A stretch of 64,000 bases of DNA from Blasia pusilla. Taxonomy: Eukaryota. The notes under the pieces are model-generated. The model made no database searches, was not told the DNA's origin, and saw only the letters and a list, made by a program, of their open reading frames with translations. Of this stretch, positions 1 through 64,000 are shown one piece after another. A program made the position numbers and the translations under genes. The first letter of the stretch is position 1. Each line of letters starts with the position of its first letter. The DNA lies in the NCBI GenBank assembly GCA_050084515.1, contig CM114271.1, positions 38,006,001 through 38,070,000 on the forward strand. The letters are read 5' to 3'.

Positions 1-3000
1 TATAGTAACTCGCTTGTTTGCAATGAGAAAAGTTCCTCTGCTGCTGCTGGTGACTGTATTAGCAGTTTCATTGCCCGCCCGCGACCTTCATTCCCAGATT
101 CCTCTCCAGCGCCCGCCAGAGCCCATCACAGAGCCTACTGCTAGTAAGTTACTCACCCGGTTGTTCCAGATCCAGCAGATTTGAAGGCGTATCCCAAAGA
201 GAGGGAACTGAGCTAATACTGAAACGCTAACACATGCACGATGAGGAAGGAAGACAAAAAGAAAAACAGAGGTGAAGCAGCTCTCCGGCACAACGCTAAC
301 CCTCGCTACTAGCAAACTCTCAGTTCATTTCCTATCCAATACGAAGTTTCCTTTCCTTTCCTTTCCTTTCCTTTTCTCAGTTCATTTCCTCTCCTGTCAT
401 TATGTGGTTTACCGAGCCGTTTTAATTAGAGGTTTTCGACTTTCATTTTTTAGGACTGATGACCTAGCTTCTCGATCACACAGTCCAACTTACCACTAAT
501 CCCCTTGGTTTCCTGCCTTTGTTTTCCTTGCTGAGGGCTATTCATGTAGCGTTGCAATAGTAGATAATCATCTTCGTGTGACCTCATTAAATATAGTGAG
601 TTTGTGACGATGGTTTGACCTCATAAGATCTAGAGATCTCTTCACTTAGACGGTCCTGAATCAAATAACAAAAGCGTCAATCGCGGCCGATTTCTGTGTC
701 GCTCTATTGCAGTGCTATGAATCACTCCAACCTTCGTTCTCAAACCAACCTACACCAGGGTTTACGGAACAGAATGTGAGAGCACAGTGGAGGATGAGTA
801 GAACATTCCCTCTCAGGATACACCATGGAGCGCAACGACATTAAATCCGAAGGCTCCGATCCGCGAGAGAGAAGTAGAAGAAGAAAGACCGGCCCATGTA
901 AAGCTAGAGCTTCGTAGTATACGCAAGCCAGTCAGGAGACTCTGGGTTGACTATGTGTATTGACAGGGTCGCAAGATTTGGAAGGATGCTATGGGGATTT
1001 CCTTGTGTGCCCTAGAAAAACAGTCAGAAGAATGTGTTCCACGGAGAGAAAAAGTACTGAACATGTGATCACGTTGGAAACTGAAGTGAACACACGAAAG
1101 GGAGATGGAGGAATCTCAGGACCCTGTTACATCATGATCCATGGATAACCTGCAGATAAATGACGCAACGCAGCAATGATAGGATGATTGTTCAGCACCA
1201 AGTCACAAACATCTATCAACACCACGTGCTTAAACAAAACCGTTGGGGTGAGCTAAACTTTCTGTCACGAGACGGCTTTTCTACAGAATTTGGATATAAT
1301 TCAATCGTTAGTGGTATGAGAGAATAAGTAGTTCAAGGAAGGGCTCTACCTTTGTCTCTACCTCCTGCACAAGCAACAGACTACTTGACTCATGATCAAA
1401 GCGAAGTGATTTACCATCCTCTAAATGTAATCTGATACATGACTTAAACACTACATACTCAATTTGTGAAGCATTCTCGCTAGCGATTATACCAAACAGC
1501 TTTAATTTCGAATGCGTTTGAAAACATTTATGTACATTTACATAGAAGTTTTTCTGCCTGTTTAAATGCGCCAATTGCGAGCTCGCTAGGATGTTGATGT
1601 CCGTCAGCTAGAATACAGACTATCACAAAAACTCACTTCTGTAGTCAGGAATAACAAACCTTTATCATTGTACGGTAGCCACAATCGCTGCTCTGTAGCG
1701 AAAAGTATCGTCTAGGCTCTGGCTGCAGGCGACGAAGAGACGCATAGCTTATCTTCTAAGTACAGTCGCATCTTCCTTCCTACCTCTACCCGGACACTTG
1801 AAGAAAGAAAAGTAAAAGTACACGCCAGCCATCTGTAGCTGTGTCGGCCTTCATGGAAGCCCTCTCTGATTTTGAAGGTTCAGGCCTCTCGAGCTCGACC
1901 CGAATCATCTCTGTACTGAGCCCTTCCGAGCATATCGAATACACTTCTTCTATTCTTGAAGACAGAGATGATGACAACGGCTAGGTTTGGTCGATCATGA
2001 ACATACCGCTTCAATTAAATCAGGTGCCTGGCTTTTGCATCGGAATCGGTGGCAGAAGCACACGGTTGATGAAGACAACGCTCTACAGACTTGAAGTCGA
2101 GTGGGTTTTAGCTTCTTGATGATGCGCTTCTTCCAGAGGAGAATGGTTGATATAGAAAGTAACGATGCTCTTGGACGGAATAGATATTGCAGCATCTGAC
2201 GCCGAAGCGAAATCGGATCCTCCTCCACAATCGGTTCCAAAGTGATTCTCCGTGATTTTCCACACCTGCGTTTTCCACTTTTGCCATCGTCAGTGCACCA
2301 CCGACCTCTGAATTTCTCCACCGGTACTCTCGACGAATCAGTTGCGTTACAAACTGGAACCTTTGAAGAGTTCCTTATCAGATAAGGCGACGTCGGATCC
2401 AGCAATCTGTCGGGAGTGTCCAGAGGAGCTACTTTCTTCGTTTGGGCGGTCGAATCCTTTTTCGACGACGTAGGACACCACAAAGTATGATCACCATAGA
2501 CTCCAAAAGCTCTGGGCCCGAAAAAGTCCAGTTTGAAATACGAGTTTGAAGCTAAGGAGATGAAAGGACTGCTACAAGCACAGCCCGCTCCTTCAACTGC
2601 ACCTCACTGGACAATGCTAGCTTATGCGACCTTCAACAGCCATAGCCATTTACCTCTTGAATCCAAAGCAATCAATTGTTCCTCATCCCCCCAGGGTTCA
2701 ATTCTAATACGCCTGCATCGAAAGCAACTATCCGTCCAGCCTAATTTGTGATTCCATACATCCCTGTTCCGGCTAGGGCTCCAACCACATAAACCTAGCG
2801 CAGGCTCTCAAATTCATTCAAAGATAACACTGCCGAGTACGCATCGCAGCTCCACAAGCTTTCATGCCTCAAAATAGACTCGCCGGCTGCTTCCGAGTGC
2901 CGCAGCTCCGCTAGATACTACTTTTTTTTTTCCACTCCTTAAGGTTTCTCCTGTATTACAACTATTTGGAGACTCAGAGGCTACCTTGGTGTACCGAGTC

Positions 3001-4694
3001 CTCTACCATGAGCTGAGCCCTCGCGCTGACTGATGATTCTCACACTGCGATTGGAATCCAGGCCAGCAGGCTATGGATTATCGGAAGCTGATATAGAATG
3101 CGTCGGACTCCAGCTCTAAACAGCTTATCTTCCGACGGCTGCGGTGATTGTGCACTGACTTTGTATCTGTGGAACTTGAGTGGTAGACTATGCATTCCTG
3201 TGCCATTATCTACCGCCGGCTCTTTCACCTTATAATCCCAGATTATAGAATGTGCAGTACTGTTGACGCGCAGTAGCTTACGGTGACTCCAGAGATCTCG
3301 CACTCTAGTTTAGCACTTGGACGGACGGCGAAATGACTGTAGTGGTCCGACGGACGAATGAGCCGTCGATCGAAAAGCCGGCGGCCTCGAAAGTGGATCG
3401 TTTCTACTTTATCCAGAGTAACTTGTTTCCATAAATGGCTTTGGCGCTCACAAGATGCTTTACAGTCTAGAGAGGATAGATCATGTCAGTCGTGGCATCG
3501 GCTGCTATTGTGTCATATGCGCGGTCTATCTGGTACTCTCCAATTACCTATTAGCTGGCTGTGCAAGCAATATGCGGAGCGAAGGTTGCATGTCTGCTGG
3601 CTTTTCTTGCTTGACTGCCTAACAGTGAATGCAAGTAGGTGATGATATTACTACGTTTCACATTTATCTATGGAGGGACTATCGAGGGTGTGTTCCACTT
3701 ACCTGAACACAGCGAGACACTCAATTCGATCGTTTTGCTCTGTAATGGTGTAGATCTGTATATGTGCAGTGTGAAAAGTGTGCTCGAAAAAAATAACTTC
3801 AGGAGAGCTCGATTGAAGAGCATCCAGGACGAAGAATCATGTTTAATTTGGGAGCCGCTTAGTTGGCAGGCAGTCGAGATAATGGTTTGTTTACGGGGGT
3901 GGATGATCAACATGAAACCGACAATTTCTGTTTGATCAGTGGGTGTCTTCGATCGACTAACGATAGCGGCCTGCTTGTCCTTTTTCAATTAACTTCAGTT
4001 GCTGTAAGTGGAATGGGTGTCCTCGATTAATCAATTAACAACACTGACGCGTCTTTCTTTTTTCAATTATCTTCTATTGCTATTGGTGGAATGGGTGTGG
4101 AACTTGATTCAAGTGTTTAATCGTGTCCCTAGGGCGATCACAGCAGTAACAGAAATCGCTGTGTACCAATCTGCTTGCAAATCCTTGTAAGTCTCACACA
4201 CTACTAGGTTTCCTGTTTCAAGCCGTAGAGGATGCGTGACTAAAGTCCTGATGAACGTTCGGTTCCTTGGCACTGACCGAGTTAGCCAGTGCTCAGAGAG
4301 ACAAGTTTCTGAACATGCTTCCCTCGAATATATGTAATGAACCAGCGTAGAGCCGATTGTCATATTATATCCTTTCTTCAAGAGGAGGAAGACGTCGTCC
4401 TCTTCGGTACTCGTGCGGGTCAGCTCTCGATCAAATATAGGCTCGCGCAGTACAAGAGCTTTCAGTCTGTCCTGGAATATATCCTTTGGATTCCACGGCT
4501 AGACGGGCAAATTCCTTTGTTTGCTGTTTCTGATGGATTTTCTTTCTCATTTTGATGTCAGGAATAGGGTAAGGGCAGTTGCTGTTTGAAATTCTACAAA
4601 AAGAAATTTTGATACTGCGTTTAGGGTCTTTATGTGAACATTGGCCCGATGGCGAACGAATCACCATACACAACCACGAAAAGTTCTGTACTTC

Positions 4695-4750
4695 GCCTAG
4701 ATTACGAGGGTATTGATCACAGGCCTAGATTACGAGGGTATTGATCACAG
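4695..4750. repeat. Perfect 28-bp tandem duplication
   Basis: gcctagattacgagggtattgatcacag occurs twice head-to-tail (4695-4722, 4723-4750). Confidence 0.95.
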
Positions 4751-6134
4751 AGATATGGGTCACATCATTCCAGGCCTCTTCAGAGTTCTAGAAATTCCAT
4801 CTTCCGAGATCCACAGGGTCCACATGCGCCGAGTTGAGATCAGTTCACCAACTTCAGCCTCGTCTGTCCTGAAATCTTATCCACCCTAGGATTTATAAAT
4901 GACCTTGATGGAATATTTCTGGGAATCTTATTATTCTTAATCGTCCGTTCGTTGTGGGTACAGATAGCTCTGTTAACACAACGATAATTACCTGGAAGTT
5001 AGGAAGATGGCAAGATCTTGCGAGTGCGTGCATTAGAGGGAATTTTGAGCCGGACAGTTTTCGGTGCACACTGTGGTTGGACGGAACTAGATGTGACAGT
5101 CATTTGCAAAGTATCAACATAGACTTCATTAATCCAAAATGTGAGGGATACAATAATATCCCGCAGATATTTGGGAGGAGTTAGGTAGACATGAAAAAGG
5201 AGTCGCCACTCTGTCGAAAGTCTGACATTTCCGAGTGATCCTCCCCTTTCGCCAGCGACGCGTTTTAGGTCTGAGGCAAGGAAGCGCTCCAACGTTCCTT
5301 TCAGATCATCTCATCATTCAGTGTGTAGAAACACCACGCCGAGCCCGATATCGAACCCCCAATCAGATTAAAATCGAAGGTGTTTCACTCAGGAATCAAT
5401 CCATTCTGTTGGTGGTTGATAGAACGAAACCCCACAAGTTCTCGCAGCACTCTGTGCAGGAGGAGAGCTTAGGGTAGTGGGCGAAGAATCAGACTTCCTT
5501 TCGTTCGCGACAGGCAACGGAGTCGCTGCCTGCCGCAGCACAAGCTCGGCGATCGCAAGACTTCGCGGGTGGGCTGTTTTCGGAGTCAGACGAAAACGAA
5601 AAAGCACGAGCAAATCGTCAATCAAAGCAGGAGTCCCATGAGACAAAGCAAGAGCAAATTGTCCGATGAGTCCGGCGTAGAGTCATCACCATCAAGCTCC
5701 TGCTTTGACTCATCGGACTCCGGACCACCGAATCGCTGCCATGATGCCATCACTGCAAGCAACTACCACCGTGCCTCCCGTTATAAGTCGAACGAATCAG
5801 GACTTAGCATGCGGCAATCCCAACTTCCCAAGCAAACAAACGAAAACACTCCAAACCTCGAAACAGCCTCGAAGCACAAAATGTCGTAACCGAACGCACT
5901 AGTGACTTTGGGAAGAGAGGGAGCCGTCTTCGTCGTTTATGAGGTGGGCGGTGGGCCATTTGTCTTTGCTCGGTTTGCTGTCTCGGGAAGAACATTTCAG
6001 TCTGATTTTTAGAAAAGAAAACTTTCATTTCTTAAAGTTTATGGAAATGTATTTAGAATTAAGAAAAAAACTGGTGTATATCTATTTTCTGAGTGCATGC
6101 TGTGTATAAAAAAACTTCACTTTAAGGAGTCACT

Positions 6135-6199
6135 TTTGAGTCCCCTCTTTTGTACTTCCGATGGGTTTTCCATCACTCGTTTTTATCGAAGTGCATCTT
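6135..6199 (+). mobile_element. 65-bp stub matching the 3' end of the LINE copy at 61.1-62.4 kb
   Basis: Near-identical (1-nt indel) to 62318-62383. Contains the hairpin GATGG-GTTTT-CCATC. Confidence 0.7.
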
Positions 6200-6608
6200 T
6201 ATTTTTTTCTTTAAGGAGGAAACAAGAGCTTAGGGGTCATGACACGAGGATTTTAAAGTTTCGGAATATCTTAGTACGGAGACAAATCGGATATGACACT
6301 CTGTCCTACTAGTACATTTATATATTTAGGCTAAGACCATTTTCTTGACCAGGTCACTGAAATCACTTGGTCGTACCAACCTACTAATAGTCTTAGACCT
6401 ACTCATGAATAGGGTTAGGGGAGTACTTTCTATTTTTATCATGAAATTTATGGTATATGGGATGTTTCATCGAAAATTTTTAAGCGCACGGTTTTAAATT
6501 TGTTTCTCTAGCCTTTTTATGGGTGGGCCTTGCATTTTCGAAATTTAAGATTTCAATCCGCCATGAACTTGTGATAAATTTTTGAGTGTCAACCAATTTT
6601 CCTCAATA

Positions 6609-6727
6609 CTAGCATCCCTCTCGTGCACCGGTGAAAAAATCACCGTGCTAAGGAAATCCGTTAAATCTATTATTTTAACTCCTTATTAGTTAAGTCTGTT
6701 AAATCTATTATCGCATGACCCCACAGA
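6609..6727 (-). mobile_element. Possible mini non-autonomous Helitron
   Basis: On the minus strand: A|TC start, then hairpin GCACGGTGA-TTTTT-TCACCGGTGC (6648-6625) about 12 nt before CTAG|T (6612-6609). The 5' end is weakly defined. Confidence 0.35.
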
Positions 6728-6744
6728 TATAAATACCTGGTATC

Positions 6745-8789
6745 TCCTATTACTCTTCCCACAATGGGTTTTAGTCCTCCCTCCAAGGGGGGTGCAACGG
6801 GTCATCGTGAAACCTCCACACGTATTCAACGCTTTATGTCAGGGGATTGAGAGAATCTTCAGAATGAGCATGTACTTCGAGCTGAGGCCTTAGCTGCGGC
6901 TCATCCCACTCAACATGCCAATCATGGGAGGCCTTCAATACAACAACGCCTTCAACGAAGTCTACTATTGGAGCAGGTTGGTGAGTTTTCACGTGCAGCT
7001 CGAGCATTGGGTCCTCTTTCTCTGGCGGTTCCAAGTGCGGAAACAGTGGCTCTCTTAGAAGCTCTTCATCCTCCTTCAAGTGGCGATGCTCCATCTTTTG
7101 TGGAAGACTATACAACAGACCTTGACTTGGAGCTTGACTTGGAGGTTTTCACAAGGGCTTTTCTGCATACTCCTCGCTTATCAGCAAGCGGGCTATTAGG
7201 GATGGTTTTTGAGCATCTCCGCGATTGCTTTATCCCTGCAGATTCAGCAAGTGGCTTTGTCTCTCTATATAAGGTGTGTGCACATATGGCGGAAGGTCGT
7301 CTCCCATTCTCTATCTCTAGGCTCTTAGGGGCTTGTCGTTTGTTGGCTCTGGATAAGCCCCCTTCAGGTGTGCGCCCTTTGGCTATTGGAGAGGTTTTAT
7401 ACCGCTTGGTCAGTCGATCCCTATGCTTGCAATTTCCTCCTCACTTTAGTGCCCACTTATTTCCTCATCAATTTGGAGTGGCAACTCCTGGAGGTTGTGA
7501 GGTTGTAGTGCATGGGATTCGCTCCACTCTTGATATTCATCCAGATTGGGTAGCAATTCAGGTCGATGTGGCTAACGCATTCAATTCAGTTTCTCGTGCG
7601 GCCATCTTTGAAGAATTACGTTGTGCAGGAAGACAACTCGCGAACCTCATTCCATTTTTTCGCTCCTTCTATGCCTATGATATGCCCATTATCTATTCCC
7701 ATCATGCTACTTCTGGGGAATATAGTATTCTACAATCGGCTTGTGGCACACGTAAAGGTGATCCTATGGGAGGCCCACTCTTTGCCATTGCCCATTTTCG
7801 TGCCCTTCGAGCATCAGCGCAAGCATTTTCATCTTGTCTTTTCCCTTCTATTGCTGATGACACTCACATTTTAGGTCCTCCTTCTGAAGTGGTTCCTGCT
7901 TAATCCCATTTCGTGGAGCAACTCTCTTTCTTAAACCTTAAAGTCCAACCTAGTAAATGTGGAGTATGGTCTCCTTCATGCCTTCCCTCAATATTCACCC
8001 CACCTACTCCTGATTTTCCCATTTACATTGAAGGGGTTAGAGTTCTTGGGGTCCCAATTGGCTTCATCGACTATGTCTCAAAGTTCTTGGATGAGGCCCT
8101 TTTGAAAGATGTGGAATGGCTTCATTTATTACCTCATCTTGGGGATCCCCAAGTGGCTTATGGGATTCTCTCCCAATGTTTTCTTCGACGTCCTTCCTAC
8201 CTTCTTTGCACTTGTCCTCCGACTTCAAGCTTCTTACATCGGCTGGCCTCTTTTGATGCTTCTATCTTGGCAACTATTGGTCAACTTCTTGGCCCGAATA
8301 CCTTTGAGGGAGAGGATGGTGTCTTTGCTTCATGACATGCTATCTTGCCTATTTCTTTTGGAGGGGTGGGACTATCCTCCACAGTCACATCTGCTCCCGC
8401 AAACTTTTTGGGGAGTTGGGTGTTGGTAGCACCGATTATGGCTTCAAGGTTTCTCCAAGGAGATACACCTATCTTGATGGATCATATCGCCCATGTCGAG
8501 GAGGGGGACTTGTCATTTCAACAATAATTGAGATCTGCACGAGCTCTTCTTCCTCTTGCTACACAAGCAATTCTACCCCCTTTCAGTCAACTAATTACAG
8601 AAGGGCTTGATCGTCTTCAAGAGCATATCTCCGAGAATCTGCATCAAATCAACTTTTCCAGCATTCTCTAAGAGGCATCCTCCGACGCTAATTGAGCTCG
8701 TCTACGTTCATGTGCGGGTACCGGAGCGGGGGCGTGGCTTATTGCAAATCCTCTTATTCTTCCATTTCGTCTTCCTCAAAGTGTATTCT
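6745..8789 (+). mobile_element. CRE/SLACS-like non-LTR retrotransposon RT region, degenerate and 3'-truncated
   Basis: RT motifs GVRPLAIGEVLYRL, HQFGV, QVDVANAFNSVSR, GTRKGDPMGG, SIADD, LPISFGGVGL. In-frame stops at 7901, 8333 and 8525. Ends abruptly at a gag fragment. Confidence 0.85.
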
Positions 8790-8804
8790 ATAGATATTGT
8801 ATAT

Positions 8805-9232
8805 ATCCATTCTAGAAAACTCCTCTTAGTCACCCGATCCACATCATCATCGAAGAATTCTCCTTTTAGCAACTGTTCGTACTCCTCCCATGAGGTTGGA
8901 TTTTCTGCTCTCAACTTCTTTACTTGACTACGGATCTCTGGTATTACAGCTAACTCAAAACTTGACACCATATCACCTTCGGGTACACGGTTTACCTCCA
9001 TCTCACAAACGTACTCTCGAACATACTTGGTGATGTTCCTGCCATCAAATCTCCCCAACTTCTTCACAATCGCTTGGAGAGCCCTTGTTGATCTTTGCTC
9101 TCCGATGTGAACTCCTCCTTGTTGGCTCAACAATATTGTCAAAGTTCGGAGAAGATCCTCAGCTCCCTCAGTTCCCATTGATGAAGTACTCCCAAAAGTA
9201 GTAATCTTGATACGACTCCAACTTGCAAACAC
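8805..9232 (-). pseudogene. Truncated gag of an LTR retrotransposon
   Basis: Reads MGTEGAEDLL...RFDGRNITKYVREY...SWEEYEQLLKGEFF, immediately downstream of an LTR and PBS on the minus strand. Confidence 0.75.
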
Positions 9233-9251
9233 AAACTACCGCCTCAAAGAG

Positions 9252-9269
9252 CTCTCAGTGGAAGCACCA
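9252..9269 (-). promoter_or_regulatory. Primer binding site, probably tRNA-Thr
   Basis: TGGTGCTTCCACTGAGAG lies 2 nt after the LTR end. It resembles the complement of the plant tRNA-Thr(AGU) 3' end, recalled from memory and not searched. Confidence 0.7.
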
Positions 9270-9271
9270 TT

Positions 9272-10547
9272 TGTCGTGTCGAGAAATCTTTCTTCGAGCA
9301 AGGGCGGGCCTTCTAGCTGCGGTAGATGCGGTCGATGCAAGGTGAACTCTCTAATAAGTTCTCCTTTTTCAATACAAAATTATGATGTACACTCTCCATT
9401 CTCTCACGACAGGTATCACAAATGGAAGTGCCGAGGCGATCACTTCTTCGTAACATCGGACCCCGAAATTCCTAACTATAAAATCCCTATAAACTATTTT
9501 ACGTTTGTACACGAGGAAGATAGCACAACTAGTGTTAAACCCTACTTGACCACGCCTATTGACATCCATGGATCGCTATATAAGGACATACAAAGTACAA
9601 TCCCATGTCCTTCCATATGTGACGATAGGAAGAATCACCGAGTTGGAGATTGCATGACCTGGTTCATGAACGCCTCCCCAAAGTGATAAACTAAATAGCG
9701 AGTGAACCAGTGCCTATCTACAAAGAGTACCTTGACATGGTAAGGATTGAGGAAAGGAAAGTCGGGCACAGCTCGTGCTCCACCCCTATCCATGCTTGAC
9801 ACACATTCTCTACTCTCCTCAAGAATGGGTTTTGGCGGAGTTATTCTCCCAAGAGGGGTAATCCACTCTCATTGGGAAAGTAACAAGCCAAAACATCCGC
9901 TATTTTAGTATGACTAAACTCCTCTACGGTGACAAACCTCTCATGCCCCCCATACACACACACCACACTCTAGAAACCTCTCGAAGAATAGACCATGATC
10001 AAATTACTCTCCCAAGAGGGGTGATCCACTCTCATTGGAAGAGCAAGCAATCCCAAAGCCATACACTCAAGAGAGACACGAGAGACTCAAGATGTGGAAT
10101 AGAAGGTGATGAACCCTTGAAGGTCCCTCCTCTTTATATACTCACAAGGGATCCACAAGAGTACGAAATAGAGCTTATCTTATCTTGTGCCACATGGCTT
10201 CCTCTCAAGGCTTAGCCAATCACATTTTGACACAAGTAGATTTCCTCTTATCTCTTCCAAAATATCCTCTTTTACCCACATGATATTTTCCAAATTACCC
10301 CAACTAACCTAGCCACCAACCAAGACTACTTTTGCTTTTCATTAAAGCAACTACTTTACTTTTATAAAGTCATCTTTTATTTATTACCTCCTTTTCCTAA
10401 AGTTGGGCCCGCATAAAAGAGGCGCCATAAAGAGGTTGAAACATAAGAATCTCCTTTTTCTAAGCCAATTTACTTAATACTAATGAAACTCTATCTAACA
10501 CTTAATGACGAAGGAGTTTACACACTGGTTGATTTTACTATCGGACA
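9272..10547 (-). mobile_element. 5' LTR (~1.28 kb) of a truncated LTR retrotransposon
   Basis: TGTC...GACA ends and nearly identical to 54404-55671. Followed on the minus strand by a PBS and gag. Confidence 0.9.
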
Positions 10548-11660
10548 GTATTTGTTGTTGCTTTGCTTTCGTTTGTGAAGCCGTTATTCTTTTGCTTTCG
10601 CTCAGGGCGCCACACGCTCTCTGCTCATTTCAAGCGTATTTATTCTTTCTTTGCTTGCTCGTTGTGAAGGTTATTTGTTGTCTTTCGCTTGCTTGGAGTC
10701 TTTGCTCAAGGGGTAATCGAGAAGGGTGGTCGGACAGGGGGCTCCATTTCCATGCCACCTTCTTTGTTGAGAACTTGAAACTCGCTCGTTCGTGAAGCGT
10801 TGCTGCTCGCTCGGTCGACATTGTTGCTGCTGCTTGCTCGTTCAACACTGTTCTTGCTCGCTCGTTCGTGAAGCGCTGCTCGGTCGATACTTTTGCTGTT
10901 GCTCGCTCGTTCAACATTGTTCTTGCTCGCTCGTTCGTGAAGCGCTGTTGCTGCTGCTTGCTCGTTTGTGAAGCGCTGTTGCGGCTGCTCGCTCGAGAGG
11001 CGCCACTTCTACTCTACTCGTTTCAAGTAGCGCTTTATTCTTTCTTTGCTTGCTCGTTGTGAAGCTTGATTGTCTTTTCGCTTGGGAGGCGTCATACGCC
11101 GCTCCTTGCTCTCTTCGCAGCGCTGCTTGTTGATGTTTGCTTACTGCAACTCTATCCTCCGTGTATTTTCGTTGGTGCTGGGTTTACTTCGTTTAGGCCA
11201 GACTCAAGCGCATACTCTGTGTTTTTGCGTTGTTGCTGGGTCTTTACTTCGTTCAGGCCAGACTCAAGCACATGATGCTCTTGCTCTTGCCATCATTTTT
11301 TTTTTCCATCTCGAATCTCTAGTGTGTGTTGCACTGCTCCTGATCAGCTCCCATGAAGGCTCGACTCTCTCGAGATGCTCTCGTCTAGACCAACTTGAGA
11401 CTCTTTAGTTGAATCTGTTACTTGTCCAGACCCAAATCCGCCCGACTCTCTTGTGCTGCATGCTACTGAGTTGGTCTTGTCCGCCCGACTCTCTTGTCCA
11501 CCCGACTCTCTTGTGCTCCATGTTGCTGAGCTGCTCTCTCCTAGGCCCGATTTTGACAAGCTTTTGATTTTCGTCAAGGCCCGACTCTCTTGTGCTCCAT
11601 GTTGCTGAGCTGCTCTCGTCTAGGCCCAATTTTGACCTGCTACTGATTTTGTCAAGACCC
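10548..11660. repeat. Degenerate tandem repeats upstream of the hAT transposase
   Basis: Repeated units gctcgctcgttcgtgaagcg (10.78-10.99 kb), tttacttcgtt(t/c)aggccagactcaagc x2 and cccgactctcttgtgctccatgttgctgagctg x2-3. Similar C/T-rich text appears inverted near 47.2-47.45 kb. Confidence 0.65.
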
Positions 11661-11798
11661 GAGCTCTTCTTGTAGACTCCGGTTCCGCACTCGCCCAGCC
11701 ATTTTTTCTGTGGTTCAATCCTAACTTCAGTTGTCGTTTGAGTCTCCTTGGCTCGTGGAGTCTCGGCTGTGCTTGAGCTACACTCTCTGAGCCTCTAC

Positions 11799-13395
11799 AT
11801 GGCTAAGAGACAGCGAACTATGAATGAGATGCTACACAAGGAAGTTAGTCAAGACTTTGCAGAGGAGAACAGTAGGTCAAGATCATCGGATGGGAGAGAA
11901 GGGGAAAAATCGAATACTCCTCCTATAAGTCAGAGTGAGAAAAACAGATTGGCTTGGAAGGATGTTTGGTATACTTTGTTTGATTGGATAGAATTTCATG
12001 TAGATTCTGGTCGAATTTTTTGCAAAGTTCGTAGACAAGGTAAGGGGAAAAGCTCCTTTGCTAGGGATGGTGCCATTAATTGTAAGGTTTCGGCCTTCAC
12101 AGATCATGGTAAGTCGAATGAGCACATGAAGCTTGCATGGGCTGCGAATGTGGGGAGCAGATCCATGGCCAAGGCTATAGCCACTACAAATCGGACTTGT
12201 GATCTCGCACTTTTGACTCTGTTCAAATGTGCATATTTCGTTGCAAAGGAAGCCTTGCCATTTTCAAAGTTCTCAAATCTGTGTAAGTTATTGATTTCTG
12301 TGAATGCACCTATAACCCGCGACTTGTACCAAGATGAAAAAAGTTGTGCTAATATGTGTTATTATTTAGCCAGGTTCTTCTCAAGAGGAACCTTTCTAAA
12401 GTGCAACAATCTCCTTTCTTTGGGATAATGATTGACGAGTCCACAGATATATCTGTCACTCGACACCTTGTTGTATTTGCAACTTACTTAGATGAGGGAC
12501 AAGTAGAGAGTTGTTTTATAGGATTGCTACCATATCCAGAGAAATGTTCGAATGCAATCACTAACAATTTGTTGGAGTTGATAAAGGATTCAGGACTTGA
12601 GGGATCAAAACTGGTTGCCTTTGGATGTGATGGAGCTTTTACTATGGTAGGAAGCCAAAACGGAGTAGCATCTCAGCTGAAACATAAGTTAAATCCTTTT
12701 ATGTTGTCTGTGCATTGTGTGGCGCATAGGACAAATCTCGCTGTTTTAACAGCAGCAAAAGGTGTAGGGTGTAAGGAAATATCTATAGAAGTAGATTCCA
12801 TCTTGAATGCAGTAGCTGGATATTTTAGAAGGTCGTCGAAGAGGAAGTGTGGTCTTGCAACTTTGCAAGAGAAGTTGAACGATTCTCAGAAAGTGATGAA
12901 GAGGTACCACAAGATTCGCTGGTTGTCACGTTGGCAGGCTGTTACTACTTTATGTGACTCATTGGAATTTGTCCTTGCATATTTCAGAGATATCTCACCC
13001 TCGGAAGATAATGGCAATGCTGCAAATTTGTATAACAAACTCAGATCATTTCAGATGATCTATCAGTTGTACTTTTTGGCAGATATTTTGTTTCTTCTTG
13101 CTAACTTGAGTAAGATGTTCCAATATAAGTTTGTAGATGTTAGTACCATAGGTAGTATAGTGACTTCTGAAATAGCTTCCATAACAATGAATTTTGTAAT
13201 GGAGAACCCTGATCTGAATGCCTCCACTTTCTCTGAAGAAAGTGGTTATCACATTCTACCAGACTTTGGTCCTCCAGGGGGTTATTTGAAACGTTTACAA
13301 TCTGAGATTAGGGGCAGAAAGTTCCACAGCATAGAAATGTTGAGGAATCGGACAGGAAAGGATCTAGAGGCTGCCTTGTTGTTTCAAAAGAATTT
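11799..13395 (+). mobile_element. hAT-superfamily (ZNF862-like) transposase, frameshifted and 3'-truncated
   Basis: N-terminal W..FDW..IFCK...H...EH zinc finger, GIMIDESTDIS, GCDGA, HCVAHR (CxxH), and RW. Frameshift near 12356-12380. Cut at a (TA)n run before the dimerisation domain. Confidence 0.9.
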
Positions 13396-13536
13396 TATAT
13401 ATATATATATATATATGTCCCAAACTAGTGGACAAAAACGGACAAAATTTTGAGAGAAGGTTTTAGGGGGAGGAATGTTTTTGGAATTTGTGTTGAAGCA
13501 TGATTAATTTCATGCACGGCACAGGATGTACGCTAG
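13396..13536 (+). mobile_element. (TA)n microsatellite followed by a possible mini-Helitron 3' end
   Basis: (TA)10 at 13396-13416. A degenerate hairpin catgcacggcacagg is followed by CTAG|T at 13533-13537. Confidence 0.3.
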
Positions 13537-14783
13537 TGAAGTGAATTAGGAGTTTCTAATGAAGCAAAGCTAAGGTAGAAATGACAATCAAGGATTAGGA
13601 AAGCTCTTGTAGTTGCTCAATCATAAAATCCAAACATATGAAGGTTTTGTAAAAAGGGTTTCATAGTATTTTAAAATATGTTTTCAAGAAGAGAAGGTAA
13701 TGTAGATAGGGAATAAATTTTCAATAGGGGGAGAGGATCCGGAGGTGAGATAGGGGATTAGGATAAGTGTAAGAAGAGGAAAGGAGAGACTTTCTTCAAA
13801 TACTTTAAAAAAGAAATCTCTCTTTTCCTCTAGAAAGTGAAAGGATAGACTCTTTCTATGCCTCTCTAAAGGGACTAACACTAAAGGAAGGGAGAATATT
13901 TATCATTACCCTTTCCATTTTATATCCTTGGGGGAAGGGGGATAGACAAGAAACGAGGGGAGAAAGGGTTGATAGGAGATTAAGGACATAAAGAGGATAG
14001 ACATGCATCCACTCCATTCTTTCAAAGAGTAAAAGTATGGAGGGTGTAGAGAATAAGAATGTGATGGATGGGACATGGAAATGAATTAGAAGCTTATGGA
14101 GGGCCTCCATTATGTGAAGAGGGGGAAGACAAATCCTATACAAGATAGGGAGTTAGATGCGATCCTTCCTCTCACAAGGGATGAAAATGGATAGGCCTAT
14201 CTAAAGAGTTATAGAGGTTCCCCTTTGTTGAACTAATTATTTAAAAAAACATGTAGTTCCAGAATAATCACAATAGAACTTTCTCATGTAGACTATCCAT
14301 TTTAGAAATTTAGACAACCACACAAAAGTAGTAAAAAAATTGGTAGGGGTATATTTTAAGCCTTTAGGGTATCCAAATATTTGCTCATGGGGCACATGGT
14401 TGCTTGTTGAGACCAGGAGCAAAAATAATGCAAACTATTATGAAGGAAATCCTTTATTAACCCTAGTAAGTAATAACGTTGCCATCATTAGCTCACGAGC
14501 CCCATCAAAAATTTCTTGGTTTCAAACTATATGAAGTCACTTTCAAGTCTGTATTTGCACATATTCCAATTGAGAAGGGGGTTTACTCATGGATGGATGC
14601 TTGATCCTCATTTTGGCATTTTTTATCATACCACTTACTTTGATTTTAACAATGCGGTTCCCTCTAAGCCTCCCCCAACCATCTATGGTCTGTTCGACTC
14701 AAAATGTGTGTTGTCAAAGGCTAGATTCAAAAGTCAAAGTCAAAGGCTAGACTCAAAATTCTCTTATTCAATATTTTCATCTC

Positions 14784-14998
14784 TGTCGTGCGCATACATA
14801 TCGCTACACAACATACATCGCTCGTCACATCTACACCACACAACACCGATCTTCCCCACACACGGGTCGATCCACACATGTACAAAAATCAACTCATACA
14901 TATATATGGAGATCACACAACTCTGGGGAAGATCGGTGTTGTGTGGTGTAGATGTGACGAGCGATGTATGTTGTGTAGCGATATATATGCGCACGACA
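14784..14998. repeat. 215-bp foldback with 75-bp inverted arms related to the Gypsy-PHD terminus
   Basis: Arms 14784-14858 and 14924-14998 match at 74/75 nt, with ends TGTCGTGCGCAT...ATGCGCACGACA. The outer ~45 nt match 58381-58424. No TSD. Confidence 0.9.
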
Positions 14999-16590
14999 TT
15001 GAAGACTTCTCATTTATGCTTCATAGTGGAGATCCACACTATTCAAGAGAAATCATCCACAAAAGTAATAGAATATAATGCTTCGGCCTTTGAAGGTTCT
15101 TGAGCAAGATTTGAACGTATGTAGTCAAGAACCCTTTGTTACAATGAATAGCAGTCTTGAAACAAACTTGGCATTGCTTACCAAAAATGCAATATTCACA
15201 CAAATAAAGCTTACATGACTTGATACCTTTGAATAGTTTTCATTTATTAAGTTCCATAAGTACGTCCTCTCTCACTCATGTGACCAAGCTGCTCATGCCA
15301 TAAGCTTGTTGTATCAAGTGTAGCTCCACCTTGAGTTGATGCCACAGGTACTCCACCTAAAACGGTCTCTCCAACTAATTTTCATAAAATTTTCCATACT
15401 TCTTGCTTTTCATTGCAATGAGAGCACCCTTGGAAACATTAAGTACTTTGTTTTCTACAACCCACTTCCAACCATTTGTGTCTAGGGCACTCAAGGAAAT
15501 CATATTTTTACGTAAATCAAGAACATGACGCACATTGGTCAAGGTCCTAAAAATCCCATCAAACATCTTGTTGTGGATTGTTCCAAAACCAACTAATTTA
15601 CAAGGCATGTCATTTCCCATCAAAAAGGTTCCACCATTGAATGAGTTATAACTATGAAACCACTCCTTATATGGACACATATGATTCAAGCAGCTTGAAT
15701 CAAAAATCCAAGTATCTTTGAATGAATCATTCTTACTTGTTACTAACAAAAATTTCTCCATATCTCCATCTGAATTAGCTACCATACTTGGTTGATTCGA
15801 TGTTTGAACTTTTCTCTTGCCACCTTCTTCTTTTTGATTTCTGCCTTCTCTCTTGAGATGTCCCAACTTTCCGCACAAAAAACACTTGACTTTAGCTTTA
15901 CTACAACCAAATCTGGATTTAAACCTTGATCTACCTCTACAGTACTTCCTATCAATACGTCTATCCGTCACAAAAAGTGTATCATAAAGTCTCTCATCAC
16001 AAATTGCTTGTCTCTTCCCCATTTTATTTGACAAGGGATAGTGTGGAAATGACTTCTTCAAGCTCTATGGTATCTTTTCCATACAACAAATTTGTCACAA
16101 GATGCTCAAAGGATGATGGTAACGAGCTGAGTAAGATTAGCGCTTTATCTTCATCCTCCAATTCAACATCTATGCTTGATAGTTCACGAAGAATCTTGTT
16201 GAAAGTATTGAGAGGATATATGATACTTGTACCTTCCTTCATAGTAAGAGTAAAAAGCTGCTATTTCAAATAAAATCAAATTTTCAATGACCTGGTGATA
16301 TAAAAACTCTCAAGCTTAGACCAAAGCTTTAGTGCCAACGGCTCATTCATAATGTTGTAGAGCACATCATTAGCAAGACCTAATCTGATAGTACTTGCTG
16401 CTCTCATACTTATCCTTTCCCATTCATCATCGGTCGTATCCTGAAGTTGCCTACCCCAAGATTTATGTAATCCTTGTTGCACAAGAGGATCTTTCACTTT
16501 GAGTTAACATGACCCAAAATGCATCTTCCTATCAAACTACTCCACTTCAAATTTTGCGTTCGAGATTTTCAAAGACTTCTTCTTCATCTA
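14999..16590 (-). mobile_element. Ty1/Copia (Tnt1-like) gag-protease-integrase remnant
   Basis: KFEVE..VKDPLVQQGLHK, RAASTIRLGLANDVL, DEDKALILLSSLPSSFEHLV, CFLCGKLGHLKR knuckle, WIFDSSCLNHMC protease, and FVDDFSR..MKHK*EVF integrase. Many stops. Confidence 0.9.
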
Positions 16591-16605
16591 GGCATTCTTT
16601 TTGCT

Positions 16606-16617
16606 GCACTGATACCA
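16606..16617 (-). promoter_or_regulatory. PBS (tRNA-iMet type) of the Copia element
   Basis: TGGTATCAGTGC lies 2 nt after ...AACA, just upstream of gag. Confidence 0.75.
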
Positions 16618-16619
16618 AT

Positions 16620-17138
16620 TGTTCTGTTATGAATGGATCTACCAATTGTTATGTAATAAATGGATCTAGAAGCTAGCTTTTAGAAGAGATAACCACAAAG
16701 TCATATCATGTGCAAACAAGTAATGCGGTTCACTCCACCTAGAGCTACATCCACAATAGAAATAGTTTGAGATTTTACTAACTTCACAATAGATAAAATA
16801 ATAGTAATTCTCACTCCCTCTCCCATGACTACTCTTCACCAAGCAAGGTGCATGTATGGTTACGCTCCTCTTTGTCTCTCAACAAAATACATACAATCAA
16901 CAAGCATCTATGAAATCTCCTCAAGAAATCTGCTCCTTCTAGAGAGACTCTCTCCAATATCATGTATGATCGAGAGAGCCTACTTACCCTTACCGGAACA
17001 TGCTCCTTTTATACTTCTAGAGATATGTTTTTGAGTCACTCCTCTATCTAGTTGATTCAATCAGTCATCCATTCGTAAATCTCGATAAGATAAGCTACAA
17101 GACATTCTTTCTTCAATAGTTTTATACCATGCCCAACA
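16620..17138 (-). mobile_element. Copia 5' LTR, outer end approximate
   Basis: TGTT...AACA ends, a minus-strand TATAAAA near 17007-17013, and the adjacent PBS. Confidence 0.55.
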
Positions 17139-18501
17139 TGGCTTCTTTAGTGGGATCATGTGATGAGAAAGGCCACTAGGCTTTTGCTAGTGTTAATGTT
17201 TGGGGGGAGATGTAAATGAGGTTGTTTCTAGTATTTTTGAAATTTTAATCTATTTTAGGGGTTTCTCTCACTCACCCAATGATTCTCCCTTTTCTTTATT
17301 TCTCCCTTTATGTTTGTCAAGGGTTCCCATCTTTATTCACGAAGCAAAAGCCACGAGACCTTTCATGCACTTCCTCACAAAAGCACGAAACATTGCTATT
17401 TCATGATATCCGACTTTAATGCCAGTTGGTTCTGAATCCGAGTCCATGGAAGCTAATCTTGGGTCTTCGACTCGTACGACCCACTGTTAGCCACATGAGT
17501 TGATTACCGGGCTTCTCGGCATAACGTAGGCCATGATCAAAATTGCTTAATGATCACCACAGGAACCCCCACCACGACTGACTCTGATGGCGACTAAACT
17601 GAAGTGGAGAGTACTGTTGCCCTATAGCAACCGATTCTCCACCCCAAGAATCGGCCAAAGGATATAAGCGGGGGATGTGAATTCATCCGAAGGCAGATGC
17701 ATCCGCCGCATCGGCAAGACGGGAGTGTACAGGAAATTTTTTTTGATGAGTAGATCGACTCTTTTCAATGCTTGCTAGAGTATGCACCGACCGGTATGTG
17801 TTCGAACGATCATGAAAAGAGTACAGATCCTGTGGAAACTGTCCTCCGCCTGAACTAGATTTTCGTCCCCGCCCTAAACTCGTTGTCTGGATCTCTGAGC
17901 TTTACAACAGGAGTTGGCAGTAGGTGAAATAGCAGCGATTAGATTAGATTAGGTCGTGAGCTTCGAGGGATCTCTCTTAAACCCAACTTCGTCTTTAGTC
18001 GCAACTCTGAATTTAGATGCTAATTAAAACCTCGAAATCAGATATTACCTGTGGATGTGCTGTTCGAAGCAGGTTTACATCGACAATTCTGGTGCTGAGG
18101 ATCGGATACGTAGATCTATCTGGTGACAGGACGTACTGGGCTCATCTACCCTGGGGGCAGCAGGAAGAATCAAGGGCATGACGATTGTCCAGTAGCTCTG
18201 TACACGATCGATGAGTGATCAGCTCGAGTAGCAATCGGGGAGGTACATCGCCACACACTAGTTTTGTAGGCAGTCGTGATGGAGCGCTTCGGTGGTTGAC
18301 TCATTTTATGGGGACGGAGCAGTCATGGTCGAGTCCCACCACCGTGTGCTAACCAAGTCGAGATTTTCGGAGCAGAAGGTGAAATCAGAGGTTGAAGGGC
18401 AGTTTCTTAGTTCCATCGACAAAGATACGACTCGTGAATTGTCCCATCCTCAATCTTTAATTTTTCCGCACAACTTCAGAAATATTGTAAAGCAGACCGG
18501 G

Positions 18502-20037
18502 ATGAGGGCTATTTGGAACAATCGGCAGTTGCGAAGCCTCGTGCTGGTGATCCTCGCATCCATACTGGAGAAGGCAGATATGGCAGCTGTGCCTGCTGTG
18601 TACAGAGAAATTGGCCTGGCATTACACGCATCCCCATCAAAATTGGGCAGTTTCTCTTTGCTGAAGTCGCTTGCACAGGCGCTCTGCTCCCCTTTTGCTG
18701 GATACCTGGCCAAGCGCTACAAGCGTACCCGAGTTATCGCCGGTGGGGCATTTGTGTCCACCATAGCTACATTTTGTGTGGGAATGTCCAACACGTTTGC
18801 TCAAATTGCGCTCTCCATGGCAGTAAGCGCCGTAGGGATTGCTGTGACATGGCCTGCAATCCAGTCGCTCATAGCTGATGCAACTGATGATAGCAATCGA
18901 GGCATGACTTTCGGATGGCTACAGCTGACAGCCCATGCCGGATCGTTCTTCGGGTGCTTCGTGGCGGTTCTGCTGGCCGGCACCTCCGTGATGGGAATCG
19001 AGGGGTGGAGAGTGTCATTCATCATCCTGTCAATTCTCAGCTTGCTCATTACCTGTTCACTATATTTCTTCGCAGATGATCCTGTTCCCCATGGTAACGT
19101 ACACACGTCGTTTGACCCGAGGGAAACGAAGAGATGTTACAAGGAAGATTTGAGGGAGCAGTTTCAAGATGCTAAGAGAGTGCTGAATGTCAGGACTTTC
19201 CAGATCATCGTTGCAGAGGCGGTGGTGGGAGCATTCGCATGGTCTACATTCTCCTTCACACCCATGTGGTTGGAGCTGATCGGATTCTCCCATGCGAAAA
19301 CAGCCACAATCATTGCTTTCTTCATAGTAGCGGGATCCCTGGGAGGCCTATTTGGAGGTTGGATGGGTGACAAAATGGCTGGTTGGCTTCCTGACTCTGG
19401 CAGGACGATCATCGCTCAAATGTCCACAGGTATTGCTGTTCCGTCCACCGCCGTCTTGCTCCTTCTGCTGCCCAATGATTCTTCCTATGGTCTGCTCCAT
19501 GGATCAGTCTTCTTCGTCACCGGGTTCTTCATCTCTTGGAATGTACCTTCGACTAACGCTCCGCTAATGGCGGAGGTTGTTCCCCAGCAATCCCGGACCA
19601 ATGTCTATGCCCTAGAGCGAACCTTTGCGAGTGTTATGGCTGCATTCGGTCCACCTGTTGTTGGCATTCTTTCTGAGCGTGTCTTTGGTTTCGTTCCCGT
19701 TCCCAAAGGATCCAGCCTCAAATTGAGCAAAGCAATTGATAGTCAAAATGCTTCGGCCTTGGCTAAAGCAATGTACACCTCTATGGGAGTTCCTTTCTTC
19801 ATCTGCTGCATCATATACGGTCTGCTGTACCGGTCATATCCCATGGATCGCGACCATGTCCGTGAGGAGGCTTACGTCGCAGAACTGCAGATGCAGTCGG
19901 GTGGAGATCTCGAGAAGAATCACGCTATCATTCGGGAAGACGATGAACTCGAGATGCGGAGCCATGATTCCGAGTGTGAACAGGATGAAACTGAGACGAT
20001 GCTTCCCAAAAAGCTCGGTGCAGAAACTCGTGAGTGA
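18502..20037 (+). CDS. Major facilitator superfamily transporter, UNE2/Spinster-like (511 aa from ATG 18502; alternative ATG at 18325)
   Basis: Uninterrupted ORF with about 12 hydrophobic segments and motifs AVYREIGLALHASPSKLG, PAIQSLIADATDDSNRGMTFGWL and AEVVPQQSRTNVYALE. A probable 5'UTR intron GT(18379)..AG(18479) favours ATG 18502. Confidence 0.9.
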   Translation: MRAIWNNRQLRSLVLVILASILEKADMAAVPAVYREIGLALHASPSKLGSFSLLKSLAQALCSPFAGYLAKRYKRTRVIAGGAFVSTIATFCVGMSNTFAQIALSMAVSAVGIAVTWPAIQSLIADATDDSNRGMTFGWLQLTAHAGSFFGCFVAVLLAGTSVMGIEGWRVSFIILSILSLLITCSLYFFADDPVPHGNVHTSFDPRETKRCYKEDLREQFQDAKRVLNVRTFQIIVAEAVVGAFAWSTFSFTPMWLELIGFSHAKTATIIAFFIVAGSLGGLFGGWMGDKMAGWLPDSGRTIIAQMSTGIAVPSTAVLLLLLPNDSSYGLLHGSVFFVTGFFISWNVPSTNAPLMAEVVPQQSRTNVYALERTFASVMAAFGPPVVGILSERVFGFVPVPKGSSLKLSKAIDSQNASALAKAMYTSMGVPFFICCIIYGLLYRSYPMDRDHVREEAYVAELQMQSGGDLEKNHAIIREDDELEMRSHDSECEQDETETMLPKKLGAETRE

Positions 20038-20886
20038 GGTGGTGATCCGGAATCGTTGAGTTCAATTTGCCCAAGAGCAGAAATTGTCCTCACCTCGAGG
20101 CCCAGATCTCATTCACCTCCTGGCCTCATCAGCATTCGCAGACTTCCATTGCTACCATTTCTTGTTCTCGAGCATTCAAAAGTGGAAGGCATATGAGCTC
20201 CTTCGCTCTGAAACTATGACACTACCTGGATGGAGAGCCTTCCTATGGAAATCCCAAGGTTCAGGAATTCTCACAAGAGACTACTTGGCAAGGCACGAGT
20301 TTTCAACGCTGCCCACTGACGCCTTGGAAGAGCTTCGGACATTTGACCTTGGTAAATCGGTTGATATACAGGCAATTTCCAGTCAGTTGGGCGTAGGTCT
20401 GTGGGCTCATGGTTTAAAAGTTCCTAGTGTCAGCTGTGCTAGCCATGGCTTTTAGCTAGACTTAATGTGCACGGTACACACTAGATGCATCATTGGCTTC
20501 AAGGATCTGTCCGCACACTAGCGGATCTGCACACCGGTCCCAAATGTATTTGTAATCTAATCTGAAGGTGATATCAGCCATATTTTGGGTGGTAGCAGTG
20601 ATCTTTTCCTGGAATAATTTACTAAATCTTGCGGGAAACATGTATTTGAATCTCTAGCTCATGCCTATGATATTTTTCTCGCACATACATGCTCCTCCCA
20701 AATTGAAAGTCTCTTAGCAGTCCATATACCGATGTAACCTAAATCAAGCAAAATCGAAACAATGGACTTTTTTTAGGCCTCTAGTTTTACCGATCGTTCT
20801 GCTGTGCTCTCTTGGACCTGTATTTCCTCTTAGAACTCATTGGATGATTCGTTTCTCATGCACCATCGAACGGGGATGTCGTGCCA

Positions 20887-21201
20887 CTTTCTCCATCCGG
20901 ACTAGTTCATCCACACTCAGAGGCTGTCAATGTTCGACATCTACGGGCCAAAAGAATGAACCGGCACGGTTTTATCGCCGGCAGGCGAGAGTTCACAATT
21001 AAGTAGAACTAGCAAGAATACCCATGAGATGTGACGGGTAAAAATGCTGCGCTACTTTCTGCATCCGGACTCATTCATCGCATTCAGGGACTGTCAAAGT
21101 TCGATATCTGCGGTCCACAAGAACCGGCACTTTCTTCAAAGCCGGCAGGCAAAATTTCAGAATTTAGATTAGCTAGAACTAGTAGGAATGCCCGTGGGTT
21201 G
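20887..21201. repeat. Diverged ~165-bp tandem duplication
   Basis: actttct.catccggact...gaaccggcac...gccggcaggc...tagaactag appears at about 20887 and again at about 21054. Confidence 0.7.
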
Positions 21202-22626
21202 CACATGCCCGGCCCACGTAAATTACTCCGCACTTGGCGTTCCGATCGTTCATCGTCCATCTTCCTACTCCTCTGAAAGTACTCCGGGGTTATAACTTCA
21301 AATCCCTTTTTTCGAATTGGGATGAGAAGGAAAGACTCCCAGATCATCTGATTCATACTTTACAGTTCTAGAAGTAAGCACGGGAAAATACATGTTCGAG
21401 CAAGAAAGCAACTTCAGATGCAATTTGGTGGGGCAACTTGCACCTCGACAACGAATGCGAAAAGCGATTCTATAAACGAAACTGAAGTTTCTGGCTTAGC
21501 GCCTCGGGTTTTCATATTCGTTGTTAAATCAGGAGAAAAGGGATTCGAATAAACCCTAACAGGTGCCGGCGATTGGCTCTGGATCTTCAGCTAACATACT
21601 GGTCCTCCCTTGATTGCAGCTAAGTTTGTGTTCCGGTGAAACTTGTAAGTAGAAAAACTAATGATGAACGTAATAAGATCATAGATAACATGTGCAATGA
21701 GCATTTAGATAAAGGGACAAGATGGGCATCTGATTGGAGTGAATGTAAGGAAAATTCAAGGTATATTGATTTAATGCAGATACTTTGAAATAAGTGAAAC
21801 ATGGTATGAGTGAAGCGATCATGCAAGAATCACACAATGGAGCGTGAAAAGTTATGCTCATATGGTTTTGCCTAATCTATAATACCAGCGTGCAACTCTA
21901 ACTTTGGATTACTATACACTACGAAAGTAGTTTCCTTAACTAAAGCTTTGAGGTATGATGTAAAATTGGTTAAATTGAATTGTGGAAAGCCTATACTAAG
22001 CCTATATAAGCTAGCTAAGTGAATGGAAACGTCGAATATATTCAATCGCTGGCATCGACTTGAATAAGGAATGGAAGAAATTGGGATGTTAGTACGTCAC
22101 CATGGTAAGATCAATGCTCAATTGTAAATGTATTGTATCAGTAGTGAAGAATAAGCATGTATCTTAATATAACCTCTAAGCGTATCTCCTCTTGCCTAGG
22201 GAACTTGCAAACACATTTGGCTAAAATCTAACAACAAGAACAAAAATCACTTCAAAGTCAAAGTCTAGTAGGATTGGTACAATATGGGGTTCATCCGAGG
22301 AAGACGTGTGGAACTTTGGGAGCTGTGGACAAGATTCATCTTTGAGGCTTTAGTAGATGTGAGGTCTATGATTATGTGGAGTGGAAGGTGGAACTCATGA
22401 GAAGAGTGACGAATTATAATCCTAAGAGGCTATCAAGGACCAGCCTCCGCTAGAGGCTATGCCGAAAAGTTTGTTCCCTCAGGTATGAGTGAGGGTTTTC
22501 TATTTGAAGTCAACTTGCTTGTAGCGAAGGGCCTCCTTCTATCTACTTGACAAAAATAACAAGGAGTTATGAATCTAAATGTTCACTATGAGTAAACAAC
22601 ATACCACATCCATTGTGTCATGCATC

Positions 22627-23452
22627 CCAGAGAAGGGTATTCGGGTGTTGGATCTCTTTGGAGGGATTAGACTGGGTTAGCTGCTCTTTTGCAGGCAAGA
22701 GTACGCGTGCAGTGGTACCTGTATGTGGAGATTGATGATGTTGCGAGGCGCGCTTCACTTCACCATGTGGCGCAGTTATACCTCCATTTTACGGATTTGT
22801 TGTCTGCTTCCGCTGTCCAGGGATATTACTTTACCGAGGGATATTTCATTGTTGGGGGCGCAAGACTTGGAGCAGGTAGGGGCCATAAATTTGGTCATTT
22901 ATGGTTGGCCGTGTCAAGGCCAGTCGGGTGCTGGACGGGGTAGTGGATTAGGTGACTGGCAGTCCAGGTTGTTTTGGGAGATGATGCGGATCTTGATTTA
23001 CAAAGAGAGAATCCTATTGACTGTGGTCAATAGGAGTGGCATGCCACGGGCAACCTTTCCCACATTTGTGAGTTTTCCGGCTTCCTATGCATTCAAGGAG
23101 GCCGGACGTGGCTTGGTTTGGGATGACCAGGTACAGAGGTTGGTGGAGCCTAACGCCGATGAGCGAGAGCAAGCGATGGGATTCCCCATAGGAGTGACGA
23201 CAGTACCTTCACTATCAGAGGCATCACGATATCATATCTGGGGTCAGGCGATAGATCCGAACTGCTTGACATGGATTTTGAGCTTCAGAGTATTTGAGTA
23301 GCGTCGTTTGCGGATGCGACAGATCACAACTACTGCGTCGGTGAGCCCCATGCCTACCAACACGGTTGAGGCAGTGGCTGGGGCTGAGACCTGAGGAGAT
23401 TGACATACCATGGATGATTGGAAGAGACACCCTTGGACTTCTTGGGATGTTT
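22627..23452 (+). pseudogene. Degenerate C5 cytosine DNA methyltransferase domain, probably TE-borne
   Basis: Motif I IRVLDLFGGI/TGL, motif II YVEID, motif IV GWPCQG, motif IX EREQAMGFP and motif X GQAID. Two frameshifts (~22670, ~22825). The ENV/RxR segment is missing (deletion near 23000). Stop at 23299. No introns seen. Confidence 0.8.
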
Positions 23453-24007
23453 TGCAGATACGCTAGTGTGAGAAAACTGAAAGTGATGAAATCACTCAAA
23501 TCTTTACAAAAGCTTAGAGATACAAAGTGTCCTAGTCCGTCCATGCGCTCATAGAAGAGCTTTGATGGGACCTAAACATGGAGATAACTTGACATACGAG
23601 AATGCGCTACCACTCCGAATCCCGACTATTTCATTACTCGAGATACTAGGGTTTTTTTATCTTTTTTTCTTTGTTTCTACTAAAACCACCTACGTCATAT
23701 TACTATGACTCCTTCGACGTCTAAGTCGGAACCATCAATCTAGGCTTCTCCTCATACAAGGGGGCCGATCAGATTAATGGTGCTTAGAGAAGTGGATGTT
23801 GAGAATCCAACAGCCAAGAGATGATAGCCACAACATCAAGTGTAGTTCCGGGTACTGCACATGGAGATCAAATTTTGCAGTGGCTGCAGGAGAGCGATCG
23901 AGTTCTATTGTCCGAGATGGGGTTGCACCATAGCAACCACCTACACCCGCGTCGGAGAGTCCTACTGTAGTCACGATGGAGACTTGGGAGCCAGACATAG
24001 GCCCTAA

Positions 24008-24660
24008 CACTAGAAGAAATCCCCGGTTTTATGACTAGGTTATATGACTCATATGAGTCATACCTTACATATCACGACTAACAATGACTGACGACTACTT
24101 TAGACACAAAAGCCAAGTCATATTTGTTTGGCGACTAGGCTAACTAGGATGGTCATCTTAGATGGAGGTTGGTATATGACTCGAGGGTGTAGTCATGAGG
24201 TCATGACTGACATGTCACTCAGATGACATGGAACAATAACACATCATCAGTGACATGGACTATTTAGTGTGATGTGTCACTGATGACATGGACTATTGCT
24301 GTGTCATGTCATTGATAATGTGGACTTGAGTACGATTCATCTAGTCATATGTGTATATTTTTCCAGTTACCACCAACGACTCCTTTAGTCATGGTTGGTG
24401 TGCGAAAGTTCAGAATATCCTATCAAAATGCACCAAGTGTACTCCATTTAATTATAGTTGGAAACTTATGTAGTCATTTTATTTTATTGAAATGTTGGTA
24501 TGGACTCATGTATTATGACTAGAAGAGTAGACTTACATGACTACTATAAAAGCGGACATAACTGGTTTAGTCATGAAGATATGACTGTGAGTAGCGAAAA
24601 TTATGTAGTCATTGAACATAACTGCATGAGTCATACAATAATGACTAGAGAGAACTTGAA
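24008..24660 (-). mobile_element. CACTA terminal inverted repeat and subterminal repeats (3' end of a minus-strand element)
   Basis: CACTAGAAGAAAT at 24008, followed by dense ATGACT/AGTCAT motifs in both orientations. The partner TIR was not found. Confidence 0.75.
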
Positions 24661-25289
24661 GCTTACTACTTCAGTTTTTGAACCGTATTGTGCTAGTTAC
24701 ATTGATATAACTAGTGGGAATATAAACTTTGGATATTTTGGAATGTTTATTATGCCTTTTGAACGGCACAAGAATTAATGGATCTGAATTATTGAAATCC
24801 TCTTTTCCATTTATATGGTGAACACTTAAGCGTTCACCTTAGCACATAGTAGAATTTTGAAAAAAACGCACATAACTAAAACAACATCATATATCCAGAG
24901 ACATGTCAACTCAACTATATGGAAGTAGCACATGAGCACTATGTTGTTACATTGAGTAGTGCCATCTTGATGTAATCAAGAAACTACGTGAATTTTCTCT
25001 GAGTTTAGAAAGAGATGTAATAAGAATGTCTTGCTACAAATGAAACATACACAAGCAATTAACCAAGCAAATAATGAAAACATACCCTTGAAAATAGATT
25101 TTGAGGGATGGAATGTCACTAAAGAGTAGCTTCTATACACCAAATTACAAAATTAATCACTATTACCATGGGGTTATAATCCAAATAGATAAAAAAATGA
25201 AGATCAAATATAATAGGGTTTATGATCTCATCTTGAAAGAGCAAGATAGATCATGTCATCCATGAAAATAAAGTTAGTGCACCTTAGAT

Positions 25290-27550
25290 AGTTGGGTGCC
25301 AAAAGAAAAGAGTACTCTACTGAATCACCTTTCTCATATGCATCTCTCGCCAGAGCATGCTTGAGCCAAGAGCATCACCAAATGTTTCTTGTGCAGATTC
25401 GCCTATCAAATTCGGCATCCACAAAGCATGTTCTGATTCGAACACCTCGTTTTAGATCAACCCTCACCATGCCTAAGGGGATATCTTTGGCATGGAACTT
25501 GTCTCTTCCACCAAAACCTGATATAACTCCTGACTCAAGCACCATCCTACTCAACTTTGGCTTGGTGAATAATACATGATCATCAATTCGTAGCTAAAAA
25601 AATACACAAAATTTAGTTAGTAGCAATTCAAATTCTTCCCACATGCATTTGCACCATTAACTTGAAAATAAAAAACTGCTATGATATACCTGTTTGAAAG
25701 ACCATCCCCATTTTGGAAGATGTTGCGAAAAGTTCACAAGTCCTAGATGACCATTTGACTATCCACAACAAGAAATATCATTGTCATCATATAAACCTTG
25801 AATAGAAGAGGCCATTATAGATGAGAGAAATTACCTTAGTTCTTTTCTTAGACAAGCCTGATCTGATTTCACTTTCTTGCTCATTCAAACCATCACATTG
25901 TAGGCTAGACTTCTGTCTTTTGGCTAGTGATGATTTGGCTTGGCTGTCCATACTCAGGTTTTCTGCACATTATGCACGCCAAAGTTTATTGAATGTTGTA
26001 GGAAGAAATAACTATTGTTTTGTGGATAGGTTGAAAACTATGCCAGAGACAAATTCATTATACCAAGGATGACATACTTACAAGTGATTCGAGTATCATC
26101 ATCTGCACTTTCAGTGGAACTTCTCCTTTTGTTGCTATGTTCTGGCACTTCTACAAACAACCCAAGTATTGAGAAATGAATTGTAAAACCAGATTCTTCA
26201 CTTCAACAAGTAATTATATTAGAAGATCCTACATCTAGTGAAGCTAAACTCACTCCTTACCACCAGATTGTGTAGTTGCCATTGCCTCTTTTTGTGTGGA
26301 GATCTTCCTCTTCCCTAATTGTCCGGCTTCAGACGTTGGTATAGGCTCAACAATGACTGTAAGTTACTCAAAACAAAGAAAGTCAGTTCTGAAATACTCA
26401 TGCTGGAAAGGACAAGTAGTTATAACCATTGAAAATCGAGGGCGGAAGAATGAGAATAGGCTATCTGATGTGAGCTTCTCATCCCTTGTTGCATATGGTT
26501 GAGAATTGGATGGCGGGGAACTAGAAATCTGGTGTGGTATTGAAGACACATCCTTTGAAGTAAGCTTGGACACCATTTCCATGAGTATACTTAATGCTTT
26601 GTTTTGCCGTTTCATCTGCAACTTCACATCATCCAAATCTACGCTCCACTTCTTTTCCACGTCTTCCAATTGAATAGTGACTCTGGATTCCACACTCTGC
26701 ATATATAATCCAACGATCAATTAGCTACAAAAAAACAATGGTTTTGCAATTATACATCCAGATACAACCATGATAATGACTCCATAATTCAACCTGATTA
26801 AGGATATGATACTAACTCCATGACCCAATGAGATGAAGGTCATGATACTAGCCATGTCAAGCCAACGAGTAAGAAAAGAGTTATGCATTTACATTTACCG
26901 ATGAACTCAATTGTGTGAAACCTAGTTGTTTAGGCAATGCGTCTCTCTCCATAGATTCTAGCCCTATGCCCAAGGACTCTTTTGAGGTACGTTGTTGCAC
27001 CTATACATGCTCCTTAAATGCATAGATTATTAATTTCATGCATGTGAAAGGGTTCAATGCAAATATGGAAATGAAATAGTAATGGGGGTTTTCTACCATT
27101 ATGTAACTTTAGCAAGAAAAGTAGGGAATGCCAAGATGACTTACATCAAGTCCATCTAAACCTACACGGCATAAATTCCGTATCATATCATATCATATCA
27201 TATCATATCATTTTTAATAACTTCCAAAACAGAGACTTAAGAATTGAGTACCCACATGAACATAGGTCTGGAAAGTACCACATTTTCATCACTCTATAAT
27301 TGAGGTCGTCGCGTGCAAGAATACAACAACCTATTCAATATAAATTTGCAAACTCGGAACCAAGTGAGAAGTTACATGTAGATGCACCTACTTGTGGGGT
27401 CAAATTTTCTGATGGGCTTGGTGTTGCGCAAGATTGAGACCTACTACGGTATAATTGGTTGTCTGTATTCCCCCTGGCCAATGGAGGTGCCAACGCTGTT
27501 GGGGGCGGCGGTTGGGATGGCCCATGTCCCTTGTGTCCACAAAAGAAATA
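25290..27550 (-). pseudogene. Probable multi-exon TnpA-like accessory gene of the CACTA element
   Basis: Short minus-strand coding-like segments with splice-like junctions (e.g. coiled coil SVESRVTIQLEDVEKKWSVDLDDVKLQMK) lying between the transposase and the TIR. Confidence 0.35.
27181..27211. repeat. (TATCA)6 microsatellite
   Basis: Read directly. Confidence 0.9.
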
Positions 27551-27620
27551 CAATTAGCTAGTTAGACTTCCAAGTAATTGAATTCCCCTATGTAAAACAA
27601 GAAAGGGTAGAATAGTTTGC

Positions 27621-30600
27621 CTACTTACCCACGAGGATGGGATGGTCATGGATGATTGAGCTCCATTGGTCCATGGATGGGAAAACAAATGGCTGGTGAT
27701 CTAATGGCTCGCATGACCTCAAGTTGGCAAACAGAAAACCCTCCTTATCCAATTTCATGGATCCTACTCTCGAATCCCAATCTGCTTTAACCCACCGCCC
27801 TCGCATTAGTATTATGGGTTGTTCTACAATCCCATAATCAAGTAAGAGAATATCAACCAACACCCCAACATACGAGTATGAACAATTCTGGTTGGAACTT
27901 TTTTCATCAACAAATACTGCACCTATTCCACTATCATAAGTGGAGAAGGGCATCGCACCACTTGGCCCTTCTACCCTGTAGTGGTTTCCGTAGGCTTTCA
28001 TACTCTTGAATGAAAATGCCCTACTATTAGGAGGTATAGCTAATGATAGTAGGTGAGCATCAGGATCTTTTGAGTTGTCAATTGCATCTTGTGTAATGGC
28101 AGGGCGAATCCACTTTTCAAAAGGAATATCTCTCGAACATGACTGATATTTCGTGTTCAATAACAACGTTAATGGGATTAGTACATTATTTTGTATTTAA
28201 TGTGTCAATACCAAAATAATATACACTTTGAGAGTCCAAATCGTTGTTAACATAACTATGACCTTGAAAAGCATATATTGGAGAGTTTTACCTTTGCCAA
28301 TCAACCATGACCTCTATATTATGCAACACATAATGATGTGCTAAGTTGATCATTTCTCGCGAAAGTCGAACTGGAGTGGCTGCACCTTCTAGCTCCTCAC
28401 CAACGACCCCCTCTTCCTCCCCATCATCACCTTTTCATATACTCTGTCACAAACCCTAATGCCTCGTTCTTCATATACCCTTCTGCCATACACATGAAGA
28501 AATATGTACGGCCTAGCTTTAGACCGTACATATTTCTTCATGTACCCCAATATACCGCTCCATTGGATACATCCACCGACATGCTACTAGCCCACACATG
28601 TCCAATTCTTCTACGACATGGATCAACAAATGTGTCATCACGTTGAAGAAAGATGGAGGGAAATGCATTTCAAAGAGACAAAGGGTTATGGCAGTCTCTT
28701 CAGGGATTTTGTTGAATAAAGCTGGATCATATACCTTTGTACACACCACTCTAAAAATTCCGGATAATCTAATAACCACCATTCTCACATGGTCCTTCAG
28801 AAGACCACGGATGCAATAAGGAAGGACTTGTTGAATGAAGACATGGTAATCATGTGATTTCATATTGCCCAATTTTCGATTAACCACATGCTTGGAGAGT
28901 TATCCACATAATCCAGATGGCACCTTCAAGTTCTGAATCCTCAAAAGGAAAGTATTCAAGTCATGGGGAGATAGACAATAATCGGAAACTGGTTTAAGCA
29001 AAACTTGGGGTCTACTAGGATGGGGTTGCAACCACAAATGAGATTGAATCCCAGGGGCCTCCAAATCTCTCCTTACTTTCACAGTATCTTTCATGAAAAA
29101 ATAAAGTCTTCACTAGATTCTCAACGATATTCTTCTCAACATGCATTACATCTAACGTATGACGTATAAGCAAATTCTGATTGTATCGTCAAGGAACCAT
29201 GGACATGTCACGACTTGAACATAATAGCTAATATCCACAATCAAATCAAACAAAAGCTATCGTCCTCTATAACCACTATTTCATAACATAAATAATAGAT
29301 AATATAGAGAGGAATCAGGATACTGGCCAGTAAGGCAACGAATAAAGTATACTCAGCCTTTTCATCCTAGTTCTCTTGTAGGGATCAGTGGGGCCGTCTT
29401 CTCGGCCCCCACTCTGATCATATGTATGTTTTTCATTTGCCCATCCAATAATCTCTCCAGAAAGTAGTCTAGGCACGCGTGGTCTGAGTTCAACACTCCT
29501 GTTGAAATGAGATCCAAACCTACGGGTCCTCCATGGATGGCTCAATGGGAGATATCGACAATGACAACCATATATGGGCTTGCCACAAGACTTTGAAAAA
29601 TCAGAATCCACTCGAGGCCCGCATATAGTACATCCCAGTTTCCACCGTGGCTCTGCCCTACGACAGTTCCGTATGCCGGGTAATCATTTATTGTCAATAG
29701 TAAGATAGCCCTAAACATGAATTTCCAACTTCCGCCTACCTTCCGAACGTCATGAAATTCAACCCCTTTCCACATTTCGTGGAACTCTTCTACTAGAGGA
29801 AGCAAGTGTGTGTCTATGTTTTTCCCATTTACACTCTCCTTTCCTCGTATGATCAAAGAGAGCATCAAAAAGAATTTGTTTTTCTAGAGCCAGGGAGGCA
29901 AGTTATAATTAACAAGGAGCACAGGCCATATTGAACAAAAACTCGACTTGTCTGAAAATGGATTCCCTCCGTCCAAAGCTAGCCCAAACGTGCAATTCCT
30001 CTTCTCCTCGGAAAAGTCTGGATATAAGTTGTCCATGTGGCGCCATGCCTTGCAATCAGCTGTATGCCTTACTAAGCCATCCTTGCTCTGGTTCAAGGGG
30101 AACCAAGTCAACAATTCATACAACGTCTTGCATCTAAATATACGTCTCATCCGAGGTATAACAGGAAAATGAATTAGTACCTTTCATGGTACCAAGTCTA
30201 CCCACTTTCCGTAACCTTGGTTTCCCACATAATGGACAGATCTCAGCTTCAGCCAAATCACCCCGGAATAAAACACATCCAGCCGGACACGCATGGATAC
30301 TGTTGTAACCCAAGCCTAGTTTACCAATGAGTTTTTTGCTACATAATAACTCGGTGGCACCAATTTCCCTGTTGGTAGGACCAACTTAGAAAGGAGTTTC
30401 AAACATTCGTCAATAGCTACATTTGGGATGCCATGGGTGGTTTGAATGTTGAATAGTAACATGACAAAAGCCAAAACAGATGTTTTTGCTGTAGGGAACA
30501 AGGGTTTGCAAGCTTCAGCAAGCTCCTCATATTCAGCTCCATGATTGAATAGTGGTTCTTCGTTTGATATTCCCGGTTCTGGTAATTCATCAGATGGGAG

Positions 30601-31010
30601 AGATGTCTCTTCAATTTCATCCTTGTGTATATGGTCGTATTTCTGGAAAATATCATTGAGCATTTTATGAACGTCAATGTGCTCGTCTATAACTGCCATG
30701 GAAAATCTCTCCCTTCCATCCACATGGAAGGTGGGGGCTGACTCCATTGTCTTATCCTCTTGGCTTCTTTTTTCAGCAAGATCATGCATAAGCCACTCCT
30801 CATCTAAAGAGTCCCAACCATCCCTAGATTTCGGCTCTCGAAAAAGCGCCGAGCATCCATTTTTTCTCAAATGTGCTTCCACCTTGCCGATGGACAACGT
30901 AGATCCACCCTTACAGTCATTGCACGGACACCGCAATCTTTTATAGCCTAGTACACTAGCTCGTATGCTTTCCCGCTGCCAAAACTTGGAATCATGTGCC
31001 TTTACTCTAA
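27621..31010 (-). mobile_element. CACTA/En-Spm transposase (TnpD-like), degenerate, with introns
   Basis: RCPCNDC..VEAHL transposase-associated domain, GLALDGGNPF..SIWPVLLVNYNLPPW, TINDYPAYG, RHTLDVMHVEKNI, MKSHDYHVF..FPPSFFNVMTHLLIH..WMYPMER (DUF4218-like) and a DUF4216-like C-terminus. Confidence 0.9.
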
Positions 31011-32309
31011 CTAGGTGGTTCAAATCCATTCTAAGGGGTTTGGAAGTCATTTCCGGCGTAATGTGAACTGAAACATTCCAAACACATCCAAAACCATGAC
31101 ATCTTGCCTCAATAAAAAATTCCATAAACCACGGCTGGACGAGCTATCATCTTAGATGAATGCATACCCACGTGAAGTCAAGACAAGTATGATAAGGCAC
31201 ATATACCTAACCTGGGACTTATCTTGATGGAGATTTCAATTGTCACTAACAATCCTCGCTGATGTGGTCCAACGCTTCCAAGGACATTCCTGAATGAAAA
31301 ATGTAACACACCCAACTTTAGATAATGGCTCAATCCTTTGATATGTACACTTCATCATGGCCATGGTCTAATAAATATTTCCAGCGAAGATCTAGAAAAG
31401 CAAACTACAAAGCTAATTTGCTATGAGTGACCATAGTAACTGTAGCAACTTTCTGACAAAGAAAGAGTTATAGTGCGTGGCAAGCAAGGAAGTGCTCCGC
31501 CAAGAAAAAAAGTACAGTAAAGTGCAAAATTAAGGACATAAACTACGATAGAAGAGGATGTAGAAGTTCCCAAAATGTAAGTCAGCCACGTTGAGCCATC
31601 TACTTCCTCCTTACCAAGGTCATCCTTATCGACTGGAATGCGGTATGCTGAAACTCACATTCAGGAATCTACTTGCTCCTTACCAAGGTCTTCCTTGCCG
31701 TCTGAAATAAGTTTTACTATAACTCACTTGACTGCCGTCACCACCTCTGACGTTCCTATCTTAGAGTCACGTAATGATTGGATCCATGTTTTGCCCTTAG
31801 CAAAACGTACCACAATCGGTTGCACACTTCTAGTTACAAGCAGGTATAATTATTTGAGCAATCACACATTCAAGACATCCATATTCATCCTGGTGGAGAC
31901 ATTTTACAAGAAGTTGTACAAATCTGCATTTTGGAAACGTACCAAGTCCAGAGCTATACGATGGGTGTCTATATGAAGGCAAAGGCTAGGTCAGGTCAGG
32001 CCCGTTCAGTCGGACACCAATTTCCCCAAGTCAGATTTTTAAACATATAGAACATTTGCTCAAAGGTTTAATGTGCCAACTCTTACTTAACGGTTGTACT
32101 TTCCCAAAGTGTTTCCGAGTCCAATTTTTATGGTTTGAAGTATCAAACCTGGAAAGTTTTCAAAATCACAATTTGGCAATTGGCAATATTTCAATAGAGA
32201 CAATAAACCATGAAAAAAAAATTCCTTGGAATTCCATAACTTTTATTCCATCTCTCTAACGAAGTGCATTCCACTGTACCAATACAAACCCTACTATACC
32301 GAGACATCA

Positions 32310-33175
32310 CAGCCATGAAGGACAAGATGGGAGGAGAAGCTGGGCTGTATAGCGCCTGAAGCACTTGCTGTCTGGTTAATTTTCAGTCGCCATGGAGCCA
32401 AGTACAGGTTCATATTTCTTAACACACAAGATTACGGAGAGGCACGATCCACGTTATTTCAGTTGCCCTTTCAGCTCTTAGGCGCATCAATTTAGAACCT
32501 GAACAGGTTCTTTCCGACCAGTCTATATAGCATCCAACTTAACAGCCATGAAGGACAAGATGGGAGGAGAAGCAAGGCTGTATTGCGCCTGAAGCACTTG
32601 CTTTCTTGTTAATTTCAGCGGCCATGGAGCCAAATACACGTTCTCAAACTTAATGAATCAACAACGTTCTTAGTTCACCAAAGTGAGCATGTGAATGTAG
32701 CCACCTTTTTTGCCCCGCGTTATCTAACCACACTCCCGACCAAGAGAGAGCGAGAGAGAGAGAGAGAAGTTAAAATTAGATTTGTGATTAGATTTGCGAA
32801 GTTCAAATCTAATCACAACTACCAAGAGTCAATCCGAGGTACTCTACACGCACAAAGATGAACAACACTTAAGTCCGTGAAGACGCTGAAGGGATGTTCA
32901 TACAACTTCGAGAGCAATTAATCAACGGCTTCCAGAGCGATGACGGCATACAACTTCCAGAGCGACTAATCGAGAACCTGGAGAGTAGAGAGGGGGAGAA
33001 AGTGGGCTTATAGATTTGATGGTGCTCGGACCAAAGAAACTTATCGAACCACAGAGGGGGAGAGGGGGGCTTACACATTTAATGGCGCTAGACCAAAGAG
33101 ACTTATCAGACCACAAAGAGGGAGAGGGGGATTTACGTGTATGATGGCGCTCAGACCAAAGAGACTTACACATTT
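32310..33175. repeat. ~105-bp direct repeat pair and three ~57-bp units, probably the CACTA 5' region
   Basis: acagccatgaaggacaagatgggaggagaagc... at about 32310 and 32542. gatgg.gct..gaccaaaga.actta occurs three times at 33018-33170. Confidence 0.7.
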
Positions 33176-33414
33176 CGAGAGAGAGAGAGAGAGTGGGGGA
33201 AGTCTTACAAATTTGAAGTGTTGTGTAAAAATAGTTCACTAGCTCCAAATGCTCACCACAGTAGAGTGACAACAATGTGCCTTGGTGAACTCTTTTGTGT
33301 TTCAACACACTCTTTTGTGTTTCAAATGCTTGAACGCACATTCTCACCAAAGGGCTGCGGACCACATCGTCCTAGAGTGATAATTTTTCCCAACTTATCC
33401 CCAAGCCTAGGGAT

Positions 33415-36400
33415 CTCCATTGAGTTCTTGATACAAGTGAAAATGCCACGCCCATCTTCAACGCCCTCGACCCTCTTGGCGTCGCTTTTTTGTACCCTCC
33501 ACCCTCCTCATGGGGTATAGTGACATGGAGAGGGCTTTGATTCAGAGTAGGAGCCAAGACTTGGTTGGAGTAGGACTAGTGGAGATGTTGCATGGAGAAT
33601 ATGCATTTTCCATTGTCATGCCCACCAAGAAGAATGTGCATGGCATCGTGACGGATAGGCGGATGTGTGGAGATTATATATCCCAACAACATTAAAAATA
33701 CGACCTATCAATCATTTAGAAGATGAACTAGTCTTTACTAAAGGGTATTGATAGATATGCCATGCCCACTCTTGAGGAGATCTTTGATGTCATAAAAACC
33801 AGGACAATTCTTCAGGTGTGGAGGAGGCGATTGGGATGCAAAGGTCTTGATTCATTGGATTCATTGAGTTCTTGAGTGACACGCCCATACCATGACATGG
33901 AGAGGGCTTTGATTTAGGAGCCAAGACTTGCCAATCTGATTGGAGGATATGCATTTTCCATTGTCATGCCCACCAAGAAGATAGCATTTTGGGGCATCAA
34001 TCCTCACGAGAAGGATTGTTTGTACTAGTGGCGATTCTTACCATTCGGGTTAAAGATCGTCCCGACTAAGTTTTAGAGGGTCATGGATAGGATCTTGGCA
34101 GGTCTGGATTTTGCTAGGTGTTATATTGATGACATCGTAGTCTTTAGCGCCACGGTTGAGGAGCATGAGCGATATCTAGAGGATATGTTTCGACCATTAC
34201 AGTTACATGGGTTGGAGCCACATCCAGGAAAGTGCAAGTTCTTCTATGACTAGATTGAGTACTTGGGTCATACGATATACCCATGTGGCCTTGGTGTACA
34301 AAAGATAGAGCTAGAGGCTATTTCACGTATTCCATGCTCTAGAGATGTGATTCGAGTTCGTGCATTCATGGGATTGGCAAACTTCTATCGACGGTACGTC
34401 AAGGGTTTTAGTTCGATTGCAAAGCCACTAACCTTGCTGACCAAGGTGGATCAGAAGTGGCACTGGGAGGATGAGCAAGAGAGAACATTTCAGCTGCTCA
34501 AGGACAGATTGACGTCCGTGCCCATATTGAGGAGATTGATCAGGGGGAGTCCTTTCTAGTTGCATACCAATTGGAGCATGTTGGGGCTTGGAGCCATGCT
34601 CATCCAACATGACGATGATGGTAGAGAGTTCGCGGTGGCTTACGCTAGTCGCTCGAACAACGCTGCAGAGGCAAAGTATAACTTGTATGAGGGTGAGTGC
34701 TTGGCTATGATGTGGGTTTTTGTACATTTCAGGTGTTATTTATTCGGAAACCATCATTACTGATCATCAACCACTTAAGTGGTTGATGGAGTCTGACAAG
34801 CTTACAAGGAAGCTTGCGAGGTGGGCCCTTTTGTTGTAGGAGTATGACTTCCTGGTGGTGCATAGACCATGGACGCTCAACCAAGATACTGATGGTTTGA
34901 GCCATAACCTATGCTTGAGTCAGCGAGATGCGACTGGAGCTTGTTGGCATGGTGAGAGCGATGAGGAGTTGGTGCCAAGATGGCGCGCGTTAGGATATTT
35001 GGGCTTGTTGGCTGTGGAGAGCCTGATTGTTGAGACTTCAATGGCGAGGTCTGATGAAGAGTCCTTAGATCCAGAGTCCGGTGAGGAGACAATAGATGGC
35101 CGAGACATTCACAATGATGGAGTGGTTTGCAGTACCTGTATACTAGAAGCATCGCGAGCACATTGGGTGCTACAGAGCGGGATCGGATCCTACAGCAAGC
35201 CAGACAGTTCTGGTGGGAGGGGACACATGTGTTGCGAGTTTGGGGGGCTGGTAGAGTGCGTGTAGTGCCTCATCCTTTGTAGAGAGCACGTGTAGTGCAT
35301 CATGCCCACAAGGAGTTGGGTCATTTTGGAGTGAAACGGACGTACAACTTGCTTCAGCTACAATATTGGTGGCAAGACATGTAGACTATTTTTCAACATT
35401 TTGTTGCGAGATACATGTTGTGTGATCGAGTCCAAGCATCATTCAATGCTCCGACTCCACAGTTGTATCCACTTCCAATCATGGATTTAGGTTAAAGATG
35501 GAGTTTGGATTTTGCAGGACCTTTGCCTTTAACGAAGCGCCATAGTCGTTATGTGTTGGGGATGGTCGAGCACTTCTTGAAGTGGATAGAGTTGGTTGCA
35601 TTTCTTGACAAAGCGAGTGAGGGAGTAGCATATACCTTCCTAGATCGAGTGTTAAGTCATTACGGCGCACCAGCTGAGGTGTTGACAGACTAGGGTACAG
35701 AGTTTTGTGGGGAGTTTCAGGCTTTGTGTGATCAGGTGCTGATTGACCACCGCACCACTTCGCAAGATCATCCTGAGGTGGATGGATTAGCGAAGAGGGT
35801 TATGTTGACGGTGCAGAGAAGATTATGCAAGCATGGCTTGCAAAGAGATCATCTTGGAGATTGGGACCTCCAGTTGCTGTGGTTGGCGATCGGATACAGA
35901 TTCAGCAGATAAGCATCCTTAGTGTCTTTCTCAGCATACTTGCTATTTTATGGTCGAGAGCCAGATTTACCTGCGGCCATTCATCAAGATGTTGGTGAGG
36001 TGTTGAACCTTGATGACCTTGATGTATGGATGCGAGCATGTTCTCTGACGGCTGAGTTATTTCGGAGAGTGATGCCCATGGCGTTTGAGAACTTGGCCAT
36101 TGCGTAGCATCTAGATACATTGAGGTATGCGACTATTTGAGGAGGTGGTTATCAACCTACTATTTGGAGGTTTCATTAGGGAGACTATGTATACTTGCAG
36201 CAAATGGCACCCACGACGTTGGATGCAACTCGAGGACGCACCATCTTAAGAGTGCGTGAGATTTTGCCATCTGGTGTTCTCTTATTCGAGGGACGGGATG
36301 GTATGGTTTGGAAGGACCATGTGCGTAACTATGCGTCATGTCACCTTCCTAACATTGACAGTATAGTTGATCCGAGCTTAGCAGTAGTTCTTGCAAGCTT

Positions 36401-36545
36401 GTGATGTATGTTGTGTGGTTCCGCTCGTGGTGTAGCCACTATGGTCGTCTGTGATGGATGTTTGAGAGGATGGCATATGGCAGGTCTGACGCCACCTCTC
36501 ACCAGGGTTCCTCATAGACGATGGATGTGTCCCAAATGTACATAG
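33415..36545 (+). mobile_element. Ty3/Gypsy pol (RT-RNaseH-integrase-PHD), degenerate
   Basis: RRMCGDY, LPFGLK, CYIDDIVV, RAFMGLANFYRRYV, VAYASRS..EGECLA, AHKELGHFG..C..C, DFAGPLP, TD*GTEF, and a C-terminal PHD (36405-36539). Confidence 0.92.
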
Positions 36546-36711
36546 AGTAGATAGTTCTAGACTCCAACTTGTGTCTGTGACATGGATGATAAGAAGGTGA
36601 CTAACGATGGGGCTACCTGAGCACCCGACCTTTTTGCTCTTAGCGTTCCAAAGATGTATGTCATGGTAAGTAGGGAAAGATGACTATTTGGAGTAAGAGG
36701 GACCTAACCAT

Positions 36712-37489
36712 GAGCTAGGGGGGTGATTGGAGATATTTTTTTACTTCTTGTCTCGTTGTTTGGATACCATGAGTTAGCATGGGATCGTACGTGTTTGTGT
36801 GTATGTTTGGCGAAAGCGATATATGTTGTGTAGCGATGTGTATGCGCATGACAGTTGTCACAAATTTTTAGGATAGATCAGAGAATTGGGTAGAGCGCCT
36901 TTGTGAGTAGAGAAGGATAGACTTAGGAGGTCGAGGATGACCTCCTAAGGTCTTGGGAAACTTGAGAGAACAGGTTTCCCCTTCGTTTCAGCTCATTTGG
37001 AGCCATATCGAGAAATTTATTTTTTTGGGTAAGTTTCCATATTTGGTAGAGTTTACTTTCCACTTTGGCAAGTGGTCCTTGACCCGCTATAGTAGGTCAA
37101 GAGCCAAGGAGGTGACCTGCAAGCATAGGTTACCAAGGAGAGAGCTTGGGAGAGGGAAGGGGGTATACCTCCAAGAGAGAGAGGTTGAGAGCTCATTCTT
37201 TCTTTGTTGAACCTCTTGGCATGAGGCGGCGGAGCTATGATCCCTTGCCTTGTGAGTGTAATCTAAGCCTCTCATTAGGAGACTGGGTTTGGTTTGATAT
37301 TGAGAGCGACATGTGAGGATGCACACATTTTAGAGCTATGGTATTGACAGAGATTGGATCTACTTTATTTAATTGGAGATATTTTGGTACTTCTTGTCTC
37401 GTTGTTTGGATACCATGAGTTAGCATGGGATCGTGTGTGTTTGTATTTATGTTTGGCGACAACGATGTATGTTGTGTAGCGATATATAT
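36712..37489 (+). mobile_element. PPT and atypical 3' terminal region (A-GT-TGTC-B-A') of Gypsy-PHD copy 1
   Basis: AGGGGGG PPT. Repeat A at 36726-36853 ends GACA, TGTCAC starts at 36856, and A' at 37372-37489 has lost its last ~10 nt. Confidence 0.8.
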
Positions 37490-38214
37490 ACCTCTTGGCA
37501 CCAACGTTGGACTCGTTTTGGTTCTCTCCCGCTCTCGATGACCCATCCCCACTAGAAATTTCCCTTGGATGACGAAGATAATAATATCTTAAAAAATATA
37601 AGGGAAAGAAATGTACGGGTTGAGATAAGAAAATACCGAAAATAGAATGACACGAGATGCTAAAACCATGGCTCTGAATGTGTCGGTGCGTGAATGATGG
37701 AAGTTTAGGGTTGGGCTCTCAAAGGGAATAGGTAGATATGGGCATGTTTAGACAAGATTCCTTGATCATCTCCACATCCCCGATGTGCTAAGGAGAACCA
37801 ATGAAACAAATCAAAACACTCGGGTCTATGAATAGAAAATTTCAAAATCACCAAACGAGTTTGGTGAAACAAGAAATTTCCACACTCACAAGCACTCACC
37901 TAATGTGGAGTCAATTAGAGTTAATTTAAGATGTAACAAGGACTGCAAATATCCAAGTTGGTCCCAAATAAAATCCAGGTACTCCCAAAAGGCACCCAAG
38001 GGATTTCTCCAGAATTCCTAGTAACCTTGAAAGACCTTACCTATGAAGGCACCATAAAAATTTGGACCCAAATCCAAAATATCACTAAAAAACTGGATAA
38101 ATAGGAGAAATACCTGATAATTAGGTAATTAACTCCTTAACCCCCCTCCATATGTACATTTTTGGGGCCTCTTGTGGGCCCTTCCCTTATGGGTTTTACC
38201 CAAAAGGGAGAAAA

Positions 38215-38254
38215 GGGGAAGGGGAGGGGGGAAGGGGAGGGGAGGGGGTTGGGG
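38215..38254 (+). other. G-quadruplex-forming G-tract cluster
   Basis: Seven runs of 4-6 G separated by 1-2 nt. Confidence 0.6.
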
Positions 38255-38593
38255 CCAAGTTCAAACTTGGCCCCAACCACTCAAAGGACACCACGTGTCC
38301 CCACAGAGCAGACACTTGGGTTGTACGCAAGCCCTAGAGCCTGCATGCGGGCTAGGCTAGAAGCGACGAATCAGAGAGCGCGACACGGCTCAATTTGTCT
38401 GCGATGCGGGCCCAATCAGAAAATAGGCGTCAGGCGTGATGCGCACTAGCCAAGAAAGGGCAGATTGGTCGACGTATGCGGGCCCAAGTGCGGGTCGCAG
38501 GCAACGCAGGGTGAAGGAGCCCGCACCCGGGCCCGCACGGATATTTGTCCGCGGACACAGACAAGTCCGCGTGCAACCTTGCTTCCAACAAAA

Positions 38594-41090
38594 GCCTTAG
38601 TTATGGCTTATCCCACTCAATATGCCAATCATGGGAGGCCTTCAATACAACAAATTTTTTTACGAAGTCCACTTTTGGGGCAAGTTGGTGAGTTTTCATG
38701 TGCGGCTCGAGCATTGGATCCTCTCTCTCCGGCGGTACCAAGTGTAGACATAGTGGCTCTCTTAGAAGCTCTTAATTCTCCTTTAATTGGTGATGCACCA
38801 CCTCTTTTGGAAGACTATACTACTCATCTTGACTTGGAGGTTTTCACAAGGGATTTTCTTCATACTCCTCGCTTATGAGCAAGCGGGCTATTAGGGATGG
38901 TTTTTGAGCATCTCCACGATTGCTTTATCCGGAAAGATTCAACAAGTGGCTTTGTCTCTCTATTTAGAAGGTGTGTATACATATTGCAGCATGTCGTCTC
39001 CCATGCTCTATCTCTAGGCTCTTAGGGTCTTGTCTTTTGTTGACTATGGATAAGTCTCCTTCAAGTGTCCGCCCTTTGGCTATTGGAAAGGTTTTATACC
39101 GCTTGGTTAGTCGATCCCTGTGCTTGCAATATTCTCTTCACTCTAGTGCCCACTTCTATCCTCATCAATTTGGAGTGGCAATCCCTGGTGGTTGTGAGAG
39201 TGTGGTGCATGGGATTGGCTCCAGCGTGGGTAGCAATTCAAGCCGATGTGGCTAACGCATTCAATTCAGTTTCTCGTGGGACCATCTTTGAAGAGTTATG
39301 TTGTGTATGAGGGTAACTTGCGAGTCTCATTCCATTTTTTTGCTCCTTCTAGGCCCATGATATGCCCATTATCTATTCCCATCATGCTTCTTCCGCAGAA
39401 TATAGTATTTATTCTCCCATCAGCTTGTGTCACGTGTCAAGGTGATCCCATGGGTGCCCACTATTTTCCATTGCCCATTTTTGTGCCTTTTGAGCATCAG
39501 CCCAAGCATTTCCATCTTGTTTTTTCCCTTCTATGGCTGATGACATGCACATTAGAGATCGTCCTTCTGAAGTGGTTCCTGCTTATACACATTTTGTGGA
39601 GCAATTCTATTTCTTCAACCTGAAAGTCCACCATAGTAAATGTCAGGTAAAGTCTCCTTCATGCCTTCCCTCAAGATTCACCCCACCTACTCTTGAAGGG
39701 GTCAAAGTTCTTACATCTGTTGGCCTCTTTTGACGCTTCTATCTTGGCAATTTTTGGTCAACTTCTTGGCCCAATACATTTGACAGAGAGGATGATGTCT
39801 TGGCTTCACCACAAGCTATCTTGATTATTTCTTTTGGAGGGGTGGGGCTTTCTTCCATAGCCGCATATGCTTCAACAACTTATTTGGGGAGTTGGCATTG
39901 GTGGCACCAATTATGGCTTCAAGGTTTCTCCAAGGAGATACACCTATCTTGATGGATCATGTCGCCCATGTAAAGGAGGGGGACTTGTTTTTTCAACAAC
40001 AATTGAGATCTACCGAAACTATTCTTCTTCTTGCTACACTAGAAATTCTATCCCCTTTCAATCAATTGATTATAGAAGGCCTTCATCAACTTCAAGAGCA
40101 TATCTCTGAGAATCTGCACCAAATAAACTTTTCCAGCATTCTCTCTTAGGCAACCTCTAACGCTCATAGAGCTCGTCTGTGTTAATGTGCGGGTACAAGA
40201 GCGGGGGCGGGGCTAACTACAAATCCTCTTATTCTTCCATTTAATTTTCCTCGAAATATATTCTCGACAGCTTTGCGGTTACGTCTTGGACTTCCCCATC
40301 CTTCTTTGCTAGGTATGCCAAATTGTATATGCGGAGATCCCATTGATGCAAAGGGTATCCATGTTCTCCCATATGCACATGCTAGAGAACAAATGACCAC
40401 ACATGATGTCATTAGAGATGTGGTAGGAGCGCTAGTTCATACACTATTGGGCAAGAGCAGCTCCATGTCCTACCTTCAACCACACAAGCAACCTGTCATT
40501 GGAGAGTTGATCTTGTTATGTCTCGAGGTGGATTCTAGCTAGACACTAGGTAATATGGTGGTTGCTGATCCAACACGTTCTAACTTGGTCTGTCAAGCCG
40601 CAGTACCAAAGGTTTGGCGGTGGAAGCAATAACAAGAATCAAGGAGTTAAGTTATGCTGTGAGGCATGCGACTGACAAATTTATTCCTTTTGAAATGGAA
40701 GTATTTGGTCATTTACATGTGTCTTTTGATATTTTCATGAATATATGTGCTCACCACTCCCTTGATAATCATCACCTTGCCCCTTCTCGTAGTCCTTCTC
40801 TCTCTGTAGTTACTATTTATTTTCAGCATGCATTTCAGTGGCCTTACAACACGCAAAAATCTCGGCATTGATACGTCATGCGGAGGTGGTGGGGAGTCGC
40901 TCTCCTTGTCGTTCGTTCACTAATGTTCTTTTCAGAGTTGTTTTAGGCTAAGAATCGTGTAGCTTGTTGAGTACGTGTTAGCTAGTTGCCCTTTTCTTTT
41001 TTCATTCCAAGATGAAATTTTTTACTCCTCTTTTGAAATGTTATTACCTTTCTTTGTCCTCCTTATAATAAAGTGGATATTATTTTCAAG
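38594..41090 (+). mobile_element. CRE-like non-LTR retrotransposon, 5'-truncated and degenerate, with C-terminal zinc knuckle/RLE region
   Basis: Collinear with 6885-8789. Continues with RLRLGLPHP..CICG..H..THDVIRD, RVDLV and VVADPT, then a T-rich 3' UTR with AATAAA. Confidence 0.85.
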
Positions 41091-41366
41091 ATTGTAGACA
41101 TGATTGCAGTTTTCAACGCTTGGTATGTCCCGTCCCGCTGGATAAGATGCCCCAATAATAGGTCACAAAGTGTGGTGCTTCGCGTTGTAGTCCATGTTGT
41201 GCTACAGTCAATTTGCATCTAGACTTCCTAGTCCGTGAGGTTGTTGTCAGCTCCCCTCAAACTTTGATTGTGAGACTTTGGACGTGGGCAATCGGCGAGC
41301 GACAACTTGCAAGCTACTATTTGAAAGACTGGAGCTGCCTCTCAATGTTCGTTTCAGAATGCAACC

Positions 41367-42791
41367 ATGGGACAAATGGTGAAGATAGAGGGGGCATAAG
41401 TTCGTAGATAATCACAGACCGCTTCTTCAAGTACTGCAAGCCTCAAGTCTGATGGACATGGAGGAGCTTTCGGGATGGATAAAGCTCAAGAAAGGGTTGA
41501 TAGAGGAGCACCTTCTAGGAGCGTGGCGGCGGTTTTACGCCGGTGTGATTTGAAATTGGTGAGCGACTTCAACACCATAGTTGAGGCTTGTGTTGGTTAC
41601 GAACGTCAGCCGTGCATGGAGGGTGTGGCCCAAGCGCACGCATATTGTTGGATGAGTCCTCATTGCCAACGAGTCACCGCTTAATCAGTATATAGGTTTC
41701 CACCACAAAATGGGACAGGTCATTTCCCCTTTTTCTCCGGACTAAAGCCCGCGTCAGCTTAAGAAATTAAGCTGGCTTCGGTCATCTGTAAACAATTGGG
41801 AGGTTATTTCGACTTTCATACCTCATCGTCACGTTCATCAGAGTAGTGGCAAGAGAAGTTATTGAGTCTGGGAAAGTTGATCAACTGTCTAATTCATTCC
41901 TGAACTAGCTTCGAGTCTCACAAGTCGCATCCATATGAAGAATCTATGTAGGTGCCCAATCCTCCCTCCAAACTTTTCTTCTCTTGCAAAAAAGCGCCGA
42001 TCAAAGGTACCGGTAGAGAGACTCCTTTACTGCGGAGCCATTATCCTATCTTAATCACCAGTAGAAGTTCGTCTTCAACACGACAGACAAGCTGGAATTT
42101 GAGAAATAGTAACGGACTTCCAGCTTGAGATGCATGTGTGGTACGGCCCATCAAAATTTCAGCGTTCACTCACAACTACAGTCGCTATGCTTTCTGTCGA
42201 TCCCCATTTACAAACTTTGTATTTCTTCTCACAGGTGAAAGTAATGCTTGCCAACCACTTCACGTTGAGAACCAACCCCAAGTTATAGCACGTAATTGTA
42301 GTTCTTGGCACACATTCTAGAGAGTGCTCGCGAAGGAAACTCGGAAGGAAACTCACAAGTCCATTCTCGAACAAGTTTTGCGTCGTTCTAACAACAGTCG
42401 GTGCAGTTTTCCTGATCATGATTGTGTACTGTTGAAGGATTGCCAACCGAAAAGACTCAAACAAAAAGACGAAAGGCCATGGAGGAGGAGTTCTAGTTAC
42501 GGTCCCCGTACCTGGAATCACGTGGAGTGCAGCTCATCAACGAAAGTTATTATACAACAACTCAGTACTCAATTTCCTATAAGAGATGAGGACGACGAGC
42601 ATCTTACAAAAAAGATTACTAACGTGACCTTCGGAGACGGCACTTACACCGACTCGGGGCAGAAGCACGCGGTATGTGAGATTATGTGGGAGATACGAGC
42701 TCAGTTCCAATGGAAAGCATAAGACGTGCTTCTCATCAACAATATTGTTGTCCTATATGCAAGAAAAATCTTGGCCTCGCCGGTGAAGTGA
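41367..42791 (+). pseudogene. Pseudogene copy of the TauD/CAS-like dioxygenase
   Basis: MGQMVKIEGHKFV...LSGWIKLKKGLIEEHL, GFHHKMGQ and TFGDGTYTDSGQKHAVCEIMWEIRAQFQWK*. Frameshifts and deletions. Introns and flanks are homologous to 49.0-51.1 kb in inverted orientation. Confidence 0.9.
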
Positions 42792-43006
42792 AATTCGCGG
42801 TGTAAAGAAGGGAATCAATCGATGGCAGCGAAAGGTGGTAACAAATCATGTCGTCATCATGGATGCAATCGCTATCTCTGAATATCTCTTGAAAACAAAT
42901 AAAAGAGGAACCGGTATGGCTCCTCGGAAATAATGGAAGGATATTCTCCCCCCTAACACTTAGATTAAATCTCACGGATAGGGAAAGATGCCTTTTCATC
43001 TTTTCG

Positions 43007-44070
43007 TGTTGACATCATCATGTGATAACCCACTCTTTTGAACATTTTGTAGTTGGGATGCTTTTTTACATAAATAGGTAAAAGTCTTTATGAAGGAAGA
43101 TTTCAGATTTCGTAAAAGATTGTAAATATGAATATAGGAAGAGAAATAGTTGGAAGAGTACTTGATAAGGTTAGTCAGTGAAACTCCATTGAAAAGACAA
43201 GGAGACTGGAAGATCAGGGAATTATCTTGGAGGAGTGAGAATTGTTGTAAAAGTAGGAAAGAAGAAAGACAGGGAAGAAGAAGGAGAGTCGCGAGTGCTT
43301 TGTAGCGAAGACTGCATAGAAGACCGAAATGTGGAAAGATGGTTAAGACTGTTAAACAAAGACCTCTAAAATACTTCTTCTTTGCAATAGAAGATCCAAG
43401 GGAGTCTTTGTGCGAAGATTGTGAAGACTACAAAGACCATAAATAATGAACGGTCGCGGAAAATTCAGAAGGTAGAAATGGACTGGTGCCATGGTTTCGT
43501 TGGAAGAGGAAACGACACCCACCAATTTAAGGCAAGTGGAGGGTTAGAGAGTCTGAACCAAAGGGTGAACAATTAGAAATCTAGATGAGAATAGGAAACG
43601 AAATGTATAAAGACTACTTAAAGAGTAAATCAGAAGAGGGACGGATCATTCCCTTATGTTTTGCATTTTCAGTACTATTGTTGATTGTTCTTGAGGGATG
43701 GTCCGAATCAAAGGGTCTCGTGCACTCTAAAGCTTGTATTACTTTGTAGTTTCCTCTCCTCCACTCTTTGATGCAGTAGAAGTGTCTTCTCTCATTCTTT
43801 CAGGTGTGCAGAGTGAATGAAAATCTTATTGGGCTGCAGTATGGATGAGAATTGAGTCTTTGGTTTAAGGATCCCAAAGGATAATCAGGAAGAGCGTAGG
43901 AAAGTTGTTAGACAGTGAGTAATCTGCCATGACAGATTCAGTTCTGAAAGTAGGATGAGCCGCCACCTTCTTGAGGTCTCTTTGAGGTCTTCGTTGGAAT
44001 TTTGGTATCCAAGATTCGCAAGATTCTTCCCTTGCACTTGAGAAGAGTTGCACTTGGAGGGAAGACAACA
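43007..44070 (+). mobile_element. Possible LTR-like remnant
   Basis: TGTTG...CAACA ends, a purine-rich first half, TATAAA near 43606 and a PBS-like TGGTACGAGAG shortly after. No TSD and no second copy. Confidence 0.3.
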
Positions 44071-44891
44071 ATTTAATCTTTGGTACGAGAGAAGATTGTG
44101 TCGTTGTGTTTAGTGCTTAGTGAAGCAGAAATTCCTTACAAGTCTTATAAAACCTCTATTTACTCAGGAAACAATGATATCTTGGGAAGGAACTTAATAC
44201 TTTGCGATTAAAGGAGTACATTTTCCTTGAGTTGTACATTACACATCTCTCCATCATGGTTTTTGTTTTCTTTATGGCACGCGGTTTATTGTGTCGGTCT
44301 TTTAGAGTTTTTACTTGGCCGAAAAAAGATACTTTTTGAATGAAATGGAAGGTAAAATTCTAACGAGTTCCTTTCCGCCAATTATCTTTTGAATTTTCTA
44401 TTTTTTGAAACACTTGATTTATGATATTTTTGAGGCTGCCCGGCTAGTTTCGAGGTTTCCGGGCAAGTTTCACACGCCCGGGAAACAAGCATATAAAATT
44501 TTCTGGCCTTCTTTGGACTTTAGTGCAGATCTGCAAGACCATACAATAGGTCAAAAAACTATTTAACTTTGGAGTTTGGGTTGTGGCCTATGTCTTCCCC
44601 TTCAACTCAAACCCCCTTCCTTATACCAACTTATGCTAAACCTTTGCATGCTTCCTATTAATTGGGAGCTAAGGATCCTTCCCCTTCATAAGACATTCAA
44701 CCTTCTAAAATGAAGCTTCAATATATTAAAAAGGGTCCCTTATTACCCTTCTCCCCACTTACCTTACACATTCATAACTTCTACACTTGGAGATATATCT
44801 ACATCTTAAGACTCTAGTGGAATATCCTTGCATTGTTAGAAACATATTTATCTGGATTTTAATATATATACCTAAAATTTGTTGAATTTTT

Positions 44892-46944
44892 TCAAAAATT
44901 TATAGATTCAACCAACGAGTCATCGTAGTCTACTACTTTCCCCTCTAATTCAATCCTAAGAACTGCATCCAAATGGCTTGTCATTAATCTATTACGATTT
45001 TTAATCTTCATCATATTTTGCATAGAGAAAGCTCTTTTACAAATAGTTGTGCTCACACATTTTACCCTACAAATATTGGCTAAAATGAGGAGGTTGGAGA
45101 ACTTACATTGCAGGGATGGGCTCCAACTTACCATAGCCCAAAAATCCCCAGAGTTTCTTTTTCCACTTTATGGTGGCCATGAGTTTAAATGATTGAAACT
45201 CTTGTTTCACAACTCTTGGATTCACTAGTCTAAGAGCACGTTGCAATTGACTTCTTAAGGCCAAATCCCTTCCAAAAGTTGCACAAACATCATCCACATA
45301 CTTACAACCCCAACTATTTAGTCATACTTACCTTGAAGGCAAAAACACTCTAAGCAAATGCTTTTGAAACAATAGACCGGTCTCTAAATCCTTTCCACTC
45401 CTATCCCCTATCATTTCAATGTTATGGTACTTTCTGCCCCTAACCTCAAATTGTATACGTGCAGAGAAGGTAGAAACATGAAGATGAGGATATTCCATCA
45501 CAAAGTTCATTGTAATAGAAGCTATTTCCAAATTCAAAATACTACCAATATTACTAACCTCTAAAAACTTGTATTTTATTACTCAAGTTAGCAAGAAGAA
45601 ACAAGATATTTTCCTAAAAGTACAATTGGTAAATCATTTGAAACGATCTCTCTTTGCTATACATATTGGCATCATCACCATCATATTTAGAGGGGAAAAT
45701 ATCCCTGAAATATGTAAGCACTGATTCCAATCAGTCACACAAAGTAGTGACGGCTTGCCAACGTGACAATTGATGAATTTTTTTATACCTCTTCACAACT
45801 CTTCGAGAGTCATTCAACTTCTCTTGCAAAGTCGCGAGACCACACTTCTTCTTTGAAGACCTTCTGAAATATGTGGCTACAACATTCAAGATCACATCTA
45901 CTTCTGTAGATATATCTTTACAACATATTACCCCTTTGGATGTTAGAGGAGCAAGGTTAGTCCTATGTGTGACACAATGTATAGAGAGCATGAAAGATTC
46001 ACCTTCTGCTTTAGTTGAGATGCAACTCCATTTTGACTCTCCACCATGGCGGAGGTTCCGTTAGAACCAAAGGCCAACATCTTTGCTTTATCTAGTCTTG
46101 AATCTTTTAGCAACTAAAAAAGATTACTAGTAATTGCATTTGAACATTTCTCTAGACATTGTAACAATCCTATGAATGAACTCTCAACTTGGTCCTTGTC
46201 CCAATACTTTACAAACACAAAAAGATGTGTTGTAATAGATATATTAGTAGACTCGTCAATCATGATCCCAAAGAACGTAGACTGTTGAACTTTACAAAGG
46301 GTGCTTCTAAGAAGAACTTGGGTAAGTTCTTCTTAGAAGCACCCTTTGTAGGGCTCAAAAGTTGCGCACATATGAGCGCAACTTTTGTCATCATGATACA
46401 GGTCTCGAGTGAAAGGCGCATGTACTGAAACCAACAAGTTACATAGACTTGGAAATTTGGTAAATGGTAAGGCTTCCTTTGCAATAAAATATGCGCTTTT
46501 GAACAAAGTCAAAAGAGCTAGATCATAAGTTTGATTTGTGGTGGCTCTGTCCTTGGCCATGGATCTGTTTTCAACATTGGCGGCCCATGCTTACTTCATG
46601 TGCTCATTTCACTTACCATGATCTATGAAGGCTAGTTAGAGATCATGCACCTTACAGTTTCTTGCACCATCCCTAGCAAAAGAGCTTTTCCCCTTACCTT
46701 GCCTACAGACTTTGCAAAATATCCTACAAGTCGTAGTCTTTACATGAAACTCTATCCAATCAAACAAGGTATACCATACATCCTTCCATGCTGATTGATT
46801 CTTCTCAATTTGATTTCATGAATAAGGATTTGACTTCTCCACTTCCCTCCCCTCCGATGACCTTGACCTGATATTGTCCTTTGAAAATTCGGGACTAACA
46901 TCCTTAGATAACATCTCATTTATAGTTCTCTTTCTCTTAGCCAT
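44892..46944 (-). mobile_element. Second hAT transposase copy, heavily degenerate, retaining the hATC dimerisation domain
   Basis: Collinear with 11799-13395 (MAKRKRT, HCVTHR, RWQAVTTLCD) and adds VSTTICKRAFSMQNMMKIKNRNRL. Confidence 0.88.
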
Positions 46945-47765
46945 ATAGAGGCTACGAGAGCTTGGGACTATGATGTAAATGCTAATAGAAGGTGCAAATC
47001 ACTATATTGTAGGTTTAGCTTCTACAACTACGAAATTCAAAGGAGAAGTAAGCCGACTTAAAATGAAACCTGAAACGGACAGTAAGTGCGATTAAGAAAG
47101 TTTCAAAACACAAGGCATAAGACACTAAGACCAAGACACGGTCAACTCTTCCTTATAGAGACTTGAGCTTTTGGCCAAAGTCTTGTGAATGGAACCTAAA
47201 TGCTTGAAATTCTGAACTCTTGGAGGCATGCTTGTGAAAGCTACGTTGAGTGTGAGTGCGAGACTCTACAACAATGGACAACTGCGATTCTCCACATTGG
47301 ACATCGAGAGACCACAGAAGAGCTAGTTACAACGAGCGAACGACCCTTAGCCAAGCGTGGCGCGTAGTTAGCTTCGAGCTGTGACAACTAAGGAGTAGCG
47401 AGGAGTGATCAACAAGAACCGAGTAGCAACAACATGATAGCACTAGCCTACATTCAAGAGATAGTAATGACCACTTTGAGATTGCAGAGCACTAATATAT
47501 TACAAAAGAGCAGCGGATTGCAAAGCAATAATAGATTCAAGAGTAGCAGCAACGGCGTGAGTTGAAACCAATGTTGTGTAGGGAAAGTTTTGAATCCCCA
47601 AGGGGAAAGCATAACGAGTTGGGTATCGAAAACCTAAGAGTTTCCAATTGAGAACTTGCGAGGTAAGAACAGAGAACCTTTCAAATCTCTTGAGTCTAGG
47701 GCAAAGACACAAGGAGCCCGCGAGTTGAGAGGCGAGCTGAGAGTCTATTGAAGCACAACGAAAAT

Positions 47766-47768
<3 letters not shown>

Positions 47769-47830
<62 letters not shown>
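47769..47830. repeat. (GA)31 microsatellite
   Basis: Read directly. Confidence 0.97.
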
Positions 47831-47832
<2 letters not shown>

Positions 47833-48081
47833 CAAAATCGTCTCAAAAACTTGTCTCGATCTATACCCTCCTCCTCGCAGCCAACCTTCTCATAGAAACC
47901 ATAGCATCGTGGACCCACAAGCAAAGAAGGGCCGGAAACTTGACCAGAACAAGAGTTGAGACTATTTGCATTGCTTGCCCAAAATCATCAAATAGGTCGG
48001 CACACGACTCATTGTAGAAGTCGGGACTCGGGCCTTGCATATTTAGAGGTATTGTGGCATCCAACAACGAGAAACATACAC

Positions 48082-48083
<2 letters not shown>

Positions 48084-48121
<38 letters not shown>
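48084..48121. repeat. (GA)19 microsatellite
   Basis: Read directly. Confidence 0.97.
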
Positions 48122-48124
<3 letters not shown>

Positions 48125-49092
48125 GAAAGCAAAACATTTCCAATCGATCTCAGATTCCAAGCGCCCTAGGGGGCAAACGCAGCTCATACGACATTGATCA
48201 TACCACACCAAGCTAGACAATACCACACCACAATAACCTAGTCTGCATCAAAGCCATACCAAGATTTAAGCCAACAAGCAATTATGATGATCATTTCACA
48301 CACACCTTCATTATTACCATGTTTTAGTGATTCAAATTATTATATTATCATTGTTTCTCGCCACGAACAAGGCCGTCCTCAATATTTTCATTTCTTTTTG
48401 CTTTCACTTTTCAAGACATGTTTTGATTTATGAGGATAAAATTGTTCAGTATCATTTGCAATTTGATTTTCCCCTACAATCAATATTTCATCGAACTCAC
48501 TTTAGCGAGAACATAAAAGAAAAAAATAAATTTATTTTCTCATAGTATCCTTTATTCAAATTTATTTTGATGTTGTTTTTCACTATTACCACAATGATGT
48601 TTTCTATTCATTTACCCCATCAACGGGTCTCCATACGGCCACTACAAACATATATATTTTTCTTCCCATGTAACTTATCCGCGTGTCTCCAATCGTAATT
48701 CTTCTCATGGCTTTTACAAGTACATCATCTAGCCTATCCACGTGTCTACGCTTGTGTGATTCTCTCCTACGTGTAACAGACAAATTATAGTATCTAGTTA
48801 CTAGTATGCTGCTTTCGTTATACCTATCCACGTGTACTCCATTTAAGACTGTCCAGTCTTCATCTCTCTGATCTGCCAGCGGTTTCTTCCCCCTCGAAAG
48901 GAACCGCACACTGGTTCAAGCTAAATTCATCTACGAATCTGACAGAGAAATCTGCTACACTAGACTACATTCTCTCTTGTTTCATCACTTTTGCAGCGAC
49001 TCACAAATAAGGGTGCGAAACAGGATGTATACGACGACGACGTGATTACCGTCTTCTAACAGAAACGATTCTCTTCATTGCACCGGCGAGTT

Positions 49093-49489
49093 TCACTTCA
49101 CCAGGGAGGCCAAGACTTTTCGAGGAGACGAGCAGGGATTTCTTGCATGTAAGACAGCCATGTTGTCGACGAGAAGCACGTCTCCTTCTTTCCATTGGAA
49201 CTGGGCTCGCATCTCCCACATTATCTTATAAACCGCGCGCCTCTGCTGCGAGTCGATGTAAGTGTCATCTCCAAAGGTCGCTCTAGGGATCGTTGCTGCA
49301 AGATCCTTGTCGTCCTCGTGTACATCGTTGATCTCTTCTGGTAAATCCAGTACCAAGTAGTTGTAGAACAACTTTCGTTGATGAGTTGCATCCCACCTGA
49401 TTCCGGGCACCGGGCCTGTAACTAGAACTCCTCCTCCGTGGCCTGGGAGCCATTCCATCTTCAAATTTGAGTCTTTTCCTTTGGCAATC
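49093..49489 (-). CDS. TauD/clavaminate synthase-like dioxygenase, exon 3
   Basis: AG acceptor at 49491-49490 is in phase with exon 2. Contains WKEGDVLLVDNMAVLHARNP..RKVLASL (distal His and 2OG-binding Arg) and ends at a TGA stop. Confidence 0.88.
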
Positions 49490-50174
49490 CTTCAGCAGTA
49501 CACAATCATAATCAGGGAAACCGCACTGACTGTTGTTAAAACGACCCAAAACGTTAACGAGAATGGACACGTTAGTTTCCTTCGCGAGCAGTGTCTGGAA
49601 TGGGTGCCCAAAACTCCAATCAAGCGCTAAATCTTGGCCAAGAGGCGGTTTATTTTCCTCTGGGGCTAGGAGTTTGCTCTAAGCGTGAGCTGGCTGGATA
49701 AAGTTACTTTCAACTGTGGGAATAATTACGAATTTTGTAAATGGGGATCTACAGACAGCGCAGCGACTGTAATTGTGAGTGAACACTGGAATTCTGATGG
49801 AGAAATGAGAATTCTGCCCGAGTATTAGCAGGGTTGATAGACAAAAACTAAACTTGTGTAGACATATTAGAACAACCAAAAATGTGAACTCGGGGTTCCG
49901 AAACATGAAAATTGGAGCCCCCAATTCTGGCGACAAGTTGGGGTTGTCGCCTGAATATGAAAGCCCTCACCCTTTTAGAGTTGAAGCCAGATGGTTTGGA
50001 TAAGGCGCAACCATTGTGTATCATTGAGAACTTTTCAGTCCAGATTTTCCCCGAAGGGAGGGAAAAATGGATGACAGGCGAAGGACATTCGAGGACTTCA
50101 GTTTCTCCTCTTGCCAGAAATGTTGAGATACATGTATGGCATGGCGCACATGGAAACCGTGGAAGAAAACTTAC

Positions 50175-50434
50175 TGATTCTCAACTTCCAGCTTGTCTGT
50201 CGTGTTGAAGAAGGACTTCCAGTTGCGATTAAGGTATGATTCAGGAACATCTTTATCTCCAAAAAAAGTGTTATATATGACCCCTTTTTCTTCCAAATTC
50301 CTTAGGAACTGTGGCATCTCCTTCTCCAAACGCTCCACCACTAAATGACTCCACAGCAGAGGAGTCTCTCCACCGGTGTCCTTGATCGGAGCTTTTTCGC
50401 AAAAGAAGAAAAGTTTGGAGGGAGGATCGAGCAT
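50175..50434 (-). CDS. TauD/clavaminate synthase-like dioxygenase, exon 2
   Basis: tgcAG|ATG acceptor and GTAAGT donor. Reads PSKLFFFCEKAP..GGETPL...WKSFFNTTDKLEVE. Confidence 0.88.
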
Positions 50435-50665
50435 CTGCACAGATTATTCATTTGGATGCCAATTGTTAGACCCGAAAATGGTTCAAAGGTAAACTCAACA
50501 GTAGATCGACCTTCGCAGCCTCAATAACTACTTCCTACTTTTCTTCTGATGAAGATGAAGATCAAGTATTACAGTCCGAATTTTGGCCTCCCCGACTGTT
50601 CACGGATTACCAAAGCCAACTTAATTTCTTGAGCTGCCATGGGCTGAAGTCCGGAGGGAAATGAC

Positions 50666-51031
50666 CTGTGCCATTTCGTGGTGGAACCCTATGTACTGAT
50701 TAAGGGGTGCTTCATTGGCATTGGAGACTCGACCAACAATATGCGAACGCTTCCCCAGGCCCCTCGTGTACGGGCGTTCCTCGTAACCAAAAGCTTCAAC
50801 TATGGTGTTGAAGTCGCTCGCCGATTTCAAATCACACCCACGCAATAGCACCGCCCCGCTGCGATGAAGGTGCTCCTCTATCAACCCTTTCTTGAGCTTT
50901 ATCCAGGCCGAAAGCTCCTGGACGTCCATCGGACTGGAGGCCTGCAGTACTTGAGGAAGCGGTCCGAGACCTTCAACGAATTTCTGCCCCTCTATCTGCA
51001 CTTCTGTGAAATCGTTCGCCATCGGTCCCAT
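50666..51031 (-). CDS. TauD/clavaminate synthase-like 2OG-Fe(II) dioxygenase (At3g21360-like), exon 1; spliced protein about 340 aa
   Basis: ATG at 51031, SGAVLLRG and the IGFHHEMA HxE metal motif, then a CAG|GT donor. The three exons total 1023 nt in one open frame. Confidence 0.88.
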
Positions 51032-52762
51032 TGCACTCCAGTAGGTCTACGGCGTTCCAGAAGCAAGCTGAAGTCGCCAATTGCCTGCGTCCTAAGTCGC
51101 CCAATTCGATTCAAAGTTCAGGGGAGCGTACAACAGCTTCACGGATGTGGAAGTCCTGATGAGAATTGACCGCAGCACAGCAAGGTCGACAAGAGAGGCG
51201 CAGCACTATGTCTTGCGACGACGAAAATCCTCTCGGTCGCCTCGCTTCCTAGCGAGCCACCTATCCCTTCCGATCCCAACGAAGAGAAAGAAAGCGCAGT
51301 GCAACAGTAATGCAGCGGTAGAGAGTTGTAGATCTCCACGAACACTGCAGCGACTGAAACAGCGACTGAAACACTTCCTATCGTTGGCGATTGTGGTGGT
51401 AGAGCAACTGGCGAAGTCAATATGTACACTTCTGGAAGGAGATTTTTAGTAAGTACTACCTTTAGGAAAGTGATCTTTTTCTTAAGTGCTCATATTAGAG
51501 TCTAATTGGGAACGTCCGTTCTGAATGGATAGATTCTGGGGAATCATGTGGGATTATTTCCTTGAATGTTTTCTCCCAAAGATTTATTGTTTGGACACAC
51601 TCTCGTATTGTCTTTTATTATTTTTAAAAAAAATATGAAATAAATTCTCTATTTCATTGCATTTTATTTTTATTTAATTCATGATATTTTAATGATTAAA
51701 ATCTTCCCCTTTTCTACTTCTTAGTTTAATATAGGCCCAAAGGGTAAATGATATCTCCTCATTAAGTATAAAATTAAAATCTTCTAAAATATGAAAACAT
51801 GTTTAAATATAATAAATAAAATTACAAAGAAAATTTAATAAAAAAATATTTCCATCTTCATACTTTCCATATTTCCCAAGGATAATCCTAGAGGAGGCTT
51901 AGAGACATTTCCTTAATTGACTTCTTGGACAACTTTCATAACTTGCTCATATTCGCATGTCTTAGAAGTTAGCAAAAGCCCATAATAGTAAGAATCCATG
52001 AAGGATGAAGTTGAAATTTCTATTTCGAAACTAATTCAACTCTTCATCTCCAACTCCAAATCACTATCTATACAATTTTATGCAAAAACATGCATTCAAA
52101 TTTTTTCAAGGGGTGCAATATCTGTCCATAAGATTGTACAAATAAGCCATTTTCAAGAAGTTTTTTTATATGTTTTTTACAGAAATGGGTTGTATGGGAA
52201 AATGTGTGGATCGAGAGGAACCTCATACTTATATATATTACAGAGATATAAACAAAAACTCATTCTATCTAATATGATTAATCATTTGATAGATATAATA
52301 CATATTCAGAGGTCTTGCCAGCTCTTCCCCTAGGTGTAGTCATGTGTGCCCCCTCTCAAAGAGGAATAGTCCTTTCCAACACAACATTGGCTTCACCGTC
52401 ATTTATGTCTTGTGTTGGTTGTGTTGAAAATATCTCCTAATCTCTCTCAAAAAATCCAAAAAATTCTTGTTGCATTCGGCTAGGAAAATGGTATGTTTGT
52501 GGATATCTCCCTTCCATCCTTTGAGGAATATCTTATTTTAAGAAAGGTGGCAAAATCAATTCGAGTCTACTCAAAATAAGATCATCCACCAATGGATTTC
52601 AATGATTTTTTAGGACAAGTTATCGAGTTTTATTTAGGACATCCCATACTTCTTATGGATTCAACCTCTATTCAAAGAAGAAGTTTTCTGCCTCTCGATT
52701 TTAGAGATCTATGACAATTGCGTGAATAAGCTCTCCTCGATTGTACATGTAAATAAAGCGGA

Positions 52763-52790
52763 CTAGTAAGGTGCCCATGCAATGCTCGGG
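52763..52790 (-). mobile_element. Helitron-like 3' terminus
   Basis: Minus strand CCCGAGCATTGCATGGG hairpin, 7 nt, then CTAG|T. Confidence 0.55.
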
Positions 52791-53201
52791 AAATAAAAAA
52801 GTGTTTGAAGAGCTAGTGTATAGCACGTGAAGGGAAGAGATTAATGATGCTTCAAATAAATTCGAACTTTTTTCTTACTGCCAACAGCATGTGAAACATT
52901 TTCTTGTTGCCCAATTGGCACGTGTCAAGTAGTGAGGTGTTTGCAAATCAAGAAGGCACTCTCCCATAATAATATAGATGAGCCACAAACGCATTTCCTG
53001 ATCAATTCTTAGTTGACGTGGGATCTCTCCGTGAACCATCCCATCAATGTTCACTTAAGGATTATAATTGGATCGAGGGCTACAATGTCCCAAACTGGTG
53101 AAATTATCTTGCTCTTGGGTTTGCTTGCAATATGAAGGTTGTGCATTATTACTAGGCGCATAGAAAGATATGTCATAAAGGTGAAACAATCTTCCTCACC
53201 A

Positions 53202-53336
53202 AGGTTGTCTACAAGTTGGACATCTATATGATCGTAACATAGCCTTCTGAAGGCAATATGGATGCCAATAACAAGCTCTATATGTGCTTGTCATGTAGCA
53301 ACTTTCTATGGCAATGGGATTCAAGCAAATCATGCA
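53202..53336 (-). pseudogene. RING-finger-like remnant, missed by the ORF track
   Basis: Manual translation gives CMICLNPIAIESCYMTSTYRACYWHPYCLQKAMLRSYRCPTCRQP. A frameshift precedes it and a stop follows. Degenerate coiled-coil-like coding lies upstream to about 53800. Confidence 0.6.
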
Positions 53337-53864
53337 TTTTGGGCCAATTGCTTGGCGTAAGGGCCTCTCGTTCAACTACAGCAATTGCCTTCATCCAATC
53401 ACGCATATCTTACTCTTGTCTGCTCGGATTGAGAGGTGTTGGTGCCAACAACAAAGAAGCATAGTTGGCAATATTTGGATCCACTACATTGTCCCATCTA
53501 GAGCGTACAGCAGCAACCACAATTGGTCGATAGGTAGAAATAAGATCATATCAACCTCTTTCACGAGACGAACTTCAAGTAGAGTTGTCTCGAGGGTGAG
53601 CTCTCCCATGTTGCCCCTTGCTCTCCATTACCCTAGTTCATCTATTTCTTGTTGTCATCTTATCATGATGGATTCATATGCCCTCCTCCATTGCTCTGTA
53701 TGGTCTACCATTAATTACAACTTTTTGAATTTTGTGGAGCTCATCTCTAGAAATTAATTTGTTCATGATTCTCCACATCTCTCTTTTTAGTCTCTCATGC
53801 TCCTTAGACAACTACTAGTGATTTCCCTTCAAAATGTTAAATTTGGCTTCCAAATCAAAAGTGC

Positions 53865-56800
53865 GTTGGGAAACCTCTGGATAGTACGTCGAGAACCGCC
53901 TCTCCAAATAGTCGCATACCTCAACGTATCTCGATGTTGCGCGATCGCCAAGTTCTCAAGCGCCATGGGCATCACTCTCTGAAACAACTCAGCCCTCTCA
54001 GAACATGCTCCCATCCATACATCAGGGTCATTAAGGTTCAACACCTCACTAGTATCTCAACGAATGGCCGAAGGTAAATCTGCTCACGGCCATAAATCAA
54101 CAAATACGATGAGAAAGACGCTAAGGATGCCTGCTTGCTGAATATGTATCCTATCGCCCACCATGGCAACTAAAGGTCCCAATCAACTAGGTGACCTCTC
54201 TACAAGCCATACCTGTGTAGTCCTCTCTTCACCATCTGCACAACCCGCTCTGCTAGTCTATCCGCCTCAAGATGATCTCGTGAAGTAGTGCGGTGGTTGA
54301 TTAGTGCCTGATCACACAAGGCCTGGAACTCTGTACCCTGGTCTGTCAACACCTCAGTTGGTGCACCGTAATGACTCAACACTTGATCTAGGAAGGCATA
54401 CGCTGTCGTGTCGAGAATCTTTCTTCGAGCAAGGGCGGGCCTTCTAGCTGCGGTAGATGCGGTCGATGCAAGGTGAACTCTCTAATAAGTTCTCCTTTTT
54501 CAATACAAAATTATGATGTACACTCTCCATTCTCTCACGACAGGTATCACAAATGGAAGTGCCGAGGCGATCACTTCTTCGTAACATCGGACCGAAATTC
54601 CTAACTATAAAATCCTATAAACTATTTTACGTTTGTACACGAGGAAGATAGCACAACTAGTGTTAAACCCTACTTGACCAGGCCTATTGACATCCATGGA
54701 TCGCTATATAAGGACATACAAAGTACAATCCCATGTCCTTCCATATGTGACGATAGGAAGAATCACCGGAGTTGGAGATTGCATGACCTGGTTCATGAAC
54801 GCCTCCCCAAAGTGATAAACTAAATAGCGAGTGAACCAGTGCCTATCTACAAAGAGTACCTTGACATGGTAAGGATTGAGGAAAGGAAAGTCGGGCACAG
54901 CTCGTGCTCCACCCCTATCCATGCTTGACACACATTCTCTACTCTCCTCAAGAATGGGTTTTGGCGGAGTTATTCTCCCAAGAGGGATAATCCACTCTCA
55001 TTGGGAAGTAACAAGCCAAAACTTCCGCTATTTTAGTATGACTAAACTCCTCTACGGTGACAAACCTCTCCCCCCACACACACACACCACACTCTAGAAA
55101 TCTCTCAAAGAATAGACCATAGTCAAGTTACTCTCCCAAGAGGGGTGATCCACTCTCATTGGAAGAGCAAGCAATCCCAAAGCCACACACTCAAGAGAGA
55201 CACGAGAGACTCAAGATGTGGAATAGAAGGTGATGAACCCTTGAAGGTCCCTCCTCTTTATATACTCACAAGGGATCCACAAGAGTACGAAATAGAGCTT
55301 ATCTTATCTTGTGCCACATGGCTTCCTCTCAAGGCTTAGCCAATCACATTTTGACACAAGTAGATTTCCTCTTATCTCTTCCAAAATATCCTCTTTTACC
55401 CACATGATATTTTCCAAATTACCCCAACTAACCTAGCCACCAACCAAGACTACTTTTGCTTTTCATTAAAGCAACTACTTTACTTTTATAAAGTCATCTT
55501 TTATTTATTACCTCCTTTTCCTAAAGTTGGGCCCGCATAAAAGAGGCGCCATAAAGAGGTTTAAACATAAGAATCTCCTTTTTCTAAGCCAATTTACTTA
55601 ATACTAATGAAACTCTATCTAACACTTAATGACGAAGGAGTTTACACACTGGTTGATTTTACTATACGACAACGCTACACCCTCACTCGCTTTGTCACGC
55701 AATGCAACCAACTCTATCCACTTCGAGAAGTGCTCGACCATCACCAACACATAACGACTATGGCGCTCCGTCAAAGGCAAAGGTCCTACAAAATCCAAAC
55801 TCCATCCGTAACCTAAACCCATGATCAGAAGTGGATGCAACTATGGAGTTGGAGCATTAAACAATGCTCGGACTCGATCACATACCATGCATCTGGCAAC
55901 AAACTGTTGAACGTCAGTGTGTATGCCTCGCCACCAATATTGAATAGGGAGCGGAGCAAGCTATATGTCCACTTCACTCCAAAATGATCCAACTCCTTAT
56001 GGGCATGACGCACCAAACATGCTCTTTGCAAAGGATGAGGCACTACACGCACTCAACCATCCTCCCACACTCGCAACAGATGTGTGCCCTCCCACCGGAA
56101 CTGTCTGGCTCACTGTAGGATCCGATCCCGCTCTCTAGCACCCACTATGCTCACGTTGCTGCCAGTACGTAGCTACTCCAAGACCGCTCCATCGTCCTGA
56201 ATGTCTCGGCCACCTGTTGTCTCCTTATCGACCTCTGGATCTAAGGACTCTCCATCAGACCTCACCATTGAAGTCTCAGAAATGTGGCTCTCCATAGCCA
56301 ACAAGCCCAAATAGGCTGAAGCATATATGCCATCTTGATACCAACTCTTCGTCACTCTCACCATGCCAACGAGCTCGAGTCGCATCTTGCTGACTCGGGC
56401 ATGGGTTACGGCTCAAACCATCTGCATCCTGGTTGAGCGTCCCAGGTCTATGCGCCACCTGGAAGTCATACTCCAACAACAAAAGAGCCCATCTTGCAAG
56501 CTTCCTTATAAGCTTGTCGGACTCCATCAACCACTTAAGTGGTTGATGATGAATAATGATGGTAAAGGGATTGCCGAGTAGATAACATCTGAAATGTGCG
56601 ACAGCCCACACTACAGCCAAGCACTCACCCTCATACGAGCTATACTTTGCCTCTGCATCATTTTTCGAGCGACTAGCATAAGCCACCACAAACTCTCTAC
56701 CATCATCGTCATGCTGGGTAAGCACGGCTCCAAGCCCCAACATGCTCCAATCGATATGCGACTGGAAAGGACGCCCCTTGATCAGTCTCCTCAATATGGG

Positions 56801-56876
56801 CGTAGATGTCAATCTGTCCTTGAGCATCTAAAATGCTCTCTCTTGCTCATCCCCCCAGTGCCACTCCTGATCCACT
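53865..56876 (-). mobile_element. Gypsy-PHD family pol (RNaseH-integrase), interrupted by a solo LTR
   Basis: VAYASRSKNDAEAKYSSYEGECLA, HAHKELDHFG, WSLDFVGPLP, DKASEGVA|YAFLDQVLSHYGAP and TDQGTEF. Collinear with 34440-36175. Confidence 0.9.
54404..55671 (-). mobile_element. Solo LTR with a 4-bp TSD (ACGC)
   Basis: TGTCGT...ACGACA ends, with ACGC at 54400-54403 and 55672-55675. Removing it restores the integrase frame. Nearly identical to 9272-10547. Confidence 0.93.
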
Positions 56877-57468
56877 TTATGGCCGAGAGCCAGATTTACC
56901 TGCGGCCATTCGTCGAGATGTTGGTGAGGTGCTGGACCTTGATGACCCAGATGTATGGATGCGAGCATGTTCTCAGAGGGCTGAGTTATTTTGGAGAGTG
57001 ATGCCCATGGCGTTCAAGAACTTGGCGATTGCGCAGCATTGGGATACGTTGAGGTATGCGACTATTCGGGGTGGTGGTTATCAACCAACTATCCGGAGGT
57101 TTCATCAGGGAGATTATGTCTACTTGCAATGAGCGGCACCGCGGCGTTGGATGTTTGCAGGCGTACTATCTTGAGTGCGTGATGTTTTGCCATCCGGTGT
57201 TCTCTTGCTGGAGGGACGCGATGGTATGGTATGGAAGGACCATGTGCGTAATTGTGCGCCATGTCACCTTCCTAACATTGATGGTACAGTAGATCCGAGC
57301 TTAGCAGTAGTTCCTGCAAGCTTGCGTTGTATGTTGTGTGATTCTGCCCGTGGTGCGGCCACGATGCTAGTTTGTGATGGATGTTCGAGAGGTTGGCATA
57401 TGGTATGTTTGACGCCACCTCTCACTAGGGTTCCTTGGGGACGATGGATGTGTCCTAGATGTACATAG
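56877..57468 (+). mobile_element. Gypsy integrase C-terminus with an intact PHD finger
   Basis: YGREPDLP..GDYVYLQ, then CMLCDSARGAATMLVCDGCSRGWHMVCLTPPLTRVPWGRWMCPRC (C4HC3 plus the conserved W, 57328-57462). Confidence 0.9.
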
Positions 57469-57645
57469 GGGAGATACTAGGTAGGTTTCGATTCCGACTT
57501 TTTCTATGACATAGATGATAGGAAGGCGACTAACGATGGGGCCACATGAGCACGCGGCCTTTCTGCTCTTAGCGTCCTAGAGATGTATGTCGTGGTAGGT
57601 AAGGATAGATAGATATCTGGAGTTAGAGGGATCTAACCACCAACT

Positions 57646-58424
57646 AGGGGGGCGATTGGAGATATTTTGGTACTTCTTGCCCCTGTGTTTGGATGCCATG
57701 AGTTAGCATGGGATCGTGCATATTTGTGTATGTGTTCGGTGACAACGATGTATGTTGTGTAGCGATGTGTATGCGTACGACAGCTGTCACGTCTTTTAGG
57801 ATAGATCGGTGAGATCTAGTAGAGCGCCTTCGTGAGTAGTGGAGGACATGCTCAATAGGTTGAGGATGACCTGCTGAGGCCCCGGGAAACCTGAGAGAGC
57901 AGGTTTCCCCTTCGTTTCGGCTCATTTGGAGCCATATTGAGGAACTCACTATTTTAGGTTAGTACCATTTTGAGTATATGATTGACTTTCTATTTTTGAT
58001 AAGTGGCCCTTGATCTCCTACATCAGGTCAAGAGCCAAGGAGGTGACTTGGGAGAATATGTTACCATGGAGAGAGCTTGGGTGAGGGGAGTGGTATACCT
58101 CAAGGAGAGAGAGCTTGAGAGCTCATTCTCTCTTTGTTGAACCTTTTGGCATGAGGCGGCGGAGCTATGGTCCCTTGCCTTGTGAGTGTAAGCCAAGCCT
58201 CTCATTAGGAGAGTGAGTTTGGTTTGACATGAGGGAGAGTGCACACCTTGAGAGCTATGGTGTGAGATGGTGTAGAGAGAGATTGGATCTTAATTTATTG
58301 GAGATATTTTGGTACTTCTCGCCTCTGTGTTTGGATGCCATGAGTTAGCATGGGATCGTGCGTGTTTGTGTGTGTGTTCGGTGACAGCGATGTATGTTGT
58401 GTAGCGATGAGTATGCGCACGACA
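57646..58424 (+). mobile_element. PPT and atypical 3' terminal region (A-GC-TGTC-B-A') of Gypsy-PHD copy 2
   Basis: AGGGGGG at 57646-57652, A at 57655-57782, TGTCAC at 57785, and A' at 58297-58424 ending CGACA. Confidence 0.85.
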
Positions 58425-58640
58425 CAAGCTTGATACAAAATACCCACTTTGAATCTATGGATTTCCTTCCAATTGGTAAACCTACAAACTCCAACATGCC
58501 ATGCTCTCTTAAGGACTCCACCTTTTCTTGAATGACCACTTTCCATTTCCTTGCAAAGGGAGTACTCAAAGCCTCTTCCAAAGTCTGAAGATCAAGTTTA
58601 GAGTACGGAGTGGCTTTTGTAGTTTCAATCACCTCCCATA
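58425..58640 (-). mobile_element. Copia RT N-terminal fragment
   Basis: LQTLEEALS..KWKVVIQEKVESL..LPIGRKSIDSKWVFCIK, typical of the RVT_2 start. Confidence 0.8.
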
Positions 58641-59354
58641 GAAAGTCTCCTCCTTCAAAGTCATCATCTTCTTTTCAAGATCCTTGGCACCTTTATGGTA
58701 CATCAATCATGCTGATGGGATCAACTCTATCCATTGACCAAGATTGCATGTGTTAGTCTCGATAAACATCTTCCTCCACATCACCTGCATGACCACTACA
58801 TACTTCCTCTTGTTCTTCAAGGACTTCTACATTAGAAATTTATAAGGATAGTATCCAAATTTTGTATTTGATTGGAAGTGCCAAACTTCGCAGCATGAAG
58901 ATTAATATTTTGAGTATTATTAATCCTTGGAGGACCTAGATCATACCCATGAGAAGTTACAATGGTTACCTCCTTTTCATGAAAATTCATCAAAGTCTGA
59001 TCTTTTTGTCTGAGAACAGCTAATTAGTGTATCATAAACACTCATCTATCTACACAACCATTGACTAAAGACAAGCATGTCAAACTAGTCTAGATTTGAA
59101 ATAGCCACAACTACAATATCTTTCGCATGCTTACACATTCATGGAAAAGGTTAGTAGTGTGCTTTTAAAATAATACATGATGGCATATGCTCTTTATTGC
59201 CAAAAAATTTCAAGCCTTTAAGAATCCCTATGTGACATGCTTTATGAATTGTTGATGTGCCAACCTTGGATTGGCCTACAATAAAGGTTTTTGCCATAAT
59301 TATGGTTTCCTCAATTTCACAAGGCATGAGACAAGCCTTCCCATGAAGCTTCCT

Positions 59355-60107
59355 CTAAGTTGATAGATCTCCAAATATTAGAAACCTATCTATCCTATCT
59401 CCATCAAATTTGAATTTGCAATCCCTTTTGCATAAGGTTGCGTCTAAAAGACGAGTGTAACATGCACCAAGAACCACATGAAACCTCATCATTGGAGTGT
59501 GTTCTCCTTTAGGACCAAAGAATGTGACATGCAACATGCATTTCACTTCATATAAGAAATGTATTGACATCTCTATCATATCTTTTTGTGGGATAGATAT
59601 ACTTTCATCTAAATTATGGACGTGGTTGCGATCCCCTTGGATATATACATCAATCGCATAATCAAGGGGAATAAACTCCATCGATGATCTTGGTGCATTT
59701 ACTAAATGCATATTGATCATCTCTCTTGCTAAAAGAACCATAGTCACACTTGCATTCACCGTGTTATTCTTTAATTTTGGACATTCAAAATTGTCCTTCC
59801 AATGCTCCATTTTTCCATTTGAGATTTACTCTTTGACTTATCGACCCTTGCTTTTAACTTTCCATTCTCATGGTCTAACCTTGCATGGGGGATAGTTTAC
59901 CATTGCAATTGATTGTATTGAAAAATCAAAAGTTAAGGGATTGCTCTTTAATTTATACTTTGCTTCCTCCTCAAAAAGAATTGATCTCACGACTTCTTCA
60001 ATAATTTCCTCCTTCATACCATTGATTGCATCTTGGGATCTATTGATTACACCAACGGATCCCAAGATTCTAGTAAAGTATTCAACATAAGCCATACCAT
60101 TCTCCAC
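59355..60107 (-). pseudogene. Highly decayed gag/protease-like remnant, possibly the same Copia element
   Basis: Weak gag-like text (IIEEVVRSILFEEEAK, HWKDNFECPK) on the same strand upstream of the Copia RT. Confidence 0.25.
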
Positions 60108-61139
60108 TTTCTAATCTCTCTCCCAACCTCAATGTACTCATCTCTAACGTTAAATATTTGATGAAGAAATATTTATCTCCATACATTCACCCTTTGTTAA
60201 AAAAATATTGTAAAGCTTGCTAAGCAAACCAAAATCTATAGCACCATAAGATGGTTTATGGATTCGGATAAAATTTTCCACATCTCTTTCGTTATCTTGC
60301 ACTTTCTAATATTACTCTATTATGAGGGTTTTATTTGCAAAATAATTGGTGCTCTCACTTCTATATCTTCTTCCTCCCATTTCTCTCGTGCACAAACATC
60401 ATCCTCGTTTTTTCTCTCTATTTTTACCTTGAAATCTTTGAAGATTTTCTTATCATTCCATAAATACATCATGGAAAAGAATGTTGGATTCTCTGAATAT
60501 CATTAATCTGATCGGCCCTTTGTATGAGGAGAAGTTTAGAATAATAGTTCTGACTTAGACGTCGAAAGAATCATAATAAGATGTACATGATTTGAAAAAT
60601 AACATTACTAAGATTAATTAATCCTATATTGCATCCGAAGAAAATTCCAAAAATCACATTCATAAATTTTCGAATATCAAAAATTAGAAATAAAAAAGTA
60701 ATATTATCGTACAAAAGCAAATGTTTTATAAGAGGTCCAAAGTAGCCGCGGCAGTCTTTCCACACTACTCTGACATCTTACGAGAGCCTCCACGCAAGAA
60801 CAATTTTTTGTCCGCCACGTGCGTCCAGCTGTGGGGAGTCGGGGACAGGCGTTGCCATCCGCGTGGTACGTAGGTAGGCAAGGCGCGGTCTTGTCTGCTC
60901 GTAGCTATTCACACCGTCGACGTGCCCATCGGATGGCGTAACATGGGGTGTTGCCTAGTTGCCTACTTGACGGATGGCCACTGTCGGGCCCACCATCGTG
61001 TCAACAATCCCAGACAAACGCATGCGGCAGGTGATTTGGGTGACGGGTGGCGAGCGTGACAGACTTGCCAGCGCATTTCTCCGTACGAGTCACACCACGG
61101 TAATACAGTTGGACTCCCGTCTACCGTCTTCTAGGACCC

Positions 61140-62383
61140 GGCTCCTTAGAGTGCCCCATGGGGGAGTTAGCTCGTAGACAGGCCTCTTGGCCGATTTCTT
61201 TTGGTGGAGTAGGTCTTCTCTCGACCGAGTTAGTGGCGCCCTCCGCTTTTTTAGGGAGTTGGGCCATAGTGGCACCCCTCCTTTGCTCCCGATTTTTGGT
61301 TAGAGATAGACCGCTCCTTCTACACTACGTCTCCCAGGTCGAGGATGGCTCTTTCCCACTTCAGTCTTCACTCACGACTTGTAGAGATTCCTTGAGTTGA
61401 GGCAGGCGGTTCTCCCCACTTTCTCCTCCTTAGTTACCTCCGGTCGCCTGGCTCCAATCTTCCTTGATGGAAGCCCACTTTGAGGCAGTTTTTAGAGGCA
61501 CTATGTCGGCGGGAATATCCCCATGGAGGTTAGGGCCCGTATTCGCTCTTGCTCGGAAAGGGGCGGGCTCATGGGTAGGGCGCGCCCCTTCCAGCTTTCC
61601 GTATCGCACCACTTACCTATACCACGGCGATGCGGTTCGCTTGGGCCTCCCCAACCATCAGTGGTTGGCGAGTGTCGCCGAACTGGATCCACTTGGTGTG
61701 CATTTGGCACGCTGTCGATTGGGGTGAGAGGATAGCCACTCACGATGCAAAGCGGGATATCATGTTGGTATTGCTCGGGAGAGTGGCTTCCATGTGCTGA
61801 GAGAGAGGCACTACTCTGCGGGATTCCCTCATTCGTGCCGATCTCTACATGACACGTGAGGTGAGGTGGTTGTGGCGGACGTGGTAGTCCGCGAGATCCC
61901 ACGCAGGGAGGCGGTCGGTGAGCCCAAGTGGTGGCCCAAGGGCGAATGCTACAAGGAGGCGGCGGCGGGCGGCGAAGAAGACACATATCTCTGATCGACT
62001 ACACGAGGACACATCTTCATCCCCCGGCTGGCCATAGAGATGTATGGGGCTATGGGGGAGAGGTTCGACGGGATGCGCCCATCATCTCCACTCGAGAAAT
62101 GGGTTGTCCTTAGCTGACAGGCGTGGTCTCCATAGCGTTGCGGCGTGCCAGGCTAATGGGATTTTCTGTGGAGACGCCGGCGCTAGAGGCCCACTTAGTA
62201 GTAGTCATAGCTCTCTTGTTGTTTGATATTGTCTCTGCTTTGTTGGTGAGTTTAAATCGTTAGGGGGAATGCCCCTTCTTCCTTTCTGGTCGTGTTGTGG
62301 CCTTCAGGTTTTGACTCTTTGAGTCCCCCTCTTTTGTACTTCCGATGGGTTTTCCATCACTCGTTTTTATCGAAGTGCATCTT
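61140..62383 (+). mobile_element. CRE-like LINE, GC-richer second subfamily, 3' part
   Basis: RQASWPISFGGVGL..APSAFLGSW, RLGLP..LDPLGVHLARC..IATHD, RADL and VADVVV.DPT. Its 3' end is shared with 6135-6199. Confidence 0.8.
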
Positions 62384-63079
62384 CCTCCTGAGTCTGCAGT
62401 ATGGGTTCTTCCGGTCAATTATGCTGATTAATTTAATCCATATCATCATAATCCAGCTTATTCCTATGAACGCCATTTTGATGTTAAGCTGTTCTCCGGT
62501 CAATTATGTTAATATTATCCATATCATTATGGTATTATAATTTCTCCATTATTATTTTCCAGTTAATTATGGTCTCCTAATTTCTAACATTATTCTCAAC
62601 ATCATAAAAATGATAGGAAAAATTAATGTAAGAAAATACCGTTCGGTTAATTTTTGAGCGGTATTTTAAATCAATTTTGAAAAATATTATTTTTCCGGAA
62701 GGCGAGTGATTCTATTGGTTGAAATTGTCAAAAGGAGAATAGTTTACAAAATGAATGGGCATTCTCCAATACTAATATAGATGGTAACATAGTTGGTATT
62801 TTGAAGTGGCCTTTGAAGTTGGAAATTTTCGTGGGTGTGAAATTATAGGGAAGAAAGAGGTTCTATTTAAATCTTGGGATAAAGGAAAGTGGTCATAAAA
62901 GGAAGATTTATTTGATACTCTCCCATAAAGTGGAGGAGTGGGGATATTTGTAGCGAAGAATGGGGTATTCATTAAATGGATTACTACTTCTTCTTCAAGA
63001 AGGAAAATATTTGTTTGTTACAAAGACCAAGAAAATATTTGGGACCCAAGAGTGTAAGAATGGGGTGTTCATTAAGGGT

Positions 63080-63715
63080 CTAGCATGTCATAATAGGATT
63101 TGCAATAAGCCACGCACTCGCTCCTGTATCCGCACGTAAACGTAGGCGAGCTCGATAAACATCATGGAATACTGGAAAAGTTAATTTGGTGCAAATTCTC
63201 GGAGATATGCTCTTGAAGTCGATCAAGTCCTTCCATAACCAATTGACTAAAAGGTGGTAGAATTGCTTGTATAGCGAGAGGAAGAAGAGCTTGGGCAAAT
63301 CCCAATTGTTGTTGAAATAATAGGTCCCCCCTCCTCTACATGGGCGACACGATCCATCAAAATAGGAGTATCTCCTTGGAGAAATCTAAAACCTTGAAGC
63401 CATAATCGCTGCTACCAACACCCAATTCCCCCAAAAAAGTTGTTGGATCACATGCGATTGTAGAATAAAACCCCACCCCTACAAAAAAAAATAGGCAAGA
63501 TAGTTTGTCATGAAGCCAAGACACCATCGTCTCCCTCAAATGCATTCGGGCCAAGAAGTTGACAAAAAGTTTCCAAGATAGAAGTGTCAAAAGAGGCCAA
63601 CCAATATAAGCACGTTGAAATGGGAGGACAAGTGCGAAGAAGATAGGAGGGACATCGTAGAAAATATTTGGAGAGAATCCCATAAGCTACTTGGAGTACC
63701 CCTCCACGAGATAAC
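63080..63715 (-). mobile_element. CRE-like LINE internal fragment
   Basis: QVAYGILSKYFLRCPSYLLRTCPP...LLGPNAFEGDDGVLAS and GASAWLIANP. Collinear with 8150-8760. Confidence 0.85.
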
Positions 63716-64000
63716 ATATGAAACCATTCTAATAATATCTATTTGATTTTTCTTTCTAAAACTTGTAATTTTACCAAACTTGGAAAAATCATCTCACTTT
63801 AAGAGGGAAAAAATTCCCACAAAAGTAGTCGGTGAAGTTTTTAAATGTGCATAGGGCATGCTATTATGCATGTACTAGGACAAGAAGGAGACGTAGTTGT
63901 TGGTTGGTGAATCATACATGGATAATTCTCATACCCTCCACTAAGCAAAAAGTATTCCATCCATGAAAGAGATAGAGAAACTATGATGAATCTACCAGCC

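Follow-up and report, generated by a model that had tools for sequence, protein, structure and literature searches.

Among the known retrotransposons that carry a DNA methyltransferase (MTase), the closest to the element described here is KnitGypsy-Dnmt3 from the charophyte Klebsormidium nitens, a Gypsy element whose DNMT3-type domain lacks introns and is not permuted (de Mendoza et al. 2018, PMC5890265). De Mendoza et al. place the DNMT 'into the Pol polyprotein ORF', and the legends to their Figs 1e and 4c give the terminal repeats as DIRS-like, in the order A-coding-B-A-B. In yeast, the domain produced no methylation, in the one activity test published for such elements, which was called inconclusive (PMC5890265). 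The phrase 'streptophytes (Gypsy-DNMT3)' is used in later papers. The EpiLTRs of Cymbomonas and Euglena are described as LTR elements with a C5-MTase and a chromatin-reader domain, and their authors consider this DNMT acquisition to be distinct from that of the streptophyte Gypsy-DNMT3 (bioRxiv 10.64898/2026.05.21.726589). PHD and chromodomains in retrotransposons have been called widespread (PMC6673714).

In this study, we characterized a decayed Gypsy element in the window, which is the whole 64,000-nt stretch of Blasia pusilla DNA analysed. The kind of element is already known, namely the KnitGypsy-Dnmt3 type, and its hosts here are land plants, both liverworts and mosses. Because it combines a DNMT3-like MTase with A-coding-B-A-B repeats, we file it as a land-plant member of that kind. 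The likeness, drawn from the published description and not from Klebsormidium sequence, consists of an intronless, non-permuted DNMT3-type domain in the Gypsy coding region of a streptophyte host, and of the A-coding-B-A-B plan, found here in the metagenome locus L074 and at the 3´ end in the window. The two differ in their hosts, as the window belongs to a liverwort-like genome and the named relatives of the present element are from Marchantia, Calypogeia, and Sphagnum, and in that the main text of PMC5890265 names neither a PHD finger nor an in-frame stop between MTase and reverse transcriptase (RT). When 20 related clusters were looked up, Closterium and Cymbomonas were among the names and Klebsormidium was not. 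The element resembles the EpiLTRs as described in pairing a C5-MTase with a chromatin-reader domain in an LTR element; unlike it, the EpiLTRs also carry an adenine MTase, have a chromodomain instead of a PHD finger, and possess a DNMT that their authors group beside DNMT4, not DNMT3.

The element lies in two pieces (22579-24007 and 33447-37499), which we regard with good confidence as the two halves of one dead LTR-type Gypsy retrotransposon copy. The features of this copy and of two further fragments of the family are collected in Table 1.

Table 1. Features of the Gypsy element and related fragments, in window coordinates
Feature	Position	Strand	Basis
C5 cytosine MTase remnant, DNMT3-type, end of ORF1	22579-23301	+	Pfam PF00145, ORFs, tblastn, deletion
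Post-MTase linker, ends HPWTSWDV, stops inside	23302-23454	+	nhmmer 23053-23454, E 1.8e-46
Extra sequence within linker, ~400 nt	23455-23870	n/a	~18 nt here in relatives
Linker tail (..AVAAGERSSSIVRDGVAP), in-frame TAG, first 22 ORF2 codons (QPPTPASESPTVVTMETWEPDIGP)	23871-24007	+	
Nested block splitting the element	24008-33446	n/a	CACTA end, transposase remnants
ORF2 from ~codon 66 (TPIF) through RT (YIDD)	33447-34277	+	tblastn, nhmmer, Pfam
RVT_1	33999-34277	+	Pfam, above cut-off
RNase H, frameshift near 34750	34464-34845	+	Pfam RT_RNaseH_2, RT_RNaseH
Integrase zinc-binding domain and catalytic core	35280-35771	+	PF17921, PF00665; Integrase_H2C2 35280-35438, rve 35493-35771, Pfam, above cut-offs
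PHD finger, C-terminal end of integrase/ORF2	36405-36539	+	PF00628, 31.6 bits (cut-off 24)
3´ terminal split direct repeats, element end	36726-37499	+	Same layout in L074, L035, L046
Second partial copy of this pol (from part of RT to integrase), no MTase	53870-57004	-	
Third, 3´-terminal fragment of the family (integrase end, PHD, terminal repeats)	56875-58424	+	

The original prediction described the first piece as a frameshifted C5-MTase with the motifs FGG, EID, GWPCQG, EREQAMGFP, and GQA, and this description is borne out. A stop-to-stop ORF (22681-23301, +) matches the Pfam family PF00145, DNA_methylase, with an E value of 1.1e-6 and 28.7 bits against a cut-off of 22 bits, and a database search with this ORF found relatives at E values down to 1.4e-53. 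With the Marchantia proteins P0162 and P0165 as tblastn queries, the match begins at 22579-22618. All of the listed motifs are present in an order that is not permuted (FGG within LDLFGGI and EID within YVEID), and two frame changes, near 22675 and 22830, distribute the domain over three overlapping ORFs. The TAG at 23299-23301 occupies the position of a Q in the relatives (AEQRRLR); the original prediction had a probable CAG>TAG. The extent of the piece had been captured in part: the MTase and the linker ending in HPWTSWDV were recognized, but an internal deletion of ~294 nt and the continuation of the piece to 24007 were overlooked. The deletion lies between 22995 and 23017, where the window has 67 nt versus 361 nt in locus L005, and takes out motifs VI (ENV) and VIII (SRAHRPRLWW), about 98 codons in all. 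The full catalytic set (I FxGxG, IV PCQ, VI ENV, VIII RxR, IX, and X) is therefore incomplete in the window; intact relatives retain all of the catalytic motifs. As Pfam searches in six frames of 20401-25382 gave the MTase and no further domain, there is no BAH, chromo, UBA, or PWWP domain in this interval, which together with the motif order agrees with the predicted absence of these domains and of a DRM-type permutation.

By profile, modelled fold, and motif order, the MTase is DNMT3-like. Against solved structures, its domain profile matched DNMT3A (8.8e-17), followed by DRM (2.4e-7) and HaeIII (8.6e-7), with DNMT1 absent from the matches at E values up to 0.01. A Foldseek search with a structure model, whose mean pLDDT of 62.5 is mediocre and whose target-recognition region is poorly predicted, gave DNMT3A, 3B, or 3C for all of the matches listed at the top. 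The motif order in the relatives is I, IV, VI, VIII, IX, X, without the DRM permutation. Animal DNMT3A/3B/3C, the best matches in both sequence and fold, share this order as well as the SxAHRxR..W form of motif VIII. In contrast to them, the MTase of the element has neither PWWP nor ADD, resides inside a Gag-protease polyprotein, and has GQA as motif X in the bryophyte group. Two alignments, of 15 and of 11 members, show no variation at PCQ, ENV, and other motif residues, which speaks for constraint on the domain. The dN/dS ratio of the MTase, about 0.17, points the same way but is rough, with dS near saturation at ~1.7 and 6 of the 9 usable pairs saturated; the MTase frame is open in only 6 of 80 loci.

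The relatives of the window MTase form part of Gypsy polyproteins, which come from Marchantia, Sphagnum, Calypogeia, and Closterium. Marchantia polymorpha has gag/CCHC-DNMT proteins, including P0166 (gag-DNMT), and also P0165 (DNMT-RT-RNaseH). Other database relatives have the architectures CCHC-PR-DNMT-RT-RH-IN (P0021), CCHC-DNMT-RT (P0019), and, in Closterium, CCHC-PR-DNMT (P0044); zf-CCHC and Asp_protease were found by Pfam in P0021, P0044, and L004. In tblastn, 45 of 170 fetched proteins match both the MTase and the pol of the window, with P0165 the best for both. The order was also examined in 80 related loci from metagenomes. Of these, 49 extend at least 1300 nt beyond the MTase, and in 44 of the 49 an RT lies within 1.5 kb downstream of it, in the same orientation; where there is room, integrase (17/19) and PHD (13/16) follow as well. 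The five RT-less loci are deletion or insertion derivatives; in three of them (L018, L065, and L068) the DNMT leads straight to integrase/PHD, and the other two are L057 and L072. An MTase in the coding region, collinear with pol, as in Gypsy-DNMT3 elements, is thus found in the 80-locus sample, in L001, and in the window pieces. Together with the Marchantia proteins, these counts support the predicted land-plant Gypsy family that encodes a DNMT plus a PHD finger, and they contradict both a single-copy, intron-containing host gene and a failure of MTase and pol to co-occur.

It might still be asked whether the MTase in the window, lying upstream of an unrelated Gypsy element, descends from the host, as a gene in decay or as a processed pseudogene, e.g., of a plant DNMT3. 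Such an origin would fit the DNMT3-like character of the domain and the lack of gag and protease upstream of it in the window. However, its closest relatives all belong to Gypsy polyproteins or immediately precede an RT, companion domains are absent, and downstream of it come the linker specific to the family, the conserved stop in frame, and the beginning of ORF2. With transposon-borne relatives and a family junction downstream, a host-gene origin is contradicted, and we consider it very improbable.

In one locus, L001, both frames are open: an ORF1 of 1369 aa (gag-PR-DNMT) ends in a TAG, and without a change of frame an ORF2 of 1047 aa follows. In ORF1, Pfam detects DNA_methylase and a sub-threshold protease match (22.4 bits versus a cut-off of 24.3); the domains detected in ORF2 are RVT_1, RNase H, integrase, and PHD. 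From such sequences, ORF1 of the family is predicted to encode gag (CCHC), an aspartic protease, and the DNMT3-type C5-MTase, and ORF2, after a single in-frame stop, is predicted to encode RT, RNase H, a DDE integrase, and the PHD finger. The terminal repeats, as read from the sequences, follow the plan A-coding-B-A-B, which is seen in L074, with repeats of 342 nt at 1676 and 10350 and of 113 nt at 10238 and 10693, and the 3´ end in the window has the same layout.

The junction between the two ORFs can be recognized in the first piece. The predicted linker was found to end at 23454, and its HPWxxW motif is common to P0005, P0007, P0008, P0160-P0162, P0164, and P0166. Within the extra linker sequence there is a short repeat of ~150 nt (23640-23800) that has an inverted counterpart near 60489-60640. 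The junction itself reads CCA TAG CAA CCA, with the TAG at 23931-23933 in frame, and the start of ORF2 is matched by nhmmer at 23962-24018 (E 0.0087) and by hmmsearch at ORF2 positions 5-27. In a pattern search (stop-Q...TWEP), the junction was present in 47 of the 80 metagenome loci, the stop being TAG in 33 and TAA in 14. The codon after it was CAA in all 47, though the pattern permitted CAG too. Seven database proteins (P0005, P0007, P0160-P0162, P0164, and P0166) terminate at this point.

In the second piece, the predicted Gypsy RT-RH-IN-PHD on the same strand downstream of the MTase was recovered, with domains above the Pfam cut-offs over 33999-36539 (+). RT, RNase H, and DDE integrase are in Ty3/Gypsy pol order both here and in ORF2 of L001. 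Residue 67 of the L001 ORF2 aligns from 33447 in tblastn, and nhmmer matches ORF2 at 33495-34023. The PHD finger aligns with that at the end of the L001 ORF2, which scores 40.6 bits against the Pfam PHD model; read by eye, the window copy has H-M-A-G where the Cys4-His-Cys3 pattern expects H-x-x-C, so that one ligand is seemingly lost. The terminal repeats consist of a short repeat (36726-36853), an intervening sequence (36854-37371), and the short repeat again (37372-37499), and the fragment at 56875-58424 shares this end point. Six-frame Pfam searches of 20401-25382 and tblastn searches found no gag or protease for the main copy, nor was there a 5´ repeat, which we attribute to 5´ truncation; the copy would have lost some 4 kb at this end, comprising repeat A, gag, and protease. 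The element is not flanked by a pair of repeats in the window, and simple identical LTRs at both ends were not found. As the copy is riddled with stops and frameshifts, many of them throughout the pol region, it is inactive; it is dead and does nothing now.

What separates the two pieces is mostly a CACTA remnant, as had been predicted. The left piece stops after 22 codons of ORF2, at a CACTA terminal repeat (CACTAGAAGAAAT, 24008-24020), from which ATGACT-type subterminal motifs run rightward to ~24800. Transposase_21 (1.1e-43) and DUF4218 were found on the minus strand of 25383-32502, with the transposase remnants spanning ~27600-31150, and 32989-33168 is occupied by a 62-nt tandem repeat. 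The CACTA end adjoining the MTase fragment could suggest that the transposon captured and carried the MTase (Pack-type gene capture). This is hardly credible, since the MTase is on the flank side, outside the terminal repeat, the subterminal motifs go the other way, and the Gypsy frame runs in the flank to the last base before the repeat; the position of the repeat contradicts such capture.

As the left piece breaks off on the CACTA repeat at ORF2 codon 22 and the right one resumes at about codon 66, the MTase and pol pieces are very probably one 5´-truncated copy split by a 9.4-kb nested block. The block of ~9.4 kb, CACTA end first, would have entered the element at ORF2 codon 22. The right CACTA end and a target-site duplication were searched for and not found, so that the case for continuity is built on collinearity and closely spaced breakpoints and not on a clean excision footprint. 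This lack of an end and duplication would suit an alternative in which the family inserted twice, 9.4 kb apart and in the same orientation, with the left insertion truncated at its 3´ end and the right one at its 5´ end. So would the ~45 ORF2 codons, out of roughly 2400 in the whole polyprotein, that are unaccounted for between the pieces. In pairwise DNA alignment, 33150-33515 matched the ORF2 starts of L004 and L006 no better than shuffles did. The two further fragments in Table 1 indicate that the family inserted in the window more than once, and there are other rearrangements, such as the duplication inside the right piece (33516-33791 versus 33861-33981), which together with the ~400 nt of extra linker sequence implies that the region was rearranged more than once. 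Against two insertions, the left piece ends exactly at the transposon terminal repeat, and the breakpoints are only ~45 codons apart, with the pieces correctly ordered and oriented, which two independent truncations would achieve, on a rough estimate, ~1-2% of the time. The pieces also agree in divergence and subgroup affinity: both are ~67-70% identical in DNA to metagenome loci, closest to one subgroup (L004/L076), and farthest from L001/L003. We therefore consider two insertions unlikely and retain a single split copy.

In intact members, ORF2 may be made through occasional read-through of the in-frame stop, which would yield more MTase, along with Gag-protease, than RT-IN. De novo methylation by the MTase may act on cDNA of the element itself or on its new insertions. 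In chromoviruses, which are Gypsy elements, the integrase ends in a C-terminal chromodomain. The present element likewise has a chromatin-reader module fused C-terminally to its Gypsy integrase, but the reader is a PHD finger instead of a chromodomain, and a DNA methyltransferase is added. By analogy with the chromodomains of chromoviruses, the integrase PHD finger may read histone H3 tails and bias landing sites.

Elsewhere in the window, the second partial copy (53870-57004) is broken by another repeat at ~54400-55400. On the other side of the element, an MFS ORF at 18280-20034 fits a liverwort-like land plant as host, with identities of 70% to proteins from Marchantia, 66-67% to those from Riccia, and 53% to those from Calypogeia.

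The C5-methyltransferase (MTase) in the window is part of a retrotransposon family and not a host gene. A host DNMT3 pseudogene was considered and rejected, because relatives of the MTase sit in Gypsy polyproteins. Among proteins similar in length, a word-indexed search picked out 10 relatives from 211 candidates, with Sphagnum troendelagicum and Calypogeia fissa among the source species; a search of longer proteins gave 12 relatives, of which Marchantia polymorpha accounts for seven. With exhaustive HMMER searching, 685 proteins matched at E ≤ 0.001 and 181 at E ≤ 1e-10, and lengths of 1000-2700 residues were frequent. Pfam domain orders in a sample of these related proteins (P-numbers) include CCHC-protease-DNMT-RT-RNaseH-IN (P0021), CCHC-DNMT-RT (P0019), CCHC-protease-DNMT (P0044, from Closterium sp. 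NIES-68) and, in Marchantia, DNMT-RT-RNaseH (P0165) and gag-DNMT (P0166). By tblastn, 45 of 170 proteins match both the MTase and the pol of the window, with P0165 being the best match for both.

When an alignment of 15 relatives was used to scan metagenome contigs, 241 stretches matched, 106 of which encode a relative; the best 80 of these 106 are the loci L001-L080. Domain probes in tblastn revealed a recurring order on one strand, (PR)-DNMT-RT-RH-IN-PHD. When only loci with enough downstream sequence are counted, RT lies within 1.5 kb past the MTase in 44 of 49 (1300 nt of room), integrase follows in 17 of 19 (3300 nt) and the PHD in 13 of 16 (4000 nt). The RT and PHD counts support, at the level of the family, the original prediction of a land-plant Gypsy family that encodes its own DNMT and a PHD. 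Five loci have no RT. In L018, L065 and L068, RT and RNase H are deleted and the MTase almost directly joins the integrase end and the PHD, and these loci may represent non-autonomous forms that keep both chromatin-related domains; the others are L057, into which an inverted copy has inserted, and L072. Integrase is missing in L025 and L071, and the PHD in these two and in L008. Both frames are open in L001, where ORF1 (976-5082, 1369 aa), with a Pfam DNA_methylase domain and a sub-threshold protease (22.4 bits, cut-off 24.3), is followed by TAG and, in the same frame, by ORF2 (5086-8226, 1047 aa) with RVT_1, RNase H, both integrase domains and the PHD.

The copy in the window is a fossil. Its MTase motifs are spread over three overlapping ORFs and have therefore undergone two shifts of frame. 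Protein alignments with relatives show that about 98 codons are gone between 22995 and 23017, a deletion that takes out motifs VI (ENV) and VIII (SRAHRPRLWW) and leaves 67 nt at a site that spans 361 nt in L005. Raw window frames were scanned against Pfam with stops read as X. DNA_methylase aside, the six-frame scan of 20401-25382 found no domain, and the plus-strand scan of 32501-37482 gave the pol domains in the table, in a region with stops and frameshifts throughout. These ORFs and Pfam matches confirm the MTase motifs and the Gypsy pol of the original prediction, and the CACTA remnant that it placed between them is borne out by two transposase domains on the minus strand.

Features of the window (window positions)
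Feature	Positions	Strand	Basis or remark
MFS transporter ORF	18280-20037	+	intact, intronless, 585 codons stop-to-stop
MTase motif LDLFGGI	ORF 22579-22680	+	
MTase motif YVEID	ORF 22671-22943	+	
MTase motifs GWPCQG, EREQAMGFP, GQA	ORF 22681-23301	+	stop-to-stop ORF; Pfam DNA_methylase PF00145, E 1.1e-6, 28.7 bits (cut-off 22)
Short repeat in MTase-RT linker	23640-23800		~150 nt; inverted copy 60489-60640
CACTA transposase domains	within 25383-32502	-	Transposase_21 (1.1e-43), DUF4218
RVT_1	33999-34277	+	Pfam, above cut-off
RNase H	34464-34845	+	Pfam, above cut-off
Integrase_H2C2	35280-35438	+	Pfam, above cut-off
rve	35493-35771	+	Pfam, above cut-off
PHD	36405-36539	+	Pfam, above cut-off
3' repeat, two copies	36726; 37372		118-128 nt
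LINE-type copies	6851-8701; 38450-40176; 63167-63729	+; +; -	81-89% mutual identity
hAT-like inverted copies	11742-13453; 45356-46960	+; -	74-81% identity
~1 kb repeat	9285-10245; 54416-55369		91-100% identity
Inverted arms	41391-42766; 49139-50990		79-86% identity

The decayed MTase with its linker and the decayed pol very probably belong to one element. The left piece runs on past the HPWTSWDV end (23454); after about 400 nt of extra sequence, the linker tail reappears as ..AVAAGERSSSIVRDGVAP, followed by TAG at 23931-23933 and then QPPTPASESPTVVTMETWEPDIGP. A DNA profile of 42 loci matches 23962-24018 (E 0.0087), and positions 5-27 of a protein profile of 14 ORF2 starts align to the end of the left piece. 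From 24008 the window reads CACTAGAAGAAAT, followed by dense ATGACT-type subterminal motifs to ~24800, a pattern typical of CACTA transposon ends. The right piece can be recognised from 33447, where residue 67 of L001 ORF2 aligns, and is firm from 33495. ORF2 of the Gypsy copy breaks off at codon 22 and picks up again near codon 66, with strand and order preserved. Both pieces share 67-70% DNA identity with the loci, and for both the L004/L076 subgroup is nearest and L001/L003 are farthest. The alternative is that two separate copies were truncated independently, which by our own rough estimate would put the breakpoints this near in ~1-2% of cases. Several observations speak for it and against continuity: no CACTA/TAGTG terminal pairs (at least 15 of 25 matches) occur across 23300-33600; the right CACTA end was not found with the reverse complement of the 24008 terminal repeat or with the subterminal motif elsewhere in the interval; no target-site duplication of the CACTA insertion was found; the 45 ORF2 codons missing between the pieces were not recovered by pairwise alignment against shuffles; and the right piece is duplicated internally (33516-33791 versus 33861-33981). 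We nevertheless prefer a single element. Capture of the MTase by the CACTA element was rejected, as the MTase lies outside the terminal repeat at 24008. Two stretches picked out by eye as further ORF2 remnants (24100-24200 and 33290-33420) gained no support from hmmsearch or from alignment against shuffles. The short repeat within the linker has ~83% identity across 96 nt to its inverted copy 37 kb off; a tRNA search of 23300-24100 found none, nor was a tRNA-like part found in the repeat.

No gag or protease homology was found upstream of 22579 in the window. In the full relatives L006, L060 and L074, the 5' repeat lies ~4.1 kb ahead of the MTase; the equivalent site in the window is inside the MFS ORF, and the copy is therefore 5'-truncated. 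Of the genes seen near the Gypsy-MTase copy, the one in this ORF alone appears intact. Over 18280-20034 it has 70% identity to M. polymorpha and M. paleacea proteins, 66-67% to Riccia proteins and 53% to a Calypogeia protein, which suggests a liverwort, probably related to the complex-thalloid group, as the source of the window. The repeat at the 3' end of the window copy lies ~190 nt past the PHD. In L074, the coding region is bounded by a 342-nt repeat (1676) on the left and a 113-nt repeat (10238) on the right, and the two repeats then recur in that order at 10350 and 10693; the 3' layout of L074 is also found in L035 and L046. These terminal repeats match the A-coding-B-A-B plan of KnitGypsy-Dnmt3, a Gypsy element with a DNMT3 domain from the charophyte Klebsormidium nitens. 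The arrangement has been described for DIRS elements, and KnitGypsy-Dnmt3 is said to share it (PMC5890265, legends of Figs 1e and 4c).

The coding region is divided by a conserved in-frame stop. A stop-Q...TWEP pattern located the junction in 47 of the 80 loci, with TAG in 33 and TAA in 14. The codon after the stop is CAA in all 47, under a pattern that required glutamine and allowed CAG too, and the second codon is CCC in 43, CTA in two, and CCA and CTC in one each. The stop context is TAG CAG TTA in L001 and TAG CAA TCA in L003. The proteins P0005, P0007, P0160-P0162, P0164 and P0166 end at the stop site, ~35 residues past HPWxxW. Read-through of the tobamovirus type has the context UAG CAR YYA, and the Gag-Pol of murine leukaemia virus is made via UAG read-through. 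From the stop context and these precedents, we infer that ORF2 is made by read-through, which would place the MTase in the abundant Gag-protease product. Self-methylation, PHD-guided integration and read-through are reasonable as putative functions.

When 11 domain sequences of the MTase (alignment A2) were built into a profile and searched against solved structures, the matches were DNMT3A (E 8.8e-17, 64.5 bits), DNMT3B and DNMT3C (E about 1e-15), tobacco DRM (E 2.4e-7), HaeIII (E 8.6e-7), HhaI (E 1.5e-5) and DNMT2 (E about 1e-3), with no DNMT1 at E ≤ 0.01. AlphaFold2 gave only a mediocre model of the L004 domain (mean pLDDT 62.5, pTM 0.60), for which every top-listed Foldseek match in the PDB is a DNMT3A, 3B or 3C, with E down to 8.6e-14 and TM 0.5-0.6. 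The motif residues are invariant across aligned members. The MTase frame is open in only six of the 80 loci, among which its dN/dS is ~0.17, compared with 0.09 for RT-RH and 0.10 for IN, a rough value because nine pairs were usable, six were saturated and dS was ~1.7.

This kind of MTase occurs at two polyprotein sites: 21 sequences have the order PR-DNMT-RT-RH-IN and 37 have RT-RH-DNMT-IN-PHD. A FastTree tree was built from 96 near-full domains of proteins P0011-P0179 and loci L001-L006, 38 of them MTase-only and left untyped, and in it one split (support 0.92) parts all 21 from all 37. In a second Gypsy clade, such an MTase lies between RNase H and integrase; a member of this group, P0081, is a Cymbomonas protein. 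It follows from the split that the domain was either captured twice or moved within the polyprotein. A broader reading, which we put forward tentatively and as a whole think rather doubtful, is that the copies in liverworts and mosses are part of an ancient Gypsy lineage spanning the streptophytes (Zygnematophyceae to bryophytes), with activity continuing in some hosts. The DNMT3 would be encoded in the Gag-protease frame, ahead of a leaky stop, and would therefore be made in Gag-like excess; it could act on the element cDNA or on new insertions, and the integrase PHD would choose the chromatin.

MTase-carrying retrotransposons have been described in dinoflagellates and one charophyte. The closest known is KnitGypsy-Dnmt3, which, compared by its description in PMC5890265 (section 9), shares Gypsy domains, an intronless and non-permuted DNMT3, and DIRS-like repeats. 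That paper reports it for Klebsormidium only, with acquisition 'in the K. nitens lineage', and the main-text account mentions neither a PHD nor read-through; a yeast assay of its domain, the sole one on a charophyte Gypsy domain, was inconclusive (section 10). None of the 20 relative clusters looked up was named Klebsormidium. In the consulted text of later papers, the hosts of Gypsy-DNMT3 elements are worded as 'streptophytes' (PMC12344493; bioRxiv 10.64898/2026.05.21.726589). No explicit land-plant record of a DNMT-carrying Gypsy was found in the literature searched, including the consulted text of PMC11982613, PMC12344493, PMC9033089, PMC10538959 and PMC6453930; supplements may list some. 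A literature search on the Marchantia gene identifiers found no paper. PHD fingers in retrotransposons are known generally (PMC6673714). What the present family adds is a host range in land plants, together with the conserved stop and the PHD.

The presence of this kind of element in liverworts and mosses shifts the question of what the enzyme does for its element to a land plant with good genetics and methylome data. The conserved in-frame stop, with the MTase in the Gag-protease product, and the integrase PHD are two added features relevant to mechanism. Should the Marchantia copies be active, a genetic model plant would offer access to a de novo methyltransferase made by a transposon. Many M. 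polymorpha copies are annotated as 'hypothetical proteins' or 'DNA (cytosine-5-)-methyltransferase', and bryophyte 'DNMT3' gene counts can include transposon copies.

Other repeats surround the Gypsy copy. The first of three non-LTR (LINE-type) copies contains a long RT-like ORF (6851-7903), the LINE label being a reading of this ORF, and the second starts ~950 nt past the Gypsy 3' end. The long ORFs of two inverted copies resemble, by eye, hAT-type transposase. The second copy of the ~1 kb repeat splits a minus-strand Gypsy pol fragment and is therefore a recent insertion. Finally, two inverted arms ~6-9 kb apart may be an inverted copy pair or may mark the two ends of a large DNA transposon.

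Follow-up and report, generated by a model that had tools for sequence, protein, structure and literature searches.

Several described systems resemble, each in some of its features, the retrotransposon family analysed here in Blasia pusilla. KnitGypsy-Dnmt3 of Klebsormidium nitens (de Mendoza et al. 2018, PMC5890265), for which a figure legend gives DIRS-like repeats and Gypsy domains, shares with the Blasia element a Gypsy pol with a C5 methyltransferase and a DIRS-like repeat order. The accessible part of that account describes no TSD, PBS, PPT, junction or mechanism (PMC5890265), and the Blasia families carry a C-terminal PHD finger. Elements of the Ngaro/PAT type and SymbioDIRS are likewise arranged as 5' repeat, ORFs, 3' repeat, 5' repeat and 3' repeat and carry the end-to-end junction as an internal copy, but they encode a tyrosine recombinase, whereas the Blasia element has a DDE integrase, TG..CA ends, a 4-bp target site duplication (TSD), a PPT and a PBS. 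Tyrosine-recombinase DIRS/Ngaro elements are not known to make a TSD.

Other likenesses concern single steps of the replication cycle. Tf1, Tj1 and Tcn1 are described as using, in place of a tRNA, a PBS complementary to the 5' end of their own RNA, as the Blasia element appears to do (PMC4600332, PMC6317226). Unlike the Blasia element, they have two full LTRs ending at the cDNA ends, and Tcn1 belongs to the chromoviruses. The 2-LTR junctions reported for HIV-1 and foamy virus offer the same classes of scars and an internal cut at a palindromic CA..TG sequence (PMC5618025, PMC1905944, PMC1180852). As described there, however, the end join itself forms the palindrome and circles arise as a by-product, whereas in Blasia the two would be separate sites and the joined form the normal one. 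In the IS3 family, a short spacer separates the abutted ends at the junction. These copy-out/paste-in elements insert, by means of a DDE enzyme, from a circle with abutted ends (PMC3219604, PMC7780238). They are nevertheless DNA transposons whose transposase makes the junction in each cycle, whereas the corresponding site of the Blasia element appears to be inherited. REM1 is a green-lineage Gypsy element with a PHD finger. The same is true of Gypsy-7a_cRei of Chlamydomonas, whose legend marks LTR subparts and a left LTR without the last 8 bp of the right one (PMC9940879). We found no account of a mechanism for the layout described below in the largely open-access literature; the repeat layout seems to have been remarked once, without mechanism, in the Klebsormidium legend (PMC5890265), and the evidence on scars at the junction, on self-priming, on the asymmetry and on RNA comes from the present analysis.

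Two copies in the window and the coding content of their family

The window, the 64-kb stretch of DNA under analysis, contains two dead copies of an abundant plant retrotransposon, the 5' end of neither of which lies inside it. No tRNA genes were found within the window. The terminal repeats are built from two units, A and B, and the two A units of the 3' module are referred to as A1 and A2. In copy 2, on the forward strand, the module opens with the PPT (57646-57654), which from its sequence would be the left boundary of the LTR that reverse transcription produces. This is followed by A1 (57655-57782, 128 bp), the left part of U3, whose GACA end is the putative A-side integrase end; by the spacer GC (57783-57784); by B2 (57785-58296), comprising the remaining U3, R and U5 and corresponding to the entire 5' repeat of full-length copies; and by A2 (58297-58424), probably the moved left cDNA end, which now forms the 3' terminus ..CACGACA. 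A1 meets B2 in J (57779-57788), a palindromic internal att-like site, GACA-GC-TGTC, in which both outer ends abut across a 2-bp spacer, while the B-A joint (58290-58303) is the candidate join of the right and left cDNA ends. Within B2, a TATA-like box at 58094 is followed 25 bp downstream by a predicted self-primer at 58122-58137 (together 58094-58137), which is the exact complement of the 16 nt directly after the 5' B. The 3' module of copy 1 (36717-37489, forward strand) consists of the PPT (36717-36725), A1 (36726-36853), the spacer GT (36854-36855), B (36856-37370), a single extra A at the joint (37371) and a clipped A2 (37372-37489) without its last ~10 bp. The coordinates of both modules thus confirm the order PPT-A-GACA.NN.TGTC-B-A that the original prediction had reported for the two copies.

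Upstream of the module, copy 2 retains a broken end of pol (the C-terminal part of the integrase and the PHD finger) with the 3' untranslated part (56874-57645, forward strand), and an RNase H-integrase part that is inverted (53871-56878, reverse strand) and split by an unrelated 1.27-kb repeat (54404-55671). The breakpoints of the inversion (53870-57103) bear a 228-bp inverted duplication. The 1.27-kb repeat occurs again at 9272-10547 (98% alike); the copy inside copy 2 is bounded by TGTCG..CGACA, is flanked by a 4-bp ACGC duplication and, judging from its matching terminal letters, may be a solo unit belonging to a different family of the same clade. The pol remnant of copy 1 (33521-36716, forward strand) includes RT, RNase H, integrase and PHD regions with many stops and frameshifts. 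A further family fragment with the C5 methyltransferase region (22601-24007, forward strand) is 77-84% identical to a full copy and may not belong to copy 1. At 14785-14998 two A units of sister family 2, one complete (138 bp) and one partial, are fused head-to-head, with both GACA integrase-type ends outward and without a TSD; this palindrome was also considered as a MITE family, which was ruled out because its matches are A units of the sister family. The window also holds an intronless major-facilitator transporter ORF surrounded by repeats (18280-20037, 585 aa, MFS_1 E 9e-42) and two remnants of a hAT-like element (11742-13453 and 45356-46960; zf-C17orf113, DUF4371).

Domain analysis of family copies identified RVT_1, RT_RNaseH, Integrase_H2C2, rve and PHD (PF00628) in this order, and a motif search found the D-D-E motifs complete in 7 of 17 copies. 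The C5 methyltransferase was located upstream of RT by tblastn of proteins P0030 and P0096 on full copies; its PF00145 match is weak in those copies (E 0.02) and better in the window fragment (E 1e-6). P0030, a K. nitens protein that may not be the published element, gives a collinear alignment with a full copy that spans protease, methyltransferase (E 3e-47), RT-RH and integrase. Look-alikes of ORF1 were Gag/protease proteins (0.89-0.90), which is a lead, and the relative P0006 has Ty3-G Gag-Pol as its top match. Ranked by similarity, a liverwort protein (70%) and a K. nitens protein (47%) were retrieved, and the nearest named relatives come from a liverwort, Klebsormidium, Closterium, Volvox and Tetraselmis. 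No chromodomain was found in the element. A search of 76 ORF pieces from three copies (L034, 37 of 49 ORFs; L061, 35 of 66; L043, 4) gave no match to a tyrosine recombinase (Phage_integrase); broken frames lower the sensitivity of this search. The element shares with Ty3/Gypsy the order PR-RT-RH-INT, the DDE integrase, TG..CA ends, TSD and the positions of PBS and PPT, and it lacks a pair of equal, complete LTRs with the cDNA ends at their outer edges. It is a Gypsy-Dnmt3/PHD retrotransposon with a DDE integrase. The resemblance to DIRS/Ngaro elements on a DDE-integrase element, which had been proposed at the outset, holds for the split-repeat order; a recombinase is absent from the pieces searched and a 4-bp TSD is present.

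Layout and termini across the family

The layout B-internal-PPT-A-GC-B-A is real and family-wide, and the 5' end consists of B only. All of the best 30 genome matches show this layout and come to a sharp stop at ..CACGACA; they include the window's own copy and a pair with a common flank that appears to represent a single duplicated locus. Exact patterns occur genome-wide at 2036 PPT-A sites and 1643 B-A joints, and reversed-pattern controls for PPT-A, B-A and the scarred joints gave 0 matches genome-wide. Among the first 30 of the 2036 PPT-A sites, A-NN-B is present in 26, with a second A in 24 of those 26; the remaining sites comprise one shortened A-NN-B, one A-NN-B-PBS, three in which A runs into flanking DNA and one clipped A. 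The 5' ends of six PPT-A-flank copies, which could represent a one-LTR form B-internal-A, fell inside the fetched windows in 0 of 6 cases. One search pattern matched only a variant, and its 26 matches are a sample rather than a count. A metagenome scan returned two loci, both without termini.

Both ends were recovered for 15 of 25 assembled family-1 loci (in the other 10 there was no 5' B within range), and all 15 start with B alone and finish with A. Between the two 5' starts that the original prediction had left to be decided, TGGAGAT and TGTCAC, these elements consistently have TGTCAC (one reading TATCAC). The clean TSDs that it had asked about also exist, but on B-only 5' ends and not on an A-B-A repeat: the duplication is 4 bp long, exact in 13 of the 15 and with one mismatch in 2. 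Uninterrupted copies are ~10.0-10.4 kb long. Two sister families carry the same PPT-A-GC-B-A module with the core CGACA-GC-TGTCA, while B cannot be aligned among the three families; five B-only left ends were found in 8 windows of the sister families, with a 4-bp TSD that is exact in four and has one mismatch in one. Two loci (L086:1509-2548 and L114:863-1650, in element orientation) contain an intact PPT-A-J-B-PBS run, that is, an uncut LTR between both primers, as expected from a tandem dimer or a one-LTR junction. At another locus (L245), B is cut just upstream of the predicted transcription start and fused to A. For annotation, the layout implies that LTR finders of the kind that require two equal TG..CA repeats and a TSD (PMC6317226) will miss or mis-bound this clade.

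Reverse transcription landmarks, internal site and joint

The PBS, which comprises the 16 nt immediately 3' of the 5' B, is the exact complement of a stretch of B located ~25 nt past the TATA-like box. The same geometry recurs in all three families with unrelated letters and with exact complementarity of 16, 14 and 9-11 nt, and we infer from this co-variation a PBS of the Tf1-type self-priming kind. In predicted folds the primer and PBS bases are paired at 13/13 and 10/14 positions in two copies; against this, one young copy with a PBS mismatch gave 0/13. In B of all three families there is also an inverted repeat between the TATA box and the self-primer (58104-58137 in the window), again with unrelated letters. 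With the PPT at its left and the self-priming PBS at its right, the LTR made by reverse transcriptase would be A-GC-B, so that the inserted form would be a circular permutation of it, and ordinary synthesis would give a linear DNA with A-GC-B at each end.

Sense transcription was observed along the entire length of one full copy (L061:1-10000) in three RNA runs of one study, chosen by species label, with a peak toward the 3' end. Read depth there is 108-217 at positions 482-567, inside B2, falls to 37-40 near the end of B2 and is 10-20 in A2; no sharp start or end site is listed within the mapped stretch, the start region of the 5' B lying outside it. The reads are mostly 90-95% alike and come from many copies of the family, and the data therefore suggest, rather than map, an RNA end within B2. 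Some RNA covers A2, which counts against such an end.

The two A units of an element resemble each other. Over 117 bp, A1 and A2 are 94.0% identical in copy 2 and 90.6% in copy 1, in comparison with 85.5-88.0% between copies, and the diagnostic variants that the original prediction had described as common to both A units within a copy are present. Across the family, 0 of 135 columns are position-specific, and minority letters of A1 recur in A2 of the same element in 112 of 286 cases versus 35.3 expected, about threefold chance. Pairwise identity of A1 and A2 is 95.2% within and 92.7% between elements. The signal is modest, which counts against it: an element's own A2 beats the mean of foreign A1 in 45 of 53 cases but the single best of them in no more than 2. 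It had been argued that the duplication is regenerated at replication in a manner that U3-R-U5 synthesis does not explain. Regeneration is supported, and the permuted order does require something beyond such synthesis; the identity of A1 and A2 does not, because ordinary synthesis on an A-GC-B LTR would copy both from A1.

J consists of the outer ends, TGTCAC.. and ..CACGACA, abutted across GC. It had been called circle-junction-like, a description that we do not retain: J is better read as an inherited internal att-like site than as the meeting point of the cDNA, and the end join would lie at the B-A joint. The two spacer letters are AC in 20, GC in 16, GT in 12, AT in 3 and other in 2 of 53 copies, and are most simply read as a single ancestral GC decayed by CHG methylation. 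Where B is cleanly lost, the spacer GC (or AC) stays with A in 7 of 8 loci, which is why we regard J as a probable internal integrase site. At these loci the end of one A is joined to the start of another, with the spacer kept in 4 of 4 cases in family 2 and 3 of 4 in family 1; such joins read GACA-GC-ATTGG, which indicates that the first A belongs to the unit. At three family-2 loci of this type the 5' B and a TSD are present, and one locus (L254, G000:C9:13202908-13203451) has three A units in a row with GC between them, an exact TSD and a B at its 5' end. Isolated A pieces with a terminal GC were also considered as released fragments, and this reading was rejected: the ranking had favoured G, an unbiased pattern gave GC in 2 of 18, and the upstream DNA was element interior in 5 of 10 examined. 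The substrates of integrases are recessed ends carrying 2-nt overhangs, and cutting both strands of J after CA would yield ends of this kind. There is in vitro precedent in the internal cut made by HIV integrase at a palindromic LTR-LTR junction (PMC1905944).

The B-A joint bears scars of variable kind. In the first 100 of the 1643 joints, read from the listing, 69 are standard, 24 have one extra base, 4 have a PBS piece, 1 has GA and 2 are shortened. Directed patterns recovered nested PBS pieces, 7-19 nt long, at 23 joints, of which 2 also hold PPT, and PPT pieces at 11 joints, one of which is common with the PBS-piece set; filler bases were also seen. One joint contains ~200 bp of pre-PPT DNA with the PPT, and three continue with letters of the primer complement and not of the PBS. 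Altogether 33 scarred joints fall into 12 within A-J-B-A modules, 12 in stand-alone B-A units and 9 unclear; the TSD of the 12 stand-alone units is exact in 6 and has one mismatch in 5. In 5 of 10 cases examined, broken internal DNA abuts the first base of a whole A unit; the pattern used selects an intact A start. HIV 2-LTR junctions are described as having the same classes, namely PBS, PPT, both, or deletions (PMC5618025). Since at least 33 joints retain PBS pieces, PPT pieces or both in the manner of those junctions, the scars strongly indicate that the B-A joint is a join of both cDNA ends. Against renewed joining, most joints have one identical, precise sequence, which plain inheritance predicts likewise. 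In a phylogeny of 52 copies, 11 changes are required to explain the 11 rows with the extra-A joint (shuffled mean 10.2), and all joint types together are slightly clustered (14 changes vs 16.1, with 11 of 200 shuffles as low); this tree, from which duplicates L127 and L023 were left out, is weak, with 8 of 49 branches well supported.

The two sides of the element are not treated alike. The mirror form B-A-J-B has 3 matches, none of them clean, versus 865 for the standard form; it is found at 0 of 24 B-PBS sites, and counting all PPT-A-flank copies as collapsed mirror forms would give at most 4 of the first 30 PPT-A sites. The left J lies 128-138 bp and the right J 370-510 bp from the cDNA end. 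Our preferred reading is that the cut may be coupled to the nearer end of the cDNA and that the ends would be joined within that complex or once the DNA has been inserted.

Proposed insertion in a circularly permuted form and its alternatives

We consider it quite probable that this Ty3/Gypsy element, a member of the Dnmt3/PHD clade of the green lineage, is inserted as a circular permutation. This scheme is read wholly from inserted copies, and the cleavage, the circles and the linear cDNA are all inferred. The RNA would start in the 5' B ~25 nt past the TATA box and mostly end in the 3' B, consistent with the RNA data. Its 5' end would prime the minus strand on the PBS as in Tf1, as the co-varying sequences suggest, and the PPT would prime the plus strand. 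Ordinary strand transfers would then give a linear [A-GC-B]-internal-[A-GC-B] with both A copies derived from A1. The ends of this cDNA, which are without TG..CA, would be joined end to end to create a new B-A joint at every insertion, the step strongly indicated by the scars. At the palindrome of the left LTR the integrase would make a staggered cut after CA on each strand, leaving two processed ends with GC overhangs, and insertion of these ends with a 4-bp duplication would produce B-internal-PPT-A-GC-B-A. Joining and cutting could occur either way round; we favour a cut of the left site on linear cDNA or in an end-tied complex, with end-joining there or after strand transfer.

The circle-precursor model of retroviral integration is reportedly that of Panganiban and Temin in 1984. 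Applied here, it would make a free 2-LTR circle obligatory: host end-joining closes the cDNA and the integrase opens one of two equivalent J sites. We regard this as a doubtful special case of the preferred scheme, and its probability is included in that of the scheme as a whole. A free circle would account for all of the junction scars, and it has biochemical precedent (PMC1905944). It could also release by double cut the stand-alone B-A units with TSD that make up 12 of the 33 scarred joints, but such units would arise as well from recombination between B1 and B2. Against it stands the mirror form, which a free circle predicts to be about as frequent as the standard insertion and which is seen 3 times versus 865. 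Because the mirror product is nearly absent, some unexplained asymmetry is required that a free symmetrical circle does not supply, and for the same reason cutting at the left site is favoured. That asymmetry could also come from a template jump, in which reverse transcriptase, extending the plus strand, switches from the right end of the minus strand to its left end and copies A a second time before the integrase cuts J. The product would be the same, with the join made by the polymerase rather than by ligation; the jump could tie the cut to the left LTR and would carry into the joint any primer and PPT not yet removed. The A-GC-A and A-GC-A-GC-A joins and the filler bases, however, resemble end-joining of released pieces, and the minus strand would still need sealing, so that we think this version unlikely.

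Inheritance of the joint would remove the need for either operation. If the RNA carried A1-J-B2-A2 and the ends were completed on an internal copy, as in split-repeat replication of the DIRS/Ngaro type, the B-A joint would be inherited and an internal cut unnecessary. The repeat order is indeed that described for SymbioDIRS, A-coding-B-A-B (PMC5890265), most joints are identical and some RNA runs over A2. Yet A-J-B is bounded precisely by PPT and PBS, the B-A joint retains pieces of PBS and PPT of many different lengths, the extra-A joint is unclustered on the tree and the RNA drops 5-10-fold before A2; TSDs are present, and a tyrosine recombinase was not found in the 76 ORF pieces. Replication of this type therefore appears improbable. 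The idea of an ordinary LTR, A-B-A or B-A, that was truncated at its 5' end or carries an ancient internal duplication retains hardly any credibility. The B-A unit does start with TG, end with CA and occur alone with a TSD in the manner of a solo LTR, but this account is refuted by the 5' ends: all 15 + 5 + 3 left ends are B only with the PBS directly after, A has no position-specific columns, and the layout is common to three families with different A and B.

Returning to insertion by an end join and an internal cut at the left LTR, we lean, with less assurance, towards a wider statement: in a green-lineage Gypsy clade extending from algae to liverworts, the ends made by reverse transcription may have become separated from the ends used by the integrase, such that every insertion needs an end join and a one-sided internal cut. 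To our knowledge, joined-end integration has long been debated for retroviruses and has been established as the normal path of no retroelement. The family bears on this old question of retrovirology, whether joined-end (2-LTR) DNA is a true integration precursor, since about 2000 PPT-A sites in one genome belong to an element that seems dependent on the end join and offers a defined 10-bp candidate substrate for integrase. If our reading is true, a Gypsy integrase acts like an IS3-type transposase on abutted ends, which would explain a layout that has hitherto only been remarked. The element would then be the first LTR retroelement with a 2-LTR junction in its normal integrated form, and its thousands of genomic copies would constitute a fossil library of cDNA ends.
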